64,000 nucleotides of DNA, taken from the NCBI GenBank assembly GCA_965221865.1, contig OZ244918.1, positions 2,664,696 to 2,728,695 of the forward strand, in the 5' to 3' direction. This stretch comes from Candidatus Poriferisocius sp. Its GTDB lineage: Bacteria; Actinomycetota; Acidimicrobiia; Acidimicrobiales; Bin134. The notes under the pieces were generated by a model. The model was not told the origin of the DNA. It saw nothing but the letters and a program-made list of their open reading frames with translations, and searched no databases. How positions within the stretch are numbered: position 1 is the first letter of the stretch; each line of letters opens with the position of its first letter. Both the position numbers and the translations under genes were made by a program. Positions 1 through 64,000 of this stretch are shown here, in pieces.

Positions 1-1
1 C

Positions 2-175
2 AACAAAGTGCTACGCGGCGGCAGCCGTATTTGGTTGTTGTTGGGTGCTGTCGCTTGGGTTATTCGCATTGTCGGGCGTGCTAGCAACACCAAATCACTG
101 CGGCCGGTGCTAACCGAAGAACTCGCTAGCGGTGAAAGTTTGGTAATTTCCCACATACCCAATCAAAACGGGTGA
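2..175 (+). CDS. 3' end of an upstream ORF (partial, hypothetical)
   Basis: The frame is open from the window edge to TGA at 173-175. The stop overlaps the GTG start of the next gene (GTGA). No recognisable motif. Confidence 0.3.
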   Translation, partial: NKVLRGGSRIWLLLGAVAWVIRIVGRASNTKSLRPVLTEELASGESLVISHIPNQNG

Positions 176-954
176 CACAAACCTTGCGAGCATCAGATTT
201 GGTGCTACTTTGCGACCGTAAAGGTCGCAAATACATATTTAGGCTGATTACCGGAGAGTTATTTCATACCCACGCAGGTTCAATAGCTCATGACAAGCTG
301 ATAGGTAGCAACGAGGGTACACGGGTGCGTACCACCCGAAATGCTGAACTCACCGTGTGGAAACCCACACTTGAAGACTATGTGCTAAAAATGCCCCGTG
401 GAGCGCAAGTAATCTACCCTAAAGATAGCGCTGCTATTGTCATGTTGGCTGACATCTTTTGCGGTGCAAAAGTGCTGGAATCAGGAGTTGGATCAGGTGC
501 CATGTCGCTTAGCTTGCTACGTGCTGGGGCAGAAGTGTTGGGCTATGAGATTCGTGAAGATTTTGCCGAACAAGCCCGCCAAAATGTAGCTGGTTTCACA
601 GACCAAGAAACCCAAAAACGGTTTGAAGTACAAGTACGAGATTGCTATTTGGGTATTGAAGCCGAAGATTTAGACCGAATAGTTTTGGACTTGCCAGAAC
701 CATGGCAAGTCCTGCCACACGCTGTGAAGGCTCTCAAACCCGGAGGCATTTTAGTGGCTTATACGCCTAGCATCTTGCAAGCCAAGCAGCTGCGCTCAGC
801 TTGTAGCTACAAAAACTGGGCTAATGCAGCTACCACAGAAATCTTGCATCGTGGTTGGCACATCGATGGCGATGCTGTTCGTCCTGAGCATCGCATGGTG
901 GGACACACAGGCTTTGTGACCACAATGCGGCATTTAGGGTATGACGGTGGCTAG
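172..954 (+). CDS. trmI: tRNA (adenine58-N1)-methyltransferase, TrmI/GCD14 family
   Basis: 260 aa with a SAM-binding VLESGVGSGAMS motif. It sits directly upstream of arc, as in actinobacterial Pup-proteasome loci. Confidence 0.8.
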   Translation: MTQTLRASDLVLLCDRKGRKYIFRLITGELFHTHAGSIAHDKLIGSNEGTRVRTTRNAELTVWKPTLEDYVLKMPRGAQVIYPKDSAAIVMLADIFCGAKVLESGVGSGAMSLSLLRAGAEVLGYEIREDFAEQARQNVAGFTDQETQKRFEVQVRDCYLGIEAEDLDRIVLDLPEPWQVLPHAVKALKPGGILVAYTPSILQAKQLRSACSYKNWANAATTEILHRGWHIDGDAVRPEHRMVGHTGFVTTMRHLGYDGG

Positions 955-994
955 GGAACGTGGCTAGCGCACGAAAGTGTCGATTGAGGAAAGT

Positions 995-1234
995 TTAAAC
1001 CTCAATAAAAATGCACTCTCCAGGGCATTCCTCAGCTGACTCAATCGTGGCTTCTTCTTGGCCTTCGGGAACAATTGCAAGCCCTTCTACACCGCCAGGC
1101 TCGCTAAAAACCTTGTCGCCCTCTTTTACATAAGCCAAACCGTCGTCAAGCAAGGTGAAAACGTCTGGGGCTATCTCTTCGCACAGTCCATCCCCTGTGC
1201 AGAGATCTTGGTCGATCCATACCTTCATTTGCAT
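995..1234 (-). CDS. small ferredoxin
   Basis: 79 aa with the Cys ligand pattern CTGDGLC ... ECPGECI, typical of small actinobacterial Fe-S ferredoxins. Confidence 0.75.
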   Translation of the reverse strand: MQMKVWIDQDLCTGDGLCEEIAPDVFTLLDDGLAYVKEGDKVFSEPGGVEGLAIVPEGQEEATIESAEECPGECIFIEV

Positions 1235-1366
1235 CGGAGTTTTGGCCCTTCCATGTTGCCAGATATTTATATTTACGGCATTGGGGTCTGTAACATTATA
1301 ACCAATAAACCGGTCAACTAAACATACCGGGGGGAATACTCTTTAAGTCGTGTAAAGTCATCTTGA

Positions 1367-3127
1367 ATGTCAGATCAGCAGATTCCGCCAACAAATAAAC
1401 TCAGCCAAGATGCTCTTGAAGCTAGCGACCATGTGGCAGCTCTAGCAGATGAGGTGGCTATATTGCGCCAGCGTCTTCAAGAAGCACCGCAGCGTGTCAA
1501 GGTTTTAGAAGAGAAGCTCTTAGAGACTAAAGGGCAACTTGCTAAAGCTGTTTCCCAAAATGAAAAGCTGAGTTACACCTTGCGAGAAGCCCGTGAGCAG
1601 GTTGCAGCGTTACGCGCAGAGGTAGACAAGCTCACACGACCACCCTCTGCGTACGGCACCTTTTTAACCCACAACGATGATAATACAGTGGATGTTTTTG
1701 TAAACGGGCGCAAGATGCGTGTGGAGTTGCATCCCGAAATTGCTGCTGACACCCTTACCCGCGGTCAAGAAGTAGTGCTAAACGACTCTTTAAACGTAGT
1801 TTTGAACCGCGCAGGAAACAGCACAGGCGAGGTAGTAACCGTCAAAGAGGTTTTAGAGTGCGGGTTACGTGCCATCATCGTGGCACATTCCGATGAAGAA
1901 CGAGTGGTTGACCTAGCGAACGATTTAGCGCGGCAACCGCCACGCAGTGGTGATACTGCTTTGTTCGATCCAAGTTCGGAGATGCTGCTAGAGCATTTGC
2001 CGTCACCTGAAGTTCAAGACCTCGTGTTAGAGGAAGTGCCAGATATTACCTATGAACAGGTAGGCGGTTTAGACAGCCAGATCACACAGATTACCGATGC
2101 TGTGGAGTTACCCTTCGTGCATCAAAACCTCTTTGCGGAGTACCAACTACCAGCGCCTAAGGGCATTTTGCTGTACGGCCCACCTGGATGTGGCAAAACT
2201 TTGATTGCTAAAGCAGTGGCCAACTCACTAGCACAAAAAGTAGCAGAAATGAACCCCGAAAAAGAGGCTCGTTCTTATTTTTTCAACATCAAAGGTCCAG
2301 AGCTGCTCAATAAATATGTAGGTGAAACAGAGCGTCAGATTCGTTTGGTGTTTCAGCGGGCGAGAGAAAAATCAGCAGAAGGTTGGCCTGTCATCGTTTT
2401 TTTTGACGAGATGGAATCACTCTTTCGAACCCGCGGTACTGGTATTAGCTCTGATATGGAATCAACTGTTGTACCACAACTTCTAGCCGAAATTGACGGC
2501 GTAGAGGCCTTGCGTAATGTAATCGTAATTGGTGCCTCTAACCGTGAGGATCTTATTGACCCAGCTATCTTGCGGCCTGGCCGTTTAGATGTGAAGATCA
2601 AAATTCAGCGCCCTGATGAAGAAGCTGCAGGAATAATCTTTGCGCGCTACCTTACATCTGATCTACCCATAGCTCTAGACGCAGTTGAGACCCTCGGCGG
2701 TGGTGATCCCGACAAAGCTGTACAGGCAATGATTGAACATACAACTCAAGAAATGTTTCTAGAAGATGAACGTAATGAGTTTTTAGAGGTCACCTACCAA
2801 AACGGCGATAAGGAGATTATGTACTTCAAGGACTTCACGTCTGGAGCCATGATTGAAAATGTGGTACGGCGCGCAAAAACCATTGCGATTAAGCGCTTTT
2901 TGCAAGGTGGCACACGCGGGATCCAACTACAAGATATGTTGGATTCTGTGCATCAAGAGTACCGTGAACACGAAGACCTCCCCAACACCACTAATCCCGA
3001 TGATTGGGCCAAAATCTCAGGCAAAAAAGGTGAGCGTATCGTCTTTGTGCGCACTTTGTTGGCTACCGAGGATGCTAGCGAAGGTGGTCGTTCAATAGAA
3101 GGTGTGAGTCCAGGGCAGTATCTCTAG
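1367..3127 (+). CDS. arc: proteasome-associated AAA ATPase ARC/Mpa
   Basis: 586 aa with an N-terminal coiled coil, Walker A GPPGCGKT, Walker [10 protein letters not shown], and a C-terminal GQYL tail, the known 20S docking motif. Confidence 0.95.
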
Positions 3128-3131
3128 TAGC

Positions 3132-4658
3132 GTGCCAGCAATGGCGGTAGCAAAAATTTGTGGGATTGAAACCGAGTATGGGATTGCTCAAAGTGGGATT
3201 GCAGATCCCAATCCAACGCTTGCTGCGTCTTTGTTGATCAATTCTTACTTAAATCAAATTAGCGGCGTAGGAGCACAAAACGCTGGCGCCGGTGTGTGTT
3301 GGGACTTTACAGATGAGATGCCACACAATGACATTCGCGGGGCTAACCCGCTAAGTGCGTTAGCCCCTGAGGTTGAAACTCACTTGTTGAACTCTGTTTT
3401 AACAAATGGAGCACGCTACTACGTGGATCACGCCCATCCTGAACTTGCTACACCCGAATGCAGCAACGCTTTGGATATCACTGTGTACGACAAAGCCGCT
3501 GAGCTGATCTTGATTCGTTCAATGGAAGCTGCTGCTGCTGCGCTTGCAGATGGCCAAGAAATTATTGTTTATAAGAACAATTCTGATGGTAAGGGTCACA
3601 GCTACGGCTGTCATGAAAATTATCTGTTGTCTCGCGAAACCCCGTTTTCGCAGATTGTGGTACACGCCACTGCACATCTTGTCACCCGCCAAATATTTTC
3701 TGGCTCTGGCAAGGTGGGCACAGAAGCACCAGGACTTAGCTCAGCCGAAATACCATTCCAAATTTCTCAAAGAGCAGATTTTTTTGAAGAAGAGGTTGGC
3801 TTAGAAACAACTCTGCGCCGTCCGATTATCAACACCCGAGACGAACCCCACGCAGACATGTCGCAGTATAGACGGCTACATGTGATCACCGGAGATGCCA
3901 ACATGTCGGAGGTAGCTACTTTTTTGAAGGTTGGTAGCACCGCGATTGTTTTAGCGATGGTTGAAGACGAAGTGCTAGCTAACGAACATCGGTTTGCCAT
4001 GCCAGTTCAAGCTATGCGACAAGTTTCCTATGATGTGGGGCTGCAGCAACCGCTAGAGATGGCAGACGGCAGCACAGCTACAGCTTTAGAAATTCAATGG
4101 GATTTGTTGGATCATGCTCGTAAGTACGCTGTCAGCCATGGCGTGCAAGATATCGGAGGCGAGGTGGCCGATATGGTGCTTGAACGCTGGGAGCAGGTAC
4201 TAACGCTGCTAGAAACTGACCCTACGTCTCTAGCAGACCAGCTGGATTGGGTGGCCAAAAAGCGTCTGTTAGAAGGTTTAGCTGAACGCCATAGCTTGAA
4301 CCCAACCGATGATCGCTTACGAGCACTCGACATTCAATACCACGACCTGCGCCCTCATAAGTCGGTTGCGGCACGAGTCGGCTTGCAAACCTTGGTTACT
4401 TCAGAACAAGCGCAAGCAGCCATGGTTTATCCACCTTATGACACTAGAGCGTATTTTCGAGGTCAGTGCCTTATGCGCTGGGCTAATAACATTGTGTCGG
4501 CCAACTGGGACTCTTTAGTTTTTGATTTGGGCGATGATTTCTTGCGCCGGGTACCCTTAGCTGAACCCAGCCGAGGTACAGCGGCGCACGTGGATGACCT
4601 TTTTGAAAACTGCGAGTCTGCATCTGAGTTGCTGCAACGTTTAAATGCCAAAAAATAA
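3132..4658 (+). CDS. dop: Pup deamidase/depupylase Dop
   Basis: 508 aa with GIETEYG, GCHENYL and [10 protein letters not shown] motifs shared with the PafA paralogue. Its position between arc and pup fits Dop. Confidence 0.9.
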   Translation: MPAMAVAKICGIETEYGIAQSGIADPNPTLAASLLINSYLNQISGVGAQNAGAGVCWDFTDEMPHNDIRGANPLSALAPEVETHLLNSVLTNGARYYVDHAHPELATPECSNALDITVYDKAAELILIRSMEAAAAALADGQEIIVYKNNSDGKGHSYGCHENYLLSRETPFSQIVVHATAHLVTRQIFSGSGKVGTEAPGLSSAEIPFQISQRADFFEEEVGLETTLRRPIINTRDEPHADMSQYRRLHVITGDANMSEVATFLKVGSTAIVLAMVEDEVLANEHRFAMPVQAMRQVSYDVGLQQPLEMADGSTATALEIQWDLLDHARKYAVSHGVQDIGGEVADMVLERWEQVLTLLETDPTSLADQLDWVAKKRLLEGLAERHSLNPTDDRLRALDIQYHDLRPHKSVAARVGLQTLVTSEQAQAAMVYPPYDTRAYFRGQCLMRWANNIVSANWDSLVFDLGDDFLRRVPLAEPSRGTAAHVDDLFENCESASELLQRLNAKK

Positions 4659-4750
4659 CGCTCACAAATCGCAACAGCCACCAAACAGTATGGCTGCACG
4701 CGCTATTGTGCTTACTAGAGCATTAACTATCTATTGTGGGGAAAGCTGCC

Positions 4751-4945
4751 ATGAGCGAACAATCGAAGATCAACAAATCACAATCCTCTAAACCTCACAC
4801 AGAGGCATCGGAAGAGTCCACTGATTGTGAACAAGGTACTGAACTGAAGGCTGAGTTAGATGATTTGCTAGATGAAATTGATGAGGTGCTAGAGGCTAAT
4901 GCTGAAGACTTTGTGAAGTCTTATATTCAAAAGGGTGGCCAGTGA
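4751..4945 (+). CDS. pup: prokaryotic ubiquitin-like protein Pup
   Basis: 64 aa from the ATG at 4751 (the ORF track starts at an upstream GTG at 4736). It has an acidic helix LDDLLDEIDEVLEANAEDFVKSYIQKGGQ and a terminal GGQ. Confidence 0.9.
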   Translation: MSEQSKINKSQSSKPHTEASEESTDCEQGTELKAELDDLLDEIDEVLEANAEDFVKSYIQKGGQ

Positions 4946-5727
4946 CGCTACCTATGTTTGCCTCTGGAGGTGATCCAGGTCCTAACTTCGCAGCTTTATT
5001 GCGCGCAGCAGGTCTAGAACCCCCAATCCCAGAGTCTGCGGCTGACGCATTGAAAATCACCCACGCCACAACGGTAGTAGCAATCCGTTGTGTTGAAGGC
5101 GTGGTTATGGCTGGCGATAGGCGCGCCACTGCTGGCAACTTCATCAGCCACCGGTCGATAGAGAAGGTATTTGCTGCAGACACCCACAGTGGTGTGGCTA
5201 TTGCTGGTGCCGCAGGGCCTGCTATGGAGATGGTAAGGCTGTTTCAGATGCAACTAGAGCACTACGAAAAAGTTGAAGGCAGAACTCTTAGTTTGGATGG
5301 CAAAGCTAATCAACTTGGCATAATGGTGCGTAATAATCTGCCTGCGGCTCTGCAAGGGTTTGCGGTGGTTCCTTTGTTTGCAGGTTACGACACCACCGCG
5401 GCGCTGGGTAGGTTGTTTCAATACGACGTTACAGGAGGCCGTTATGAAGAACGGGAATATGCGGTTACAGGCTCCGGCAGCTTGCATGCTGGCACTGTTA
5501 TTAAGTTGGGCTATCGTCCCGAAGCATCTAGCGATGAGATGATTGATTTAGCGGTATCGGCTCTTTATCGCACTGCTGAAGAGGATGCTGCTACCGGTGG
5601 ACCAGATTTAGTAAGAGGGATTTATCCAGTAGTGGCACTTTTAACGGAAGACGGTTTTGAACGGATAGCAGATACAGAGGTGGAGCGTCGTTTCCGCGAT
5701 TTGTTGTTTAGTTTGAGCAACACCTGA
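4942..5727 (+). CDS. prcB: 20S proteasome beta subunit PrcB
   Basis: 261 aa. The start overlaps the pup stop by 4 nt. The propeptide is followed by ITHA/TTVVAIRC, with the predicted Thr nucleophile near residue 43. Confidence 0.9.
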   Translation: MTLPMFASGGDPGPNFAALLRAAGLEPPIPESAADALKITHATTVVAIRCVEGVVMAGDRRATAGNFISHRSIEKVFAADTHSGVAIAGAAGPAMEMVRLFQMQLEHYEKVEGRTLSLDGKANQLGIMVRNNLPAALQGFAVVPLFAGYDTTAALGRLFQYDVTGGRYEEREYAVTGSGSLHAGTVIKLGYRPEASSDEMIDLAVSALYRTAEEDAATGGPDLVRGIYPVVALLTEDGFERIADTEVERRFRDLLFSLSNT

Positions 5728-5741
5728 AAGGGGGATGGGCG

Positions 5742-6443
5742 ATGAGCATGCCTTTTTATGTATCTCCTGAGCAGATGATGAAAGATCGCGCCGATTTTGC
5801 GCGCAAAGGCATCTCTCGAGGTCGCACCCTAGCGGCTTTAAGCATTCAAGAAGGTGTTTTGATCTGTGCTGAAAACCGTTCGCGAACCTTACGCAAAGTA
5901 AGCGAGATATACGACCGTGTAGCTTTTGCGGGAGTGGGCCGCTACAACGAGTTTGATCAGCTACGCATCGCTGGGGTTCGTCATGCTGATCTTAAGGGTT
6001 ACACTTTTAGTCGCCAAGATGTAGATGCGCGCAGCTTGGCTAACCAATACGCTCAGCTATTAGGTCAAACTTTTACTCACGAAATGAAACCTATGGAAGT
6101 GGAAATACTGGTTGCAGAGGTTGCCGACGACCTTAACGAGGATCAAATGTTTCATATTCTTTACGATGGAACAGTCAACGATGAGTCTGGGGTGACAGTG
6201 CTAGGGGGCAAAGCCGCTATCGTAGCCGACAAACTCACAGACAGCTACAAGCCAACTTGGAGCCTTAAAGAAGCTCTTAGCGTTGCGTCGCAAGCTTTGT
6301 CTCAAGATGTTGCAGATGCAGATGATAGCAGCCAAGTGGTTTTAGGAGCAGAGGAGCTAGAAGTAGCGCTGCTATCTAGAAACAGTACCCGAAGAGCTTT
6401 TCGAAGGATTGAAGGCCACGCCCTCGCGGAGTATTTGAGCTAA
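5742..6443 (+). CDS. prcA: 20S proteasome alpha subunit PrcA
   Basis: 233 aa with an N-terminal FYVSPEQMMKDRADFARKGI typical of actinobacterial PrcA. It follows prcB. Confidence 0.9.
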   Translation: MSMPFYVSPEQMMKDRADFARKGISRGRTLAALSIQEGVLICAENRSRTLRKVSEIYDRVAFAGVGRYNEFDQLRIAGVRHADLKGYTFSRQDVDARSLANQYAQLLGQTFTHEMKPMEVEILVAEVADDLNEDQMFHILYDGTVNDESGVTVLGGKAAIVADKLTDSYKPTWSLKEALSVASQALSQDVADADDSSQVVLGAEELEVALLSRNSTRRAFRRIEGHALAEYLS

Positions 6444-6488
6444 TGATATTAGCCGGTTACCTAGCACATATGCTGTGAAACCATAAAC

Positions 6489-7847
6489 GTGGACAAACGT
6501 ATTTTTGGCATCGAAAACGAGTATGGAGTGACTTGTGCGTTGCGCGGGCACCGGCGGCTTAGTCCAGACGAGGTGGCTCGGTATTTGTTTAGGCGAGTTG
6601 TGTCTTGGGGGCGTAGTAGCAATGTTTTTTTAGTCAACGGAGCACGGCTCTATTTAGATGTAGGTTCACATCCTGAATATGCAACCCCAGAGTGCGATTC
6701 TACATATGACCTCGTAGCACATGATAAAGCTGGTGAGCGCATCTTGGAGAACTTAGTGGCAAGCGCAGAATCTCGCTTGCACACCGAAGGTATTCAAGGC
6801 GATATTTATTTATACAAGAACAACACAGATTCAGCGGGAAACAGCTACGGCTGCCACGAAAATTATCTCACTCACAGGCAAGATAATGTATCTGAATACA
6901 CATCGGTGCTTATTCCATTTTTGGTGAGTCGGCAGATTTATGCGGGAGCTGGCAAGGTGTTTCAAACTCCTCGTGGGGCAACTTTTTGTTTAAGCCAACG
7001 TGCAGAACACATTTGGGAAGGGGTGTCTAGCGCTACTACAAGGTCTCGTCCCATCATTAACACCCGTGATGAACCTCACGCTGATGCCGAACGCTATCGC
7101 CGTCTGCATGTGATTGTAGGCGATTCCAACATGAGTGAGTACGCAACTTTTTTGAAGGTTGGTGCTACCGCAATCTTGTTAAGGATGTTGGAGGATCCTT
7201 CAGTTGTTTTACGGGACATGACTTTAGAGAATCCGGTAAGAGCTATTCGTGAAATCAGCCACGACCCTACATGCAAGCGCCGCGTGCGTTTAGTGAACGG
7301 TCGAGAAGCTAGTGCTTGGGAGATTCAAGCCGAATACTTAAATCGGGCATTGAACTACGCAGATAGTCGTGAGTTGGACATTCAAGAAAAACAAGCCTTG
7401 CACATGTGGCAGCATTGCCTTACACAAATTGCTGACGACCCTTTGAAGCTGACCAAAGAGTGCGACTGGGTTATGAAGCATCGCATCATTGAGGCTTATC
7501 GCGCACGCCATGGCCTAGCTTTAAACGATGCCCGAGTCGCATTAGTAGATTTGCAATACCATGATGTCAATCGCGCTAGGAGCTTGTACTACCGTATGCA
7601 AGCCCATTGCATACCTGAGCGCATGTGTTTGGATGAAGACATTAATCATGCTGTTGAGAATCCTCCAGCAACAACGCGTGCTCGTTTGCGTGGTGAGTTC
7701 ATCAAGCGGGCTCAGGAACGTAAACGGGACTATACCGTGGACTGGGTACATTTAAAGTTGAATGATCAAGCCCAACGCACTGTGCTTTGCAAAGACCCGT
7801 TTCGTGCTTACGATGAACGGGTTGAAAAGCTGATTGAAACTATCTGA
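6489..7847 (+). CDS. pafA: Pup-protein ligase PafA
   Basis: 452 aa with GIENEYG, GCHENYL and [10 protein letters not shown] motifs. It is a paralogue of Dop and lies downstream of prcBA. Confidence 0.9.
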
Positions 7848-8847
7848 GGACAAGCCTCCTATGCCTAGCAAATCTAAACTTAAGCCTGAGCAAGTTCGCC
7901 TAGAGCGTTTGCTGCGCTTAATTGCCGCGCTGATCAACTCACCCAGATTTATGTCTATTGAGGAGTTACAAACCAAAGTTGGTTTAGCTAAAAACGAAGA
8001 TAATGCTAGCTACCCGAGGGATTTTAGTGCAGCCAGACGAGCTTTTCATCGCGATATAAACGAGCTAAAAGCTCTAGGGGTGCCAGTGATATCTGGCCGC
8101 GTGCGTGAGTTAGAAAAAGACGCTTGGGGATATCGTATCCGCAAGCAGGACTATTCTTTGCCAGAAATGGATTTTGATGCTGAAGAGTTAGCTGCGCTAC
8201 ATCGGGCTGCTACCGCAGTGCGTTTTCATGGAATCTCAGGTGCTGAAGCTCTGTGGAAGCTAGGCGGCCAGGTAGGTGAAGCAACTTCTGTTGAGCTAGC
8301 AGCAGTGCCGATGCATCCCATTTTAGCGGAGCTATTTACTGCAGTTACTGAACAGCGTATTGTTTGCTTTCACTATAGGAATCAGCTTCGCTCTGTAGAG
8401 CCGTGGACTTTAGCTTACGACCAAGGACATTGGTACTTGATGGGTTACGACCGTACCCGCCAAAACAAACGCACCTTTCGGGTAGATCGCATAGAAACGC
8501 AAGACAGTAATAACTTGGAATTGGGTCATCCTGGAGGCTTTGAGCAGCCCACAAATGCTCCTAGCTGGTCACCCATTCAGCCATGGAAGCTAGGAAATCA
8601 AGCGGTGGTTACAGCACGCTTGTGGGTTAGCGCACAGCATGCCAATGTCGCTGGTCGTCGTTTAGGTCAAGAGCCAGCAGTCCGCAAAAAAGACGGTTCG
8701 GTTATCTTTGAAGTATCAGTTCGCAATCCCAGCGCATTTCGCATGGTGGTGTTGGAGTTCTTAGAACAAGCAGAGATACTAAGCCCTCCCGAACTACGTG
8801 CTGACATGGTGGTCTGGTTAGAACAGATTGCTAACAAGCAGGTTTAG
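7834..8847 (+). CDS. pafB: WYL-domain transcription regulator PafB
   Basis: 337 aa with an N-terminal wHTH and a central WYL-type segment (GHWYLMGYD). It overlaps the end of pafA by 14 nt. Confidence 0.8.
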
Positions 8848-9867
8848 ATGGGCAGATTAAGTGCTGGAGATCGTTTAGGCAGAATGCTTGAGCTAGTGCC
8901 CTGGGTGATGTCGCAAGACGGAGCGGAAATTAGCGAAATATCGCGGCGGTTTGATTATCCTAAAGCAGAGCTACAAGAAGACTTGATCAAAGTCTTGTTT
9001 ATGGTTGGGCTATATCCTTTTACCCCCGATCAGCTAATCAACGTAATGGGTTTAGACGTTTTAGAAGAAGATGCTGAAACCATCAACCCTGCAACAGATA
9101 CAGGCTTGCACGCTTACAACTCAACAACACAGCAAGGTTGGGTTGCTATCTCCAACGCTGATTACTTCTCGCGGCCACTGCGTTTAACCTCAGCGCAAGC
9201 ATTAAGCCTGATTGGGGCAGCTAAAGCTTTACTTACAGAAACCGATAAAGATGGCCCGCTCACTAGAGGCATCGACAAACTCGCTGCGGGTCTAGAAATA
9301 AGTTTGTCAGAAGATGTAGAAATCAACCTTGGCGACGCACCCCAAGAATGGTTGCAACCCTTGCAACAAGCTGTCCAACAACAACAAAAAGTGCAGATTA
9401 CTTATTACAGCTACGGCCGGCGCCAAGAAAACAATCGTGTAATCCAACCTCATCGGGTCTTTGCAGAAGGAGGCAATTTGTATGTTAAGGCTCACTGCGA
9501 GGCGGCTGGCGGGGTGCGGGTATTTCTAATCGGCCGAATACGAGATTTACAGCTATTGAATGAACGGTTCGAACCACCTGATGAAGCTGCTCCACCACTA
9601 GCTTTTCAACCACGCGCAGAAGATCCGCTAGTTGTTATCAACCTAACCCAGCAAGGCAGCTGGGTTTTAGAAAAATACCCTGTTGAGTCCCATGAACAAC
9701 TCTCCAACAACAAGATTGCGGTCACACTGCGCGTGAGTGAAATCAGCTTTTTAGAAACATTGCTCCTACAGTTAGGAGAACACGCTGACCTCCAAAGCGT
9801 AGAGGGCAATTTGGCTATGCAGATTCCCCAACAGGCCGCTAAGCGCGTGTTGCAAAGATACCAGTAG
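8848..9867 (+). CDS. pafC: WYL-domain transcription regulator PafC
   Basis: 339 aa, a paralogue of the preceding gene (GGNLYVKAHC). Its ATG directly abuts the pafB stop. Confidence 0.8.
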   Translation: MGRLSAGDRLGRMLELVPWVMSQDGAEISEISRRFDYPKAELQEDLIKVLFMVGLYPFTPDQLINVMGLDVLEEDAETINPATDTGLHAYNSTTQQGWVAISNADYFSRPLRLTSAQALSLIGAAKALLTETDKDGPLTRGIDKLAAGLEISLSEDVEINLGDAPQEWLQPLQQAVQQQQKVQITYYSYGRRQENNRVIQPHRVFAEGGNLYVKAHCEAAGGVRVFLIGRIRDLQLLNERFEPPDEAAPPLAFQPRAEDPLVVINLTQQGSWVLEKYPVESHEQLSNNKIAVTLRVSEISFLETLLLQLGEHADLQSVEGNLAMQIPQQAAKRVLQRYQ

Positions 9868-9873
9868 CTAGCA

Positions 9874-10515
9874 ATGAACAATCAAGAAGCTGCCTTATCG
9901 TACGCGCAAGAAGCGATGACAGAAGATACCCCCATTTTAGAAGCTCCTAACGAGCAAACTTCGCCGGCGAAATCTCCTATGAGGACGATTCTGGAGTGGG
10001 TGGTGGTGCTAGCTGCCGCTTTAGTTTTGGCATTGATTTTGCGAACATTGCTGTTTCAGGCTTACTACATTCGCTTTACTTCCATGGAACCTACTTTAGA
10101 AAACGGTGATCGAGTGCTGGTGCAAAAAGTAGCAAATACCTATAGCAGAGGTGATTTGGTGGTGTTTGAGCGTCCAAGTGGGGTAGGGGGACCACAAAAT
10201 GACGATCTCATCAAACGTGTAATAGCGTTGTCAGGGGAGACAATCCAACTTGTAGATGGTTTTGTGTACATCAATCAACAGCGCTTGCATGAGCCCTACC
10301 TACCGGCTGTTGGTATTACTCATGGCAATCTATCATTAGGGTGTGCACAAATGACCGCTCAAGGATGTTTGGTGGGCGATGACGAGGTATTTGTAATGGG
10401 GGACAATCGCACCAACTCTACGGACAGTCGCTCATTTGGCCCTATCCCTAAAAATCTTATTGTGGGTCAAGCGATCTTACGACTTTGGCCTATTACTCAA
10501 TTCGGACGCATTTAA
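9874..10515 (+). CDS. lepB: signal peptidase I
   Basis: 213 aa with an N-terminal TM segment and S26 motifs SMEPTL, KRVIAL and GDNRTNSTDSR. Confidence 0.9.
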   Translation: MNNQEAALSYAQEAMTEDTPILEAPNEQTSPAKSPMRTILEWVVVLAAALVLALILRTLLFQAYYIRFTSMEPTLENGDRVLVQKVANTYSRGDLVVFERPSGVGGPQNDDLIKRVIALSGETIQLVDGFVYINQQRLHEPYLPAVGITHGNLSLGCAQMTAQGCLVGDDEVFVMGDNRTNSTDSRSFGPIPKNLIVGQAILRLWPITQFGRI

Positions 10516-10518
10516 CAT

Positions 10519-11346
10519 TTAATGGGCATCAAAAAAGGGCATAAACTGACTAGACCCGCTGTTGTCATGCAACGCGCAATCCTCATCGGCACCTAAGATA
10601 GTTCTAACGCCAAAGGCTTGTCGAAGATTGGCTTTATTAAGAACCTCACAAGGTGTACCTACTGCCACTAAGCGGTTAGCTAAAAGTAACACCTGATCGC
10701 ACACTTCGGCTTCATCCATATGATGTGTTGAAATGACTACAATGCGTCCACGATTGCGTTCTTCTTTAATGACCTGCAAGATTGTTTCTTGGCTAGGTAG
10801 GTCTAATCCAGTGATAGGTTCATCTAGCAACAGCACCTCGGCGTCTTGTGCTAGTGCATGGGCTACTAACACGCGTTGACGTTGACCCCCTGAAAGCTCT
10901 CCAAATTGTTGAGACAGCAAGCTTGTAATACCTAAGCGCCGGGCGGAATCGTTGATCTCATGTGCATCTTTAGCCTTTAACCTCTTTATAAGACCGCGTT
11001 CTCGATAACGAGACATTCGCAACACGTTGGCAACAGAGATTGGTAGCCACATGTGTTGCCGGTGTTGCTGGGCTAGCAAAGCGACTTTTTTGCAACCTAA
11101 CTCAGGACTGATATGACCACTTTGTGGTTCATGCATACCGCACAGAATTCGCAATAAGGTGGTTTTTCCGCAACCGTTAGGCCCCATCAAAGCGGTGGAA
11201 GTACCGGGTTTGAATTGACAGGTGATGTTGGTGAGTACTGGCAGATCGCGCTTGTAACCAGCAGTAACATCGACCAAATCAATAGCACTTTGCAGTTCGG
11301 TGTCATATCTGCTGTGTTCTGCAACCGTGTTTGTCATCGCTGCCAT
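10519..11346 (-). CDS. ABC transporter ATP-binding protein (metal-importer-like)
   Basis: 275 aa with Walker A GPNGCGKTT, signature LSGGQRQR and Walker B LLLDEP. No adjacent permease or binding protein. Confidence 0.85.
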   Translation of the reverse strand: MAAMTNTVAEHSRYDTELQSAIDLVDVTAGYKRDLPVLTNITCQFKPGTSTALMGPNGCGKTTLLRILCGMHEPQSGHISPELGCKKVALLAQQHRQHMWLPISVANVLRMSRYRERGLIKRLKAKDAHEINDSARRLGITSLLSQQFGELSGGQRQRVLVAHALAQDAEVLLLDEPITGLDLPSQETILQVIKEERNRGRIVVISTHHMDEAEVCDQVLLLANRLVAVGTPCEVLNKANLRQAFGVRTILGADEDCALHDNSGSSQFMPFFDAH

Positions 11347-11382
11347 CTTAACCGGTTAATCTGCAATAATCGTTAGTGCCAG

Positions 11383-12138
11383 TTAGTTGGGATACCAGCG
11401 GGTAATAGCTGCCATCATACGATCCGTATGGTCGCTGTAAACAGCGTCTATGCCCATATCCAACAATTCGTTGAGAACTCTGGGGTGTTGTGCATCCCAG
11501 CCAAAGCAAAATAACCCAAAGCGATGAAACAAAGTAACAAGACCGCCTGTCCAGTCGCTTTGGTGCATGTTGAGCGCCCCAATACCGGCCTCTGTGAGTT
11601 CGCAAGCTCGGCGTTCAGGCCCATTAGTCAAACGTTTCAAACGTGTCGAGTTGCACAACTGCACATTGGTGTAGCGGACTTTTAGAGATGTCAGCACTGC
11701 AAGATCAGGGTGGCAAAGCCAAACATTAGGCCGTAAATCTGTACCAGCTGCATCCGAAGCTACATCAATAGCTCTTATAACAGCATCGGCAGCATTAGGA
11801 TCTTTAAGGTCTAGGGAGAGTTGAAAATCGCTCCCACAGGTTGCAAATAACTCTTTCAAGCTAGGGACGTGTTTGGGCATCTCACTGAGGTTGCAGTCAA
11901 CAAATCTTTTGCGGCGACCCCAGCGGCTGCTGCGCATCCATCCATCATGATCTAGTACAACCTCACCGTCGGCTGTTAACCATGCATCGCTTTCTAGCCC
12001 TGTGGCACCTAGTTCTAATGCCATACTAAATGCGTTTAATGTGTTCTCGCGTGCGTGAGCTTTTGCACCGCGGTGCGCAAATCCCACTGGGGGGTCTGCT
12101 AGCGCTGTAAGCCGTGGAGAAATCCGCTGAGTACTCAC
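11383..12138 (-). CDS. glycerophosphodiester phosphodiesterase family protein
   Basis: 251 aa with GDPD motifs FAHRGAKAHARENT and LESDAWLTADGEVVLDHD. Confidence 0.8.
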   Translation of the reverse strand: MSTQRISPRLTALADPPVGFAHRGAKAHARENTLNAFSMALELGATGLESDAWLTADGEVVLDHDGWMRSSRWGRRKRFVDCNLSEMPKHVPSLKELFATCGSDFQLSLDLKDPNAADAVIRAIDVASDAAGTDLRPNVWLCHPDLAVLTSLKVRYTNVQLCNSTRLKRLTNGPERRACELTEAGIGALNMHQSDWTGGLVTLFHRFGLFCFGWDAQHPRVLNELLDMGIDAVYSDHTDRMMAAITRWYPN

Positions 12139-12259
12139 TGTTTAATTGTTGACTGCTAGCGTGACTTGGGGCAATATCAACAGCCAATCTGTAGCGATTA
12201 GTAGCCCCATTTGGCGTGTAATCTAGCCGAGCAATCTGTCTGTCTTGTAGTCTGTAAAC

Positions 12260-12589
12260 GTGGGTAACCTCGGGTGGGCTGAAATTGCGGTGATAGTAGT
12301 AGTCGCCTTAGTTGTGCTCGGCCCCGACAAACTACCCCAAGCAGCTCAGCAAGTGGGACGAATCTTGCGACAGTTTCGTAAGATTTCTACAGGATTTCGC
12401 CAAGAACTCCAAAACGCTTTAGACGAACCTATTGAACAAGCTGCTCGCCAACGTGGCGAACAAGTAGTTGCTCACCATCAGCAATCTACATCGTCACAAG
12501 CTGTCAATCCTGACACACCGGCAACTTCGCCAACACAACCTTTAGAACCTGAACCTGCTCCTAGTGAATCCCCGCTAGACAGCTCGTGA
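12260..12589 (+). CDS. tatA: twin-arginine translocase TatA/TatB family protein
   Basis: 109 aa with an N-terminal TM helix plus amphipathic helix (IAVIVVVALVVLGPDKLPQAA). It lies directly upstream of tatC, overlapping it by 4 nt. Confidence 0.85.
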   Translation: MGNLGWAEIAVIVVVALVVLGPDKLPQAAQQVGRILRQFRKISTGFRQELQNALDEPIEQAARQRGEQVVAHHQQSTSSQAVNPDTPATSPTQPLEPEPAPSESPLDSS

Positions 12590-13443
12590 GCGAACCTATT
12601 TCTAAACGTCTGCGTTTTGGCAGACGTAAGACAAACTCTGCTGCATTCTCAGCCGGGGACGAAAACATGCCCCTTTTAGACCACCTCACCGAGTTGCGCT
12701 CCAGGCTCATCAAATGCATCGTGGCAGTTCTGACAGGAGCCATTGCCTGTTGGATTTTGTATCCCCAAATTTTGGACTTTTTAGTAGACCCATACTGTGA
12801 TGTGATTTCCACAGATACTGTGGCTGAAGAAGCTGCTCGTCAGAACCTTTTAGGCGGTTGTGAGCTTTTGGTGTTAGACCCCTTAGAGCCATTCTCGGTG
12901 CGCTTAACTGTTGCAGGCTACGGCGGTTTGACGCTGGCAATTCCTGTGGTGCTATGGCAGCTTTGGCGATTTGTGCAGCCAGGACTTTTCCCACGTGAGC
13001 GTCGCTTGGCAGTAGCCTTCACTGGGGCTGGTGCGTTGTTGTTCTTTTTAGGTGCAGGGCTGGCTTACTGGAGCATTCCTCGGGCTTTAGGATTTTTAGC
13101 CAACATAGGCGGAGAGGATTTGATTACAGGCTTTTCTCCCGCCAAGTACTTGTCGTTTGTGATTAAGATGATGGTGGCCTTTGGAATTGGTTTTGAGTTT
13201 CCCATTGTGTTGGTGTTTTTACAGATGGCAGGCATCATCACCTACCGCCAACTTATTCGCGGTCGCCGCTTTGCTATAGTGGGCATAGTTGCTTTAGTAG
13301 CTGTAATCACACCTAGTGGAGATCCTTTTACATTGGCGGTTCTTTCTGTACCAATGTACATCTTCTATGAGTTAGCCATCGTGATTGGTTGGCTGCGCAG
13401 CAGAACACAACGACGCCGTGAAGCAATAAATGCCAATACATAA
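12586..13443 (+). CDS. tatC: twin-arginine translocase subunit TatC
   Basis: 285 aa, polytopic, with an N-terminal MPLLDHLTELRSRL motif characteristic of TatC. Confidence 0.9.
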   Translation: MSEPISKRLRFGRRKTNSAAFSAGDENMPLLDHLTELRSRLIKCIVAVLTGAIACWILYPQILDFLVDPYCDVISTDTVAEEAARQNLLGGCELLVLDPLEPFSVRLTVAGYGGLTLAIPVVLWQLWRFVQPGLFPRERRLAVAFTGAGALLFFLGAGLAYWSIPRALGFLANIGGEDLITGFSPAKYLSFVIKMMVAFGIGFEFPIVLVFLQMAGIITYRQLIRGRRFAIVGIVALVAVITPSGDPFTLAVLSVPMYIFYELAIVIGWLRSRTQRRREAINANT

Positions 13444-14041
13444 AGCACAAGATTGGGGAGACACGGGTGGCCTAGCAGCCAACGGAATCACCGTAGACAA
13501 CGACAGCGCTGCTCATCTGTGTATCCAACAAGCCCGCAGGAATAATAAGCCTTTACCAGAATTGGGGTTGTTGGGAGGTGACCTGTGTCGAACTTTAGGG
13601 GGGCGCGGTAACGCAAGTACTTTGCACAACTTAGATGCTTACCGTTTTGCTGTGGACTTAGGTGCGGTATTGTTAGACGGACGCTTGTTCTGGTTTTGCG
13701 CTCATCTGGTAGCTAAACAACTTGGCTGGGGCGGAGAAGTGGTGGTGGCTATGAACGCGGCTTGGCTTGGAAGATGGAACCTAGGCCCTAAAGCTCACCC
13801 TGGCGATGGGCTTTTAGATATCACGCAAGGGCACCTCTGCGTGAGCGACCGTTTCAAAGCCAGCAAAAGAGCTAAAACAGGCGATCATCTGCCGCACCCT
13901 CATATGTCTTATAAACGCATAGCTGCTCTGCAAATCGAACTAACTCGGCCCACTAAAGTTTTCTTAGATGGGGTGAGTGTGGGTAAGGCTCGCAACGTAT
14001 CTTTGCGGGTAGAGCCAGCGGCCTTGACGGTCGTGGTGTGA
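13430..14041 (+). CDS. hypothetical protein resembling only the C-terminal half of DAGK/YegS-type lipid kinases
   Basis: 203 aa. GPKAHPGDGLLDI and the terminal FLDGVSVGKA...LRVEPAALTVV resemble the C-terminal beta-sandwich of diacylglycerol-kinase-like proteins. There is no N-terminal nucleotide-binding half. It overlaps tatC by 14 nt. Confidence 0.4.
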   Translation: MPIHKAQDWGDTGGLAANGITVDNDSAAHLCIQQARRNNKPLPELGLLGGDLCRTLGGRGNASTLHNLDAYRFAVDLGAVLLDGRLFWFCAHLVAKQLGWGGEVVVAMNAAWLGRWNLGPKAHPGDGLLDITQGHLCVSDRFKASKRAKTGDHLPHPHMSYKRIAALQIELTRPTKVFLDGVSVGKARNVSLRVEPAALTVVV

Positions 14042-14089
14042 GTTTCTAGCTGACATACCACTTAAACGCATTCGGCTACTACTAGCATT

Positions 14090-15274
14090 TTGGCAATGAC
14101 CCTCATATCAGCTAAACAACAGTTACAGGCGCAGGTAGATGCTTTGTCTGAGTGTTTGTTTGATGTATCGCATCAGATACACCAAACACCAGAGCTGTGC
14201 TATGAGGAGTATCACGCGCACAATTTGTTATGTGACACACTTGTGGGTGCTGGCTTGCAGGTGCAGCGCTCTGCGTTTGGTTTAGACACCGCGTTCATAG
14301 CCCACGCTGGTAGCAGTGGGCCCAACATTGCAGTGATTTGTGAGTATGATGCTCTACCTGAAATAGGCCATGCCTGTGGGCATAACATCATTGCTGCTGC
14401 AGGGTTAGGAGCTGGTTTAGCAACCGCAACAATGGCAGAAGAGCTAGGAGGCCGCGTCAGCATCATTGGTACCCCAGCAGAAGAAGGAGGTGGAGGGAAA
14501 TGCCTTATGCTGCAAAGAGGTGCTTTTGGTGGAGTAGATGCGGCCATGATGATTCACCCGGCTAACCATGAACTAACACGCATTAACGCTATTGCTGTGG
14601 AGCAAATCTTAGCTACCTATACCGGTCGTGCAGCTCATGCTGCTGCTTCACCGCACATGGGACGTAACGCCTTAGACGGCGCAGTGTTGGGATACATGAA
14701 CGTGGCTGCTTTACGTCAACATATTCACCCTGATGAGCGCGTGCATGGTGTTTTCTCACATGGCGGTGACAAACCTAATGTGGTGCCCAAAGATGCTGCA
14801 TCTGAGTGGTATGTACGTGCCCCTCAAATTGAAGGTCTTGAGCGGCTACGTGAGCGGGTAGTAGCTTGTTTAGAAGCTGGTGCCCAAGCTGCAGGTGTGG
14901 AAATAAACTGCCAAACCACTGCACCTATATACGCTGACATGATTGATAACGGTGTTTTGCTGCAACGCTACATTGCCAATGCCGATGAAGTGAATCGGGT
15001 CGTTCGTACACCTGAGCTTGATGCAGTTGTTGTAGGTAGCACCGATATGGGCAACGTGAGCTATGCGGTACCTTCTATTCACCCTATGATTAAGGTTGCG
15101 CCGTCAGAGGTAGCCATTCATAGCCCTGAATTCGCTGATTATGCCTGCTCACACAGTGGGGATCAAGCAGTGTTGGATGGTGCCAAAATTATGGCCATGA
15201 CTATTGCCGACTTGTGGATGGATGCAAATACGCTTACCCAAGCTCAAGATGAACTAGCGCGCAGCTTATCATGA
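14090..15274 (+). CDS. M20 family amidohydrolase/peptidase (AbgB-like)
   Basis: 394 aa with a metal-ligand motif GHACGHN and GTPAEEGGGGK. Confidence 0.8.
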   Translation: MAMTLISAKQQLQAQVDALSECLFDVSHQIHQTPELCYEEYHAHNLLCDTLVGAGLQVQRSAFGLDTAFIAHAGSSGPNIAVICEYDALPEIGHACGHNIIAAAGLGAGLATATMAEELGGRVSIIGTPAEEGGGGKCLMLQRGAFGGVDAAMMIHPANHELTRINAIAVEQILATYTGRAAHAAASPHMGRNALDGAVLGYMNVAALRQHIHPDERVHGVFSHGGDKPNVVPKDAASEWYVRAPQIEGLERLRERVVACLEAGAQAAGVEINCQTTAPIYADMIDNGVLLQRYIANADEVNRVVRTPELDAVVVGSTDMGNVSYAVPSIHPMIKVAPSEVAIHSPEFADYACSHSGDQAVLDGAKIMAMTIADLWMDANTLTQAQDELARSLS

Positions 15275-16905
15275 CCCCTTACACTGCTGAGCAGTTCACA
15301 TCCGCTGAAGCAGACATTCTGCGACGTTATTTCACGAATCTAGATCAGCCAGTATTTGCTTTGGTGAACTTGCCAGAAGTAGTCAAGGGTGCTTTGTTTG
15401 CTCGTTACAGCCGTTCTGCTAAATCTTTGCGCAGATTGTTTCTAGATGAGTTTGTAGGAGAGTTAGATATCAGCGGGGATGTCAATATTGACGCTACTGT
15501 TGGTTTGCGCCGCGCCGAGGAGCTTTACGATCGTATTTTTTTTGAATATGGTGATGACTCAGTTGCACAACTAGGCGGTGTCCATTTGGCCTGTGAGCAA
15601 GCTTCAAACATCTTAACTAAGGTGCTGGAGTGGGGTCGGCTCATGTCTTACCTAGAACAATCCACACGTTATATCGACTATCTAAACCGTATTGGTGGTC
15701 GATATCGCTATTACCGTGACCCGGATGTGGGGAACTCGCCTTTATCGGGTCGTTATGTGAGTGATATGGATCGCATGTTTGAAGCTTATGGGAAGCTACT
15801 GCCTGCGATGACGGACTTTTTCCGCCAACATACTGCTAAAAATCCTGAAGATTCTGATTTTGTCTATCGCCAAGCTACTCGTGCTAAGGCTTTAGACACT
15901 GTAAGAGGGCTGCTACCTGCAGCAACAGTTTCCAACGTAGGCATGTATGGTACTGGGCAGTCCTATGAGCTGCTGCTAATGCGTATGCGTTCGCATCCTC
16001 TACCCGAAGTGCAAAGCTATGCCAAGTTAATGCTGACAGAGTTGCGCAAGGTAATTCCCTCATTCCTAAAACGAGTTGATCTCACAGATCGGGGTGTGCA
16101 GTGGAGCGAGTATATAGGTGACACACGGGAGTCGATGCAAAGCGTTGCGAGCCACTTACTGCCAAACGATCTGTCTGTTGATGAAGCGCCTACAGTGCGT
16201 TTGGTGGATTTTGATCCCGCTGCAGAAGTCAAGATGGTGGCTGCCATGTTATATCCCTATTCACATCTACCATCTGAACAAATTCAACGAGAGGTTGCAG
16301 CTATGAGCACCGCCGACCGCCTCTCGGTTGTGCGGGCCTATGTGGGAGATCGAGCTAACCGGCGCCACAAACCAGGACGTGCTTTAGAAAGATCTGTGTA
16401 TCAGTTCGATGTTTTAGCTGACTATGGGGCATTTCGGGATTTACAACGTCATCGCATGCTTACCTTAGAGTGGCAAGCGCTAAGCCCTCATCATGGTTAT
16501 ACCCGTCCTGCTGCTTTGAGTGCAGCAGGTTATGAGGCAGTATTTGACGAGGTCATGATTCGCTCGGCTGCATTGTATGATTTACTAGCTCATGACTACC
16601 CTGAACAAGCGGCTTATGCAGTTAGCTTGGCATATAAGGTGCGTTTTTCTATAGGACTGAACGCTAGAGCTGCCATGCATCTAATAGAATTACGTACCAC
16701 ACCTCAAGGGCACCCGGTTTACCGAAAGATTGGCCAAGAGATGTGGCGGTTAATTCGTGACGAAGCAGGCCACGTTGCTATAGCAGAAATGATGCGATTT
16801 GTAGACTTTACTGAAGAAACTGAACTAGGACGTTTAACTGCCGAACGCCGGGTTGAAAAACAACGGCAAAAGCGTGACTACGTACCTGAGACCTTGCAAA
16901 TATGA
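15271..16905 (+). CDS. long ThyX-like (Thy1 domain) protein
   Basis: 544 aa. FRDLQRHRMLT resembles the ThyX RHR motif but has Thr where the canonical Ser sits. ALFARYSRS lies near the N-terminus. The start overlaps the upstream gene by 4 nt. Confidence 0.55.
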   Translation: MTPYTAEQFTSAEADILRRYFTNLDQPVFALVNLPEVVKGALFARYSRSAKSLRRLFLDEFVGELDISGDVNIDATVGLRRAEELYDRIFFEYGDDSVAQLGGVHLACEQASNILTKVLEWGRLMSYLEQSTRYIDYLNRIGGRYRYYRDPDVGNSPLSGRYVSDMDRMFEAYGKLLPAMTDFFRQHTAKNPEDSDFVYRQATRAKALDTVRGLLPAATVSNVGMYGTGQSYELLLMRMRSHPLPEVQSYAKLMLTELRKVIPSFLKRVDLTDRGVQWSEYIGDTRESMQSVASHLLPNDLSVDEAPTVRLVDFDPAAEVKMVAAMLYPYSHLPSEQIQREVAAMSTADRLSVVRAYVGDRANRRHKPGRALERSVYQFDVLADYGAFRDLQRHRMLTLEWQALSPHHGYTRPAALSAAGYEAVFDEVMIRSAALYDLLAHDYPEQAAYAVSLAYKVRFSIGLNARAAMHLIELRTTPQGHPVYRKIGQEMWRLIRDEAGHVAIAEMMRFVDFTEETELGRLTAERRVEKQRQKRDYVPETLQI

Positions 16906-16994
16906 GAAAAATATATTGCCGCGTGTTCATAAACAAGCGGCGCAGTGTCTATGATGCGCGCTAACTATAAAGATGCAGGAGATAAGAGAGGATC

Positions 16995-17513
16995 ATGCCT
17001 AACCCTGATGACTTTGATGAAATGCCAGAAGACGGTTTCTCCGCGGGTGATATTGAAACCTTGGAGGAAGATTTTGACACTGACCTAGGCGACGAGGATT
17101 TCAGCGATGACCCTCTAGCTAACAGCCTTGACAGTGACGATGATGGCGATAGTTACGACGAAAACTCAAGCGATGACGAAGAAGATGCTAAACCTACCCC
17201 GGTTGTTGCTCGCAGTTCCAACATGGCTGATGATGATGATAACGAAGCCGAAGATATCGACCCAGACAATGTTGAAGCAGATCTCGGCACAATCTTGCAG
17301 GATCGCTTAGCAGCAAGCGAAGACGAAGATGAAGATGAAGATGAAGTACCAGAACCAAGTGTTGAAGCTGCCGGCCAGGTTAAGCCGAAAAAAGATAACG
17401 AATGGACTTGTCAAGGATGCTTTTTTATTGTTAGCTCAGCGCAGTTTGGCTCCCGCGACAACCCAAGATGCCCGTCAGGTGAGGATCCTTGCCCGTCGTT
17501 GGAACTCTTGTAA
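16995..17513 (+). CDS. DUF4193-like protein (acidic N-terminus, C-terminal Cys cluster)
   Basis: 172 aa with a highly acidic D/E-rich N-terminal region and a C-terminal EWTCQGCFFIV...RCPSGEDPC, matching my recollection of the actinobacterial DUF4193 family. Confidence 0.6.
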   Translation: MPNPDDFDEMPEDGFSAGDIETLEEDFDTDLGDEDFSDDPLANSLDSDDDGDSYDENSSDDEEDAKPTPVVARSSNMADDDDNEAEDIDPDNVEADLGTILQDRLAASEDEDEDEDEVPEPSVEAAGQVKPKKDNEWTCQGCFFIVSSAQFGSRDNPRCPSGEDPCPSLELL

Positions 17514-17578
17514 CTTTTACGGGCTAGCCTGTGTGCTCTAAGTCTGCAAACCACTCGAATAATCTCAAAAACAGCGAG

Positions 17579-17764
17579 ATGATTAAGAGTTTGTTAGATA
17601 TGTTGTTCTACGCACCTGTGGCTGTACTGCTAGCAGATAGTAAAGAAATTCAGAATCTAGCTGCACAAGGACGTAAACACCTAGCAGCAGCGCGCTTTTT
17701 AGGGCGCATGGCTTTGGGGCACACAACACCAACCCACAATGCTTCAGACCTTGATTTAGATTGA
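17579..17764 (+). CDS. small hypothetical protein
   Basis: 61 aa from the internal ATG of ORF 17531..17764. It fills the gap between flanking genes. No motif. Confidence 0.3.
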   Translation: MIKSLLDMLFYAPVAVLLADSKEIQNLAAQGRKHLAAARFLGRMALGHTTPTHNASDLDLD

Positions 17765-18273
17765 GACTAGAGTTGGAGTTATCCGCACAACAGCGGCCTA
17801 AAGATGGTATTGCTAGAAAAGCTACCGAAGCTGACATAGAGGTAATAGTTGAGTTAGCGCGCAAAGCGCGCCAAGAGATGTTGCAGTATCGCGGGGGGCA
17901 ACGTTGGTTAAATACTGAAGCGCAACAAGAACCTTTAAAAGCTTTTTTTATAAACGCACTTGCAGAATCTACCACCACACAAGTACTTGCTGGCATCTGG
18001 GCTGACGCGATAGTTGGATACGCTTGGGCGCGCTCAGAGCAGCGTCAAGATAACAAACTTTTAGTACGAATTGGCGAGCTGTATGTAATGCCTGATGCGC
18101 GTTCTGTGGGGGTCGGAGAGTCGCTTTTTAATGCTCTAAGAAACTGGGCACATCAACAAAATGCTCATGCTATTGAAGCTTTTGTTTTACCAGGGCACCG
18201 ATCAGCAAAGAACTTTTTTGAAACATTCAAGCTGACAGCTCACGCGCTGACTGTTTACACAGAACTGCGGTAG
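17761..18273 (+). CDS. GNAT family N-acetyltransferase
   Basis: 170 aa with an acetyl-CoA binding motif RSVGVGESLFNAL. Length is typical for the family. Confidence 0.75.
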   Translation: MRLELELSAQQRPKDGIARKATEADIEVIVELARKARQEMLQYRGGQRWLNTEAQQEPLKAFFINALAESTTTQVLAGIWADAIVGYAWARSEQRQDNKLLVRIGELYVMPDARSVGVGESLFNALRNWAHQQNAHAIEAFVLPGHRSAKNFFETFKLTAHALTVYTELR

Positions 18274-18314
18274 CGGCAACAAACAAAATGCCCGGCTTTT
18301 TGCATAACAGGGCT

Positions 18315-19502
18315 TTATTGTTTGGCAGCTTGAGATTTTTGGTTACGTTTAGAGCGTTTAGGCGGGGGTGTTGGGTCTATGCCAAACAGGGCTGCAATGT
18401 GCGGTACTCGCTCAGATAGTTTCTTAACTTCGGCAAGCAGTTCTTGATCAGGTTTGTCGGGTATCCCGTGAGGTTGCACTGTGCGGCGCACGGGCGAAAA
18501 CGCAACTGCCCCCAATACCATCATCCAACGTTTAGAGGGGGTCTCATTGTTAAGCGCAGCGCTGGCAGCCTCGGTTAGTCGTGTGACGATATCTTGAGGC
18601 AGCGGTACTCCTGCTTTGGGAGGTCTGGTGCTCAGTCTAAGAGCTCGTATCATCCTGCCGTCAGCTAGAGTTGCTGCCACCTCTGCTAGCCACTCAGAAT
18701 GTTCTTTATCTACCCTAGCGGTTAGCTGGCTACGTAGTTGCTCTGCTAGTGCTTTCGCTACTTCATCAACCGCACCTAGATCTGCTGCCCCTACCACTGA
18801 GCGCAGATCTCGTAAATCTAGCTCAGCAAATCCCGCTAAAGCAGCATCTGCCCGGTCACGCCATTCTGCTGCTCGCATAGGTACAAGCAGGTTGCGAATC
18901 ATGTCTAGTTCGCTATTAGTATCAGCTTTGTCCACTTGAGCAGTGTTGTTATTAGAATCTTGCATTTGACGCTGTTTTTTGCGCTCTAGGCGCAGGGTTT
19001 GTTCCGTAGCGCTAATGCCGTCACGCATTATTTTTGCCGCAACCGCTTTTTGATCTTCAGGTAATTCTTTGATAAGAGCTTCTCTGTGAATGCGGTTCGG
19101 ACGTAAGCGCTTAAATTTGGGTTCAGCGTCTCGTTCACGATTATGCTGGCGCCTGTTTTCTGCTTTTTTGTTACGTTTTTGGCTATCTTTAGAACGCCTG
19201 TCGTTGCTCTTATCGTTAGACACAAGCTTTGTAGTCACCAAAGGCTGATCGCTTTTAGAGCCAAGTATTTCAAGTGTCTCTGGTAGGGGAGTGTTTTTAG
19301 GCTGTTGTTGAAATGCCCCAACAATCTCAATGCCATCCATATTGAACTCAGCCTCTAATGTGAGCAAATCGCCCACCTTGGCATCAAAAGCGAGCATCGC
19401 ATTTGCTAATAGCCCTTTAGGTTCACGGGCACCTAAGGCGCGCCAAGTCCAGTAACCATCGTTTCGTTGGCTGGTTAATTCGATTTCAATTTTACGAGGC
19501 AC
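18315..19502 (-). CDS. hypothetical protein with a K/R-rich central region
   Basis: 395 aa, with a long ORF and coding-like composition. The basic low-complexity core is RRSKDSQKRNKKAENRRQHNRER. No family recognised. Confidence 0.5.
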   Translation of the reverse strand: MPRKIEIELTSQRNDGYWTWRALGAREPKGLLANAMLAFDAKVGDLLTLEAEFNMDGIEIVGAFQQQPKNTPLPETLEILGSKSDQPLVTTKLVSNDKSNDRRSKDSQKRNKKAENRRQHNRERDAEPKFKRLRPNRIHREALIKELPEDQKAVAAKIMRDGISATEQTLRLERKKQRQMQDSNNNTAQVDKADTNSELDMIRNLLVPMRAAEWRDRADAALAGFAELDLRDLRSVVGAADLGAVDEVAKALAEQLRSQLTARVDKEHSEWLAEVAATLADGRMIRALRLSTRPPKAGVPLPQDIVTRLTEAASAALNNETPSKRWMMVLGAVAFSPVRRTVQPHGIPDKPDQELLAEVKKLSERVPHIAALFGIDPTPPPKRSKRNQKSQAAKQ

Positions 19503-19526
19503 CGTCGCTAACGCTACTTGATTTAA

Positions 19527-19892
19527 CTAGCATCGTGGCAAAACAGCGGCTGCTGAAGCTGCAAAACTTGTGATATCTACAACGGTGATAGCTGTAGCAG
19601 GAGTCAAACCCACCAGCACACGAGGCTTCCACGGCATGTCTGCTTGTACCGTCAGCGTTGTAGATTTACTGTTACTTTGTATACAGCCTCTCAAGCGAGT
19701 GGTGCTGCGTAACACTTGTGACACCTGCTGACAGCCATCGCTGCTGCACCCTTGGATAAAAGCTTGAGTAGCCCGTTCGGCTCGCTGCGCTGCTAGATTG
19801 CGGTTGGTTATCAACTCTGCATGATCACTCAAAGACCCGGCTAGTAATGCTGTAGCCATACCTAATGCTAACAACAAGATTGCAGTGTGCAT
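19527..19892 (-). CDS. TadE/TadG-like pseudopilin
   Basis: 121 aa with an N-terminal hydrophobic helix. It is the last gene of the Tad-like operon. Confidence 0.5.
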   Translation of the reverse strand: MHTAILLLALGMATALLAGSLSDHAELITNRNLAAQRAERATQAFIQGCSSDGCQQVSQVLRSTTRLRGCIQSNSKSTTLTVQADMPWKPRVLVGLTPATAITVVDITSFAASAAAVLPRC

Positions 19893-19918
19893 AAGATAAT
19901 TGCTACCAAATCTACTGA

Positions 19919-20326
19919 CTACTTAAGAGTTGCCAAGCTAGCAGTCAGCACATGATTGCTAGTAAAAAGTCGCCCCAATTCCACTGGACAGCTAACAACC
20001 ACAGCCACTTGTTGAGTGTTAGGATGCTGGCCTTGCGCTAGCAAACCCACATGAAATCGAGGGTCGGTTTGCTTGCAAACCCCAGCAGTAGCTGCAAGCC
20101 CAGATTGTTCCACCATGTGAGACATCTCAGCCCAACGGGCTCTTGTCGCAGCAGTCCCCGCTGAAGGCCCTGAACGTGATATCACCTCTGCAGATAAGCT
20201 GGCAACGTTCTCAGCAAAAGTCGTGCTGCGATATTTTGCAGTACCCAATGTACCAGCAGCATCTAGCACTACTACTGCCAACACTATGGTTGGCAGTATC
20301 AACAAAAACCCAAGTGCTTCGCTCAT
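19919..20326 (-). CDS. TadE-like protein
   Basis: 135 aa with an N-terminal SEALGFLLILPTIVLAVVVL, resembling the TadE N-terminal motif. Confidence 0.55.
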   Translation of the reverse strand: MSEALGFLLILPTIVLAVVVLDAAGTLGTAKYRSTTFAENVASLSAEVISRSGPSAGTAATRARWAEMSHMVEQSGLAATAGVCKQTDPRFHVGLLAQGQHPNTQQVAVVVSCPVELGRLFTSNHVLTASLATLK

Positions 20327-20351
20327 ACTCTTAACCTGCGCTTCTTTTTGC

Positions 20352-20753
20352 TCAGCATGGCCCTGGCACGTTAAGCGTTACCGTTCTAGCAACTGAACGA
20401 CACGCTGCAGCGGTTACTGCTAAGGTTCCTAAACGAATATTGAGTGGAGTGGTTGTTACACTTGCGGTGAGATTGCAAGCATCGGCATAAACAGTTAAGC
20501 CGACTGGCTGTACTGCTAGATGTTCAATTTGTGAAAGCAACGCATGAGCTGCTGCTTTTTGAGCTTGTTGCGGTACTTGTGCTTCACAGTCCCAGCCCGC
20601 TGCTGTAGCTGCTTGCACAGCAGCATCAGCAGCAGACTGAGCAGCTGCATCAGTTGCTAAGCGACTGACGTGTAGCACATAAAAACTGCTAAGCAATATG
20701 AGCAAAAACATGATTAGCACGCAAGTGCGTACAACAACCAGCGAAGCGCTCAT
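20352..20753 (-). CDS. TadE-like protein (actinobacterial Rv3654c-like type)
   Basis: 133 aa with an N-terminal TM helix followed by an Ala-rich segment, DAAAQSAADAAVQAATAAG. Confidence 0.5.
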   Translation of the reverse strand: MSASLVVVRTCVLIMFLLILLSSFYVLHVSRLATDAAAQSAADAAVQAATAAGWDCEAQVPQQAQKAAAHALLSQIEHLAVQPVGLTVYADACNLTASVTTTPLNIRLGTLAVTAAACRSVARTVTLNVPGPC

Positions 20754-20760
20754 AGCTCCA

Positions 20761-20961
20761 CTACGAGCATTTGCTGCTGCTCCAAGTACCGCCTACTGCT
20801 TTGCACAGACTTTCGCTGGTAATGCGTTGTTTGTCAATGTTGTTGTCGTTAGTTGCATCAGGTGCATTGTTGCTGAGTTGCGCGTAGACGATGATGCTCA
20901 CAATCGCAGCAGCAGCGATGGCTACCACGATTAAAATCATTTGCACTATGGCAGATTGCAT
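20761..20961 (-). CDS. candidate major pilin (non-canonical Flp-like)
   Basis: 66 aa from the ATG at 20961, with AGGAGA 9 nt upstream. The N-terminus MQSAIVQMILIVVAIAAAAIVSIIVY is hydrophobic. It sits between tadC and the tadE-like genes. It lacks the canonical Flp G/xxxxEY motif. Confidence 0.5.
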   Translation of the reverse strand: MQSAIVQMILIVVAIAAAAIVSIIVYAQLSNNAPDATNDNNIDKQRITSESLCKAVGGTWSSSKCS

Positions 20962-21045
20962 TGGAATTGTTCTCCTAGTAGATATTGGGGTGTTGGATAC
21001 GGGGCAAGTTGCCCAAAAGCCTTTGTAGAAATTAAAAATCAAGTG

Positions 21046-21762
21046 TTAAAGCACAAAGATCACCGCAGCCATAACAGCTAAACCAGCTAATGTGGACACT
21101 AAAGTCACCGTGAGCCCGATAGCTCGGCTCATCTTGTCAATAGTTGCGCGGCGTTCTGATTCCAATGTGCGTACAGCCCGTGCTAGAGATCGATCCAACA
21201 AATCCGAAGAAGCAGCGCCGGCGCGTTCGGCAGCTACAACCGAAGCTAGTAGGGGTTCGGCAGGTGAACCAACAATAGCTTTGCGAACAGCAGGTAGAGG
21301 ATCTTTTCCGGCTTCTAATGCTGTACCAATAGCGCCATGTGCTACCGCAAAGGCTCGTCCCGAAACGGTTAATGCCGAGTTAACGGCCGCAGCGTTTATA
21401 GGTTGACCTGCTGAAGTCAACAAACGCAGCTTGCGCATCCATTCCAACAGCTTGTGGTCGCGCTGATTACAGTATGCTCCCGCAGCAAATGAACGAATAG
21501 CTGTCGGCATCAAACACGGCAACCAAGTACCTGCTACTGTAGCTGCAGCTACACTGTTTCCCCACCCACCAAGACTGCCCCCAAGCAAGTACCCAATCAC
21601 CACCCCAAACCCTGTTATTAGCCACGCTGCTATAGCAATGCGGTGGGGCGCCCAGCCCATAGCTGCAGCTTGCGTAGCTGTTTGATTACTAGGTTTTGGT
21701 GTGGTCAATAATAAAACAGCTATTGCTGCAATACCCGAAAGCCCGCTAAACAGCGCAATCAT
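21046..21762 (-). CDS. tadC: Tad pilus platform protein, TadC-like (T2SSF family)
   Basis: 238 aa, polytopic, downstream of a paralogous membrane protein and the ATPase. Confidence 0.55.
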   Translation of the reverse strand: MIALFSGLSGIAAIAVLLLTTPKPSNQTATQAAAMGWAPHRIAIAAWLITGFGVVIGYLLGGSLGGWGNSVAAATVAGTWLPCLMPTAIRSFAAGAYCNQRDHKLLEWMRKLRLLTSAGQPINAAAVNSALTVSGRAFAVAHGAIGTALEAGKDPLPAVRKAIVGSPAEPLLASVVAAERAGAASSDLLDRSLARAVRTLESERRATIDKMSRAIGLTVTLVSTLAGLAVMAAVIFVL

Positions 21763-22574
21763 TTGCTAGCTCTCCAAGCTGGAAGCAATATGCGTCCGCA
21801 CAAAGCCGCCGCAAACAAAGCCATGACTAACATAAGCTGCTGTCCAGATGTAGACACCAGCCACGCACCCACGTCTTTTGCAGCAAAACCGGTTATTCCT
21901 AACATTGCCGCTGCTAGCACAACGGTTACCGCTATCTGCGGCATGAGAGCTGCCACATGGCGATAAAAATGGCGTGCAGTGTCTGCAAATGCGCTGGCTT
22001 CTTCAGCCAACACGTTTGCGAGGCTGATCCACTGCGAGCCTCCCCGAAAAGCTTCAATAAGCACTGTTGATAACATCTCAGCAATAGGTCTGTTAACGGT
22101 GTTTGCAAAACGTGTGGAGGCTTCAACTAAACCGCCTGTTTCGCATTCTGCGGCCATTTGCTTGGCAGCTATTCCTATTCGACCCTCAACTAAAGGTGCC
22201 GAACGCTGTATAGCTTGTACTACGGTGGGCGCAACCATGGCTTGGTTTGCAAGACTGTTGGTGAACTGTGCTAGCTGATCTGCTTCTTGCAAACTACGGC
22301 GCGCTCTAAGCTGCACTTTTATCGCCCCAACACAGATGGCAGTTAACACTAAAATAGCGAATGCTGTTATCGGCCCGTATAACAGCACTCCAATCAAACC
22401 GCTGCTGCACAACAACAAAGCAGCTACAAAGTTGCTTATTGATAGTTGACGCGGTGGTGCCAAAATCACACTGTTGATCAACAAATCTGAAGGGCTGCTG
22501 CTGTTAGTAGGCCACCAAATCGGTACCAATAAAAACAGTGCTGCTACCACCACAACTACCACTTGTGCATTCAT
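21759..22574 (-). CDS. tadB: Tad pilus platform protein, TadB-like (T2SSF family)
   Basis: 271 aa, polytopic, with 4-nt overlaps to both neighbours. Confidence 0.55.
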   Translation of the reverse strand: MNAQVVVVVVAALFLLVPIWWPTNSSSPSDLLINSVILAPPRQLSISNFVAALLLCSSGLIGVLLYGPITAFAILVLTAICVGAIKVQLRARRSLQEADQLAQFTNSLANQAMVAPTVVQAIQRSAPLVEGRIGIAAKQMAAECETGGLVEASTRFANTVNRPIAEMLSTVLIEAFRGGSQWISLANVLAEEASAFADTARHFYRHVAALMPQIAVTVVLAAAMLGITGFAAKDVGAWLVSTSGQQLMLVMALFAAALCGRILLPAWRASK

Positions 22575-24139
22575 GTGCTGCTCACAGTGGCTTTGTTTGC
22601 CGATTTGTTTACAACCGACTCATAAAGACGTTCAATCAATCCTTGAGGATGGCCTACAGGCATTGCCCAACGCTGCCCGGGCTGTAGTGCCCACAAACAT
22701 TGAGTGTCTATGGAGTCGTTGCGGTCGTCGTAACTAACAATTTGCGATACATCGGAGATTACACGTTCACCTAGTTCGTTACGCCCCATCCACACCAGCA
22801 GGTGAACCGCCATCGCAATTTGTTGACGGGCAAAGCGAGCATCAGCTCCTTCGCTGCACGCATATGAAAGCAGCTTGGCTAATACTCCTGGACCTGGCTG
22901 GCTGTGCAAAGTAACTAAGCAACCATTAAGCCCGCTGCTCATAGCATCTAGCAAAGCTAAAGTGCCCTCGCCTCTTGTTTCGCCAATTACCAGTTTGGAA
23001 GAATTGGCTCGCTTGGCATCGCGAATGTGGTCGCTCATGGAAAGCTTGCCAACACCATCATTGTTGGCATCGCGGGTTAAGCGTTCAAAGGTGTTGGGGT
23101 GAATGTCGTATTGGGCGAGCCGCAGTTCGGGTGTGTCCTCTATAGTATCAATTCTTTCTGAGGTATCTACGTTGGCTAACAACGCTTGACACAGCGTGGT
23201 TTTGCCTCCCCCCATTGCAGCAGCAACCACCACGTTGGCTCGAACTTTCCCAGCTACCGCACCTATGAGGATCTGTTGCAACGGGGGGCTAGCTACGTTG
23301 AGATCAGATAAGGTGACCTTGCCTGCCATATTGGAGCGCAAAACCATGGTAGGTGGTTGACACATAAAAGCTTCAGCATGTAAACGCCATCTATCACCTA
23401 AACGGATGTCTAAACGGCTGTCAAGCACATCAAAACGTTGCGGTAACCCACCAGAGAAACTAGCTAAATGTCGTACTGTTTCAATTAATTCTTCATTACT
23501 GCTAAACGGAGATTTACGTTTTTCGCGCTGCCCTTCAGCGTGATGCACAATCATGCATTCACCACCTCTGATTTGAAACTCTTCTACTCCAGTTTCTTTC
23601 AGCAGTTCTAAAAGCCGACTTTGGGCTGCGTGAGAAGCTGACCAAAGGTGTGTTTCACGGTCTAGTGGGTCGAGACGCCGTGGAGCAACTGCTGTCCACG
23701 CTAAGCGCCGCCCGAGACGTTGTAAGCGACGTCGATCGCTTTTCCCTACTGCCGACGATACCCACAATGTCACTACCCTTTGACGACCTATGCGTTGCGA
23801 TTCGGGTTGATCATCTGAGACAACTATTGACACGATAGGTGTGGCGCGTCTGCTCCCAGAGTCTAAGCGCAGCTGTGAACGTACATCGGTGCTTTCTACG
23901 GTGGTTATGCGTAACACTGTTGCAGCAGAGGCAACCGCTGCTTCTAAGCGAACCTCGGGTTGATCATCTCGCATCAACAAAACGGTGGGATGTCCAGCCG
24001 CTGATGCACTGTCTACTTCGGCAGGGGAGAGTGCCAATACTGCTCCCGATGCGGTAGATGCAATACCTTGCATCACAACATCTACGAGATGTTGCGTAGT
24101 TGACTGATTCAAGTGGCGATCTACAACTATTAACAGCAT
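22571..24139 (-). CDS. tadA: TadA/CpaF-family secretion ATPase with an N-terminal extension
   Basis: 522 aa with Walker A MGGGKTTLCQAL, IGETRGEG, and a His box GCLVTLHSQ. About 185 aa of extra N-terminal sequence. Confidence 0.85.
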   Translation of the reverse strand: MLLIVVDRHLNQSTTQHLVDVVMQGIASTASGAVLALSPAEVDSASAAGHPTVLLMRDDQPEVRLEAAVASAATVLRITTVESTDVRSQLRLDSGSRRATPIVSIVVSDDQPESQRIGRQRVVTLWVSSAVGKSDRRRLQRLGRRLAWTAVAPRRLDPLDRETHLWSASHAAQSRLLELLKETGVEEFQIRGGECMIVHHAEGQREKRKSPFSSNEELIETVRHLASFSGGLPQRFDVLDSRLDIRLGDRWRLHAEAFMCQPPTMVLRSNMAGKVTLSDLNVASPPLQQILIGAVAGKVRANVVVAAAMGGGKTTLCQALLANVDTSERIDTIEDTPELRLAQYDIHPNTFERLTRDANNDGVGKLSMSDHIRDAKRANSSKLVIGETRGEGTLALLDAMSSGLNGCLVTLHSQPGPGVLAKLLSYACSEGADARFARQQIAMAVHLLVWMGRNELGERVISDVSQIVSYDDRNDSIDTQCLWALQPGQRWAMPVGHPQGLIERLYESVVNKSANKATVSST

Positions 24140-24873
24140 TACTGGACAGTTTCGTCTTTGGAGATGTTGCCAAGCTGTCCTAGCTGAAGTAATTCTTGAA
24201 GCGAGTCTGTTTGAGCGCCCGCACTAGGTGCATCGGTTGTTGTTGGAACAGTGTTGTTCGTATTACTGCTGAGACATTGTGGCCAACCCCCGGGAGGGGA
24301 TTCCCAAATCCACCATTCATAGTCGCTCAATGTGGCTGCTAACGTTGGGGTTGCTTCTACAGTCACTTTTACTTCAGACGTCTCCATCTCCACTGCGGCA
24401 AGGCGTTCTATAGCGACTGCACAGCCCCCAGGAGCAGATGCAAACACCGCAGGGTCACCAGCAGTTGGCCCAGGGGTAGGCCACAAGCTGGCACTAACCG
24501 AAAAAGCCATTAAGGTTGTTGTGCGATTCTTATCACTCGGCTTTTCAGGTCGTAGCATCTCAGCCGACACAACGGTACCTTCGGGAACATCTACGCTTGC
24601 AGTCTTTCCTTTTAGATCGTCTGGTGTAACAAACAAAGGTGCTAGATCTGCAGGAACAGCAATCACAGCGTGTTGACCTACTAGATAACCTTCAGTCCAG
24701 CGTTCAGTAGCAGCAACAACCAAGATTTCATCTGGTTTATCTTTACCTAATGAAAGTAGCCACAAAGATGTAATGGTTGCTGCCAGTATCAACAAAACTG
24801 CTAATAGCCGCCACCGCAAGCTAACGGGCCAAGCGGTTACAAAACGCTGCGGGGTGTTTTTAGCGACTACCAC
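24139..24873 (-). CDS. cpaB: CpaB/RcpC-like pilus assembly protein (SAF domain)
   Basis: 244 aa with an N-terminal TM helix, then ILVVAATERWTEGYLVG...DVPEGTVVSAEML, resembling the SAF/CpaB pattern. Confidence 0.55.
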   Translation of the reverse strand: MVVAKNTPQRFVTAWPVSLRWRLLAVLLILAATITSLWLLSLGKDKPDEILVVAATERWTEGYLVGQHAVIAVPADLAPLFVTPDDLKGKTASVDVPEGTVVSAEMLRPEKPSDKNRTTTLMAFSVSASLWPTPGPTAGDPAVFASAPGGCAVAIERLAAVEMETSEVKVTVEATPTLAATLSDYEWWIWESPPGGWPQCLSSNTNNTVPTTTDAPSAGAQTDSLQELLQLGQLGNISKDETVQ

Positions 24874-26288
24874 AGTGTTACTTGCTGAGTTAAATATCCG
24901 TCTGCTTCACGGAACCAAGAAAGGTCTTCATCTACAACGTGTGTGTATGTATCTCCTTTTTCAGAGGTGTATTTAATGAGCAGCTGCCATTTCCAGAAAC
25001 CTTGGCGGGGTATAAACCAACGGCAACGGTCGTGCTTAGCGGTCCATCTGCTATCTAAAGACAGCGTCTTTAGCGAAGGTTGTGTCCAGTTTGGTAACGA
25101 GTTGGGTTTACACCAAACGGTGGCTGGGTCATTTCTAGAAAAAGCGTTACGGTACCACTGTTTATGTTGTGGACTCAGGCTGAGCCAGAGCGAGGCTGCT
25201 TGCTGGGCGTAGGCAGCAGCAGCCACATTGCCTGGATTTTGCAGCTTGCGTAGGTCTGGGTATTGATGGGGGAGTAGCTCCCGCAAGCTAACTCCTACAT
25301 GTGTTGCTTGCCATAAACATCCGTTGCTTGAAGCATCTACTATGTTCAGGTTGGCTCCAGACCGAAGTGCTACCCAATGTCGTGCTACCTTTGATGGGCT
25401 TGACGCTGCAGTAAGAAACTGGCGCCCACCTGGCACCTCAGGATGATGAGGTGACGTTAGGGTACTCTGATAGGGAACGATTGACTCCCAGCGCAATGCT
25501 TGTTGTAGATTTTGGGTTTTTGAGCTATTCCAAGAGGTTGTGCAAACCTTGATGGGCGCTTTTGGGGTGTGAGGAGTATTTGGTGGGTTGACTACATGAG
25601 GATTTTTTGGGCGCTTTTCCCAAGGGCAGTTGTTAGGTATGGTATCGGCTAAACAAGATGGCACACACCTGCCGTTGGCACATGGGTTAAAAGTTTTCCA
25701 ATCAATCTTAGGCGGTTTGGGTTTTGGGCTAGGTTTTGGACTAGGCGGCAGAACCACACTTGGTGAAGTGGGGGTGGAAGTAGGTTGTGGCACAGGCTTG
25801 GTTTGAGGTTTTGGAGTGGAAGTTGCCGTGGGCAGGTGTAGGTGGAATACCTTGACACCCTTTGTGCCACGCCAGCGATAGTTGATGTTGCGGTGCCCCT
25901 TCCAAATAGTCCAGCTGCCCGGTCCGAGTGATTTTGGAGTGCTGCTGTGAGGCCCGTGACCGCAATTGTTGCTGCTACGACACGAACTGGTAGACGAACG
26001 CGAGGTAATAACAATCCCACACAAGTCTAAGAGCATGATAGTGCAGTGGGCAGGTATTCGCGCTGTGTAATGAGTCCAGTAGTTGATATGCGTCCAACTA
26101 ACTGAGCAGTTCAACACATTCGCAGGACACGATTTGCCTGTTCCGCTAACCGATACGAGCTTAATTTTGGTGTGAGCTATAGCCTCATGTGCTGTTGGGG
26201 CTACCACTGCTAACCCAACTACTGGTATTGTCACAATTAACAAAGCAATGGCTAGGCGTACCGCTGCTGGTTTCAACCACGCACTCAT
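24867..26288 (-). CDS. exported Pro-rich hypothetical protein
   Basis: 473 aa with an N-terminal TM/signal segment and a PKPQTKPVPQPTSTPTSPSVVLPPSPKPSPKPKPP linker. It overlaps the cpaB start by 7 nt. Confidence 0.6.
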   Translation of the reverse strand: MSAWLKPAAVRLAIALLIVTIPVVGLAVVAPTAHEAIAHTKIKLVSVSGTGKSCPANVLNCSVSWTHINYWTHYTARIPAHCTIMLLDLCGIVITSRSSTSSCRSSNNCGHGPHSSTPKSLGPGSWTIWKGHRNINYRWRGTKGVKVFHLHLPTATSTPKPQTKPVPQPTSTPTSPSVVLPPSPKPSPKPKPPKIDWKTFNPCANGRCVPSCLADTIPNNCPWEKRPKNPHVVNPPNTPHTPKAPIKVCTTSWNSSKTQNLQQALRWESIVPYQSTLTSPHHPEVPGGRQFLTAASSPSKVARHWVALRSGANLNIVDASSNGCLWQATHVGVSLRELLPHQYPDLRKLQNPGNVAAAAYAQQAASLWLSLSPQHKQWYRNAFSRNDPATVWCKPNSLPNWTQPSLKTLSLDSRWTAKHDRCRWFIPRQGFWKWQLLIKYTSEKGDTYTHVVDEDLSWFREADGYLTQQVTLW

Positions 26289-27346
26289 GGCTGTGCCTCA
26301 AAAGCCCTGTAGTCGCAGCCAACTGCGAGATGGTCAGGGGGTCGGGTGTCTAAGCCAACTTGACGGGCCCACACATAACCCAAAAACGCATGAAAGCAAG
26401 CATGTGGACTATCTGGCAGGTCTAGTTCTAAGTTTTCTTGTGCGTGTGCTTGGATTATTTCTAGTAGAGGTTCCCAGCAAGACGGTAGAGAGGCGTTAAC
26501 TTCTACACTGTTAGATGAAGCATCAGCCATGGCTTGTGGGTAAGCTGCGTTGGGGTTGTTCGCAACTAGCTCTAAGCACTGTAACTTAAGCCAACCAGAG
26601 GTGTGTACGCGGGCAGGGTCATACCCGCGAGAGGCACAAATGGCTAAAGGTCTTGCAGCGTCATCTGCATGTAATGAATGATGCATAACAGAGTTTGCGA
26701 TGCAAGCCAAGCCTGCATCGCTCCACCAGTATCTAGCCACAAGTTCGGTTAGATGCGCTAAACCGCCTAAGCATGAGTACAACCCCTGAGCTGCTAAAAA
26801 TCCTTTGAGTGCATCAGAAGGTTCCACGGCGACACTCAGGTGGTAGCGGATGCATTCTTGAAGCCATAAACGGCTGCTAGCAGTATCTTCTATGGTGCCA
26901 TCTTGATGTCCAAGCTGCTGGCGCAGGGTTTCTAGTGCTCTGTGGCTTGCAGGAACTTTGCGGACAACAGGTAGGGCTTGGTTATCCCAAGCCAGCACAT
27001 CATTGCCAAACATAAAGAAAGGACTATCTTGGGTTGCTTGTTGAACTTCGGCGATGTCAGGCTTGGTGGTTTTTGTTATAGGTGAAGAGGTTACAACTGC
27101 GTTTTGTGAAACTTTGACTGCTTGATCTTTAGGATTATCAAGTTCTAGTGCTGTTTCGTGTGTGACAGGTGGTTCATCCGGCAGAAGCTCTAAGCGATCT
27201 TGTTGTGCATTGATTAGCAGGGGCGTAGAGGTTTGCGTAACCGTCTCGGCAGTTAACTTAACAGCGGCTGATTGAGTGGAGCCGCACCCCGTAGCACAAG
27301 CAGACAAGATCGCAAACAAGCACACAAAAATGCGGGTAATGCCCAT
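26285..27346 (-). CDS. lipoprotein, hypothetical
   Basis: 353 aa with signal peptide plus lipobox FAILSAC. It overlaps the next gene by 4 nt and is the first gene after the candidate promoter. Confidence 0.6.
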   Translation of the reverse strand: MGITRIFVCLFAILSACATGCGSTQSAAVKLTAETVTQTSTPLLINAQQDRLELLPDEPPVTHETALELDNPKDQAVKVSQNAVVTSSPITKTTKPDIAEVQQATQDSPFFMFGNDVLAWDNQALPVVRKVPASHRALETLRQQLGHQDGTIEDTASSRLWLQECIRYHLSVAVEPSDALKGFLAAQGLYSCLGGLAHLTELVARYWWSDAGLACIANSVMHHSLHADDAARPLAICASRGYDPARVHTSGWLKLQCLELVANNPNAAYPQAMADASSNSVEVNASLPSCWEPLLEIIQAHAQENLELDLPDSPHACFHAFLGYVWARQVGLDTRPPDHLAVGCDYRAFEAQP

Positions 27347-27415
27347 GAGTCCCTCTTGGCGTGATTCTAAACAGGGGCCTCAAGGCCGATACGCATGGCT
27401 TAAGCCAGCAATTTC

Positions 27416-27444
27416 ACTTTACAAGATTAGTTTTCAGGTGTCAA
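27416..27444 (-). promoter_or_regulatory. candidate sigma70-type promoter for the Tad-associated operon
   Basis: On the minus strand, TTGACA, a 17-nt spacer, then TAAAGT. It lies in an AT-rich intergenic region about 70 nt upstream of the ATG at 27346. Confidence 0.4.
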
Positions 27445-27504
27445 TAGATTATTTTAAGATATTTTGAGTTTTATAAAATATGTGTCATGCATCAGATTTT
27501 AATG

Positions 27505-27987
27505 TCAACCCAATTTCAGGTTATCTGGCTTACACGCCCACTGTGACCATGCCTCTTGTTCTGTGACATCCTCGTAATAGCGGATGAATTTAGCGGCGCG
27601 CAGGTTGGTAGCAGGGTCGTGTAAATCTACGGGTTGCCCATTGTGGCCTGGAAACCGCCATTTTTCAACATCCCAGCCTGTTAGCCACCCCTCATTGATC
27701 TGCATCAAACCAATCGATTCCTGACCCCATTCTTCCATGTTACGCTGAGAAGGGTCACCATAAGATTCACACTGTATAACAGCAAGAACATCGTTTACTT
27801 CACCTGCGGGAAAGGTCTCCTCCACGAGCGCCCGCCACCGCTCCACCGAGGGGGCGAAGATGCTTTGGGAAGAAGCTCCAATAAGGGTGAAGGAACTCAA
27901 CAGTAGTGCTGAGATGCTAAACAGTGTTAAAAAGATCTTTCTTAATGGCATAAAGATAGATGAGCTATTTAGGGAGAGGGCTTTCAA
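27505..27987 (-). CDS. secreted lytic transglycosylase (SLT domain)
   Basis: 160 aa with a signal peptide. The catalytic CES motif (VIQCESYGDP) and GLMQIN motif are typical of family-1 lytic transglycosylases. Confidence 0.7.
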   Translation of the reverse strand: MKALSLNSSSIFMPLRKIFLTLFSISALLLSSFTLIGASSQSIFAPSVERWRALVEETFPAGEVNDVLAVIQCESYGDPSQRNMEEWGQESIGLMQINEGWLTGWDVEKWRFPGHNGQPVDLHDPATNLRAAKFIRYYEDVTEQEAWSQWACKPDNLKLG

Positions 27988-28143
27988 GATGCACCTTGCA
28001 GCACCCTGTGCGTTGCTTCATCCCAAACAAACTCCACATCAGTATAGCTTGCCAAGAGAAAAATTGCTAACAAAGGGAACTAAACGGGTGGCCAAAGACT
28101 CGTAGACAAAAAATAGAACCCCTTTATTAGGAACAAAAGCGCA

Positions 28144-28296
28144 ATGCAAAATAAACCTGCCATCTATCGCATCTCAGACTACTCGCCACCACCAGCGCTA
28201 ACACCTTGGAGGCAATGGGCAACTGGATTAGCTTACCTAGTAGGTATCGCTATTTGTACAACAGTGTTTATTGGCGTATTAGCAGGCTGGGTGTGA
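28144..28296 (+). CDS. small membrane protein (hypothetical)
   Basis: 50-aa ATG ORF not in the supplied track, read by hand. One C-terminal TM helix, LAYLVGIAICTTVFIGVLAGWV. Confidence 0.25.
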   Translation: MQNKPAIYRISDYSPPPALTPWRQWATGLAYLVGIAICTTVFIGVLAGWV

Positions 28297-28374
28297 TATC
28301 TAACCTCTCACACACCACACCGTCTCCCCCATAAATCTCGAAACCAACCCCACTGAACAAAGAGCGGCAAGTGA

Positions 28375-28704
28375 TCAGTTACCCCTTGCTTGTGGGTCTT
28401 CAACGTCTGTTTCAGACGGCAAAGGGCAAAGCGCCTGCCGCGCGCTAGCAGCAGAACCGTTGTACTTGGAAGGCCAGTATGCAACCCATTTCCCGTTAGG
28501 GGTGTTGCGGTGTTCATCACATTCTAAGTAGCTCAGGTTTTCCCAACCTTGCTCATCAATTGGGATGGGATGGTCACCGCTAGTACTCAATTGCCCGCCT
28601 ACGCCGAGGCGCGACACCGAACCAGCACCACAACCGGTAACACATAGCAACACCAACAAGCACACAAGACCACCTATACGGTACTTGTTATGTGAAATCA
28701 CCAC
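28375..28704 (-). CDS. lipoprotein, hypothetical (last gene of the vWA/tubulin-like operon)
   Basis: 109 aa with lipobox LLCVTGC. It overlaps the upstream gene by 7 nt. Confidence 0.55.
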   Translation of the reverse strand: MVISHNKYRIGGLVCLLVLLCVTGCGAGSVSRLGVGGQLSTSGDHPIPIDEQGWENLSYLECDEHRNTPNGKWVAYWPSKYNGSAASARQALCPLPSETDVEDPQARGN

Positions 28705-29381
28705 ACCTCCCCGCAGCGCACAAACAAACGTCGCAAGTTCTCAGCACCGCTCTTTTTACCTAAATGAAACTTTATGGTAATAGGTGGGCTTGAGTTTTCG
28801 GGGAAAGTGATTATTGCATCTACAGTAGCGGAATCTGACAAAGCATGTCGTTTAAGTTCAGTGCTGAACCTGTTTAGCGCGTACAAGTTGCCTGCTTGCG
28901 TTTCAATGCTTCTTCCAATAAAAGGCCAGATACCGCCTTCGCTATCTTTATCTACCACCATAGGGATGGGGCGAGATTGTTCTTTCTCATCCTTGCTGAA
29001 TACTAATTCAACTGCTTCCCATCTAATTGGAGGCCATGCCTTTAGGATGAGATTTGATGGTACTAAAGTCACTTCTATTTCCCCATCACCATCATTGTTC
29101 CTATCTCTGCAAATAACATCTAAACGGCTTGGCACCCACAGATTGTTATGCTGTTCATCTGCTAACCTGCGTTCCTGCCAGTTGAAAGCGTAATTGTGTG
29201 CCGCATAATACACTCCGCCTTCTGCCACATCATCACCATCAATAGTAGGGAAGCTCATAATAGGAGCAGAACGTAACTGCCAGTTATTGTGGTCGGGAAC
29301 AGCCTCAGGCCAATCGCTAGCACACCCTGTGGCTAACAAAGCTAAACAGGTAAACATTCGCAATATTTTGGGCAATCTCAT
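28698..29381 (-). CDS. lipoprotein, hypothetical
   Basis: 227 aa with lipobox LLATGC. It overlaps the upstream gene by 4 nt. Confidence 0.6.
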   Translation of the reverse strand: MRLPKILRMFTCLALLATGCASDWPEAVPDHNNWQLRSAPIMSFPTIDGDDVAEGGVYYAAHNYAFNWQERRLADEQHNNLWVPSRLDVICRDRNNDGDGEIEVTLVPSNLILKAWPPIRWEAVELVFSKDEKEQSRPIPMVVDKDSEGGIWPFIGRSIETQAGNLYALNRFSTELKRHALSDSATVDAIITFPENSSPPITIKFHLGKKSGAENLRRLFVRCGEVW

Positions 29382-32212
29382 ACGTAATCTATTTCTTCAG
29401 CAAAATTACTAAATTGTTCTTGATTGGAGTGAGGCTGCAGGTGATATGTAGCTAAAGATTGCGGTGCCACAACATTGGTAATATGCAGTTCCCATTGAAA
29501 CATGGTTAGCATCTCACCGTCAGCGCTTTCAGCTGATTGTGTATCTACAGAGACAGTGGCAGCAAGACCAGGCCGTGCAGCTGTTGGCACTGTGATTCTG
29601 CTTAGATCAAATGAATGATCTACCACACGTGAATTCAAAAGAACCTCAGCATTTGGCCACCAGCCCATACGTCCTCCATATGGGGTTACAGAGGTTAGGT
29701 TTTTGGTGTGTGCTGCCATAGCATCTGTTGCAACTTCTTTTAAGCGTTTTTCCACCCAATCTTGTGCAACCGTAACACCATGTTCGTTGCTTTCCACAAA
29801 TTTAACCCAATCAGTGCGAGCACCAAAAACGGTGCCTTTTCCTTGTCGGTGACGGTGCTGTACTGTTTCGTAGGCAGAGGTGTCTTGTTCGGGTAATTCA
29901 AAACCTGAAACTATTTTATATTGGTAGGCACTTTTCCATGCTTTTTTAATTTCGTGATGTAGTTCGGTTAGCCACCCTGTAGTAAAAATTTGCGCGAGTT
30001 TTTCTCGATCTTCTTCTGAAACTTCGTTGGTCAGAGATGCTGATCCAAGCAACATGCCAGCAGGCAGAGTAACACTGTCAATCCAGCTCAAGTCAGGTTC
30101 TTTGCTTGTAGCGTCTTTTGTTAAATCTCCAAATGGTTCGTGAAGTAGGCGCGCGATTACTCTTTGATGATCAGCAAACTGTCTAACTAACACAGCCATA
30201 CGCAAAAACTCACTAGCGTAATGTAGTAATTGAGCGTCATTATTTTTGCGCTGATAGTTAGCTAGTTCAAGGGCATCCACAGCAGTAATAAAGTTCTTGT
30301 AGATTGATGTGATTTGCAGGAGTGCTATTGCTACTAAGATCAGCACACCGAAAACCACAAGCGGTACTAATGGGAAAGATGTAGGAGGATACAACCTTAA
30401 AGGTGCATTACCTCCAAACAGTGTCTGCCAAATAGTGTTAATAATAGAAAACCGCTGATCTAAAATAAAAAATAAACCTATAAGCAAACTAGCGGCTGTG
30501 ATAACAGCAAAACGGCGAGCATCTCTTTGTGCTTTGATTGCTACATCATATTTTTCTGCTTCATCGTTTTTAAGACAAGCATGCTTGCAGAAATTATCAA
30601 TCACCTCTGCAACTGCATCTTGCAAAGTTTGCTGAAGCCGTAGCACAAACTGTCCGCTTTGGGTGTTTGCGGTTTGAAACTCCTTGTGCTCCGTTTTAGG
30701 TTCTTGGTCTGCAGGTTTAGTTTCTTGTTTGTCAGCGCTTTTTGGGGTCTCAGAGCTTGTAGCATCAGGTGGAGGAAATCTAGAGGTTTTAGGCACATCA
30801 TTGGGTATAGACTTTTTAGGTTGTTCTTCGTTTATAGTCTGTTCGCTAGAAGCGGAGGCTTCCGTGCTTGCAGGTGCGAGAGATTTAGGTTTATTGATTG
30901 GGAATTTGAATCTATATGCATAGCTTTTGGGGGCTTTTTCATTGCTGTTTGTGAGGGAGCTTGCAGTATTTGGAGGAATAATTTTGTGGGTATCTAGCCA
31001 AACAAGCTGAGAACTATTTTGACCTTGAGGTCGTTCAACGCCGTGAGGCAGTTGCCCGCCATCTACCAAGCTAAAACATGTTTGATACAAAGCTTCCCAC
31101 GATTTAGGTGTTGGTTTCTCGGCTTCTGCAGCCACATCCCCGTGTATATCCACACCGCTTTCAATTAAAGCAGCTTCCATCGCTTCTATGCCGCCTGTTT
31201 CGATGAGGTAGCGAATATGTGCTTGCATTGCTTGTTCTCTGGCTACGTAATCAACAGATATATCTTCGGTTTCCGTGTTGGGATCTTGGAACCCTGTGGC
31301 AGTTAATAAACCCCACATAGCCTTCTCGGTATCTGATTGAACAGCAGCAGTAGGCACCGGTTCCCAAAATTTGATGTTGGCAGATTTAAATGGTGGTGAG
31401 GGTTTAGGCGCGTGACAAATAAGCTCCATAACATGAGCGGTTTCAACAGCAACCTGTTTTGGCGGGACTGAGGTAAATGTTGCTGCTTCTGAATTACCTC
31501 CATGTGGAAGAGGCCATGGTGTTGACTGGGGGATAACACCACTTCTTGCTCCGTAGTCTGTGTGTGTTGAACAAATTACCCGCATAGACGCATGGCAAAA
31601 CCTCACCCCCATAATTCCGGCATCATGAGGGGTGATTTCCGTGAACCCTTCTGAAGGGCAATTCCAACCTCCAACAGCGCTCAGCCCTGCTAACAACGCT
31701 TGTGCTAGTGCTGCATCTGATTTCGCATCAAGTGTTTGCGACTGCTGCGAACCAGAGGAGGCAGCACGCCCATCACACACCAAATGAAAATCCCAATACG
31801 AACTAAAAGGTGCATCTCCAGCAGAACCTTCAGGTAGCGCTGGTGCCACCGTAGCTAGACGTAAAGAGTTGCGTAAGCCGGTTGGAAGGACGTTTTGAAT
31901 AGCCTGCAATGCGTAGTCTTCATCTGCGTACTGCTCAGCGGTCATCCCGTAAGGGCGCAGGGACAGCACTGACATTGCTGTAACTTCTTGCTCATTGAAT
32001 ACGGTGCTCAGTGATTGAGTGTGATCACTTTTGCAATGCCATGCTTGAGCTTCGCCTTGTTGCTCACTAGCCTTTCTAAAATCAGTGATAGCGGTGCGTT
32101 GCAAAATACCTAACTTGGCGCACACTCGCAAAAAATCTACTGCTGCTTGAGTGGTTTCTGGCAAAGTAAGCACAAGAACAAACCTGCCAGCGCGCTCAGG
32201 CGACATACTCAT
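29378..32212 (-). CDS. 944-aa hairpin-anchored membrane protein, no recognisable domain
   Basis: Two TM helices at about residues 568-584 and 614-634. KAQRDARR precedes the first helix, which suggests N-in topology. Large domains flank the hairpin. A P/S/E/K-rich linker spans about residues 420-515. 4-nt overlaps on both sides. Confidence 0.7.
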   Translation of the reverse strand: MSMSPERAGRFVLVLTLPETTQAAVDFLRVCAKLGILQRTAITDFRKASEQQGEAQAWHCKSDHTQSLSTVFNEQEVTAMSVLSLRPYGMTAEQYADEDYALQAIQNVLPTGLRNSLRLATVAPALPEGSAGDAPFSSYWDFHLVCDGRAASSGSQQSQTLDAKSDAALAQALLAGLSAVGGWNCPSEGFTEITPHDAGIMGVRFCHASMRVICSTHTDYGARSGVIPQSTPWPLPHGGNSEAATFTSVPPKQVAVETAHVMELICHAPKPSPPFKSANIKFWEPVPTAAVQSDTEKAMWGLLTATGFQDPNTETEDISVDYVAREQAMQAHIRYLIETGGIEAMEAALIESGVDIHGDVAAEAEKPTPKSWEALYQTCFSLVDGGQLPHGVERPQGQNSSQLVWLDTHKIIPPNTASSLTNSNEKAPKSYAYRFKFPINKPKSLAPASTEASASSEQTINEEQPKKSIPNDVPKTSRFPPPDATSSETPKSADKQETKPADQEPKTEHKEFQTANTQSGQFVLRLQQTLQDAVAEVIDNFCKHACLKNDEAEKYDVAIKAQRDARRFAVITAASLLIGLFFILDQRFSIINTIWQTLFGGNAPLRLYPPTSFPLVPLVVFGVLILVAIALLQITSIYKNFITAVDALELANYQRKNNDAQLLHYASEFLRMAVLVRQFADHQRVIARLLHEPFGDLTKDATSKEPDLSWIDSVTLPAGMLLGSASLTNEVSEEDREKLAQIFTTGWLTELHHEIKKAWKSAYQYKIVSGFELPEQDTSAYETVQHRHRQGKGTVFGARTDWVKFVESNEHGVTVAQDWVEKRLKEVATDAMAAHTKNLTSVTPYGGRMGWWPNAEVLLNSRVVDHSFDLSRITVPTAARPGLAATVSVDTQSAESADGEMLTMFQWELHITNVVAPQSLATYHLQPHSNQEQFSNFAEEIDYV

Positions 32213-35200
32213 ACTTCGTCTGCTTCTATGTAGTCAGACTTAAGTGATTCAATGAGTTGTTCGTAAACGGGGATATATAAAACTGCTAGCTCACCTGTCA
32301 GCACACCTTTTTCAGGTGAACCGGTTCTGTCGCGTGGTATGAGTTTTGACGAAATTTGATCGCCACATCGCTTGAAACGATCAATCTGTTCTTTTAGATA
32401 TTGCTCAGCAGATGCGATGCGGTCATCTTTGTTGGTACCAGCAATTTTAGGGTCACATAACGGTTGAAACGAATTGTGATGGCCAGCTTCAAGGTTTTTG
32501 CGAAGCACATCAGATACCGGGTTGGTGATATGCGTGGAACCTATATTGTGGAGAATCTTATATGAGTGTAAGCGGCGTTCTTGTTCCTCGCTGTTTGCGG
32601 CACCGTAACACAAAGCCAAACTTTCAAGTAGTGCGGCTAAGATGTCGGCAGGAATAGGTGGTTGGGTTAGCAACGGCCACGGAAACTCGGCTGTAGAGCG
32701 CCCATCAGGTGAAACAATTTTGCAAGCCCGATCAACCTCAGCGGTCATCAAACCACATAACCGTGCTATAGCAAAGCCACGGATAATGTTCTCTAGGGGT
32801 TCACGGGGTAACGGCACAAAAGCATCCAAGGGTCGCGAACGTCGCCACTGCCAGAAAACCGATGATAGTGTGTCCCCGCTATTTAACACCTCATCTGCTA
32901 TAGGTTCAGTTAGCGAACGTACTGTGAGTGGATGCACGGGCACTTCAAAATAACTAGTCAACATTACCGATGGCATGTCTTTGAGCGCAGGTGACCACTG
33001 TTTTCCCATTTCCCCAATCACATCATTTACAACACCAGCAGCAGGATCACCGTCTTTGAAGGGAAAGGCTTGTTTAATAAAATTGATACGTGGGGGATGG
33101 TTGTCAGCTAGGCACATCATTGGACTGCTTTTCTGCTTAGCCATATACAGATTCTGACGGAACCTTCGCAGCCTTTCTGTGTAATCTACACGATTTTGCT
33201 GAGTATGTGGGTCGACCTGTGATAGGTAGGCAGCAAGCCCCTCTCCCACATATCTGCGATAACTACTACCAGCCCTGTTAGCCCACATCCTAAAGGATTC
33301 CAACCATCGCTCTGCGCTAGCATCGCATTCCAAGGTGGCATATTGCCCTGGTGACCAACTAGAACCACTCTTAGGGCGTAACAATGAGGGTATTTCATCT
33401 AAAAGCCCATTTGGGTGTCCCGCCACCATCAAATATCTGACAGGATCAATTGGCAGATTACCGCATTGCACCCCAGGCTCATTGGCTTCATTGCATAGCT
33501 CCGCTAGCTGTTCCATCCACTGGTCGTGACTCTCTAATGGCAGTTCTATAGCTGATGGATGATATTTCACTGATATTCCAGACTCGCTAGGTTCAGGCCA
33601 TTCAGACACAGGTTCTGTATCTAACTCTTCTAGAAGTGCCTTACCAGTGCTGTTCAACAAACGAAATATCTCCTCCAAAACCTCTTTTTGAGCGTGTTTG
33701 ACAAGGTCGGCAGCAATATTGAGTTGATTAGCTCCCCAGTTGTAAGCTAGCCCCACTGACATTTTGTCTAGTGCATCATCTAAAGATGCATTACCTGGTG
33801 CTAGGTTGCCAGAGGCATATCCAATTTGTTGCAATCCACCATCTACATTGTCATTATACTCGTGCATGTATCTTCTAGCTTTTTCTGCTAAGTTATTCAC
33901 GTGCTTTTGTGCTATAGACATAGCACCTTCTATAGCGCTTACAGCGACTGGTAAAGATGACCATGCTGCTATTTCAGAAACAGCACGACAAGTGTCGAAA
34001 ACTAGTTTTTTACGCCATTCGGTGGCTTCTTGAGCATCAAACAAACGGGCAAAATCGTCTTTGATTTTAGTGGCCTTGTTTTTGACCTGATCTCGCATTG
34101 CTGAAGCGGGCATCGCCTGACTACCAACACCTTCTTTAAGCTGCCCTAATGCTTCAGCACGACGATCCGCCAAGTCCTTCTTACTAGCAAAAAAATCTTC
34201 AACAGCAGCTAAACCACCCCCAGAATCGTTTGCGCGTACTTCAGCTGAAAACACTGCTTGCGCCCGTTCTGAACCTAACTGCTCAACCCAATCTTCATCT
34301 GTGAGTTTAGGGTCCCGTGTCACGCTGAGCCGCAAATGCCCGTTAAGCAACATGCCCATAGCTGTGCGCGCTAATTTATGTTCTGCCCATCGGTTGAAAC
34401 GGTCTCGGCCAACAGAAACCTTAGATACCCCAAATGAAGACAAAACACCGTCTTGACTGTCTTCAGCAAACGGATACCCACCACCAAGCGAGGTAGCTTT
34501 TTGGCTGGAGGCAGCCTGCCAGTTAGCAACAAGAAAGTTGGTAATCTCTTCTTGCACCACATCAGACGTAACCCAAGTTGATAGTGCATCACCTACTGCT
34601 AAATACACTTCAGAAGTTGACTGAAAGCTGGACCCGCCTTGTTGTTCTCGTCCGATCAAAAAAATTGAATGCGGGCCTGTGCCGCGGGTGTTCACAGTGC
34701 GCGGCACCAAAGGTAAATCGTTAAATTGTCCTTCGCGACTCCAGTAAGCAGCGAGCATCTCGCTAATAAATGCAAGCGAGTTAGCAGCCAAACCACTCTT
34801 ATTGTCCATCTCAAATATGTCATTAGACAACAACGCCAGCACGGGATGAGCGCCTGCTGGGTCGATTGCTCGCAACAAAGTGACCACATCAAGCGCCACT
34901 CCTGCCCCTGTCCCACCGCCGATGGATGAACACACTAGCACTAAAGGTTCTTGCAATCCACGTTCCGAATCTGCTGCCACTGCACAGCCAAGATGGCGTG
35001 CCACCGCGTCTAAGCTGTGCTGTGCGCCACGTATTGTTTGAAAAGCGTTACGCAACATATCGTCCACAGAACTGTGAAAAGTATTTAACGCTGCAGCCCT
35101 ACCAATAGCACGGCTTGAGCCGGCACCTTTAGCTAAAGGCACTCTGGCACGTTCAGGATCGGGTATCCACCCGCTGAGATCGCTAGCACGAATCTTGCCT

Positions 35201-35469
35201 CCAGCATCTTGTTGTGCCTCTAGCGACCTATACAAATCAGGGTAAGTGCGGTGTTTGCTGCTTATCGATATGTAGTCGTCAGCAGGTAGTGGTGGGATTT
35301 CAGAAGCGGCTTCTTGTGTAATAGGGGTGTCTATCCCCAAAAAACGCCAGCATTCAGGAATACCAAGCTCCCACTCAACTTCTAGCAAACGCTTATGTAC
35401 AGCTTCGCGTATGTGACGTACTACTTTGGTGCCACTTCCGCCGCACCCCACCATTAGGACTGGCTGCAT
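32209..35469 (-). CDS. giant tubulin/FtsZ-superfamily GTPase-like protein
   Basis: 1086 aa with no signal peptide. It has three motifs in FtsZ order: T1-like VGCGGSGTK (aa 7-15), T3-like KGAGSSRAIGRAAA (aa 114-127; compare FtsZ GLGAGxNPxxGrxAA), and T4 signature SSIGGGTGAG (aa 181-190; compare GGGTG[ST]G). A helical extension of about 730 aa follows. Confidence 0.7.
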   Translation of the reverse strand: MQPVLMVGCGGSGTKVVRHIREAVHKRLLEVEWELGIPECWRFLGIDTPITQEAASEIPPLPADDYISISSKHRTYPDLYRSLEAQQDAGGKIRASDLSGWIPDPERARVPLAKGAGSSRAIGRAAALNTFHSSVDDMLRNAFQTIRGAQHSLDAVARHLGCAVAADSERGLQEPLVLVCSSIGGGTGAGVALDVVTLLRAIDPAGAHPVLALLSNDIFEMDNKSGLAANSLAFISEMLAAYWSREGQFNDLPLVPRTVNTRGTGPHSIFLIGREQQGGSSFQSTSEVYLAVGDALSTWVTSDVVQEEITNFLVANWQAASSQKATSLGGGYPFAEDSQDGVLSSFGVSKVSVGRDRFNRWAEHKLARTAMGMLLNGHLRLSVTRDPKLTDEDWVEQLGSERAQAVFSAEVRANDSGGGLAAVEDFFASKKDLADRRAEALGQLKEGVGSQAMPASAMRDQVKNKATKIKDDFARLFDAQEATEWRKKLVFDTCRAVSEIAAWSSLPVAVSAIEGAMSIAQKHVNNLAEKARRYMHEYNDNVDGGLQQIGYASGNLAPGNASLDDALDKMSVGLAYNWGANQLNIAADLVKHAQKEVLEEIFRLLNSTGKALLEELDTEPVSEWPEPSESGISVKYHPSAIELPLESHDQWMEQLAELCNEANEPGVQCGNLPIDPVRYLMVAGHPNGLLDEIPSLLRPKSGSSWSPGQYATLECDASAERWLESFRMWANRAGSSYRRYVGEGLAAYLSQVDPHTQQNRVDYTERLRRFRQNLYMAKQKSSPMMCLADNHPPRINFIKQAFPFKDGDPAAGVVNDVIGEMGKQWSPALKDMPSVMLTSYFEVPVHPLTVRSLTEPIADEVLNSGDTLSSVFWQWRRSRPLDAFVPLPREPLENIIRGFAIARLCGLMTAEVDRACKIVSPDGRSTAEFPWPLLTQPPIPADILAALLESLALCYGAANSEEQERRLHSYKILHNIGSTHITNPVSDVLRKNLEAGHHNSFQPLCDPKIAGTNKDDRIASAEQYLKEQIDRFKRCGDQISSKLIPRDRTGSPEKGVLTGELAVLYIPVYEQLIESLKSDYIEADEV

Positions 35470-35503
35470 TCGGATATCTGCCTTTCTCCTACTTAAAACA
35501 GGA

Positions 35504-38500
35504 TTAATCTGCTAAAGGATCGTTGGACCACGGATCGTAGTCTGCTAAAGCGTCATTGCTAAACGGATCTGTGGTTGTAGGCGCGGGCTCTGAAAGGGTT
35601 TCTGCTAAAGGATCAGAATCCGTGCCCTTGGGTTCTGCCTGGCTGCTATTGCTACCGCTATTGCTATTGCTGGCGCTAGCATTTTCGGTGTTTTCAGCTT
35701 GGATAGCGTCATATATTAACACAGCCCTATTTTTGGCATCAGCAATATAGTCGGCACGGTCATTTGCTGCTTCTTCAGGCGGTATATCCCAAATAACTAC
35801 TTTTGGAATATCGTCTTTATCCGACACGGCTACCCACTTGTCTGATAGCCGATCTCCAAGCACGGCTACAAGCCTGCCACCTCGCTTTACACGTCTGCCT
35901 TCAGACCAGCAGTCGCCTGTTTGCGATGTTGCGGTAGCAACAATGTTAGGAGCGATTCCTGCTAGAGGGCGTAGCCATGAGGTACGTAAACGAACTAAGC
36001 CCATGTGAGCTTGAGTAGCGCGTTTCACCAACGCGGCGCAAACACCTGGTTCTGCTGCTTGAGGTGAGTCAACAAGCGGCACCACAACATACTCTGGTAA
36101 ACCTATAGGTACCCATCGTCTCCGCCAAACCCCTAAAGCAGCCACCGTGAGCAACAGAACCCCAAGCAACACTAAAAATAACGGCCAAGGGTTACCAGGG
36201 AATGGGATTACTACAGATGCCTGACCTGAAGTTAACGGTGCTGTTTGGTTATTAGCTAGCAAGCGCTCTAGCTGATCGCGGTGATCTTGTGAAGCTTCTT
36301 CATGCCATCGAATATCGTCTAAATGCTTGCGTAAAGCAGTGAAATCAGCATTAACTGTAACCGTCGCGGCTACAGATATATCTTCAACACCTTGTGATTC
36401 GATCTCTAAAGAATCGCAACCCAAGCGCCCTTGCCCCACTGGAGTAGGTGGCCAACCACCCTGTGATGAGCACTCCCACCTATCTTCTCCTAATACGATG
36501 AGAGATGACCCTTTTTGAGGAATGGTTATAATGCCATTAGCAAGATGCGCAGACCAATCACCGCCACCTGCTCCGCCTGATAAACGCAAACGCACATCTA
36601 CATTACGTGTAGCACCGTTGGGAGGCTGTAAACCTGTGACTATTTCTAACTTATTGGGTAGCAGCCGTCCACCACTAGCTTCTACATTTTTCATCCACTC
36701 AACTACTTTTTGGCGGCCTTGACACGCGCTCACATCTTTTCCGAACTTGTTGGCATCTGATCGATCTCTAGCATTTTTAAAAGCTGATGTGATTGGCACC
36801 GGAGGAGATATAGGTCTGCGCCATTGTCTTAGTTCTGGACTTGGACCGTAACTAAATGATTGAATGATTGTGGGTTGAAGCACCACATCTTGCCCGTTGT
36901 CTATAATTTGACTGATATTACCGCCCCCTTGAACACTGCAATCTGGGCTGGTGGGTTTTGTTCGTGGTTTGAGTTCAGCGTCTCTACGAATAAGCGTCCC
37001 TATCATATCTTTAACAGAAAAATCTCCATTTTCTGTGTTAACAGGGATTGGGTCAACAGATATGTCCCCTGTATCGTTTGACCATGTTGGATAGATTAGT
37101 TCAGCTTTTTCTGTCGTCGGTTCAAAAATAGCAGGCGCGAAATGTAAAGAATCACCCTTATTAGAGATTGCAGCGCTCACACTTTTGGGAACATCCACAT
37201 AGCCCACGAGATCGCCCTCACTGTTGATTTCTGCATCCCGAAGCTTAGGTGACTCAGATGATACACGCTTCACCGCAGCAGCTATCTGAGATGCTTCTTG
37301 GCGCCCACGCGAGGTTGTGCCCCAAAACACTACTTTCCATGTTCCCTCCCATTGTGCAGTGTCTGGAAAAGCTGCGCGATGTCCAATCACTTCTTGGCGA
37401 CTGTCATAGGGGCGGAAAACCCAAAAGTTGAAAGGCTGCACATTAACCCATCCCGACTCGTCGGCGTCGGCTGAGCGCACTTGCTCCGATCTTTGCCCAT
37501 CAGGAGAGATAAGTTCAAACCCGATCTCTTTGGGATACAAAATACCGCGCCTTAACTCGGTTTTGTCTATGTACAAGCGAAAAGCATCCACACCTTCATC
37601 TAAAGAAAACGAGTAAATGCATTCATCCGCTACTTGATTAACCTCACACATTGTATATTCTTGCTCGGGCGGTGCAGCGTCTGTTCCGCACTTCTCGCCT
37701 GGCAACTGCCCCTCACAAACCGAAGATGCGATGTGTTCGCCAATAATCTCGTCTAGCTGGCCAGCTAAATCGCTAATGTTTTCATAAGGCTTGTAGCTAC
37801 CGCGCAATGGAACAGGACATGGGTTTGTGCTATCTGCGCCATACAGTCGCTGTAAATGCTCTAACACAATTGCACCAGGTTGGCTTAGCACTGCAGATAA
37901 AACTATGACATTAGCATCTACTGTCATCTGGCTAACTTCAGGGTTACCTCCATCTGCGCCACACAGCTGATTAAGCACCAAGTTTTCAGCAGGCGTTAGC
38001 TCGCCCGGTTCTTCTGTGTCGTGCTCGCCATCTGTAAACCAAACCAACACATTGCAACTAGAGCGTTGTGATTGTTGAAACCTTTGAGCTGCACCTTCTA
38101 AAGCACGCTCATAATCAGTCCATGTAATAGTTGCCCCAATCTTGTCGCGTATTGCAGCGCTAGCAAGACTTCTATTTGCCTCTTCGGTGGTTGACCAGTT
38201 GATGTGTTGGAGGTACTCATCGCTGAACCCGTCTACAGCTACACGAATATCCACGTTGTCCCCATAATTTGTCGATAAGGTTAACAAAGTGGCCACAGAT
38301 CGCACAACCCCTGTAACCCTATGTTTATTGGGGTCGTTCCTTTGAAGACTTGAAGAAGCATCCACCAAAAAGAGTACGTTTACCGCAAACTCTCCATTTG
38401 CCAGAGCCTGACATTGTGAGGCTAAAACAGAGTTTTCGTTATCTTGAGGTTGGGCCACAGACACGCCAGCAAAGCAGGTAGATAAAACTGCGATGCCCAA

Positions 38501-38536
38501 AACTGAGCACACCAAACGAGATAACACTGTAATCAA
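35504..38536 (-). CDS. exported, single-pass transmembrane von Willebrand factor A (vWA) protein
   Basis: 1010 aa with a signal peptide (..FAGVSVAQPQ). MIDAS motifs are VLFLVDASSSL and WFTDGEHD. A TM helix lies at about residues 784-804 and is followed by RRRW. The cytoplasmic tail of about 202 aa ends in acidic DPLA-type repeats. Confidence 0.8.
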   Translation of the reverse strand: MITVLSRLVCSVLGIAVLSTCFAGVSVAQPQDNENSVLASQCQALANGEFAVNVLFLVDASSSLQRNDPNKHRVTGVVRSVATLLTLSTNYGDNVDIRVAVDGFSDEYLQHINWSTTEEANRSLASAAIRDKIGATITWTDYERALEGAAQRFQQSQRSSCNVLVWFTDGEHDTEEPGELTPAENLVLNQLCGADGGNPEVSQMTVDANVIVLSAVLSQPGAIVLEHLQRLYGADSTNPCPVPLRGSYKPYENISDLAGQLDEIIGEHIASSVCEGQLPGEKCGTDAAPPEQEYTMCEVNQVADECIYSFSLDEGVDAFRLYIDKTELRRGILYPKEIGFELISPDGQRSEQVRSADADESGWVNVQPFNFWVFRPYDSRQEVIGHRAAFPDTAQWEGTWKVVFWGTTSRGRQEASQIAAAVKRVSSESPKLRDAEINSEGDLVGYVDVPKSVSAAISNKGDSLHFAPAIFEPTTEKAELIYPTWSNDTGDISVDPIPVNTENGDFSVKDMIGTLIRRDAELKPRTKPTSPDCSVQGGGNISQIIDNGQDVVLQPTIIQSFSYGPSPELRQWRRPISPPVPITSAFKNARDRSDANKFGKDVSACQGRQKVVEWMKNVEASGGRLLPNKLEIVTGLQPPNGATRNVDVRLRLSGGAGGGDWSAHLANGIITIPQKGSSLIVLGEDRWECSSQGGWPPTPVGQGRLGCDSLEIESQGVEDISVAATVTVNADFTALRKHLDDIRWHEEASQDHRDQLERLLANNQTAPLTSGQASVVIPFPGNPWPLFLVLLGVLLLTVAALGVWRRRWVPIGLPEYVVVPLVDSPQAAEPGVCAALVKRATQAHMGLVRLRTSWLRPLAGIAPNIVATATSQTGDCWSEGRRVKRGGRLVAVLGDRLSDKWVAVSDKDDIPKVVIWDIPPEEAANDRADYIADAKNRAVLIYDAIQAENTENASASNSNSGSNSSQAEPKGTDSDPLAETLSEPAPTTTDPFSNDALADYDPWSNDPLAD

Positions 38537-38886
38537 ACTGCCACCAGCAAACTAGCAGCAGACCATGCCAGCAATCCTGCTGCTAGCAACGTTGCCCAAC
38601 TATATATAAGCCTAAGAACATGCGGAGAAGAAGCGTTGTGCTGTCTTTTACCTTGTATCTGAGCTGTAGCAGCGGTTACATGCAGCCCCCAGCACACACA
38701 AAAACAAGCTAGCACCACGCCAAAACTGTTAGACATCAAACCAACGATCACAGCAACAATGAGACTCCCGCCAAGTATCACTTTGCCAAATCCCCGCAAA
38801 GAAACACGGCTAGGCTTTATTGGCGCTGAAGATGTGTGTGCCTGCGCCCACCGATCACCTGAAGATTGTGCTAGAGGATCAGGCAT
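38533..38886 (-). CDS. small three-TM membrane protein (first long gene of the operon)
   Basis: 117 aa with three hydrophobic helices and an N-terminal MPDPLAQ. It overlaps the vWA gene by 4 nt. Confidence 0.55.
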   Translation of the reverse strand: MPDPLAQSSGDRWAQAHTSSAPIKPSRVSLRGFGKVILGGSLIVAVIVGLMSNSFGVVLACFCVCWGLHVTAATAQIQGKRQHNASSPHVLRLIYSWATLLAAGLLAWSAASLLVAV

Positions 38887-38889
38887 CGA

Positions 38890-38937
38890 TCAATCACTAC
38901 TTTTGCTTTCTCCTAGTACCTTTTGTTTTTCGTCCAT
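38890..38937 (-). CDS. candidate 15-codon leader micro-ORF
   Basis: Read by hand as MDEKQKVLGESKSSD, with GAAAGGAGAAG immediately upstream of its ATG. Its stop is 3 nt before the ATG at 38886, and that ATG has no SD of its own. Confidence 0.25.
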   Translation of the reverse strand: MDEKQKVLGESKSSD

Positions 38938-39024
38938 ATCTTCTCCTTTCACACTTATGAGACCGCTCACCAGCTGTGGCTGCAAGGGGTGAGCATAATA
39001 ACAGCTATGTTATATAAAAAACAA

Positions 39025-39030
39025 ATTATA
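39025..39030 (-). promoter_or_regulatory. candidate -10 element for the vWA/tubulin-like operon
   Basis: A perfect TATAAT on the minus strand in the AT-rich 287-bp intergenic region, about 90 nt upstream of the micro-ORF. No convincing -35. Confidence 0.3.
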
Positions 39031-39173
39031 TTCAGCAAGCAAGCAAACACAGCAGGCGGGCAACATAGCGTAGAAGAGTTGCGTGATTACTTCCCATAAC
39101 CACATCGCTTAGCGGGTTAGTAGCTCTGCCACTTGGTCTTCGCAGCGTTGTCTAGAGTCGGGCCGGGTTTGGG

Positions 39174-42100
39174 TTAGTCGTTGTCTTTGATGGTGATGAT
39201 GGCCTGCCCGTCGCCGATCTCCACACTCTTAGGATCTGACAACATGATCTGGAACTTCTCATTGGACTCTTTAATAAAATCATCCCTCACATAAACACCC
39301 AAATGCGCCCTAGTGAAGCCCGGACGGAACCTTAACGTCCCACCTCGCCCACCAAAATCATCGCCAATAGAGGCAAACTCAGTCCCACTGCCAATAGCTT
39401 TAGTCACCCATCTCACGGTCACTAAATGATCCACCGGCTTGCTTAGCACAGCAACAAAATTATGCCAACCACCCCAACCATCACCCTCACCGACAACCTG
39501 ATCAGCGATCACCACTGTCGCCGCATCCACAGCTGGTGTTGGCGGGTTGTCGTCGTCTGTGATGTTTACGGTTGCGGAGGCTGCGGTGGAGTCTACGTCG
39601 TAGGTTGCGCCGTCGGTGATTGTTGTGGTGACTGAACCGTCGGTTTCGTCGGTGGTGTCACCGGTGGTTGATACTGTGAGGGTGGCTGTGCCGCTGGTGG
39701 GAATGGTGACGGTGCGGTTGCCGGTGGTGACGCCGAAGCTACCTGATGCGGTTACGTTCACTGTTACAGTAAGTGAACTTAACGGCGTAGGACTCGCGGT
39801 GAGAGTGAACGACGCCGCACTGCCTTCAGTCACATCGCTGCCTGCAGTGATACTCACCACCGGTGTTGGCGGGTTGTCGTCGTCTGTGATGTTGACGGTT
39901 GCTGAGGCTGCGGTGGAGTCTACGTCGTAGGTTGCGCCGTCGGTGATTGTTGTGGTGACTGAACCGTCGGTTTCGTCGGTGGTGTCACCGGTGGTTGATA
40001 CTGTGAGGGTGGCTGTGCCGCTGGTGGGAATGGTGACGGTGCGGTTGCCGGTGGTGACGCCGAAGCTACCTGATGCGGTTACGTTCACTGTTACAGTAAG
40101 TGAACTTGACGGCGTAGGACTCGCGGTGAGAGTGAACGACGCCGCACTGCCTTCAGTCACATCGCTGCCTGCAGTGATACTCACCACCGGTGTTGGCGGG
40201 TTGTCGTCGTCTGTGATGTTGACGGTTGCTGAGGCTGCGGTGGAGTCTACGTCGTAGGTTGCGCCGTCGGTGATTGTTGCGGTGACTGAACCGTCGGTTT
40301 CGTCGGTGGTGTCACCGGTGGTTGATACTGTGAGGGTGGCTGTGCCGCTGGTGGGAATGGTGACTGTACGGTTGCCGGTGGTGACGCCGAAGCTGCCGGA
40401 TGCGGTTACGTTCACTGTTACAGTAAGTGAACTTGACGGCGTAGGACTCGCGGTGAGAGTGAACGACGCCGCACTGCCTTCAGTCACATCGCTGCCTGCA
40501 GTGATACTCACCACCGGTGTTGGCGGGTTGTCGTCGTCTGTGATGTTGACGGTTGCTGAGGCTGCGGTGGAGTCTACGTCGTAGGTTGCGCCGTCGGTGA
40601 TTGTTGCGGTGACTGAACCGTCGGTTTCGTCGGTGGTGTCACCGGTGGTTGATACTGTGAGGGTGGCTGTGCCGCTGGTGGGAATGGTGACTGTACGGTT
40701 GCCGGTGGTGACGCCGAAGCTGCCGGATGCGGTTACGTTCACTGTTACAGTAAGTGAACTTGACGGCGTAGGACTCGCGGTGAGAGTGAACGACGCCGCA
40801 CTGCCTTCAGTCACATCGCTGCCTGCAGTGATACTCACCACCGGTGTTGTGGGGGAAGCACATAGCGCTTTTTCTTGTTCGATGCGTTCGAGTTCTTGGC
40901 GGACTGCTTGCCAGCCGTTCCAGATCTGTTCGGCTGCGGTTGCTTCTGTGGCTGTGAAGGGTTCAAGTGTGTCGGAGGTTTCGACCCCGAAAGCGATGAG
41001 GACGCGTAGCCAGTTATGGCTGTAGTCGGATCTGGTGCGGTTGGTTTCGTGGTAGCTTCTCACCAGGTCGACTAGATCGGTGCTGGTTGGAGTGACCGTG
41101 CAAACCGGTGGCGGTGTGGTGAGCGGAACGCGATCAGCGGACGGTATCAGCGTCAACGCTGTGATACCTGGATGATCTGCGGCGTATTTGTAAGCGCGGT
41201 ACACCCAAGTGTCGCTGGAGTTAGCGGGAGAGTCGCCTTTGGGTACAATCTCAGTTCCTCTGGCGAGTGGGGAAATGTAGTGCCAGACCACCGTCCCGTC
41301 AGATGTCACTTCGCTGATTCTGGCGTGGTTGCCCTCGGTGATGAGCGTATTGCCGTTGGGCAGTCGCTGAGCGTTCGACATGATCCAAGTGTGCTCAGCA
41401 AGGCGATGAGTCCACAAAAGAGTCGGCAGCATGAACCCCTTACCAGCCCGCAAGTAGGCATGGCCTGAGGAGGGGAAGGCCAGCTCATCTGCCGATGCGT
41501 AGTTGCGCAGGAACCCGGGATGCTCATGGCCATTGTTATAGATCAACACGTTCCCTGCGCCCTGCAACCCGCTGGGTATCCAATGGGCGTTGTGTGGGAA
41601 GAACAATCGCTGATCGATTTTGCTCCCGTTATCGTGGGTACGCGGGTTGCCGTAGCGGTAAAGCAGATTTCCGCCTTGGTTGCTATTGCCACCGGAACCG
41701 GTCGCCGCCTCCGTTGTGGTCGTGCTGTGGTCGATCACCCAGGCTTCGCTGAAGTGACGGGAGGTGATCAAAATCTGATCCAGAGAAGCATTGTAATCTA
41801 TGGAGTTAAGGTGCGTCAGATGGTGCGGATTTTGTAAAAATCCGTTGCTGCCGTCGCGTATCTGACATATCCCATAGTTGATATCGATAAGTTCGGGATG
41901 ATCAGCGATCGTGCCATAGTTGTCTTTGGTGGAGTCATGATCTTGAATCAGATGATCCCAGACGTTCCACTTCCAGACAACGGTCCCGCCGTTCGAGCCA
42001 GTGGGTTTGATCTCGATGATCGAGTCTACTTCCAACCCCTTAGTGCCGAGGCAGGAAGGGTCCGCGCCAGCGGCGATAGATTGTGCTCTTGTGTAATATT

Positions 42101-42848
42101 CTGATTTGATGAATAAAAAGTTACCGTTGGCTAGCTTGGCAACATCGTGATGGAGTTCAGCGGCTGTGTACTGATATACCGCTGTTCCGTCAGAGCCGAT
42201 TTCGCTGACACTTAAGCCGATGTTTCCCGTTACCAGGTTGCCGCTGTCTAGAAGCTTCACTAAACGATCGGGAATGTCCCAGCTATAGGCTTTTCGACCT
42301 TCATTGTCAATCAGATAAACGCTGTTGTGCCACACGCCGGTCAGCAGCGTGTAGCCGTCAAGCGCTCCAGTCTCATTGACGTGCAATCCGACCCCGCTGT
42401 AGGCAGCGGACGTTCCCACAGCAACGGTTGCCGCGCTCGGATTGGCGATGGTGTATGTGCTGTCGGCTACTAAAGCCACCGTCACCGATGTAGTATCGGC
42501 CGTATAGTAAATATGTTCTGCTTCAGATGCTTGAGAGGTGACCAGACTTTGCGAATAGTCAAGGGTTTGGTTGCCAACACCAGCAACTGAATACTGGATC
42601 GTCAGCGACCCTGTTGGCGCTGGCGCGACAGTGAATGTGCATACCACTGCGCCGGGTGTCACGGCATTTTGTGCCACCGCAGCCGCCGAGGCCGGACACG
42701 ACACCGAAACCGTAGGCAAGTTCTGCGCCTGTGCCGAACGCTGAGCACCCACGGCAACCTCGACAAGTGACACAACCAATAGTGTCACTCCAGCTAGCAG
42801 GGCCAAAAAGAAGAAAAAAAGTGAAACTCGTACCGTGGCAAAGCGCAT
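39174..42848 (-). CDS. large secreted protein: ASST-like beta-propeller plus 4 tandem Calx-beta/Ig-like repeats plus a terminal Calx-beta domain
   Basis: 1224 aa from the ATG at 42848, with AAGGAG 7 nt upstream (the track starts 11 codons earlier). It has an N-terminal TM/signal segment. LIYNNGHEHPG and LPNGNTLITEG resemble arylsulfotransferase-like propellers. Four 109-aa repeats follow. The C-terminal DDFIKESNEKFQIML matches the Calx-beta pattern. Confidence 0.75.
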   Translation of the reverse strand: MRFATVRVSLFFFFLALLAGVTLLVVSLVEVAVGAQRSAQAQNLPTVSVSCPASAAAVAQNAVTPGAVVCTFTVAPAPTGSLTIQYSVAGVGNQTLDYSQSLVTSQASEAEHIYYTADTTSVTVALVADSTYTIANPSAATVAVGTSAAYSGVGLHVNETGALDGYTLLTGVWHNSVYLIDNEGRKAYSWDIPDRLVKLLDSGNLVTGNIGLSVSEIGSDGTAVYQYTAAELHHDVAKLANGNFLFIKSEYYTRAQSIAAGADPSCLGTKGLEVDSIIEIKPTGSNGGTVVWKWNVWDHLIQDHDSTKDNYGTIADHPELIDINYGICQIRDGSNGFLQNPHHLTHLNSIDYNASLDQILITSRHFSEAWVIDHSTTTTEAATGSGGNSNQGGNLLYRYGNPRTHDNGSKIDQRLFFPHNAHWIPSGLQGAGNVLIYNNGHEHPGFLRNYASADELAFPSSGHAYLRAGKGFMLPTLLWTHRLAEHTWIMSNAQRLPNGNTLITEGNHARISEVTSDGTVVWHYISPLARGTEIVPKGDSPANSSDTWVYRAYKYAADHPGITALTLIPSADRVPLTTPPPVCTVTPTSTDLVDLVRSYHETNRTRSDYSHNWLRVLIAFGVETSDTLEPFTATEATAAEQIWNGWQAVRQELERIEQEKALCASPTTPVVSITAGSDVTEGSAASFTLTASPTPSSSLTVTVNVTASGSFGVTTGNRTVTIPTSGTATLTVSTTGDTTDETDGSVTATITDGATYDVDSTAASATVNITDDDNPPTPVVSITAGSDVTEGSAASFTLTASPTPSSSLTVTVNVTASGSFGVTTGNRTVTIPTSGTATLTVSTTGDTTDETDGSVTATITDGATYDVDSTAASATVNITDDDNPPTPVVSITAGSDVTEGSAASFTLTASPTPSSSLTVTVNVTASGSFGVTTGNRTVTIPTSGTATLTVSTTGDTTDETDGSVTTTITDGATYDVDSTAASATVNITDDDNPPTPVVSITAGSDVTEGSAASFTLTASPTPLSSLTVTVNVTASGSFGVTTGNRTVTIPTSGTATLTVSTTGDTTDETDGSVTTTITDGATYDVDSTAASATVNITDDDNPPTPAVDAATVVIADQVVGEGDGWGGWHNFVAVLSKPVDHLVTVRWVTKAIGSGTEFASIGDDFGGRGGTLRFRPGFTRAHLGVYVRDDFIKESNEKFQIMLSDPKSVEIGDGQAIITIKDND
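39535..40842. repeat. 4 x 327-bp near-identical in-frame tandem repeats
   Basis: The unit start GGTGTTGGCGGGTTGTCGTCG recurs at 39535, 39862, 40189 and 40516, and diverges at 40843. The period of 327 bp equals 109 codons. Confidence 0.95.
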
Positions 42849-42999
42849 GACCAACTCCTTGCGATTGTGCTGAATCTGCAATCAATCTTACATGGTCTCT
42901 ACCCTTTTTTGTGCGAATTGTTCGTGTAAACAGCTTGCCACAGGGGAGGGGAGTGGCGGTTACAGTGTCACCACATGCACGCTATGCTCTCTGTTTCCT

Positions 43000-43223
43000 A
43001 CCATATATGAGATGGACAAATTCTTGTTAGAGTCACCTCAGTAGATCATCACAGTGTTAGATATTGAGGCTACCTGCTGGAATGATGGCAACCACAAACG
43101 CTCTGAGATGGAAACCATAGAAATCGGAGCGATGCAAATAGCCTACGACATGTCGCTTCAAGATAGTTTTCAGGCATACATCAAACCTGTGGTACACCCC
43201 AAACTAAGCGATTTTTGCGTAAA
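43000..43223 (+). pseudogene. 5' fragment of a DEDDh 3'-5' exonuclease gene (truncated copy)
   Basis: The VLDIEATCWNDG...KLSDFCVK fragment matches the N-terminus of the gene at 58384..58911. It has an in-frame TAG and a 1-bp indel in the leader. Homology stops abruptly at 43223, where the IS481-like sequence begins. Confidence 0.8.
43054..43223 (+). repeat. inverted-repeat arm A (170 bp)
   Basis: By manual alignment it is the reverse complement of 58694..58863, with 3 mismatches in 170 bp. Confidence 0.85.
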
Positions 43224-44203
43224 GGTTGTTTACGCGTGATGCGGGTGTGTCGCTGATGGTGGTGTGGTGTTGGTGGAGATTGTAGTGGTGTGTTCATGTT
43301 TGGAGTCGACGTCTGCGGTCGGGTTGTCGTTTTGAGTTTGTAGTTGTATAAGAATTCTTCTGTGAGGGTACGGTTGCACCGTTCAGCTTTAGCTGTTGAT
43401 TTGGGGTTGGTAGGGTTTGGTGAAGGTATGTGTGATGGCTTGGTAAGCGAGTTGTTCAACGAATTTTTTGGATTTGAAGTTAGCTCCGTTGTCTGTGATG
43501 ATTTCGTCTACAGTCACTCCAATGGAGCGGAACCATAGACGGGCTCACCCAAAGAACTCGCAAAGTGTGACAGCGGTTTCGTTGTCGAGTGCCTCCACGT
43601 AAGCCAAGCGGCTGTGACCTGTTTATTGCTACATGTGAGTAGCTGTAACCCAGTCTTAGTCGCCGGCAGGTTCCACAAGATACGGTGTTCCCTTTGCCAT
43701 GAACTTTCCATCCGCCTCTAGGAGAGGATTTTACCTACTTTTTTGATGTCCAATATGTATCAGATCACCAGGTTCAGCTCGTTCATAACGGCGTATCACC
43801 TTACCAGCAGACCGATCAATCCCTGACAGACATCTCAAACCGTTACACACCAAAACACGATGCACCGTAGACGCTCACATTTTCAGTCAGACTGCTATAG
43901 GAGCGGGCCCCCAACGCTTCCAACAACGCAACCCACATACTCTAACCTCAACCCCAGCACTGATACGCCTCGGTGACCGGTGAGGCTTTGACAACCGATC
44001 CACCAAACCAGCATCACCTTCAACTTGCCAGCAATGCCACCACTTAGCCACCGCAACCCGCGAAACACCCATCTGCGCAACCACATGAGCCTGAGGCATC
44101 TCAACTTGAATCCGCGCAACAACCACCAACCTGCCCACAAAAGTCAAAGGTACACTAGAATGTGATATTGAGCCTCCTTAGCTCAGTGCAATAGTCAATA
44201 ACC
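43224..44203 (-). mobile_element. IS481-family insertion sequence relic (transposase pseudogene)
   Basis: Minus-strand fragments include an N-terminal HTH (GVSRVAVAKWWHCWQVEGDAGLVDRLSKPHRSPRR) and a DDE core (GHSRLAYVEALDNE...FFG*ARLWFRSIGVTVDEIITDNGANFKSKKF) with an in-frame TGA, plus KAERCNRTLTEEF. Several frame breaks. The boundaries are approximate. Confidence 0.75.
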
Positions 44204-44282
44204 ACCACACTGATACAACAGGCTCACCCAATAGTGGAGCTAACAACTTCCATGGACACTACACCTAGCAGACGAGACAGAT

Positions 44283-44540
44283 ATGAAGCTTGAGGTGGAT
44301 AAAGAAACACACCAAAAGCTGATAGCAGAACAAGATGCTTGTGAAATGCATCTGGTGAAGATGCATAGACTGGCTGGCCAGTGGAAATTCCTGGCGCTTA
44401 TTTGCGAAAAACGCGCTGCCACCGAAGGTATATCTGAGCCGCATAAAAGAGCCCTTCTAGACAATGCTCGCATCTACAAAGAAGCGGCAGAAGAAGTATC
44501 ACCTAGTGCTGATATGGATATAGAGAAGTTATTCAAATAG
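44283..44540 (+). CDS. small hypothetical protein
   Basis: 85 aa, charged and helical. No motif. Confidence 0.35.
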   Translation: MKLEVDKETHQKLIAEQDACEMHLVKMHRLAGQWKFLALICEKRAATEGISEPHKRALLDNARIYKEAAEEVSPSADMDIEKLFK

Positions 44541-44665
44541 TACATAGGAAACGGTTCAGATGGCAGTGTTAGGCGAATATCGCTGCCGCCTTGTACCGTC
44601 ATTTACCGCGTTAGCTACTTTTACCCTCTGAAACCACTGCATCCCTAAGCGAGTATTATCCGATC

Positions 44666-45295
44666 ATGTCTGTCTGGTACACATCCGATCATCATTTTGG
44701 GCATAGCAATATCATCCGTTACTGTGAGCGTCCTTTCAGTTTTGTAGGTGAGATGAACGAGGCGATGGTAGAGCGTTGGAATGAGCGTATCTCCGCTGAC
44801 GATGAGGTGTGGGTATTAGGCGATGTGGTTATGGGAAGTAATCACGCAACTCTTCGACGCCATGTGGCACGCCTGCGAGGACATAAAATTCTTGTGCCAG
44901 GCAACCATGATCGCTGCTGGGCGCACAAAGGCAACCATGTGAAAGCACGAGATGCTTATTACAAGCTGGGAGGTTTCGAAGACATCGTAGACAATCCCGA
45001 TCCGCACACAATCGGTTCTCATAGCGTCAAACTAGATCATTTCCCTTACAGGTTAGACCCTAAATATGATCAGAAATACCAGCATTTACGACCTGTAGAC
45101 GATGGGAGCTGGTTATTGCACGGGCATATCCACGAAAAATGGCGGCAAAAAGGAAGACAGATCAACGTTGGTGTAGACGTATGGGATTACGCGCCTGTGT
45201 CTTCTGATGAAATAGCGAATCTGATAGCAGCAGGACCAAATAATCTCTGCAGGCATGGGGAACGACTAGAAGAGGTGCCGCTGAGTTCTAACTAA
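44666..45295 (+). CDS. metallophosphoesterase (calcineurin-like)
   Basis: 209 aa with motifs SDHHFGH, GDVVMG, GNHD and GHIHE in canonical order. Confidence 0.8.
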   Translation: MSVWYTSDHHFGHSNIIRYCERPFSFVGEMNEAMVERWNERISADDEVWVLGDVVMGSNHATLRRHVARLRGHKILVPGNHDRCWAHKGNHVKARDAYYKLGGFEDIVDNPDPHTIGSHSVKLDHFPYRLDPKYDQKYQHLRPVDDGSWLLHGHIHEKWRQKGRQINVGVDVWDYAPVSSDEIANLIAAGPNNLCRHGERLEEVPLSSN

Positions 45296-45336
45296 GCTCA
45301 TTAGCGAAACAATTTTAGCAGCAATATGGTAGACTG

Positions 45337-46182
45337 GTGTTCGTGGGAACTCTGGTATCGCCTCGCGATTTACGAGACATGATGGTAGAAGAAGGTATAC
45401 AGTTTGCTTCTTCCACTGAGATTGGTGAATGGATTGGATGCAGTCCAGCTCAAGTGTCTACACGACTACGAGGAGCACGTCAAGCTAACGAAATGCTGTG
45501 CGTTACCAATGGCGGCTGGGTGCCAGTCGTATCACCAAAACGTCTCAATGTTAAGACTTTTATAGACCCTATGATGCGGCACTTGGGATATGAGTATTAC
45601 ATAACCGGCATGTCAGGTGCAGCCGCTTTTGGAGCTGCACATCAAGCAGTCTTTGCCACGCACATAGCTACTAGTGGACATGTCCGAAGCCGCGTTTTTG
45701 GTGGAGTATCTCGTCTAAGGGTGTTTCGTAAAGAAGATGCTTCGATAATACCTACGCAACAAAAATCTATTCAAAGTTGGACAGGGCATTTATGTTCTAT
45801 AACAGTCGGCACACCTGAGGTGATTTTATTCGATCTGTTCTCAACCTGTAATCGCTTGTTTATAGATTCTCAACTAAACGCTTTTTGCGAGTTCCTAGAC
45901 CCAGGTCTAAAGCAACCCTCGCTAATAGATGCAGACAGAATTGCTGCAACAGGGCTTTTATATTCGCTTCAAACAAGACAACGTGTAGGGTTTCTTTTAG
46001 AGAAAATATCTAATTATGTGAAGCGTGACTTCGATTTAGACCCTTTACGCTCCACGATGCCATCCCATTTACGCATGGTGGAGTTGGAAAAATGTCCTGA
46101 TAAGTATGACCCACCAGTAGCAGTGAGTGGGCTGTGGGGCGTTAGGCAGTGGGACGATTTACACCCTGATATTACATGTTAG
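45337..46182 (+). CDS. AbiEi-family antitoxin/transcription regulator
   Basis: 281 aa with an N-terminal wHTH and YYITGMSGAAAFGAAHQAVFATHIA, matching the AbiEi pattern. It overlaps the downstream AbiEii-like gene by 7 nt. Confidence 0.7.
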   Translation: MFVGTLVSPRDLRDMMVEEGIQFASSTEIGEWIGCSPAQVSTRLRGARQANEMLCVTNGGWVPVVSPKRLNVKTFIDPMMRHLGYEYYITGMSGAAAFGAAHQAVFATHIATSGHVRSRVFGGVSRLRVFRKEDASIIPTQQKSIQSWTGHLCSITVGTPEVILFDLFSTCNRLFIDSQLNAFCEFLDPGLKQPSLIDADRIAATGLLYSLQTRQRVGFLLEKISNYVKRDFDLDPLRSTMPSHLRMVELEKCPDKYDPPVAVSGLWGVRQWDDLHPDITC

Positions 46183-47000
46183 ATCGAGTAACTATTGAAC
46201 AATGGGAGTTGACTCACCCATGGACTGAATATGAACAAGTTGAGCAGGATTTGCTGTTAGAAGGCATATTACACAAACTCTCTGAAATCCCTCTTGCGAA
46301 GTCTCTTGTGTTTATTGGTGGGACTTGTCTTCATAAAATGCATGCCGGAAACCCTGCACGGTATTCGGAAGATTTAGATTTTTCTTGGACAAGTGACGAC
46401 ACTGTGGATGGTTTATTGTATGCAACTAAAGAGGCGTGCAGCGATATCGGTTTTTCGGACACTGAGGTAGTCCCATCCAGTGAGGCGCGTTTCCCTAAAG
46501 TACTGTTCTTTTATCAAGGCTTCGATGGTGAGCGAAGGAAAATCAAATTTGAAGCCGATACAGTGCGAAGCTCCTATCTTGAAGGCAAAACAGTGGTGTT
46601 GCCTTTAGAAACTCGCAGCCCATGGCTTACCGCTACATCAGAGATTCCTTGCGCTTCATTAGAGGCTTTAGCAGGGATGAAAATTGTTGCTGGCACTTCA
46701 CGCCGCAAAGCACGCGACTGGTACGACTTCAACTACCTGCGAAACACATTGAACGTGTCGCTAGATGATGCTGTTGCTTGCGCTGATGAACTGAAACCAA
46801 GCGGCTGAAAACCTGTGAGGCGACATAGGTTCGTGCAGAGAATAGCTCGATCACCTAAACAGTCTCACGATTTTTGGGAAGCACTGGAAGACTACCTGCC
46901 TACAGGTCAGACAATCACCTCAGCAGAGCGCAGTCGGATCACAGATACGATGTTAGACACTCTCAACGCTTTTGCTAAGACTCAACAACCCACAGCTTAA
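46176..47000 (+). pseudogene. AbiEii-family nucleotidyltransferase toxin gene interrupted by an in-frame TGA
   Basis: GGTCLHKMH...RYSEDLDF is the AbiEii NTase motif. ORFs 46176..46808 and 46815..47000 are in the same frame, separated only by TGA (46806-46808) plus two codons. Confidence 0.7.
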
Positions 47001-47095
47001 AAATGTTGAGAATACTCATTATGTAATGTTAGGGGTTGAGAATATATAAGATATGATAGTTTTTGGTGTTGTGTGTGGTGGTTTTATGTTTGTTT

Positions 47096-48115
47096 TTAGA
47101 TTTCAATGTCTAGGTTAGGGTGGTCTCGTGGTTTTGGTGGGAATAGTGAACGTGGAGTGTTTTGACCAATATCGCAGGCTGTTAGTGCTGTTTCGGTTTG
47201 GGTAACAATGTGGGCTAGGTCGCTAACAGCTTCTGTGTGGCTGGCGAAATGGGTGGTCAGCGCAGCAGCAGTTGTGTGAGCCATGTGTGCTAGTTCGATG
47301 GCTGTGTCTTCGATTTCTTCTAATGTGAGCGCTGGTCGGGCTTTTGAGTACGGTCCAGCGGTGTGCCACAGTGTGATAGCACTGGGTTTGATCCGGTTCA
47401 ACCGAGACATCGCCGGGGCGGTGACGTTGTTGTATCGGTCAGGGATAGCTTCTGCTAGGTCTGCTATGGAGTGGGTGCGCGCAGCTTTAGTTCCTATAAG
47501 GCATATAACAGCTTTGAAAGCGCATTCAATAGTTTTTTGGGAATCAGCACACAAGCTAGCCATACGCTCATAACGAGCATCAGCCCACAGTCTGGTGTCT
47601 TGCCGTTGTTTTTCTAAACGCTCCCGTGCGCTCTCATACAATCCGTTCAATACTTGGCTTAACGCATTTTTTGTGTCGTGCAGCCTTTCTAGGGCTTCAT
47701 CATAATTGTTTGCGGGCATTGCGATCTCCTTGTCCCAGTTAACATCGCTGCTTGCTGGATGGTCGTATAACACGATGGCATCACTTATAACTGCTGCTTC
47801 AAACGATGAGGAAACTTTAGTAGTACGATGCTGCCATTCAGGTCGGTCTGTGACCCACACATCAACAGGCGTTTTAGTCACTTCATCAATACCATGTTGA
47901 AGACGACCTCTAACACTTTGACGACATGAGTAATCGCCTAAATCGTCAAACACAGCGACCATATCAATATCACTGTTTTGATCAGCAGTACCTTTAGCAA
48001 CCGACCCGAACACTAAAACCAAACCAGCACCATGTCTAACAAGCACATCACACACACGACGAGCATCATGCAACGAAGGAACCACCACCGCAGATGCTGC
48101 CACTAAAACCATCAC
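47096..48115 (-). CDS. fused minimal nucleotidyltransferase (MNT) and putative HEPN-domain protein
   Basis: 339 aa with an N-terminal pol-beta NTase motif FGSVAKGTADQNSDIDM. The helical C-terminal half has a HEPN-like segment, IGTKAARTHSIADLAE. Confidence 0.6.
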   Translation of the reverse strand: MMVLVAASAVVVPSLHDARRVCDVLVRHGAGLVLVFGSVAKGTADQNSDIDMVAVFDDLGDYSCRQSVRGRLQHGIDEVTKTPVDVWVTDRPEWQHRTTKVSSSFEAAVISDAIVLYDHPASSDVNWDKEIAMPANNYDEALERLHDTKNALSQVLNGLYESARERLEKQRQDTRLWADARYERMASLCADSQKTIECAFKAVICLIGTKAARTHSIADLAEAIPDRYNNVTAPAMSRLNRIKPSAITLWHTAGPYSKARPALTLEEIEDTAIELAHMAHTTAAALTTHFASHTEAVSDLAHIVTQTETALTACDIGQNTPRSLFPPKPRDHPNLDIEI

Positions 48116-48697
48116 CCCACTCTAATTTCCTACACAACAGCTATCAATCAACAAACTGTCACATTTGCCACACTTCAACGATTACGTGTACCGTTTTAGA
48201 GGTTTTACACGCTTTGCGCGCAACGCGTCTTCTCCCTCCACACCGTTACACGGTTCCTACCCAAACGCTTTCCAATCTCAGCATCACTCAAACCCTGCTG
48301 CGACAACACCTCAAACAAGAACGCGCGTCCTCGCGTCTAAACGCTGTGCCATAATAAAACCCTCCATCGGTAGGTTGCAGATACTTCAGATCGACCCTAA
48401 CAGTCAACCTGTTGCAACCACCGATGGAGCTAACTATCGTGTTCGTATCTGTTCTTACGAGCAAATGTTTTACCAGACAGCGAAAGTCGAAAGGTAGTAC
48501 ATCACCACGGGGGTACACGCTTGCAATAAATTGCTTTTACCGCTGTGAGGTCGGTGAAACTGTCCGCCGGTGTTCGGTTGATGTGACATTGTCGGGGTCA
48601 TGTTCGCAGCGGAAATGTGTGAAGCTCAAACACTTGTTGAGAGGTTGATGGTGGGGTTGTGGTGTGAGCTGTTTGTTGTTGTTGGGGGTGGTTTGCA

Positions 48698-48943
48698 GTG
48701 TTGAATATTGCGAAAATTGATGTTGGGCATGCTAATTATTATGCGCCTCGAAATGGTGAAGGTCGTGAGAGTGCGTCGCTTTACGGTTCGGGCGGTTCGG
48801 GCGGTGGGAGTGTGGGTGGTGCTGCGAGGTATTACGCGGATGGTAAGGCAAATTCGGTCGACCACCGAAACAGTATCGGCTCGCTAAATGGCCGGTCGCG
48901 GGTCCTTACGATTGGAAAAACCCGTCGCCCGGGGTGCTGTTAG
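48698..48943 (+). pseudogene. stub of a MobF/TrwC-type relaxase N-terminus
   Basis: MLNIAKIDVGHANYY...ARYYADGKA resembles the conserved relaxase start (MLSIAKL..G...YY...DYY). Similarity is lost after about 50 aa, and the ORF ends inside the next gene in another frame. Confidence 0.4.
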
Positions 48944-50571
48944 GCCGTGACAAACACAAACACGCAGTCGCTGCAGACGGTTTACCAGTACTGGTGTTAG
49001 GCCCAACCGGTGCTGGTAAAACCCGGCATTTCATCCCACCCAACATCGCCCGCTGGCCAGGTCCTGTGACCGCCACATCAGTGAAAACAGATTTGATCAA
49101 CCTGACTGCACCAGCACGGCGCAGCAAAGGGCGGGTGTACGGGTTCGAACCGTCAGGACGTTTATGCGATGAGATGATCGGGAAAGGAATAACACCAGTC
49201 GTGTGGGATCCAGTGCGCCTCCTCGCTGGCGGTCACACCAGCGGCGGTGTGTCTGAATGGAAACAATTACAACTCTCAGCAGCAGCAGCCCGCGCCGCTG
49301 GTGACCGTGCTAAAGCAGCTCAACACGCTCGCCTCGCCGCTGCGAAACGGGCAGCAACCCTCAAAGAAGACTCCGACCTGTTAGGCCAATTTTTAGCATC
49401 GCAATCTTCATCTCACGGCGGCGGGTCGCAAGGATTATGGGCGCACCAAGCTGGTCGCACTATTTCTGACGCTTTGTTAGTCGCTGTGCTAGCCAAACGG
49501 CAGCTAAAAGACGTGCTGCAATGGTTACTATCACTGCAAGTGTTCTTTCAAAAAGAATATGAAACGTTACAACTGCAAGCCAAAACGTGGAGCACCGAAG
49601 GCAACGACGCGTTAGTACGGTTAGCTAACAAAGGATCAATGGACCCCAAACTAGCGGGCAGCATCGACATCAGCGTCGCTGAAGTGGTGGAAGCATTGGA
49701 CTGGACAGCGCATCGCACAGACTTAGACCTGCTACCAGTAGGCGTGATGTTAGGTTCTGCAACGCAGCGGACAACAGACGTTGACACCCTATACCTTGTC
49801 GCCGACCATCTAAGCCAAACCACGCATAAAAGCTTGTTCGCTGCTAGTCTCAGACATTTGTTTCACGTCACTGAAACCGGTGAAAAAAATGTTACCCTCC
49901 CCCCACTTTTTGCTTTAGACGAATTAGCGAACCTCGCTGCGTTACCCGATTTCCCGAACATTATCTCCACAATCAGATCGTCAGCGCAAGTGTTAACCGG
50001 TGTGCAAGAACTATCACAAATGTCCGCTCGGTGGGGTCAAGACTCAGCGGTAACCATAGTCGGTAATCATCTCACCAAAGTCGTGTTAGGCGGCTCAGCA
50101 GACGCGGGTGCTATGCGAGCATGGGAAACGTTAGCCACCACCCGTGAACACAACAAAAAAGACGACGACAACAACATCGCAGCATCCGATTTCCGTACCA
50201 TCCCTGACAAACAAGCTGTGATAATCGCCCGCAACGCTGACCCGTTCGACGTGCGGCTAGCTGACCCGCAACAATGGTTACAACCCAACACTAAAACCGC
50301 TACCACCCAAACAGCGAACCCAGACGACCTGCCACCTGAGCCCATAGCAGAAAACAACTCTGACAATCCCCCACCAAACCTCGACCCGTCACACCAACCC
50401 AAACCCACTCTCAGCATCCTCACCCCAAATCCAGAAGCCAACGACACAATCCAAATCAACGGTGAAGGACTACAGCACATACAAACCCTCCTCAACAACC
50501 CCCCAACAACAAACCAACCCGGCAACGTCAACACACAGCACACCAGCAAAGTTCCTACCACCACCACCTGA
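48934..50571 (+). CDS. type IV secretion coupling protein (TraG/TraD/VirD4-like), lacking N-terminal TM segments
   Basis: 545 aa with Walker A GPTGAGKT and Walker B-like LFALDELANLA. The C-terminal tail is P/T/N-rich. Confidence 0.7.
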   Translation: MLLGRDKHKHAVAADGLPVLVLGPTGAGKTRHFIPPNIARWPGPVTATSVKTDLINLTAPARRSKGRVYGFEPSGRLCDEMIGKGITPVVWDPVRLLAGGHTSGGVSEWKQLQLSAAAARAAGDRAKAAQHARLAAAKRAATLKEDSDLLGQFLASQSSSHGGGSQGLWAHQAGRTISDALLVAVLAKRQLKDVLQWLLSLQVFFQKEYETLQLQAKTWSTEGNDALVRLANKGSMDPKLAGSIDISVAEVVEALDWTAHRTDLDLLPVGVMLGSATQRTTDVDTLYLVADHLSQTTHKSLFAASLRHLFHVTETGEKNVTLPPLFALDELANLAALPDFPNIISTIRSSAQVLTGVQELSQMSARWGQDSAVTIVGNHLTKVVLGGSADAGAMRAWETLATTREHNKKDDDNNIAASDFRTIPDKQAVIIARNADPFDVRLADPQQWLQPNTKTATTQTANPDDLPPEPIAENNSDNPPPNLDPSHQPKPTLSILTPNPEANDTIQINGEGLQHIQTLLNNPPTTNQPGNVNTQHTSKVPTTTT

Positions 50572-50932
50572 AAACATTTCAAACCGTCAACCTGTTCCAC
50601 CACCACCTGAACGCGAACTCAGAATCACTCGCCAACCCCCCACACCACCGTCACAACACCACTCACAACACTCAACCGCGGCGTGGAGTCTCACAATCCC
50701 CGGTGATGAAGCACATGTCGAAATCGACCCGCCAGGTGTAAACCGGGGAATATTCACCGGTGACGGATGGACCGCAGGCCGCGACAGTTTAGGCGACTGG
50801 TACACAGGTGAAGCAGGTTTCATGATCGCAGCCGCCACCGCAACTAGTTACGAACCCGTTCACGAACCCGCACCCACAATGACACCCGCAACAACACCGC
50901 CACAACAAGAAAGAAAAAACCAAAATGGGTGA
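50462..50932 (+). CDS. Pro/Thr-rich hypothetical protein (start uncertain)
   Basis: 156-aa ORF overlapping the coupling-protein gene by 110 nt. It lies in a T/G-poor region where all frames stay open, so the call is weak. Confidence 0.3.
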   Translation: MKDYSTYKPSSTTPQQQTNPATSTHSTPAKFLPPPPENISNRQPVPPPPERELRITRQPPTPPSQHHSQHSTAAWSLTIPGDEAHVEIDPPGVNRGIFTGDGWTAGRDSLGDWYTGEAGFMIAAATATSYEPVHEPAPTMTPATTPPQQERKNQNG

Positions 50933-51791
50933 CATCGCAGCTCGCAGAGAAACATCGCTGACAGCGTTAGCCGCAGTGTTAGGCAACGATATGCGATCAG
51001 AAAAACTGTGGATGCGCCGCTGGCAAACTTTCGGTATCACACACCCGCACAACCCTTGCCAAAAAACAATGATCAGCGGCCTAGACGGGTTAATGGCTCA
51101 AGCAGCCCGACGGTACGCCCAATACGAGTCCGCAGGGTGGGCTACCGCCGCTGAATGGGCTAGCGTAGGCGGTGAAACCGACGACACTGCTCTAGGATTA
51201 GTACTCGTCGCTAACACTCACCGCTGCTGCGACGATTACTACTGTGAAAACAACAGTTGCGGTCAACCCAAACAACTACACCTATCACACCGCACCGTCA
51301 TAAACCGTAGCCAGCTTACCAACACCATCGACCTAGCAGAACCACCCGACCGTATTCCGAACTGGACAACCGAAAAAATCATCAACCTGTACGACGGTTT
51401 AGCAGATGATTGGATGTTCACAACAAACGCTTGCATGTCTAACGGGAAAACCGTGCACAGCCCATCTCTCAAACACTGCGAAAACACCGCCGAGTTCAAC
51501 AGTAACGCAACCCGAGCGCACATCATGTGGTGCCTGCCACGCTGTCAACAAACCAACAAACCAACCGTCGGTCGAACAGGTTTAGAATACGAACTCGCCT
51601 GCGAACTCGCAACCCTGTTCACAGCCAACAAACTAGGCTTCGAATGCGTTCCCGCAGGCTGGCCGACGTTCAGGCAATGGCCCAACGCGTTACAATCCCC
51701 CACCGGTTGGACGATACTAGCATCAACAGCAACAGTCGCTTTAGCAGCCGCTTCGTACCTCACCCAAACAATCACTGGTAAAAACATATGA
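50925..51791 (+). CDS. hypothetical protein
   Basis: 288 aa with less biased composition than its neighbours and a Cys-rich segment, CCDDYYCENNSC. It overlaps both neighbours by 8 and 4 nt. Confidence 0.5.
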   Translation: MGDIAARRETSLTALAAVLGNDMRSEKLWMRRWQTFGITHPHNPCQKTMISGLDGLMAQAARRYAQYESAGWATAAEWASVGGETDDTALGLVLVANTHRCCDDYYCENNSCGQPKQLHLSHRTVINRSQLTNTIDLAEPPDRIPNWTTEKIINLYDGLADDWMFTTNACMSNGKTVHSPSLKHCENTAEFNSNATRAHIMWCLPRCQQTNKPTVGRTGLEYELACELATLFTANKLGFECVPAGWPTFRQWPNALQSPTGWTILASTATVALAAASYLTQTITGKNI

Positions 51792-52324
51792 AACTCGAAG
51801 GCAAACCCCTCGCCGCGGTCACCATCACCGCAACAGCAACCATCCTCACTCAACCCGAAACAGAACACGTTCACATCACCGTGGTACGCCGCCGAAACCG
51901 CTGGCTCGCTCAAACCCCGCCGCAACCAGCGCCAACACTCACCACACCAACCCCACCCCAACTCACCGGAATACCACCCAAAGCGCAAACCGATGAACGC
52001 TGGCTCACAGCCGTCGGTTTCCTACAAGCATGGCTACAAGCAGCTGACACCAGCCGGTGGACAACCACCCGATACACACCAACCCCACCCGCTCACACGT
52101 ACACCAACATCCAAATCACAACAGGATCAACACCCACCCAAGCACCAAACACACCCGATACACAAATATTCGCAATCCAATACACTGCCACCCGCACAAT
52201 CGAAACAAACACACCAAACCCAAACCCACGCTCATACAGAATCTGGTTAGCCCTCCAAAAAGACCCGACAGGACGCTGGGCAGTAACACAAATCACACAC
52301 CGCCCACCCCCACCAACCACCTAA
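51788..52324 (+). CDS. Pro/Thr-rich hypothetical protein
   Basis: 178 aa. Its ATG overlaps the upstream stop (ATGA). The protein is very Pro- and Thr-rich by eye. Confidence 0.4.
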   Translation: MKLEGKPLAAVTITATATILTQPETEHVHITVVRRRNRWLAQTPPQPAPTLTTPTPPQLTGIPPKAQTDERWLTAVGFLQAWLQAADTSRWTTTRYTPTPPAHTYTNIQITTGSTPTQAPNTPDTQIFAIQYTATRTIETNTPNPNPRSYRIWLALQKDPTGRWAVTQITHRPPPPTT

Positions 52325-52464
52325 ACCAATACCCACACAACAAACAACAAACCACAGCACTAAACAAACTTAAAGGCTAAAACATGTACACAACACTATC
52401 AAACACATCAAAATAATGCGGAATGAAGTTCACCCTGTTTACAGCTACGACCCGTTCCGAATTC

Positions 52465-53472
52465 TTATTGTAGATTGATCTCTGAACTTGGTGATGTTTG
52501 ATTTTCGCGTTGATTATGTTGATCGCTGCTGTTTGGACGGTGCCATGTGTGCTGAAGTGTTTCGATATGTTGTGTGGTTTTCCACACGAGTTGTCCCGTA
52601 TCATTTGCGATTGCTTGTAATGGGCTGTTAGCTATGTGCTGGTCAATTCGTTGAGCTGCGGTTGTTATCACTTGGAGGTCTTTTTTGATTTTGTTCAATT
52701 TAGCGGTTGTAGTGTGAAGCGTGGGATGAACGAAATCTTCAAGGTTGAACTCGTTAGGTTGAGTAGCAATTGTGGTCTCTGTGAGAGGTAGAGCTGCTTG
52801 GGAAGGTCTACGAGACGCTAGCATGGCAGACCAATTACGATGGGATTTGAGGACGTACAGTTCAGCTACTAGTTCAATATTGTGAATGAGTTGCCAAGCT
52901 GCCGCAATGTCGTAAAGATCGCGTACTAATCGCCGTGTTTGCCAACGACTAAGTTTTTCTGCGATATTTTCTTCAAGCCGCATAGTTGGTATAAACGTTT
53001 GAGTATCCCACATTTCTGGATGTAGTATCGGAGAAGTTGCTAAGCTCAACCGTTCAGATTCCAACCAAATCCCACGCTGAGAAAAATCTAATTTAACATT
53101 AATATTACTGTTAGGTAAAAGGTCTGAAGTAACGCTTATATGTTGATGCCCACGCCTGTCGTTAACCTCAAAGACGAAACTTGTTGACACAAACCCGTCG
53201 ATTGTATCCGCGATGATTGTTTCACAACCGGGTTCAACGTCGAAATCTAAATCGAAAGAAAACCTTCCTTTATGACCAAACCGAAGCTTGCGTAACGCAG
53301 TTCCACCTTTCAACACAACGTTAAACTCTTCAAACAATCCCTGTCGATGCATCTCTTGCAGTAAAACGTCGAAAGCAATATCTAAAACAGCAGCTTCCAG
53401 TACTCGTTTTGAACGAGCCGCACCAGGAAAAACTCGGAAAACGTTGTTTCGTGTTATAGGTGTGCTAGACAT
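52465..53472 (-). CDS. AbiEii-family nucleotidyltransferase toxin
   Basis: 335 aa with LKGGTALRKL...GRFSFDLDF motifs. It sits directly downstream of an AbiEi-like gene. Confidence 0.75.
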   Translation of the reverse strand: MSSTPITRNNVFRVFPGAARSKRVLEAAVLDIAFDVLLQEMHRQGLFEEFNVVLKGGTALRKLRFGHKGRFSFDLDFDVEPGCETIIADTIDGFVSTSFVFEVNDRRGHQHISVTSDLLPNSNINVKLDFSQRGIWLESERLSLATSPILHPEMWDTQTFIPTMRLEENIAEKLSRWQTRRLVRDLYDIAAAWQLIHNIELVAELYVLKSHRNWSAMLASRRPSQAALPLTETTIATQPNEFNLEDFVHPTLHTTTAKLNKIKKDLQVITTAAQRIDQHIANSPLQAIANDTGQLVWKTTQHIETLQHTWHRPNSSDQHNQRENQTSPSSEINLQ

Positions 53473-53477
53473 GTTGT

Positions 53478-54326
53478 TTATTTATCCCAGTCGTAAGACC
53501 AGTTACGTTCAAGAGTGTAATCAACGATTTGAAACTCTGTAGACCGTACTGGCAGCCACCACAACGCGTCGTCTACGATAATTCTGGGTTGCCCGAAATA
53601 ATAGGGGCCGCTGTTTAACGGTGGACCTTGTGTTACAAGTCGAGCAGCTTTTTCAGGTTCATTGCCTCGCTTCAGCAGGTAAGCGGTACGCGCCCATGCT
53701 GGGGCGGGGCGATCTCGCAATTCTGTTGCCACTAGGTTAAGGTCGACTTCTGAGGTTAAATCTTCAAGCCATTCAGCGATATCTGACCACGGAAACTGGT
53801 TTGGGCGAGTACCCATATACGCTAAAAGAGTTTCAGGTTTCCAAACTGGTAACCCATGAAACAAGTCGGTACCCACCCGGGGTGACCAGCGGTACACCGA
53901 ATAAGAAGCTAAACAAGACGGCAAAAACGCATGCTGCGGCCAGCTAATCGTGTCTGTGGTCGGACGACGCAACCAGCCACGTATTTCAGCAGCCGATTTC
54001 CCTGCGACACAACAAGCAGTAGATGGGTTAGCTAACAAATATGCGCGCAATACCACGAAACCTCCCGTGTGCGCAGCGGGAAAACTAGTAGTAACCCCCC
54101 ACGCGTCTTTCACCGGTAAAGGGTAAAGCCAACCGCGTTCTGTGAGCACTCGCGCTGTTCGCTGGGGAGTGCAACCATTGCTAAACAAAGCTAAATCTTT
54201 TAACGTCACCACCTCCACGTTTTGTTGAACCAACGCGTTCACCGCCCCAACCAAATCCGACGGCGGCATACAAGCCCCAACAACATCCGATAAACACTCC
54301 ATAGCTTTAGTATCAATATCCACCAT
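53478..54326 (-). CDS. AbiEi-like antitoxin/regulator
   Basis: 282 aa, 5 nt upstream of the AbiEii gene. The N-terminal segment is wHTH-like. Confidence 0.55.
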   Translation of the reverse strand: MVDIDTKAMECLSDVVGACMPPSDLVGAVNALVQQNVEVVTLKDLALFSNGCTPQRTARVLTERGWLYPLPVKDAWGVTTSFPAAHTGGFVVLRAYLLANPSTACCVAGKSAAEIRGWLRRPTTDTISWPQHAFLPSCLASYSVYRWSPRVGTDLFHGLPVWKPETLLAYMGTRPNQFPWSDIAEWLEDLTSEVDLNLVATELRDRPAPAWARTAYLLKRGNEPEKAARLVTQGPPLNSGPYYFGQPRIIVDDALWWLPVRSTEFQIVDYTLERNWSYDWDK

Positions 54327-54417
54327 TTCACCTCACAACCATGACCTTACCCCTCCCGAAAAGAAAAGTCAGGTCACACATACAAACATCCACTCGATTT
54401 AATCTCTCTGATAGTTG

Positions 54418-54888
54418 TTATTTGAAAAGGTCTGCTTGCAGCACGGCTGCTACGATTTCTGAACGGTTCATACCAAGCCTGTCAGCGGTGCGGTCCAACG
54501 CTTGATGCGCTTCATACGGCAGTGTGATCGACAGTTTCTCACGGTCGCGTACAGGACCGAGAACAGCAGGGGTGATACCTAACCGAACCAGCGGATCGGT
54601 TTCATGCTGTGAAACTACTTTATCAACGTGTGTAATGTACGCTCGCATGATCGTTTCCTCACATGTTTGCCCGGTTAGACGGCTGCGAACCCGTAAATGT
54701 GATGTGAGCACTGCGGGCAACAAAATACTAGTACGAAACACTTCCCGCCTGCTGCTAAGAAACTGGGTTGTGTCATGATTGTCGTGAGGCATTGCTGTGG
54801 AAGTGTTTTGTGGTTGACCGGTGGATTCGACTTGTTGCAATGCTGTAGTGATATTAGTTTTCAGTTTCGGTTTAGTAACCATTGTCAT
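54418..54888 (-). CDS. ribbon-helix-helix (CopG/ParG-like) DNA-binding protein
   Basis: 156 aa. The C-terminal KLSITLPYEAHQALDRTADRLGMNRSEIVAAVL is an RHH pattern. It overlaps parA by 4 nt. Confidence 0.6.
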   Translation of the reverse strand: MTMVTKPKLKTNITTALQQVESTGQPQNTSTAMPHDNHDTTQFLSSRREVFRTSILLPAVLTSHLRVRSRLTGQTCEETIMRAYITHVDKVVSQHETDPLVRLGITPAVLGPVRDREKLSITLPYEAHQALDRTADRLGMNRSEIVAAVLQADLFK

Positions 54889-55541
54889 CCTTTTTGACGT
54901 GAAGCAATTAAACTTTCGATTTCATTTGCCGCAGCGGTGTAATCAGCAGCGAGCAGCGCTGCGTTAGCAGGCTGTTTGTGATTAGCAGCGTATTCGCCGG
55001 CTGTTAAACCGAGGTTCAACGCTTTACCATGCGCGCGTTCAGCGGTTCGCACCGTGGTGTTCAACACTCGTAAATTATTATCACCCAACAAGCTAGCCAG
55101 CTCAGCTTGTGTAGCTTCTAAAAACCGTGTGGCACGCGGGTTAACAGCGAACAAACAAATAGCCAACGGCATAGCCATTGTGTAACCCTCCAACCCAACA
55201 CAACCAGCTTGTTGAATCAACGTGACCAACCCGTCCATACTATGCGAATCGCAGCGCATCGGCACCAACAACCACTCACACACAGCTAAAGCTGCTCGAG
55301 CTTCCAAAGAATTCGACGCTGGCGGAGTGTCCACAACCACCACAGCCACACCCATACTACGAACACCCTCAGCCAACTCTACAACAGCTCTTTTAGGATC
55401 ATCAGACAACTTCCAGCTCGCATACAACAAATTCCGGCGACCCCCACTAACCACACCCTCACCAACCGGGGTAGGCTCTAAAACCCCTAACCCCAAAGCC
55501 GACGCTAAATTACGTTGCACATCCAAATCAACAATCAGCAC
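54885..55541 (-). pseudogene. parA: ParA-family partition ATPase lacking its Walker A N-terminus
   Basis: It begins at LIVDLDVQRNLASALG, the region that normally follows KGGVGKT. There is an in-frame stop 6 codons upstream and no P-loop in any frame before the TnpB stop at 55619. Confidence 0.6.
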
Positions 55542-55618
55542 GCCTCTTATTACGATTCAACACATCACCGCTAAAAACAACATTCGCAGCAGCATAAATG
55601 TCTTTCACCCGCCGTTCC

Positions 55619-57250
55619 TTAAACAATAGAAGGTTGTTCTATTGTCGACGCTCCGAACGACCTTGAGCGTCTGTCCCGTCTAGTCCCAGGTTTGGCTAAC
55701 AGGTTGTTGCCGGGGGCGGCTCGCTGTTGTCCTTTTCTGTTTGTAGGGGGCATGTCAGTTGTTCGTGGTTGGGCTGGAACCGAGATTGTCCTTGACGATC
55801 CTCTGGTCGTTGCTGGTTCTGGGTTCTTTCGCTTGGCCGCGTGGCCCTGACTTCTTCTGCCGATTACGACAGCAGCAGCGTGATGACCACTACTTTGTTG
55901 TCGGCGTGATTTGTTGAGTGCGGGTTTCCAGTATCTGGTTCCCCATTTGCTGGTGTACGCAGGATCGACTGCTACGTGAGTGATCCCATGTTTTTTGGTG
56001 TTAGCTGCTACAGCCTCAAAAACTTGTGCTGTGGGTAGTCCAGCGACTTTACGGCGAGTGGTTTTTCCTGCTTGCCCGCGTCGGTATATCTGTTTGCCCA
56101 AAGCTTTACTGCGACTGAAATCGAGTTTCTCGGTAGCGACCACTTGTGCGCCTTGGGAGACCGCCCATTTCAGTGCCGCGTCTACTGATTCTCGTAGCCT
56201 GCCTCGCCGTTGCTCGCTGGTGCCTTCTTCTAACAGCTCAAACGTTTGAGGGCGACCGGTTGGGTTGCCGTGCTCATCCACGATGAACGCTGCTAGATGA
56301 TCGGAGTTCAAATCGATGCCCACCGTTTTCGCGGTGGTGGGTATCTCAGCGGGTTCAGAAGGTTTAGGGAACGTCCAGCTAGCCGACAGATACCAGGCTT
56401 GTTTATCAGGATCATAAGAGAAGGTGTATGAGATCTTTGAACTAGTTAAACATCGGTGTAACCATTCGTTCGCTCGATGATTCCAGGTAACGGTCCCTTC
56501 TAACCGGTAAAAAGGTGCTTTCCTGTCTGGGGTGTTCGATAAATGCGCTAAACCTTTCGGTAACCGGATCTGCACCACACAGTTCTTGTAGCCTGCTGCG
56601 GTAGGGATCACCTGAATCATTTCGTTGCCGTACGGTTCACCGGTGCGCCCGTCACAAGTCAAATACCCTCTAGCAGCATCCCACTGTTCACGCCATTGCT
56701 GAAGCGTTAGACCACATTCTTGTAGATGATGACGGTTGTTAGCCAGCTCTTTACCGCCCTTACACACCGACACCCGACCAGCTTGCAGATCAGCAGATGT
56801 TTGAGCTTCACGCGCTTTCAGGCTCTGCAACCGGCGTTGCTTCTGCCAACGTTCACCTACAGACGCGAACCCTCGCACACGACCCTGCCGCTGCCCGACC
56901 GGCACTCGAAGACGTTTCTCGATCCTGTTGATCTCTGTCCGATAACGATCAATCGAAGCTTGCATATTACGAACCGCTAAAGCGAACTGATCACCCACAC
57001 GAAGAGTGATCGGATTCGCCCAACGCGACGACACCGCCGGTGTCAACTCTTTTTTGCGTTCATTCCGATCTGCATGTTCCAAACCCAGCTTGCAGCGGGC
57101 AGCCAAATCCTGCCGGAAATACGAACCCAAAAACTCGCTGACCTGCCTCAACACGCTGGCATCATCACCAAAAGCATGAACCTTTGTACGAACAGTCGCA
57201 CCCGACGGGGCAGGCACCACAAACGGACCCTCCGACCGCCAGCGAGTCAC
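55619..57250 (-). CDS. tnpB: TnpB-like protein (RuvC-like, atypical, no zinc ribbon)
   Basis: 543 aa with VGIDLNSDHLAA (RuvC-I-like), VVATEKLDF (RuvC-II-like) and VDPAYTSKWG. The third motif reads GHHAAAVVIGRR rather than the canonical D-x-NAA-x-NI. There are no CxxC pairs. Confidence 0.65.
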   Translation of the reverse strand: MTRWRSEGPFVVPAPSGATVRTKVHAFGDDASVLRQVSEFLGSYFRQDLAARCKLGLEHADRNERKKELTPAVSSRWANPITLRVGDQFALAVRNMQASIDRYRTEINRIEKRLRVPVGQRQGRVRGFASVGERWQKQRRLQSLKAREAQTSADLQAGRVSVCKGGKELANNRHHLQECGLTLQQWREQWDAARGYLTCDGRTGEPYGNEMIQVIPTAAGYKNCVVQIRLPKGLAHLSNTPDRKAPFYRLEGTVTWNHRANEWLHRCLTSSKISYTFSYDPDKQAWYLSASWTFPKPSEPAEIPTTAKTVGIDLNSDHLAAFIVDEHGNPTGRPQTFELLEEGTSEQRRGRLRESVDAALKWAVSQGAQVVATEKLDFSRSKALGKQIYRRGQAGKTTRRKVAGLPTAQVFEAVAANTKKHGITHVAVDPAYTSKWGTRYWKPALNKSRRQQSSGHHAAAVVIGRRSQGHAAKRKNPEPATTRGSSRTISVPAQPRTTDMPPTNRKGQQRAAPGNNLLAKPGTRRDRRSRSFGASTIEQPSIV

Positions 57251-57675
57251 GACACACCCTCACCAGCAGCCGCTAACGCTCTCTGCGCTCTACGAGCAGC
57301 AGACCGACGACCATACAAACGCGCACACAACAAAGTCAACACCTCAGTCACATCCCTCACAAGATCATCCTCAAGTTCCTCATCATCCATCACCACAACC
57401 CCACCACCACGACCCACCAACGAAGCCTCCAACAACTCAAACCCAAAACCCGTCAAACGCTCCCGATGCTCAACCACAATCCGAGTCCTCCCCGGCAAAC
57501 GCAACACCCTCAACAACTTCGAGCGTTTACCGTTCAAACCAGAACCCGTCTCCATCACCACCTCAAAATCAGACCACCCCTGCTTACGCGCGAAAACCTG
57601 CAAACGCTCCGACTGACACACCAAATCAAAAGCCTGATCCGAAGAAAACACACACGCATCGCCCCGACACCCCAC
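57247..57675 (-). pseudogene. tnpA: IS607-type serine recombinase, N-terminally truncated and degenerate
   Basis: 142 aa carrying only the catalytic-domain core. ACVFSSDQAFDL replaces the canonical YARVSSxDQ, so the Arg is lost. No MerR-like HTH lies upstream. Confidence 0.6.
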
Positions 57676-57776
57676 ATGAGATAAAGGAAGTTTACCACCA
57701 CCGAATACAAGATTGGCTGACTATGCTGTAATTTAGTAGTAGACACGATTTAGTAACCAATATAGGAATAAGCCGC

Positions 57777-58415
57777 ATGCCAGAACAAACATTAGAAGAA
57801 TGGATTACAGAGAAACCTGAAGCGACCCTGTTTACCCTCGCTGAAGCACAGGCTGCATTCCCAGAGAAATCGACTGCAGCAGTCAAAATGGCGTTATCAA
57901 GGTTATGCAAGCAAGAACTGGCACCTGCGCGAAGAGCTGTGCGTGGTATTTACTGTCGCGTTGAAGAGGGCTATCAGATAGAACGAGGGCTACCGCAAGA
58001 TGCTGGTGATACTCTGGTGTGGCTGTTAGCAGGACCTGGGGCGGGTTACACGGAGTTTTGCATTATGAACAGATTATCGTGGACCACTCAAGTGCCAATG
58101 CGTACTGTTATTGCCATGGTGGGCAACCTTCCAAGCATCAATCTTGAGGGTGTCGTTTACAGATCGCGCTCAAACAGTCAACGTTTACCCTTGAACGCTT
58201 TGGAAGCTTCTTTATTAGAAGCAGTTAGATGCTTTGATGAATGGGCAGAAGTGTCTTGGCAAGAAGCATTGGACACTTATGCGTGCTACAAAAGCAGAGG
58301 GGCTATTGGTGGGACTGTGCGTAAAAATTTGTGCTGGCAAGCTGCGTTACACGAACCACAACGTTATTTCAACAAGAACATGTTCAAAGAATTATTAGAC
58401 ATCGCAGCAAATTAG
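57777..58415 (+). CDS. hypothetical protein with an AbiEi-like N-terminal wHTH
   Basis: 212 aa. TLFTLAEAQAAFPEKSTAAVKMALSRLCKQ...RGIYCRV resembles AbiEi-type N-terminal domains. No adjacent toxin. Confidence 0.4.
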   Translation: MPEQTLEEWITEKPEATLFTLAEAQAAFPEKSTAAVKMALSRLCKQELAPARRAVRGIYCRVEEGYQIERGLPQDAGDTLVWLLAGPGAGYTEFCIMNRLSWTTQVPMRTVIAMVGNLPSINLEGVVYRSRSNSQRLPLNALEASLLEAVRCFDEWAEVSWQEALDTYACYKSRGAIGGTVRKNLCWQAALHEPQRYFNKNMFKELLDIAAN

Positions 58416-58911
58416 ATGAATGCAAGGCAGTAACTGTACATGTCGCAACGAAGATGCAAGGGAATGGTACACCTAAACAGCTTTCTGCTGGTTCCCTCAA
58501 GTTGAAGTGTCTGCTTGGCAGCCATGTGTGAGAGGTTATTTCGTGGCGTATGCGGTCTTGTTCTAGCTGGTTAATGTCGAAACGTCCCCAGCAGACGACT
58601 TGCTCTGAATGTTCAGCCCATTGCATGAACTCCGCGAAAACCGCTGAAAACGGACGGGCGTTGTCAACTTGTTGTTGTGTGATGTGAGTGAGTTTTACGC
58701 AAAAATCGCTTAGTTTGGGGTGTACCACAGGTTTGATGTATGCCTGAAAACTATCTTGAAGCGACATGTCGTAGGCTATTTGCACCGCTCCGATTTCTAT
58801 GGTTTCCATCTCAGAGCGTTTATGGCTGCCATCATTCCAGCAGGTAGCCTCAATATCTAACACAGTAACGATCTGCTGAGATGACCCTAATTGCGGTTTC
58901 TCCATTCCCAT
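58384..58911 (-). CDS. DEDDh-family (ERI-1/KapD-like) 3'-5' exonuclease, possibly 3'-degenerate
   Basis: 175 aa with Exo I VLDIEATCW and Exo II-like CWGRFD. No H-x4-D Exo III motif is recognisable in the last 40 aa. The 3' end overlaps a convergent ORF. Confidence 0.6.
   Translation of the reverse strand: MGMEKPQLGSSQQIVTVLDIEATCWNDGSHKRSEMETIEIGAVQIAYDMSLQDSFQAYIKPVVHPKLSDFCVKLTHITQQQVDNARPFSAVFAEFMQWAEHSEQVVCWGRFDINQLEQDRIRHEITSHTWLPSRHFNLREPAESCLGVPFPCIFVATCTVTALHSSNLLRCLIIL
58694..58863 (-). repeat. inverted-repeat arm B (170 bp)
   Basis: Reverse complement of 43054..43223. It covers codons 18-74 of the exonuclease gene. Confidence 0.85.
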
Positions 58912-58940
58912 AGATTAGAGAATTGCTGGCACCGCGTGTA

Positions 58941-59735
58941 ATGCGGTTACATCAACAAGTGCAGGAAATAGGTGGAATTAGTCGTCCTGTAATCTTAAAA
59001 CGCGTGGGATGTAACACTTGTTATAATGGTGTTGTGATAATAACACCATATACTTTCACACTTGCTGAAGCCGCAGACATTCTGTCAGTAAGCACAGAAC
59101 AAGTAAGACGATACGTGTATCAAGGTATTTTGCCAGCGATGAAACGAGCAGGGGTTTGGTTCGTATCAGGGATACACGTGAAGGCTGTGCTGCTGGGGCG
59201 GAAACCGACTGGTGGACGTCCATTGTCCCATGCGCGCGTGTGGAAAGATATTTTCGCTGGGAAGTTTGACAGATTAGAGCTAGTCCACGATTTAGACCCT
59301 TACACTTGTCGCAATCGCAGCACGATTACGCGGTGGAATGGTACTACAGAAGTTGTGCAAGAGATGCTAGGCCATCCGAATATTGTGATTGGTGGCATCC
59401 ATGCTGGTGAACTGTATGGAGCGTCACTCCCTCCGCTACCAAATGAAGCCCAAATTTACCTGTCACACACAACTGCATCAGAGGAATCAAACGATCATCC
59501 ATGCAGTGCTTTGACCCTTGACCCTCTAGGAGAGGTTGTAACCCATGTGGTCTCTGATGATATTTGGGCAAAGCTGGTCCAAGTATCTGTGCATAGCGAT
59601 CAGGTGGCAGCAAGTTATTGGATTGGGCAAGAAGGATTGTACGCACCTATATCGTTGACAGTGCTTGACTTGTTAGAGTCCCCGCATACCCGTGAACGAT
59701 CTGCTGTACACGATTTGTGTGTAGCTAGATCGTGA
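58941..59735 (+). CDS. excisionase-type HTH protein with an AbiEi-like C-terminal region (start uncertain)
   Basis: FTLAEAADILSVSTEQVRRYVYQGILPA is an excisionase/MerR-type HTH. IGGIHAGELYGASL resembles AbiEi. Possible starts are 58923, 58941 and 59034. Confidence 0.5.
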   Translation: MRLHQQVQEIGGISRPVILKRVGCNTCYNGVVIITPYTFTLAEAADILSVSTEQVRRYVYQGILPAMKRAGVWFVSGIHVKAVLLGRKPTGGRPLSHARVWKDIFAGKFDRLELVHDLDPYTCRNRSTITRWNGTTEVVQEMLGHPNIVIGGIHAGELYGASLPPLPNEAQIYLSHTTASEESNDHPCSALTLDPLGEVVTHVVSDDIWAKLVQVSVHSDQVAASYWIGQEGLYAPISLTVLDLLESPHTRERSAVHDLCVARS

Positions 59736-59879
59736 AAGGCCATAAAGGAGCCTGCCGGTCAAAGCGTTGACTGCGAGGTAATTCACCGTTATTTATGAAG
59801 TATCATCTTCAAAGAAGTTGTAACACTTGAGATGATTTGCTGCGGTTAGGAGTGCATCGGGTCCTCCTAAATTGGTGTC

Positions 59880-60149
59880 ATGACAAAAGTAAAACCGCTT
59901 CCCTCTTTTGAAGGTACTATCCCCGACCACATCACGTTCACAGCGGGAGGGTCGATCACCGAAGTCGACGATCAACCTGACGGCTGCCCGACAATCGGTG
60001 AATGGCTAACACTTGAATGCACAGCACAAGTTGTAGGGGTAAACCACACTATCAACAACGATGGTGAACTCACCAGAGCTGTGAAAGTCAAAATGGACAC
60101 GATGAGAACACTGACAACACCTGTTACTAGCACAGAAGAAACTGAATAA
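59880..60149 (+). CDS. small hypothetical protein
   Basis: 89-aa ATG ORF. No motif. Confidence 0.35.
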   Translation: MTKVKPLPSFEGTIPDHITFTAGGSITEVDDQPDGCPTIGEWLTLECTAQVVGVNHTINNDGELTRAVKVKMDTMRTLTTPVTSTEETE

Positions 60150-60778
60150 TACTCTCAGACGAATTTCAAGGCTTCACACTTCAACTAACCTCAGGTATAT
60201 CTGAGTGCATCAGCAATCCTCAACTGTTGTCTGCATTCTGCGAAGCGTTAGCAGCTTTCCTAGTACAAGACTGGGGACAAGTCGACGCTGAAACAGCCGA
60301 AGCCAATACTGAAGCGTACGAAGCGGATGAAGGGCTTGTAACTGTTAGTTGCTTTTTGGGTTTATGGTTGTTATTATGTTGTTATGGTTGAGGTGCAGCC
60401 AAGACGTGGAGACGATATAAGTCCTGTCCGTGGCAACGGTCAGGCAACCGTCAACGAAGCGTGAACTAGAATCATGCAAAGACAGATCAACACAGATCAC
60501 AACACCTTAGCACAGATTCTAGACACCGGCCAATAGTCGCAGCATACCTAGTGGCAGACATTGCCTCTGTTGAAGAAATATGGATCATCCAAGAACACGC
60601 TAACCGCTCAATCCTGCAAGCCTTGCTACCTACAGAATTCAAAGCACCACAACCTGCTACTGATCACTGACCGCTCAGTAGAGCTTGTTCGCTCTCAATC
60701 AATGCAATTTCTTCTACCTTGTAGGGAAGAAAAGTTAGGTGATATCCAAGCACTGTATGTGGGGGCATCCTCTCAAGC

Positions 60779-62218
60779 ATGGCACAGACTAAAGAACAAA
60801 AACTCAGCAGCCACGCTAAAACGCAACCTCGTCGTAAAGGCAAATTCGCTGAACGTCCCAGCAGGCAAGCCTCAGTGCCTCCAGCGTCTCCAGTCAATCT
60901 GGCAGGCGGCCAACAAGCTAAACCGTTGCCTGCCAACAAAATCGCATCGCTGATAACGGGTTTTCCTGATGCTGAGGAACTTCGCATTAAACGCACTGCG
61001 GAAGGCACTGAATATTCGGTTGCTACAAGCCAAATGTGTCTCACAATTTTAGACCCCGCTAACCCCACAAACCCTCAGAAACATCAAACAGACATAGATA
61101 TCGTGGTAGACAAGAAAGCGTTCACGAAAGCTGCTAGAGCCCATAAATCAGTGTTGGAATGGGACGACCAACAAGAAGCTACAGCGTTGTATTTAGGCGC
61201 TGATACACACATCCCCCATCAAGACACGCCTGAATACATCAAAAACAAATCTGATCCAAACCTAGTCACCGAATCTTGCTGGGCGGCTCAACCACCTACA
61301 TTAGAGCAGTGGGAGAATTGGATTACGCCAATACAGTTCGCCAGCAAAAGCAAAACTGCTTATCTACCTCTCCTGCAATCTGCGATTATCACCTCAGACG
61401 ACAACGAGCCGCAAGGTAAAATGATGGTCACCGATTCTTATAGTGCTGGCATCTCAACTTCGCCAGTGCCGCTAACAGATGTTAGAGCAATCATTCCAAC
61501 TCCAGCGTTAGCGTCGTTCACGAAAGCGGCTAGACGTTTAGTGGGGTCTAAAAATCAACCTGTCGTAGAGTTCGGTGCTGCAACGCGCGAAAAAACCATT
61601 GAAGAACTGACAGAATCGGAAAAAGAATGGCGTGAGAAGTATCCGAAACCGCCGCATCTGCAAGGTAACCCTGGTGTGGTGAGCCTCAAATGCGGCAACG
61701 TCACACTGCAAGCAGTCGCTATGAAAGCCGATTTTCCTAATATTGACAATTTGATACGCGGAGAATATTTAGAAGCATGCAGTATGAACCCTGAAGCGGC
61801 TGCGTGGGTCGCTGAATCCCCTGCAATAAAGCAGCATAATATAGGAATAATAGCATTACAAAAAGATGACAGCGGAGCTTTCAAACTTGTAAGCAGATAC
61901 CAAAATCCGCCTATACCTTACCAGCCAGACTCATACGCTAAGCAAACCACAAGCGAAGGTATATCTACCACGCAGTCAGAGCATGACACCACTATGTGCT
62001 GTCTGGATGCTCAACGATTCCAGCAAGGCTTAAAAGCTTTCCCTAAAAACACTGAAATAGCATTTCACTTTCCCTCCGAAGCTCAAACAAACTTGTCCGC
62101 AAGGTCGCACGCTCCTGGGCAGCTGATGAAACCACTTGTAATCACTGAAAAGGGTAAAGGCATCAACGATCATGGATTCAGGCTGATCCAAATGCCTACG
62201 AGAGTAGACCGGTTCTAA
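60779..62218 (+). CDS. hypothetical protein with a basic disordered N-terminus (weak sliding-clamp-like motif)
   Basis: 479 aa. The first ~60 residues are K/R/P/Q-rich. YLPLLQSAIIT...GKMMVTDSYSAGI resembles the DnaN domain-1 pattern (piL..v.l......l.l.aTD.yr). This is a very tentative call. Confidence 0.5.
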   Translation: MAQTKEQKLSSHAKTQPRRKGKFAERPSRQASVPPASPVNLAGGQQAKPLPANKIASLITGFPDAEELRIKRTAEGTEYSVATSQMCLTILDPANPTNPQKHQTDIDIVVDKKAFTKAARAHKSVLEWDDQQEATALYLGADTHIPHQDTPEYIKNKSDPNLVTESCWAAQPPTLEQWENWITPIQFASKSKTAYLPLLQSAIITSDDNEPQGKMMVTDSYSAGISTSPVPLTDVRAIIPTPALASFTKAARRLVGSKNQPVVEFGAATREKTIEELTESEKEWREKYPKPPHLQGNPGVVSLKCGNVTLQAVAMKADFPNIDNLIRGEYLEACSMNPEAAAWVAESPAIKQHNIGIIALQKDDSGAFKLVSRYQNPPIPYQPDSYAKQTTSEGISTTQSEHDTTMCCLDAQRFQQGLKAFPKNTEIAFHFPSEAQTNLSARSHAPGQLMKPLVITEKGKGINDHGFRLIQMPTRVDRF

Positions 62219-62293
62219 CCAACCTCTGTTCTGCAAGTTAGGAATACTGCTATTGTTGAACTGCCTCAGGTGAGAACGCCTCTAAACTGCCGA

Positions 62294-62542
62294 TCAGCCT
62301 AGAGAAAAACGTTGCTCCGATACACCTAACGCTGCCATAGCCCGACCACCTTCTTCTCTGACCTGCTCATCATCGCTTAAAGACGCTACAAACGCATCTT
62401 TGTAAGCCAGTTCATCAGCTCCGCCCTCTAAACAGTTAGAAGGAAGCACAGTGATAGCTGCATCTCCTGTCACTGGGTTAGATGGTAAAGAAATTGTCTT
62501 TTCTGAAGGTTGTTGTTTTTTACGAAATAAAGCCATAATCAT
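62294..62542 (-). CDS. small hypothetical protein
   Basis: 82-aa ATG ORF. No motif. Confidence 0.35.
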   Translation of the reverse strand: MIMALFRKKQQPSEKTISLPSNPVTGDAAITVLPSNCLEGGADELAYKDAFVASLSDDEQVREEGGRAMAALGVSEQRFSLG

Positions 62543-62687
62543 AGGCTAGCGCAAAAACGTTCTTCACAGGAAACATCATCAAAACACGTGGTCTATTTGC
62601 TGCAAGCTTGCCTGTGTCCATAGTATCGCCAACGAACTGGTACACTAACTGAGGTAGGTGATGTTCAGTTGCCTATTTCCAAGTAGT

Positions 62688-62734
62688 AATCCCACCGAGC
62701 TTTATGCGTCCACATCGGTGGGATTACGCTTTTT
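62688..62734 (+). terminator. orphan terminator-like hairpin
   Basis: A perfect 11-bp stem, AATCCCACCGA / TCGGTGGGATT, with a 16-nt loop. ACGC then TTTTT follows on the plus strand. It lies about 470 nt from the nearest upstream plus-strand gene. Confidence 0.3.
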
Positions 62735-63145
62735 AGCGGTTTCAACTCAGCGTCTAAAACTCGTGCTCCAGTTCACGCAGTCCCAGCACTGTTTCATCGA
62801 CAAGAAAATCGCTATGGCACGTACAGTGTGGTATGAAAACTGGTATAAAATCGCAGGCTCTAATCCCTCCACTGGCCTAATGTCAACAGTCCCCTCGAAT
62901 CAATAACTCCGCTGTACTATGTGAACCACCCGGCGTCAAAATGCACTCACTTCACCTAGCGCCGGGTCTACATTTCTTCATCCGCTTAGAAATCACTAAA
63001 ATCCGATAAACAAGCGCTCTCAGCTCAGAAAACTCCTTAAATAACACTTAAACGCTCTAAGACTGCACTTTTAAGCAGTTTTCAGTAGCATCAACCGACT
63101 TAATCTTGATATCAGCTCAGGCATCTCTAGTAAGGTGCTGCCAGA

Positions 63146-63982
63146 TTATGTGATTTGAGATGGTCTTTTGTTGGCGAGTCTGTTGAGAAAAGCAGTGTTA
63201 GCACTTTCCCCATCTCGGTCATAGAACTCCAGCACGAGGTCTTGATTCCATCTAATACCAGCAACATGGCAAGCTAACCACAACCGCACGCATTTGTTTT
63301 CTATGCTGCCATGTACTAGAAGCCAATATCCGTTAGGCATTTGAACCGTGTTGCGATAGTCCTTGCCAAGTGTCACTTCGTCTTGTTTGAGGCTTAGAAA
63401 TCTCCTGCTATCCCGAGAATATGCTTCAGGATGCGCCGCCAATTTCTCGCAAAATAGAGGTGAGCGTTCCGCTAGACGTTGGATAACTGTGCAGTAAGCA
63501 TCATTGAAAGAGTCAAACTCCAGCGATTCTCCGAAGAGAATAACCTTTTTTAAACGCCAACTATCCTTCCTCTTCCGCTTACTGCTCGCAACGCCGTTAG
63601 TCTTAGCGTTGCTACTATTTTCAAGCAATGCAGCTTCACGAATTTGAACTAGATGCTCTGAAAAGAAAGCGCTCACATCCTCAATATCAGGTCTCTGATA
63701 GCCGAGCCTCTCCACTTCCTCAGATACTAGCTCTACCAGCAAATCGTTGACAGGATTGCTAGTTAAAGTCTCCCACGCATTAACAATTTGAGTGCGCGAC
63801 ATTTCTTTAGCCACAATAGCTTGATGAGCTTCTTCTGCTGCCCTAGCACTGCTCCCATCCGCTAGACTTGTTCTGCTAAGAAATTTTTGCAATACATTAG
63901 CCGATTTATCGTAGGCATCGTTTATCAGATTAATATGCGCAAAACATCTGTCAGAGTATTCAGATGCTGAAGGTTTAGTCAA
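63146..63982 (-). CDS. hypothetical protein
   Basis: 278-aa ATG ORF with coding-like composition. No motif recognised. Confidence 0.5.
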   Translation of the reverse strand: MTKPSASEYSDRCFAHINLINDAYDKSANVLQKFLSRTSLADGSSARAAEEAHQAIVAKEMSRTQIVNAWETLTSNPVNDLLVELVSEEVERLGYQRPDIEDVSAFFSEHLVQIREAALLENSSNAKTNGVASSKRKRKDSWRLKKVILFGESLEFDSFNDAYCTVIQRLAERSPLFCEKLAAHPEAYSRDSRRFLSLKQDEVTLGKDYRNTVQMPNGYWLLVHGSIENKCVRLWLACHVAGIRWNQDLVLEFYDRDGESANTAFLNRLANKRPSQIT

Positions 63983-64000
63983 ATAAAAATCCCAATACCC

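Follow-up and report, generated by a model that had tools for sequence, protein, structure and literature searches.

A conserved actinobacterial operon pairing a surface vWA protein with a tubulin/FtsZ-like GTPase carries candidate docking peptides on two of its membrane proteins

A 64-kb window of DNA from an uncultured actinobacterium (Candidatus Poriferisocius sp.), whose positions serve as coordinates throughout, contains a real and conserved operon in which the gene for a surface-exposed vWA protein is joined by that for FtsZl1, a large cytoplasmic tubulin/FtsZ-like GTPase. Its identity is near certain. It belongs to the actinobacterial type of FtsZl1/vWA module, in which four genes form the core (those for a small 3-TM protein, the vWA protein, FtsZl1, and B3); the two lipoproteins behind them are lineage-specific additions outside the core. 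This gene set is already catalogued, and the system is not novel in kind. Makarova and Koonin (2010; PMC2875224) listed the small-TM/vWA/FtsZl1/"B3" operon for actinobacteria, and Kaur, Burroughs, Iyer and Aravind (2020; PMC7159879) recast it as a component of GAP1-N2/DO-GTPase "conflict" systems. We found no functional or experimental study of the gene set in the literature and no match of the cluster to any experimentally characterized system. The interpretation given in an earlier note on this DNA, a candidate uncharacterized system, is supported, with the caveat that the exact partner set was on the 2010 list. New in this analysis are a three-part model of FtsZl1 and acidic DP[F/W/L] motifs on the C terminus of the vWA protein and the N terminus of the 3-TM protein, neither of which was described in 2010. 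On balance, we lean toward the operon encoding a GTPase scaffold that docks on the membrane via these peptides and is coupled to a surface MIDAS protein.

The six genes span 38886 to 28375 on the minus strand, and an ORF check reproduced all of the coordinates, lengths, overlaps, and the gap that the earlier note had given for them. The genes and their flanking signals are as follows:

39025..39030, minus strand, perfect TATAAT, candidate −10 element, 139 nt upstream of the first ATG
38533-38886, minus strand, small membrane protein gene, 117 aa
35504-38536, minus strand, vWA protein gene, 1010 aa, TTG start
32209-35469, minus strand, FtsZl1 gene, 1086 aa
29378-32212, minus strand, B3 gene, 944 aa
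28698-29381, minus strand, first lipoprotein gene, 227 aa
28375-28704, minus strand, second lipoprotein gene, 109 aa
28350..28367, minus strand, weak terminator-like hairpin, 8 nt past the last stop, 5-bp stem, consensus match only

Neighboring genes are joined by three 4-nt overlaps, one 7-nt overlap, and one 34-nt gap, which precedes the FtsZl1 gene and contains a GGAG Shine-Dalgarno sequence. Chance is not an issue for these ORFs because they are long and their homologues are many. The perfect TATAAT reported upstream of the operon is present (39030-39025); a sigma-70 scan gave no acceptable −35 for it and left the TATAAT itself unflagged. The 287-bp spacer around it had been called AT-rich, which is true of the ~50 nt around the TATAAT but not of the spacer overall, whose GC content is 46% (operon, 47%; window, 49%).

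The genes are conserved together in ~45 other genomes, with vWA, FtsZl1, and B3 syntenic in ~45 Acidimicrobiia loci and on a Rhodococcus megaplasmid. Gene order and sizes agree with the operons in the 2010 supplement from C. glutamicum R (cgR_2628-2625: B2 small membrane protein, vWA of 893 aa, FtsZl1 of 1197, and B3 "large membrane-associated protein" of 933) and Xylanimonas cellulosilytica (Xcel_1380-1377: 84, 918, 1118, and 1027 aa), as do the presence of Tubulin_2, the lack of an FtsZ/tubulin C-terminal domain, and the vWA signal peptide. Unlike the C. glutamicum locus, the window lacks B4-B6 and the GTPase, and unlike the 2010 operons in general, it has two added lipoproteins and comes from Acidimicrobiia, a class unsampled in 2010. 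The Rhodococcus locus has the same sizes and is homologous in B3 (E 2.6e-21) and in all three regions of FtsZl1.

Those three regions of FtsZl1 are a GTPase domain, a helical stalk, and a ~460-aa C-terminal domain:

34354..35469, minus strand, N-terminal tubulin/FtsZ-like GTPase domain, residues 1-372
33610..34353, minus strand, helical stalk, residues ~373-620, long antiparallel helices by DSSP on the model
32212..33609, minus strand, C-terminal alpha/beta domain, residues ~621-1086, modeled with confidence (pLDDT 83)

Both profile and structure searches placed residues 1-370 in the tubulin/FtsZ fold, as had been claimed for residues 1-350. Pfam Tubulin_2 (PF13809) scored 8.2e-40 on residues 5-370, the T1 (GCGGSG, 8-13), T3 (GAGSSRAIGR), and T4 (the tubulin signature GGGTGAG, 184-190) motifs are intact, and an AF2 model of the domain (pLDDT 84) matched S. 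aureus FtsZ (4e-5), CetZ2, M. jannaschii FtsZ, and tubulins in Foldseek, with FtsZ and CetZ the best. We agree that the protein is not FtsZ, TubZ, or BtubAB. It has no FtsZ_C domain, no C-terminal peptide (its end reads ...SDYIEADEV), and no dcw context. The suggestion that it is potentially polymerizing is uncertain; the model shows a single strand after helix H7 and no C-terminal activation domain of the FtsZ type, and the NxDxxD T7 catalytic acidic pair is missing from the conserved post-H7 loop (GGYPF..Q.GA.SSFG). Because these two elements are missing, head-to-tail polymerization with GTPase activation is not supported. The stalk gave weak helical-bundle matches alone in Foldseek (prob<0.5), and its HMM matched only Acidimicrobiia and Rhodococcus. 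The C-terminal domain has no structural relative in the PDB (best E 0.9) or BFVD; it matches Rhodococcus (4e-36), and other FtsZl1 lineages lack it. Stalk, C-terminal domain, and B3 are found together, in the same lineages only.

The vWA protein consists of a signal peptide, a vWA/MIDAS domain, a ~520-aa cysteine-containing extracytoplasmic region, one TM, and a cytoplasmic tail:

38009..38380, minus strand, vWA domain with intact MIDAS, residues 53-176 by Pfam
36119..36187, minus strand, single TM helix, residues ~784-806, followed by RRRW
35507..35614, minus strand, acidic end of the C-terminal tail with four DP[FLW] motifs (DPL975, DPF990, DPW1001, DPL1006)

The predicted Sec-type signal peptide (residues 1-28) and topology, with a tail of ~204 aa, bear out the earlier description of an exported protein with one TM and a cytoplasmic tail, and in all 36 of 36 orthologues the TM is single and the tail 175-270 aa long. 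Pfam scores for the vWA domain were 5.6e-8 (VWA_2) and 2e-6 (VWA); the MIDAS residues D59-x-S61-x-S63, T140, and D169 are invariant in an alignment of 27 orthologues, and the extracytoplasmic cysteines are also conserved among orthologues. The 117-aa protein, as claimed, has three predicted hydrophobic segments; it sits in the position of the "B2" family, and its cytoplasmic N terminus (MPDPLAQ) includes a DP[FWL] motif. In 33 of 39 loci, the vWA gene adjoins a small ORF with 2-3 TMs, and jackhmmer recognized 24 of these ORFs.

B3 was likewise as first described, a TM-hairpin protein for which neither Pfam nor the PDB gave a match. It comprises a cytoplasmic N-domain (1 to ~420), a low-complexity linker (~421-520), the hairpin, and a cytoplasmic C-domain (635-944), with no signal peptide predicted:

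30311-30517, minus strand, B3 TM hairpin, residues ~566-634, with RDARR before it

The family is narrow (78 representatives), and in L038 and L046 B3 is encoded as two genes divided at the linker. Both downstream proteins have the lipoboxes of the lipoproteins they were proposed to be (LATGC in the 227-aa protein, VTGC in the 109-aa protein), but both are lineage-specific: the former directly follows B3 in ~19 closer loci, and the latter is a short version that matches just the first ~100 residues of relatives' 262-275-aa lipoprotein.

Across 36 orthologues, the last 60 aa of the vWA protein contain 66 DP[FWL] motifs, compared with 3.6±1.8 (max 11) in 1000 composition-matched shuffles, and across 33 orthologues the N terminus of the small protein contains 32, compared with 2.1±1.4 in shuffles; these enrichments of ~18-fold and 15-fold, respectively, come from related orthologues, so the motifs are not independent events. 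The density is ~30-fold lower in the remainder of the vWA protein, FtsZl1, and B3. A motif lies inside the final 12 aa in 33 of 36 vWA orthologues and is kept in tails that are otherwise unalignable; the Rhodococcus protein in the vWA position has the same SP-TM-tail layout and retains a DPF tail (SDPFDPF). The motif is missing from a few divergent loci (L038, L046), and at distant FtsZl1 loci the vWA tails are short and without it. This short cytoplasmic peptide, common to both membrane partners, could be a docking site.

In the mechanism we favor, both membrane proteins would present acidic DP[F/W/L] to the cytoplasm, the vWA protein at its extreme C terminus and the 3-TM protein at its N terminus, and these multivalent peptides would draw a receptor from the cytoplasm to the membrane. 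The most likely receptor would be the C-terminal domain of FtsZl1 or one of the cytoplasmic domains of B3; these domains occur only in B3-bearing lineages, most of which also have DP[FWL] motifs. FtsZl1, with its head, stalk, and C-terminal domain, would act as a GTP-regulated scaffold that may assemble with GTP and cluster or re-orient the complex, linking, in either direction, the nucleotide state inside the cell with the lipoproteins and the ligand-binding MIDAS domain outside it. The physiological output might be adhesion, envelope organization, membrane remodeling, or invader sensing. FtsZ docks on FtsA, ZipA, and SepF by a short acidic-plus-hydrophobic terminal peptide (D-[IV]-P-x-F) that ends a disordered linker. 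The proposed arrangement resembles such an FtsZ-tether pair in recruiting a tubulin-fold GTPase to the membrane, with the difference that the peptide is on the membrane proteins and not on the GTPase. It also resembles an integrin tail on a cytoskeletal adaptor: integrin beta has an extracellular MIDAS vWA-type domain, a single TM, and tail motifs that bind talin/kindlin, and it signals in both directions. This is an analogy only: homology is limited to the vWA fold, and where integrins have an actin adaptor, the proposed bacterial system has a tubulin-superfamily GTPase.

We weighed three other explanations. Tad genes adjoin the operon:

27987-21046, minus strand, directly downstream on the operon strand, SLT-like, lipoprotein, SAF/CpaB-like, T2SSE ATPase, and T2SSF genes

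The vWA protein could then anchor the pilus or act as an adhesin in the manner of TadG, one of the vWA proteins that published work places in Tad systems, and FtsZl1 could position the pilus machine; a T2SSE gene also lies near the module in the closest relative, L081. However, tblastn with the window Tad proteins gave 0 matches in 46 full-length loci and L081-L083, every other genome examined has the FtsZl1 module without Tad genes, and a 387-bp gap with a hairpin separates the operon from the Tad cluster. This explanation is very improbable and, because there is no co-conservation, largely refuted. Makarova and Koonin originally proposed for the FtsZl1 family (PMC2875224) a membrane-remodeling or vesicle machine, in which partner-anchored FtsZl1 would polymerize on the inner membrane face and deform or scission the membrane. 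FtsZl1 partners are all membrane proteins, and its head and helical stalk recall bacterial dynamin-like proteins (IniA, DynA/BDLP), large GTPases with long helical stalks at the membrane (Foldseek stalk matches to IniA, Mgm1, and dynamin, prob ≤0.2). Theirs is a P-loop fold, however, and FtsZl1 has no identified paddle or membrane-insertion element; it lacks the C-terminal activation/T7 domain that canonical FtsZ/tubulin protofilaments need, no amphipathic or ESCRT-like partner is present, and the extracellular MIDAS domain and lipoproteins are left unexplained. We regard remodeling as unlikely.

An invader-sensing role is doubtful but deserves slightly more credence. Kaur et al. (PMC7159879) describe this actinobacterial pairing, a single tubulin fused to a C-terminal helical region and a membrane-bound partner with an extracellular vWA and a beta-rich region, as the variable sensor/effector arm of a GAP1-N2/DO-GTPase immunity-like system; the extracellular domains would sense an invader or the cell-wall state and an FtsZl1 superstructure would be the response. 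The window has this pairing, and its Rhodococcus homologue is inside such a system, with GAP1-N2 (2e-18), GAP1-M, and DO-GTPase2 immediately 3' of B3. In addition, the window cluster has two AbiEi/AbiEii pairs beside it, along with a TraG-like gene and one for an NTase-HEPN protein; AbiEii, Mrr, and ResIII genes border L083, and GmrSD borders L082. Within the same genome pairs, vWA and B3 (25-28% identity) evolve faster than FtsZl1 (39%). Against this, the defining DO-GTPase and GAP1 (N2/M/C) genes occur neither in the window nor within ±10 kb of ~49 Acidimicrobiia loci, and recognizable FNIII-repeat proteins are likewise missing from the window and these loci. Here the arm would work on its own or together with a DO-GTPase/GAP1 pair from another part of the genome. 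PADLOC gave the core proteins only sub-threshold matches (E ≥ 0.03), defense models matched just ~10 of 150 flanking ORFs, most flanks carry housekeeping genes with synteny conserved within a family (NT5C, SDR, trp genes), and the conflict role is itself a computational inference. The DO-GTPase/GAP1-N2 operon around the Mycobacteriales triad points to a regulatory layer beyond the docked-scaffold mechanism.

An ORF scan reproduced the six minus-strand genes that the earlier note had grouped as an operon, which are joined by overlaps of 4, 4, 4, and 7 nt and a single 34-nt gap:

38533-38886, minus strand, 117-aa protein with three hydrophobic segments by hydropathy
35504-38536, minus strand, 1010-aa vWA protein with a TTG start
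32209-35469, minus strand, 1086-aa protein (FtsZl1)
29378-32212, minus strand, 944-aa protein at the position called B3 in published operons
28698-29381, minus strand, 227-aa lipoprotein with a lipobox
28375-28704, minus strand, 109-aa lipoprotein with a lipobox

The topology proposed for these proteins was backed by hydropathy and N-terminal sequences. The 1010-aa protein has a Sec-type signal peptide and one transmembrane (TM) segment (∼784-806) followed by RRRW and a ∼204-aa tail, and the 944-aa protein has a TM hairpin (∼566-634) after RDARR and no signal peptide. The 287-bp spacer upstream of the operon had been described as AT-rich, which holds for only ∼50 nt around a perfect TATAAT at 39030-39025 (minus strand); overall, its GC content is 46%, compared with 47% for the operon and 49% for the window. 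No acceptable -35 element was found upstream of this TATAAT. A 15-codon ORF (MDEKQKVLGESKSSD; 38890-38937, minus strand) with a strong GGAG Shine-Dalgarno lies in frame with the 117-aa gene, with just a TGA stop and one further codon before the ATG of that gene; no obvious Shine-Dalgarno precedes the annotated ATG itself. This short ORF may serve in translational coupling or encode a leader peptide.

The N-terminal region of the 1086-aa protein falls within the tubulin/FtsZ superfamily, as had been proposed from its motifs. It matched Tubulin_2 (PF13809) at 137.6 bits (cut-off 27; E 8.2e-40) over residues 5-370, which correspond to profile positions 1-354 of 356. When an AlphaFold2 model built with 15 homologues (pLDDT 84, pTM 0.74) was compared with the PDB by Foldseek, the best matches were Staphylococcus aureus FtsZ (E 4e-5), Haloferax volcanii CetZ2, and Methanocaldococcus jannaschii FtsZ, then tubulins, with target TM-scores of 0.45-0.52 over ∼360 aligned columns; the top 11 matches (E ≤ 0.001) were all FtsZ, CetZ, or tubulin. 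GCGGSG (T1, the G-box), GAGSSRAIGR (T3), and GGGTGAG (T4) show no or almost no variation among 15-50 homologues, and the last fits the T4 signature [SAG]GGTG[SA]G. T3-T5 were also aligned by hhalign to their counterparts in E. coli FtsZ.

In the model, the core helix (303-323) is followed by a conserved loop (GGYPF..Q.GA.SSFG) and a single strand, after which DSSP assigns long helices over 355-616. The model contains neither an FtsZ-type C-terminal domain nor an NxDxxD T7 loop, in agreement with the statement of Makarova and Koonin (2010; PMC2875224) that there is no reliable alignment of FtsZl1 past H5, and Pfam found no FtsZ_C/Tubulin_C or any other C-terminal domain. Residues 621-1086, modeled separately with 50 homologues (pLDDT 83), had no structural relative by Foldseek in the PDB (best E 0.9) or in a viral library, and the FtsZl1 alignment returned nothing useful against PDB sequence profiles. 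The resulting domain map is of a GTPase lacking the canonical activation domain, joined to a large domain with no relative of solved structure. Because the activation domain is absent, the potential for polymerization raised in the earlier note appears doubtful for this model if it is taken to mean the canonical FtsZ-like mode.

The suggestion that this protein is not FtsZ itself was borne out. We rejected a cell division FtsZ because FtsZ_C with the T7 NxDxxD, the C-terminal tether-binding peptide, and a dcw context are all missing. The neighbors of the operon are instead the following:

21046-27987, minus strand, Tad-type pilus locus directly downstream of the operon
39174-42881, minus strand, 1235-aa protein with an arylsulfotransferase (ASST)-like propeller and Calx-beta, upstream of the operon
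45337-46808, 47096-48115, 48934-50571, and 52465-54326, two AbiEi/AbiEii toxin-antitoxin pairs, an NTase-HEPN protein, and a TraG/VirD4-like coupling protein
1367-9867 and 12586-13443, plus strand, a complete Pup-proteasome locus, then tatC

A TubZ/PhuZ or BtubA/B identity was likewise rejected, and the mismatch of context noted earlier stood: the scanned ORFs nearby include no TubR/centromere partner, paired BtubA/BtubB, or bklc. PhiKZ TubZ ranked only 29th (E 0.023) in the Foldseek search with the FtsZl1 model.

The vWA domain of the 1010-aa protein lies at residues 53-176 (Pfam VWA_2, 5.6e-8; VWA, 2e-6). Across 27 aligned orthologues, the MIDAS residues D59, S61, S63, T140, and D169 never vary; several cysteines of the exported part are likewise invariant, consistent with an extracytoplasmic location. 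A Pfam scan of the same 27 orthologues returned vWA families alone, and a comparison of the vWA alignment with PDB sequence profiles returned nothing useful. All 36 orthologues examined for topology have one TM helix and a cytoplasmic tail of 175-270 aa.

The remaining proteins are less readily placed. Pfam gave no match for the 944-aa protein or either lipoprotein, NCBIfam gave none for any of the six proteins, and PADLOC 2.0 likewise gave nothing significant for the six (for the 944-aa protein, only KwaB at 0.033 and PD-T4-6 at 0.43). The 944-aa family had no match in the PDB by sequence profile and no paralogy with FtsZl1 by hhalign. Exhaustive phmmer showed it to be a narrow family, with 78 representatives in 1.84 billion clusters; word-indexed protein searches with the sequence, or with a 19-row profile, found only the self match, probably because the low-complexity linker swamped the candidate list. 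Pfam on 19 orthologues gave a single match, to Rv2743c (5e-4), which we disregarded as weak. A sibling genome (P0145; 2.75-Mb contig, same 90%-identity cluster) has this protein recorded as 663 aa, which could reflect truncation, a different start call, or a frameshift. The 109-aa protein corresponds to the N-terminal third of a 262-275-aa lipoprotein of relatives.

The same gene order has been published. Makarova and Koonin (2010; PMC2875224) defined FtsZl1 (equivalent to Pfam Tubulin_2) and placed most of its genes in predicted operons with a vWA protein and lineage-specific membrane proteins. According to their supplement, the Corynebacterium glutamicum R operon encodes B2 (204 aa), vWA (893 aa), FtsZl1 (1197 aa), and B3 (933 aa), followed by B4-B6 and a GTPase, and the Xylanimonas operon encodes a small protein (84 aa), vWA (918 aa), FtsZl1 (1118 aa), and a large membrane protein (1027 aa). 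The window operon has the identical order, with sizes of 117, 1010, 1086, and 944 aa. Kaur et al. (2020; PMC7159879) later described an actinobacterial tubulin with a C-terminal alpha-helical domain, together with a membrane-bound vWA protein, within GAP1-N2-type DO-GTPase systems, which they read as immune-like conflict systems.

A full version of such a system is present on a 1.39-Mb megaplasmid of Rhodococcus sp. JS3073 (NZ_CP113952.1; locus L084, 11057-27702), in the order vWA (963 aa), FtsZl1 (1200 aa), B3 (933 aa), an 862-aa protein, a GAP1-N2/M protein, a 455-aa protein, and DO-GTPase2. The 1200-aa protein matched HMMs of the FtsZl1 N-terminal region (1e-51), stalk (2e-9), and C-terminal domain (4e-36). 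Since the 933-aa protein, which sits at the same position and has the same length as cgR_2625, matches the 944-aa family profile (2.6e-21), the 944-aa protein is probably a member of B3. This locus also served as a positive control for Pfam, which detected GAP1-N2 (2e-18), GAP1-M (7e-8), and DO-GTPase2 downstream of B3. By contrast, Pfam found no DO-GTPase or GAP1 in the operon, its scanned neighbors, or 150 flanking ORFs, and phmmer with the Rhodococcus DO-GTPase and GAP1 proteins found nothing in the window or 49 loci. Because these genes were not found at the window and Acidimicrobiia loci, the cluster is a stand-alone four-gene form, Xylanimonas-like with lipoproteins added. Walker-A ORFs in the window comprise the proteasomal AAA ATPase (Pfam), a 275-aa ORF that is likely an ABC ATPase judging by its motif only, and a 288-aa ORF that matches only loosely and has no Pfam hit. 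Pfam found no fn3 (FNIII) repeats in the operon proteins or 27 vWA orthologues, a search that fast-evolving repeats could escape.

Full-length FtsZl1 homologues (31-55% identity) come nearly all from Acidimicrobiia metagenome-assembled genomes, many of them named as the sponge-associated genera Ca. Poriferisodalis, Poriferisocius, and Aldehydirespirator. Conservation of the gene neighborhood around the GTPase was surveyed at 46 full-length loci and three closer ones picked by protein identity, and the vWA and 944-aa genes were syntenic in most. The vWA gene lies directly upstream of FtsZl1 at essentially every locus, and a 944-aa homologue lies directly downstream in most (at least 38 by tblastn or profile search). 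At 33 of 39 loci, the start of the vWA gene adjoins a small ORF with 2-3 TM segments (24 recognized by iterative search), and the 227-aa lipoprotein is next in order at ∼19 of the closer loci. At two loci, L038 and L046, B3 is split at the low-complexity linker into genes for the N-domain and for the TM hairpin plus C-domain (coordinates of the split B3 and FtsZl1 paralogues: L038, 6295-13363 and 13360-16149; L046, 13318-16074). In one Aldehydirespiratoraceae genome, FtsZl1 occurs at a second locus as well, where two paralogues lie in tandem. FtsZl1 proteins of Streptomyces, Kitasatospora, Chloroflexota, Myxococcota, Bacteroidota, and Firmicutes have the GTPase domain alone in common, and several of these distant loci still have a signal-peptide–vWA–TM gene directly upstream.

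Among the 36 orthologues, the vWA tail ends in an acidic stretch bearing [DN]P[FLW] motifs; those of the window protein are DPL975, DPF990, DPW1001, and DPL1006, and the Rhodococcus tail ends SDPFDPF... The last 60 aa of the 36 orthologues contain 66 motifs, compared with 3.6±1.8 (maximum 11) in 1000 composition-preserving shuffles, and 33 of 36 have one inside the last 12 aa. The small 3-TM proteins carry the motif at their cytoplasmic N terminus (for example MSSDPWGSDNDPFHDDD and MNIDPFAAANDPFAEDD, and MPDPLAQ in the window): 32 occur in the pre-TM1 segment of 33 proteins, 21 of which have at least one, compared with 2.1±1.4 (maximum 8) in 2000 shuffles. Because the orthologues are related, all these counts overstate the number of independent events. 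The density per 100 aa is 3.06 at the vWA C terminus, 0.10 in the rest of vWA, 0.11 in FtsZl1, and 0.06 in B3, and both motif and terminal position are kept though the surrounding tail is unalignable. The motifs are absent from the divergent loci L038 and L046, and at distant FtsZl1 loci without B3 and without the C-terminal domain of FtsZl1, the vWA tails are short and carry no motif.

The earlier note's account of a real system was thus correct and careful, and we are nearly certain that the operon is a B2–vWA–FtsZl1–B3-type module. It adds one more member, from a newly sampled class, to an operon type computationally catalogued twice before. The exported MIDAS-vWA protein, the small membrane protein, the cytoplasmic tubulin-fold GTPase with its stalk and extra domain, and the TM-hairpin protein with its two cytoplasmic domains are inherited together, and two of the operon proteins present the same terminal peptide to the cytoplasm. 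In the mechanism we propose, for and against which the case is about evenly balanced, the DP[FWL] peptides would dock FtsZl1 or B3 at the membrane, FtsZl1 would act as a GTP-regulated scaffold, and the complex would couple events across the membrane. Identity and mechanism taken together are the best explanation we have, and we lean slightly toward it. A more specific and rather improbable version would make the triad an autonomous "integrin-like" linkage, independent of the DO-GTPase/GAP1 core, in which the MIDAS receptor and small membrane protein recruit the GTPase via multivalent DPF-type motifs and the GTPase, having no T7 activation domain, assembles noncanonically through its stalk and the C-terminal domain that has no PDB match. 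If true, the cell surface of Actinomycetota would be linked to a cytoplasmic nucleotide-driven scaffold by a previously unrecognized route.

The two computational readings already attached to FtsZl1, membrane remodeling and an immune-like conflict system, are incompatible with each other. A conflict system would account for the DO-GTPase/GAP1 context in Rhodococcus, and defense-type genes do occur near the module: two AbiEi/AbiEii pairs, an NTase-HEPN protein, and a TraG-like gene beside the window cluster, AbiEii, Mrr, and ResIII beside one surveyed locus (L083), and GmrSD beside another (L082). However, the core that defines such systems is absent at the window and Acidimicrobiia loci, only ∼10 of 150 flanking ORFs matched defense models (a weak island enrichment), and the flanks are mostly housekeeping genes with conserved local synteny, so we place this reading on the unlikely side. 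Membrane remodeling, for which the support is limited to membrane association, seems to us quite unlikely. That the module is an accessory of the adjacent Tad pilus is essentially excluded: no counterparts of the window's Tad genes were found beside FtsZl1 in the other surveyed genomes, and these genes are therefore a separate locus.

Within the tubulin/FtsZ superfamily, no branch is more divergent than FtsZl1, and 15 years after its description our searches found no experimental function for it. The earlier note knew of no functional characterization of the partner set, and in a body of literature that leaves out most subscription journals we likewise found no experiments on any FtsZl1 system; a 2023 phylogenetic paper still lists the group as divergent proteins with unknown role. 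The value of the present operon lies in its stand-alone architecture and its DP[F/W/L] peptides, which turn a 15-year-old question into specific experiments. The triad survives without a DO-GTPase/GAP1 core at its locus and can be studied alone, and the acidic peptides on two membrane partners are a concrete candidate interface that can be mutated or used as bait. The module also occurs in Corynebacterium and Rhodococcus, which can be cultured and are genetically tractable, and the predictions could be tested there directly.

Several features of the flanks are recorded here. The Tad locus consists of genes for an SLT lysozyme-like protein, a lipoprotein, a 473-aa protein, a SAF/CpaB-like protein, and a T2SSE ATPase, a T2SSF-type gene, and an adjacent 271-aa ORF with no Pfam hit. 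The gene for the 1235-aa protein, which is not conserved beside FtsZl1 elsewhere, contains a tandem repeat (39535-40849; 327 nt × 4.0 copies, 99% identity) encoding near-identical 109-aa modules; this stretch has an elevated GC content (57%) and a pronounced GC skew. The Pup-proteasome locus is of actinobacterial type, which identifies the window as Actinomycetota chromosomal DNA, with a proteasomal AAA ATPase, two Pup-ligase-family genes, two proteasome subunits, and two WYL/PafBC-type regulators. The AbiE, HEPN, and TraG genes form a mobile-element or defense patch ∼6 kb upstream of the operon, and strand composition is strongly anomalous at positions 50001-52000 (GC skew -0.28, AT skew +0.36), where the ORFs lack a Pfam match.

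Follow-up and report, generated by a model that had tools for sequence, protein, structure and literature searches.

A diverged tubulin/FtsZ-superfamily protein of the FtsZ-like 1 family, encoded within a membrane-protein operon of Candidatus Poriferisocius sp.

The FtsZ-like 1 (FtsZl1) family was described by sequence analysis by Makarova and Koonin in 2010 (PMC2875224). In that description, the family has inserts in the T1-T4 region, lacks an identifiable T6-H7/T7 region as well as the FtsZ C-terminal domain, and continues into a coiled coil and a helical C-terminal part (PMC2875224). FtsZl1 typically coexists with canonical FtsZ, and its companions in other lineages, frequent but not universal, are a diverged P-loop GTPase, a Ser/Thr kinase and an OmpA-family protein (PMC2875224).

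The window analyzed here, a stretch of 64,000 nucleotides of Candidatus Poriferisocius sp., encodes a further member of this family, whose main features have thus been on record since 2010. The 1086-aa protein resembles the described family in the absence of an identifiable T7 or FtsZ C-terminal domain, in its helical middle and C-terminal part, in its size (~1050-1100 aa) and in sharing an operon with a von Willebrand-type (vWA) domain gene with an intact MIDAS and with lineage-specific membrane proteins. In contrast to FtsZl1 operons of other lineages, the present one is devoid of P-loop GTPase, Ser/Thr kinase and OmpA-family genes (no Walker A motif, kinase or OmpA domain was found in any of its proteins) and instead encodes a ~940-aa membrane partner with two helices and lipoproteins. 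Because these companions are lineage-specific according to the 2010 paper (PMC2875224), their absence is compatible with FtsZl1 membership.

FtsZ, which serves cell division, and CetZ, an archaeal cell-shape tubulin homologue, share with this protein the nucleotide-binding fold and the T1 glycine loop, the T3 GAG and the T4 GGTG in the same order and register. However, the FtsZl1 domain is ~150 residues larger because of its inserts, and the protein differs from FtsZ and CetZ by the lack of the C-terminal activating subdomain, of the NxDxxD/E T7 loop and of the C-terminal tail peptide, by ~700 extra residues and by its membrane-protein gene neighbours. Similarly, the plasmid tubulin TubZ and the phage tubulin PhuZ are diverged bacterial and phage members with the same fold, from which FtsZl1 differs in having no TubR/centromere partner, no C-terminal domain or T7, and a chromosomal gene within a membrane-protein operon.

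Family assignment and nucleotide-binding domain

The initial annotation had recognized three FtsZ/tubulin motifs in the 1086-aa open reading frame without giving its strand, which is the minus strand. The gene starts with ATG, preceded by a GGAG-type ribosome-binding site.

32209-35469, minus strand: FtsZl1 (Tubulin_2) family gene, ORF of 1086 aa (Pfam PF13809; AF2 model)

A tubulin/FtsZ-type nucleotide-binding domain, as proposed from these motifs, is borne out by Pfam and by structural comparison. The PF13809 Tubulin_2 profile matches aa 5-370 with 137.6 bits (E=8.2e-40; cut-off 27 bits) over profile positions 1-354 of 356. Full-length homologues share 24-55% identity with the protein, and PF13809 was found in all 64 of the homologues checked. 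Tubulin_2 matches amount to ~771 representative clusters (50% identity) at E≤1e-3; among the matches listed (150 representatives), nearly all are ~1100 aa long with the Tubulin_2 domain at the N-terminus. In the structure prediction and comparison suggested by the initial annotation, the AF2 model (pLDDT 89.1, pTM 0.81) has as its top Foldseek matches CetZ2 (4b45, E=5e-4), FtsZ from M. jannaschii (2vap, E=9e-4, TMt 0.47), many tubulins and PhuZ, with a probability of ~1.0. The TMt values lie at 0.41-0.48 against FtsZ-sized targets, and phage tubulins and PhuZ 3zbp are among the structural matches. The assignment of the predicted fold to the superfamily rests on the curated Pfam family and on this structural match, since the profile similarity to FtsZ is weak (hhalign against one FtsZ sequence, E=0.0086, probability ~5%) and a profile search of PDB sequences retrieved no FtsZ. 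Within the tubulin/FtsZ superfamily, the 1086-aa protein belongs to the FtsZl1 (Pfam Tubulin_2) branch.

In the AF2 model, the N-terminal part displays the Rossmann-like nucleotide-binding fold (S1-H1 to S6, then H7) with the following predicted elements and loops:

34315-35469, minus strand: tubulin/FtsZ-fold GTP-binding domain, aa 1-385 (AF2 secondary structure, Foldseek)
Predicted elements, first part: S1 4-9, H1 10-30, S2 41-47, S3 66-68, H3 120-148
Predicted elements, middle: S4 176-182, H4 187-202, S5 210-214, H5 224-243, S6 268-272
Predicted elements, last part: helices 285-301 and 303-323, strand 346-352
35425-35451, minus strand: T1-like glycine loop VGCGGSGTK, aa 7-15 (aligned to FtsZ GVGGGGGN)
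35089-35130, minus strand: T3-like loop and start of H3, KGAGSSRAIGRAAA, aa 114-127 (hhalign, conservation)
34900-34929, minus strand: T4 signature loop SSIGGGTGAG, aa 181-190 (hhalign, conservation)

The three motifs thus occur exactly where they had been placed, in the FtsZ/tubulin order, and T1, T3, T4 and T5 line up with their E. coli FtsZ counterparts in a profile alignment. In T1, GCGGSG at aa 8-13 follows S1, and GxGGSG is at least 96% conserved among 197 sequences. In T3, G115, A116, G117, R120, G123 and R124 are 91-99% conserved in the same set; KGAGSSRAIGRAAA lies opposite FtsZ GLGAGANPEVGRNAA in an extended hhalign alignment, which is of low confidence in that part. T4 is the only FtsZ-aligned block with statistical support (176-223 against FtsZ 97-141, E=0.0086), and its residues S182, G185, G186, G188 and G190 are 99-100% conserved in the 197 sequences. 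Across both the 46 and the 197 homologues compared, there is no or almost no variation at G8, G10, G11, S12, G13, A116, R120, G123, R124, S182, G185, G186, G188 and G190. At position 197, the present protein has Thr whereas 97% of the family (197 sequences) has Asp or Glu.

The match of T4 to GGGTG[ST]G claimed by the initial annotation holds for the block, which aligns to FtsZ GGGTGTG, but not for the residue in its sixth position: GGGTGAG at aa 184-190 carries an A in place of the S or T of FtsZ. AGGTGAG is the consensus in the family. The tubulin form of the signature in PROSITE is [SAG]GGTG[SA]G, which the A of FtsZl1 fits. The wider spacing noted from the sequence, and the insertions deduced from it, are confirmed: T1 and T3 are ~106 aa apart compared with ~50 in E. 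coli FtsZ, and T3 and T4 ~70 compared with ~35. These family-specific T1-T4 inserts are present in the protein, and beyond T5 the hhalign confidence against FtsZ is lost. Altogether, aa 1 to ~385 adopt the nucleotide-binding fold of tubulin and FtsZ, in which the T1, T3 and T4 phosphate-binding loops are intact and the family-specific inserts are large.

T7 region, helical stalk and C-terminal domain

Beyond S6 lies a candidate H7/T7/H8 region; the placement of H7, T7, H8 and S7 is tentative.

34507-34617, minus strand: candidate H7/T7/H8 region, aa 285-321 (tentative assignment; AF2, hhalign, conservation)
33610-34314, minus strand: helical stalk, aa 386-620 (AF2 models)
32212-33609, minus strand: C-terminal alpha/beta domain, aa 621-1086 (AF2 pLDDT 91.7)

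The conserved residues of the candidate region are Q306 (86%), N316 (94%) and W317 (81%). A search for the acidic residues of T7, which the initial annotation had recommended, answers its question in part: the family shows no conserved acidic motif of the canonical T7 type (FtsZ NxDxxD, tubulin GxxNxDxxE, after H7), and the candidate region of the present protein has no NxDxxD/E motif. Among the 197 sequences, the best conserved acidic positions beyond S6 are E287 (67%), E307 (62%) and D356 (77%), and none is conserved above 77%. Similarly, the protein has no Pfam match to FtsZ_C or Tubulin_C. When modelled separately (pLDDT 91.7), aa 380-1086 gave no significant PDB match, and none to the FtsZ or tubulin C-terminal domains (best Foldseek PDB match E=0.087), in agreement with the earlier view that an FtsZ-type C-terminal domain is missing. 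Hence both the canonical T7 catalytic motif and the FtsZ/tubulin C-terminal activating domain are absent from FtsZl1. At most, aa 346-384, with one strand and one helix, may tentatively be seen as a remnant of S7-H9. Because FtsZl1 has no T7 equivalent, GTP hydrolysis, if any, would have to proceed through another catalytic residue, for which the only moderately conserved candidates are Q306/E307 and D356 (in a GRDRF motif).

The ~730 residues after the GTP-binding domain had been described as mostly helical, which is correct for the stalk and approximate for the remainder, as aa 620-1086 are mixed alpha/beta, mainly helical. In the AF2 models, the stalk starts at about 355-386 and ends at 620 (~230 residues), and contains a long hairpin in which helices 506-550 and 561-616 run antiparallel, suggesting an intramolecular helical hairpin rather than a simple extended coiled coil. 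Its PDB matches are weak and generic helical bundles (Hbl-B, TolA and the MxA, Mgm1 and dynamin stalks; probability ≤0.35), those to dynamin, MxA and Mgm1 not being significant (probability ≤0.2). The C-terminal domain (~470 residues) has a predicted mixed alpha/beta, mainly helical fold with no relatives detected in the PDB by Foldseek, and its aa 872-881 form a conserved Trp/Arg loop, FWQWRRSRPL.

The operon and its conservation

FtsZl1 is the third of six genes in an operon, referred to below as the cassette, in which the genes are tightly packed and partly overlap, by 4 bp and 7 bp.

38533-38886, minus strand: small membrane protein, 117 aa, three hydrophobic helices, first operon gene
35504-38536, minus strand: vWA partner protein, 1010 aa (Pfam VWA_2 and VWA)
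32209-35469, minus strand: FtsZl1, as above
29378-32212, minus strand: 944-aa partner, start overlapping the FtsZl1 stop (ATGA)
28698-29381, minus strand: predicted lipoprotein, 227 aa, lipobox LATGC, overlapping the preceding gene by 4 bp
28375-28704, minus strand: predicted lipoprotein, 109 aa, lipobox VTGC, last gene of the packed operon

The small membrane protein gene overlaps the start of the vWA gene by 4 bp, and the vWA gene lies 34 bp upstream of the FtsZl1 gene. The vWA protein has a signal peptide, and its vWA domain (aa 53-176) is extracytoplasmic, with a complete metal-binding MIDAS site. Further parts are a large extracytoplasmic region, a single membrane helix (aa 784-804) and a cytoplasmic tail of ~200 aa ending in an acidic low-complexity stretch. 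All 27 orthologues compared keep the MIDAS elements (DxSxS, TDY and FTDG) and the topology, i.e., a signal peptide, one membrane helix and a tail of 155-315 aa. The 944-aa partner consists of a globular N-terminus, a P/E/K/T-rich linker (~aa 430-530), two membrane helices (568-584 and 615-637) and a C-terminal domain of ~300 aa; it lacks a Walker A motif and has no match in Pfam, NCBIfam, PADLOC or PDB sequences.

Comparison with 80 related loci, mostly from Acidimicrobiia, revealed that gene order and membrane topology are conserved. In 66 of the 80, the gene directly upstream of FtsZl1 is that of the vWA protein. A homologue of the 944-aa partner follows FtsZl1 in 34, and a protein of ~900-1100 aa with at least two membrane helices occupies this position more widely than these homologues do. 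A homologue of the 227-aa lipoprotein is found in the same position in 16/80. In many loci, the place of the 117-aa protein is taken by a 110-240-aa protein with 2-3 membrane helices, with no sequence similarity detected between the two. The conserved core comprises a small membrane protein, a secreted, membrane-anchored vWA protein with intact MIDAS and a tail in the cytoplasm, FtsZl1 itself, a lipoprotein, and a large membrane protein that has two or more membrane helices. Operon membership of the 109-aa lipoprotein is tentative, since no homologue was detected in the related loci. The set with the ~940-aa two-helix partner and lipoproteins occurs in Acidimicrobiia and some other Actinomycetota.

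Possible functions of the FtsZl1 operon

A P-loop or Rossmann NTPase of another kind in which the motifs arose by coincidence, the outcome the initial annotation had set against its own proposal, has a negligible probability. The weak direct sequence similarity to FtsZ is all that speaks for it, while the Tubulin_2 match (E=8e-40), the absence of a Walker A motif in FtsZl1 and the fact that all significant structural matches are tubulin-superfamily proteins led to its rejection. A genuine cytomotive filament of the FtsZ, TubZ or PhuZ kind, serving division, DNA segregation or cell shape, would agree with the tubulin/FtsZ fold, the intact phosphate loops and the presence of CetZ, FtsZ and PhuZ among the best structural matches. 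It is nevertheless improbable for a protein without the C-terminal activating domain or a conserved T7 acidic motif, with no TubR-like DNA-binding partner or centromere, whose conserved neighbours are, without exception, secreted or membrane proteins and whose family usually accompanies a canonical FtsZ (PMC2875224).

FtsZl1 could also be an accessory or cargo module of the Tad-like pilus/secretion cluster (T2SSE ATPase, T2SSF and SAF-domain protein) that lies, with an SLT lysozyme, directly downstream on the same strand (21046-27987), or of the conjugative element of the window, which encodes a TraG/VirD4 coupling protein (48934-50571). This is highly improbable, as such genes accompany the cassette in 0/80 related loci, with no case of synteny for the Tad, SLT or arylsulfotransferase neighbours, and the SLT gene lies ~390 bp past the last gene of the cassette. 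An anti-phage or conflict system, in which the vWA protein would sense an invader at the surface and the tubulin-like GTPase would transduce or execute a membrane response, is unlikely. In its favour, the cassette of the window has two AbiE pairs (toxin and antitoxin), genes of mobile elements and an MNT-HEPN protein in its vicinity. Of the two closest relatives examined, one (L081) is flanked by genes for an Mrr-type nuclease, a ResIII helicase and AbiEii, and the other (L082) by one for a GmrSD_C nuclease. In addition, some flank families are of defence type (CBASS-type cyclase, type IIG restriction enzyme and methylase), the distribution of the cassette is patchy, and the partners evolve fast, with 15-30% identity where FtsZl1 keeps 25-40%. 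However, none of eight proteins (the six of the cassette and two non-conserved neighbours) matches PADLOC-DB v2 at E≤0.01, the cassette yielded no recognizable effector (such as a nuclease, protease, NADase or pore former), and among 145 flanking ORFs of 21 loci no family recurs in more than 4 members, the flanks being mostly housekeeping genes (e.g., in L001). The searched literature contained no paper tying the FtsZl1 family to defence.

Overall, FtsZl1 is probably a membrane-attached, GTP-regulated protein that acts without an FtsZ-type mechanism in a vWA-linked envelope complex. Its function would most likely be that of a GTP-regulated, membrane-attached assembly coupled to a cell-surface adhesion or sensor protein. 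We infer GTP binding, hydrolysis, oligomerization, membrane association and partner contacts, since the literature searched yielded no experimental work on a member of the family. FtsZl1 would bind GTP in the cytoplasm, be held at the membrane via the tail of the vWA protein and/or the 944-aa partner, and self-associate via its stalk and C-terminal domain instead of the head-to-tail contacts of the FtsZ type, in which T7 reaches into the pocket of the neighbour. The nucleotide state could then control the assembly of an envelope-spanning complex whose outer face may bind a ligand through the vWA metal site.

Two functional analogies, not homologies of the whole systems, can be drawn for this envelope complex. 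Integrin-type receptors also combine an extracytoplasmic MIDAS vWA domain, one membrane helix and a cytoplasmic tail, and here the vWA partner gene adjoins that of a cytoskeleton-type protein; homology with these receptors is limited to the vWA domain. Dynamin-like proteins, including the bacterial ones, are built on a similar plan, in which a GTPase at the N-terminus is combined with a long helical stalk and a distal domain, and act at membranes, as predicted for FtsZl1, but their P-loop GTPase fold is unrelated to the tubulin-type fold. The working mode of FtsZl1 may be closer to that of a stalked membrane-associated GTPase such as dynamin than to that of a treadmilling FtsZ filament, and the proposed mechanism agrees with the 'membrane remodelling' predicted for the family in 2010 (PMC2875224).

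The tubulin-type nucleotide-binding domain

FtsZl1, the tubulin-like protein under study, is encoded by an ORF that begins with ATG and has a GGAG-type ribosome-binding site ahead of it. The initial annotation had described three tubulin/FtsZ nucleotide-binding motifs in this protein, and each is found at the residues reported, on a minus-strand ORF:

Motifs of FtsZl1
32209-35469 (-): FtsZl1 ORF, 1086 aa
35425-35451 (-): VGCGGSGTK, aa 7-15
35089-35130 (-): KGAGSSRAIGRAAA, aa 114-127
34900-34929 (-): SSIGGGTGAG, aa 181-190

Pfam Tubulin_2 (PF13809) covers aa 5-370 over nearly the whole profile (137.6 bits against a cut-off of 27, E=8.2e-40), hence the motifs are not coincidental. Across 46 close and 197 wider homologues, the motif glycines, S12, A116, R120, G123, R124 and S182 show no or almost no variation. 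A threonine occupies position 197 in helix H4 (34879-34881), at which 97% of the 197 members, including all of the closest relatives, carry Asp or Glu. A database protein with 100% identity is annotated with 1081 aa, starting at Met6 (start region, 35455-35469). The upstream ATG at 35469 is favoured because residues 2-5 are conserved, P3 being present in at least 90% of homologues, and because the predicted first strand, S1, spans aa 4-9.

The AlphaFold2 model of FtsZl1, for which the 46 homologues served as input (pLDDT 89.1, pTM 0.81), follows the strand and helix order expected of a tubulin/FtsZ nucleotide-binding domain (i.e., S1 then loop T1, a GAG loop before the long helix H3, and S4 then GGTG). 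The insertions deduced earlier from a motif spacing wider than in FtsZ appear in the model as large inserts that separate S2 from T3 and H3 from S4. Foldseek comparison with the PDB retrieved top matches that all belong to the tubulin superfamily, among them CetZ2 (4b45, E=5e-4) and M. jannaschii FtsZ (2vap, E=9e-4, TMt 0.47), together with dozens of tubulins and gamma-tubulins, B. subtilis FtsZ and PhuZ, all at a probability of ~1.0. Among viral models, phage tubulins (ranks 1, 2 and 4) are likewise the sole confident matches, at a probability of at least 0.99. These matches, and the lack of a Walker A motif in FtsZl1, rule out membership of another P-loop or Rossmann family.

Direct sequence similarity to FtsZ is weak, which fits the 2010 account of a highly diverged family. 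In hhalign comparisons with E. coli FtsZ, the profile of close homologues aligned in the T1 region alone (E=0.021), and the 197-sequence profile supported the T4-T5 block alone (E=0.0086). The extended alignment keeps T1, T3 and T5 in register, with confidence near zero outside T4-T5. A full-length family profile searched against PDB sequences returned no FtsZ or tubulin, with noise at E of at least 0.28. We regard the family and fold assignment as nearly certain.

After strand S6 (aa 268-272), the model contains helices at aa 285-301 and 303-323, a loop and a strand at aa 346-352, and a long helix from aa 355 continues into the stalk. The acidic residues of the catalytic T7 loop, which the initial annotation had singled out for a search, do not occur as an NxDxxD/E-type motif in this region, and the acidic positions after S6 (E287, E307 and D356) are conserved in just 62-77% of the 197 sequences. 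The acidic residues of the nucleotide-pocket half (D47, E53, D194, D217 and E237) are conserved in 89-100% of the same set. The conserved residues after S6 that are not acidic are Q306, N316, W317, G347, G354 and F358. Where the hhalign alignment extends with low confidence, helix 285-301 falls opposite FtsZ H7 and SSFGxxKVxVGRDRF opposite FtsZ S7-H9. Because of the near-zero confidence in this part of the alignment, no firm H7 or T7 assignment is made, and this pairing serves as a lead only.

Stalk, C-terminal domain and family identity

The remainder of the protein (aa 380-1086) was modelled separately from 102 sequences with a pLDDT of 91.7. Comparison with PDB structures gave nothing significant (best E=0.087), the matches all being generic helical bundles (e.g., Hbl-B, TolA, ferritin and the dynamin stalk). 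Hence the FtsZ/tubulin C-terminal domain is absent within the detection of these methods, as had been read from the sequence. For the C-terminal alpha/beta domain (aa 621-1086), no known relative could be detected. It carries a strongly conserved Trp/Arg-rich loop, FWxWRRxRxL (aa 872-881), which may touch the membrane or a partner. The GTP pocket of FtsZl1 is of tubulin type and its phosphate loops are intact, whereas the canonical T7 motif and the FtsZ/tubulin C-terminal domain have been lost and a stalk and a new C-terminal domain are present.

The protein belongs to the FtsZl1 family of Makarova and Koonin, who described in 2010 proteins of ~1050 aa in which T6-H7/T7 could not be confidently identified and the FtsZ C-terminal domain was absent, with a long coiled coil, a helical C-terminal domain and a vWA-domain protein as operon partner, and who counted them among the tubulin/FtsZ superfamily's most diverged branches (PMC2875224). 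Every listed feature of that description is present in the protein or operon of the window. A later survey treated Tubulin_2 proteins as a divergent outgroup (PMC9871819), and the searched literature contained no experimental or functional study of the family. Both the observation and the interpretation of the initial annotation were therefore sound, and the finding is a rediscovery of a family already named and provided with a Pfam model. What this analysis adds are confident models, the negative results on T7 and the C-terminal domain, and the definition of a five- to six-gene cassette of Acidimicrobiia type. The locus does not add a new kind of system, and is a clean example of the family with high-confidence models.

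A HMMER scan of FtsZl1 aa 1-400 against 1.84 billion representative proteins matched 771 clusters at E<=1e-3, 232 of them at E<=1e-30. Among the 150 matches listed, nearly all are ~1100 aa long with an N-terminal tubulin-like domain. The closest relatives (24-55% identity) come from Acidimicrobiia metagenome assemblies, many of them sponge-associated, and from a few cultured Actinomycetota. Carriers in culture, and thus open to genetic work, are Aquihabitans sp. McL0605, Actinoplanes sp. NPDC048796 and Paractinoplanes rhizophilus.

The envelope-protein cassette and its possible mode of action

FtsZl1 lies within six minus-strand genes that overlap by 4-7 bp or are separated by a 34-bp gap. Its five partners are:

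Partner genes of FtsZl1
38533-38886 (-): small membrane protein, 117 aa, three membrane helices
35504-38536 (-): vWA protein, 1010 aa, with signal peptide, membrane helix at aa 784-804 and ~200-aa cytoplasmic tail
29378-32212 (-): 944-aa protein with disordered linker and two membrane helices
28698-29381 (-): predicted lipoprotein, 227 aa
28375-28704 (-): predicted lipoprotein, 109 aa

Among 80 related loci, a vWA homologue lies immediately upstream of FtsZl1 in 66, a homologue of the 944-aa protein lies downstream in 34, and the 227-aa lipoprotein has a homologue in 16. The vWA domain carries DASSS, TDY and FTDG, and its metal-binding site and topology are kept in 27 of 27 orthologues. Beyond vWA, the partners have no Pfam match, and they have none in NCBIfam, PADLOC or PDB sequences. 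A homologue search with the 944-aa protein returned itself alone, and a 15-sequence profile built from related loci matched no PDB sequence and nothing meaningful in Pfam. Conservation of gene order and membrane topology reaches beyond detectable sequence similarity. The genes form a compact, well-conserved, envelope-spanning set, a conserved operon of envelope proteins in which the extracytoplasmic metal-ion adhesion site is intact. Unlike FtsZl1 loci of other lineages, for which P-loop GTPase, kinase and OmpA companions were reported (PMC2875224), the window cassette has none of these. A promoter and terminator scan of the operon gave fewer sites than shuffled sequence and is therefore not informative. 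In some lineages (loci L029, 13354-17898; L055, L057 and L062, ~13250-16480), 6-12 membrane helices rather than 2 are predicted in the downstream neighbour of FtsZl1, apparently because the helical-hairpin unit is repeated.

From this arrangement, a mechanism can be proposed in which FtsZl1 would bind GTP in the cytoplasm, the vWA tail and/or the 944-aa protein would bring it to the membrane, and its nucleotide state would govern self-association through the stalk and C-terminal domain. In this way, events at the cell surface would be linked to the membrane's cytoplasmic face, or vice versa. This proposal, a more specific form of the 2010 ‘membrane remodelling’ idea, is tentative, and we judge it somewhat more apt to fail than to hold. 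A bolder version, which we consider rather unlikely, is a prokaryotic ‘outside-in’ machine, in which an integrin-like, metal-dependent vWA receptor would be coupled, mechanically or allosterically, across the membrane to a tubulin-fold GTPase that has shed its T7/C-domain polymerisation machinery and, by gaining a stalk and a new C-terminal domain, has turned into a dynamin-like, membrane-active enzyme. Possible roles of such a machine are sensing at surfaces, remodelling of the envelope or of vesicles, or immunity of a new, surface-triggered kind, and its mode of action would be one that is not known from any tubulin-superfamily protein. The locus pairs a tubulin-type GTP pocket, minus its usual catalytic partners, with a stalk and a domain without detectable PDB relative; the family could reveal how a tubulin fold acts without head-to-tail, T7-driven polymerisation, and a bacterial link between a cytoskeletal GTPase and an extracellular adhesion domain.

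The main rival explanation, that the cassette is a surface-triggered defence or conflict module, draws on its neighbourhood, since toxin-antitoxin or restriction-type genes adjoin it in the window and in the two closest relatives examined, L081 and L082. The cassette is flanked in locus L081 (1-5979 and 18022-18810) by a giant Mrr_cat_2-ResIII helicase protein, AbiEii and a Mrr_cat nuclease, and in locus L082 (18014-18928) by a GmrSD_C nuclease and leucine-rich-repeat-variant proteins. In the window, three features lie within 20 kb of the cassette:

Toxin-antitoxin and HEPN genes near the cassette
45337-46808 (+): AbiEi/AbiEii toxin-antitoxin pair
52465-54326 (-): second, separate AbiEi/AbiEii toxin-antitoxin pair
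47096-48115 (-): nucleotidyltransferase-HEPN fusion

However, PADLOC gives no match for the cassette proteins, no effector domain is seen among them, and the 145 flanking ORFs of 21 loci include no recurrent family, as judged by a count of family recurrence. A defence role is improbable in our estimation.

Other features of the window

Directly 3′ of the cassette (21046-27987, -) lies a Tad-like pilus/secretion cluster (T2SSE ATPase, T2SSF membrane protein, SAF-domain protein and unassigned genes) with an SLT lysozyme-like gene. On the other side, the gene at 39174-42881 (-) encodes a predicted surface protein of 1235 aa that combines arylsulfotransferase-type and Calx-beta domains. The Tad-like cluster, the SLT lysozyme and the arylsulfotransferase/Calx-beta gene were rejected as parts of the cassette, being syntenic in 0 of the 80 loci. 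The surface protein gene contains four near-identical 109-aa modules (a 327-bp unit repeated 4.0 times at 99% identity, 39535-40849), which coincide with a local GC and skew anomaly; this repeat is of very recent origin or under ongoing homogenisation.

To the right of the cassette, four genes occur within 48934-59735:

Mobile-element-type genes
48934-50571: TraG/VirD4-type coupling protein
54885-55541: ParA-like ATPase
58384-58911: RNase_T exonuclease
58923-59735: HTH_17 excisionase-like protein

Their presence together suggests an integrated conjugative or mobile element; no tRNA gene was found within the 64-kb window. A strand-composition spike at 50-52 kb (GC skew -0.28, AT skew +0.36) is due to low-complexity ORFs with a high content of Pro, Thr, Gln and Asn (50462-52324, +), no tandem repeat being found there. 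At the left end of the window, a complete Pup-proteasome locus (172-10515, +), which identifies the sequence as part of an Actinomycetota chromosome, encodes a proteasomal AAA ATPase, Dop-like and PafA-like Pup ligase-family proteins, two proteasome subunits and two WYL-domain regulators, with tRNA methyltransferase and signal peptidase genes on its flanks.
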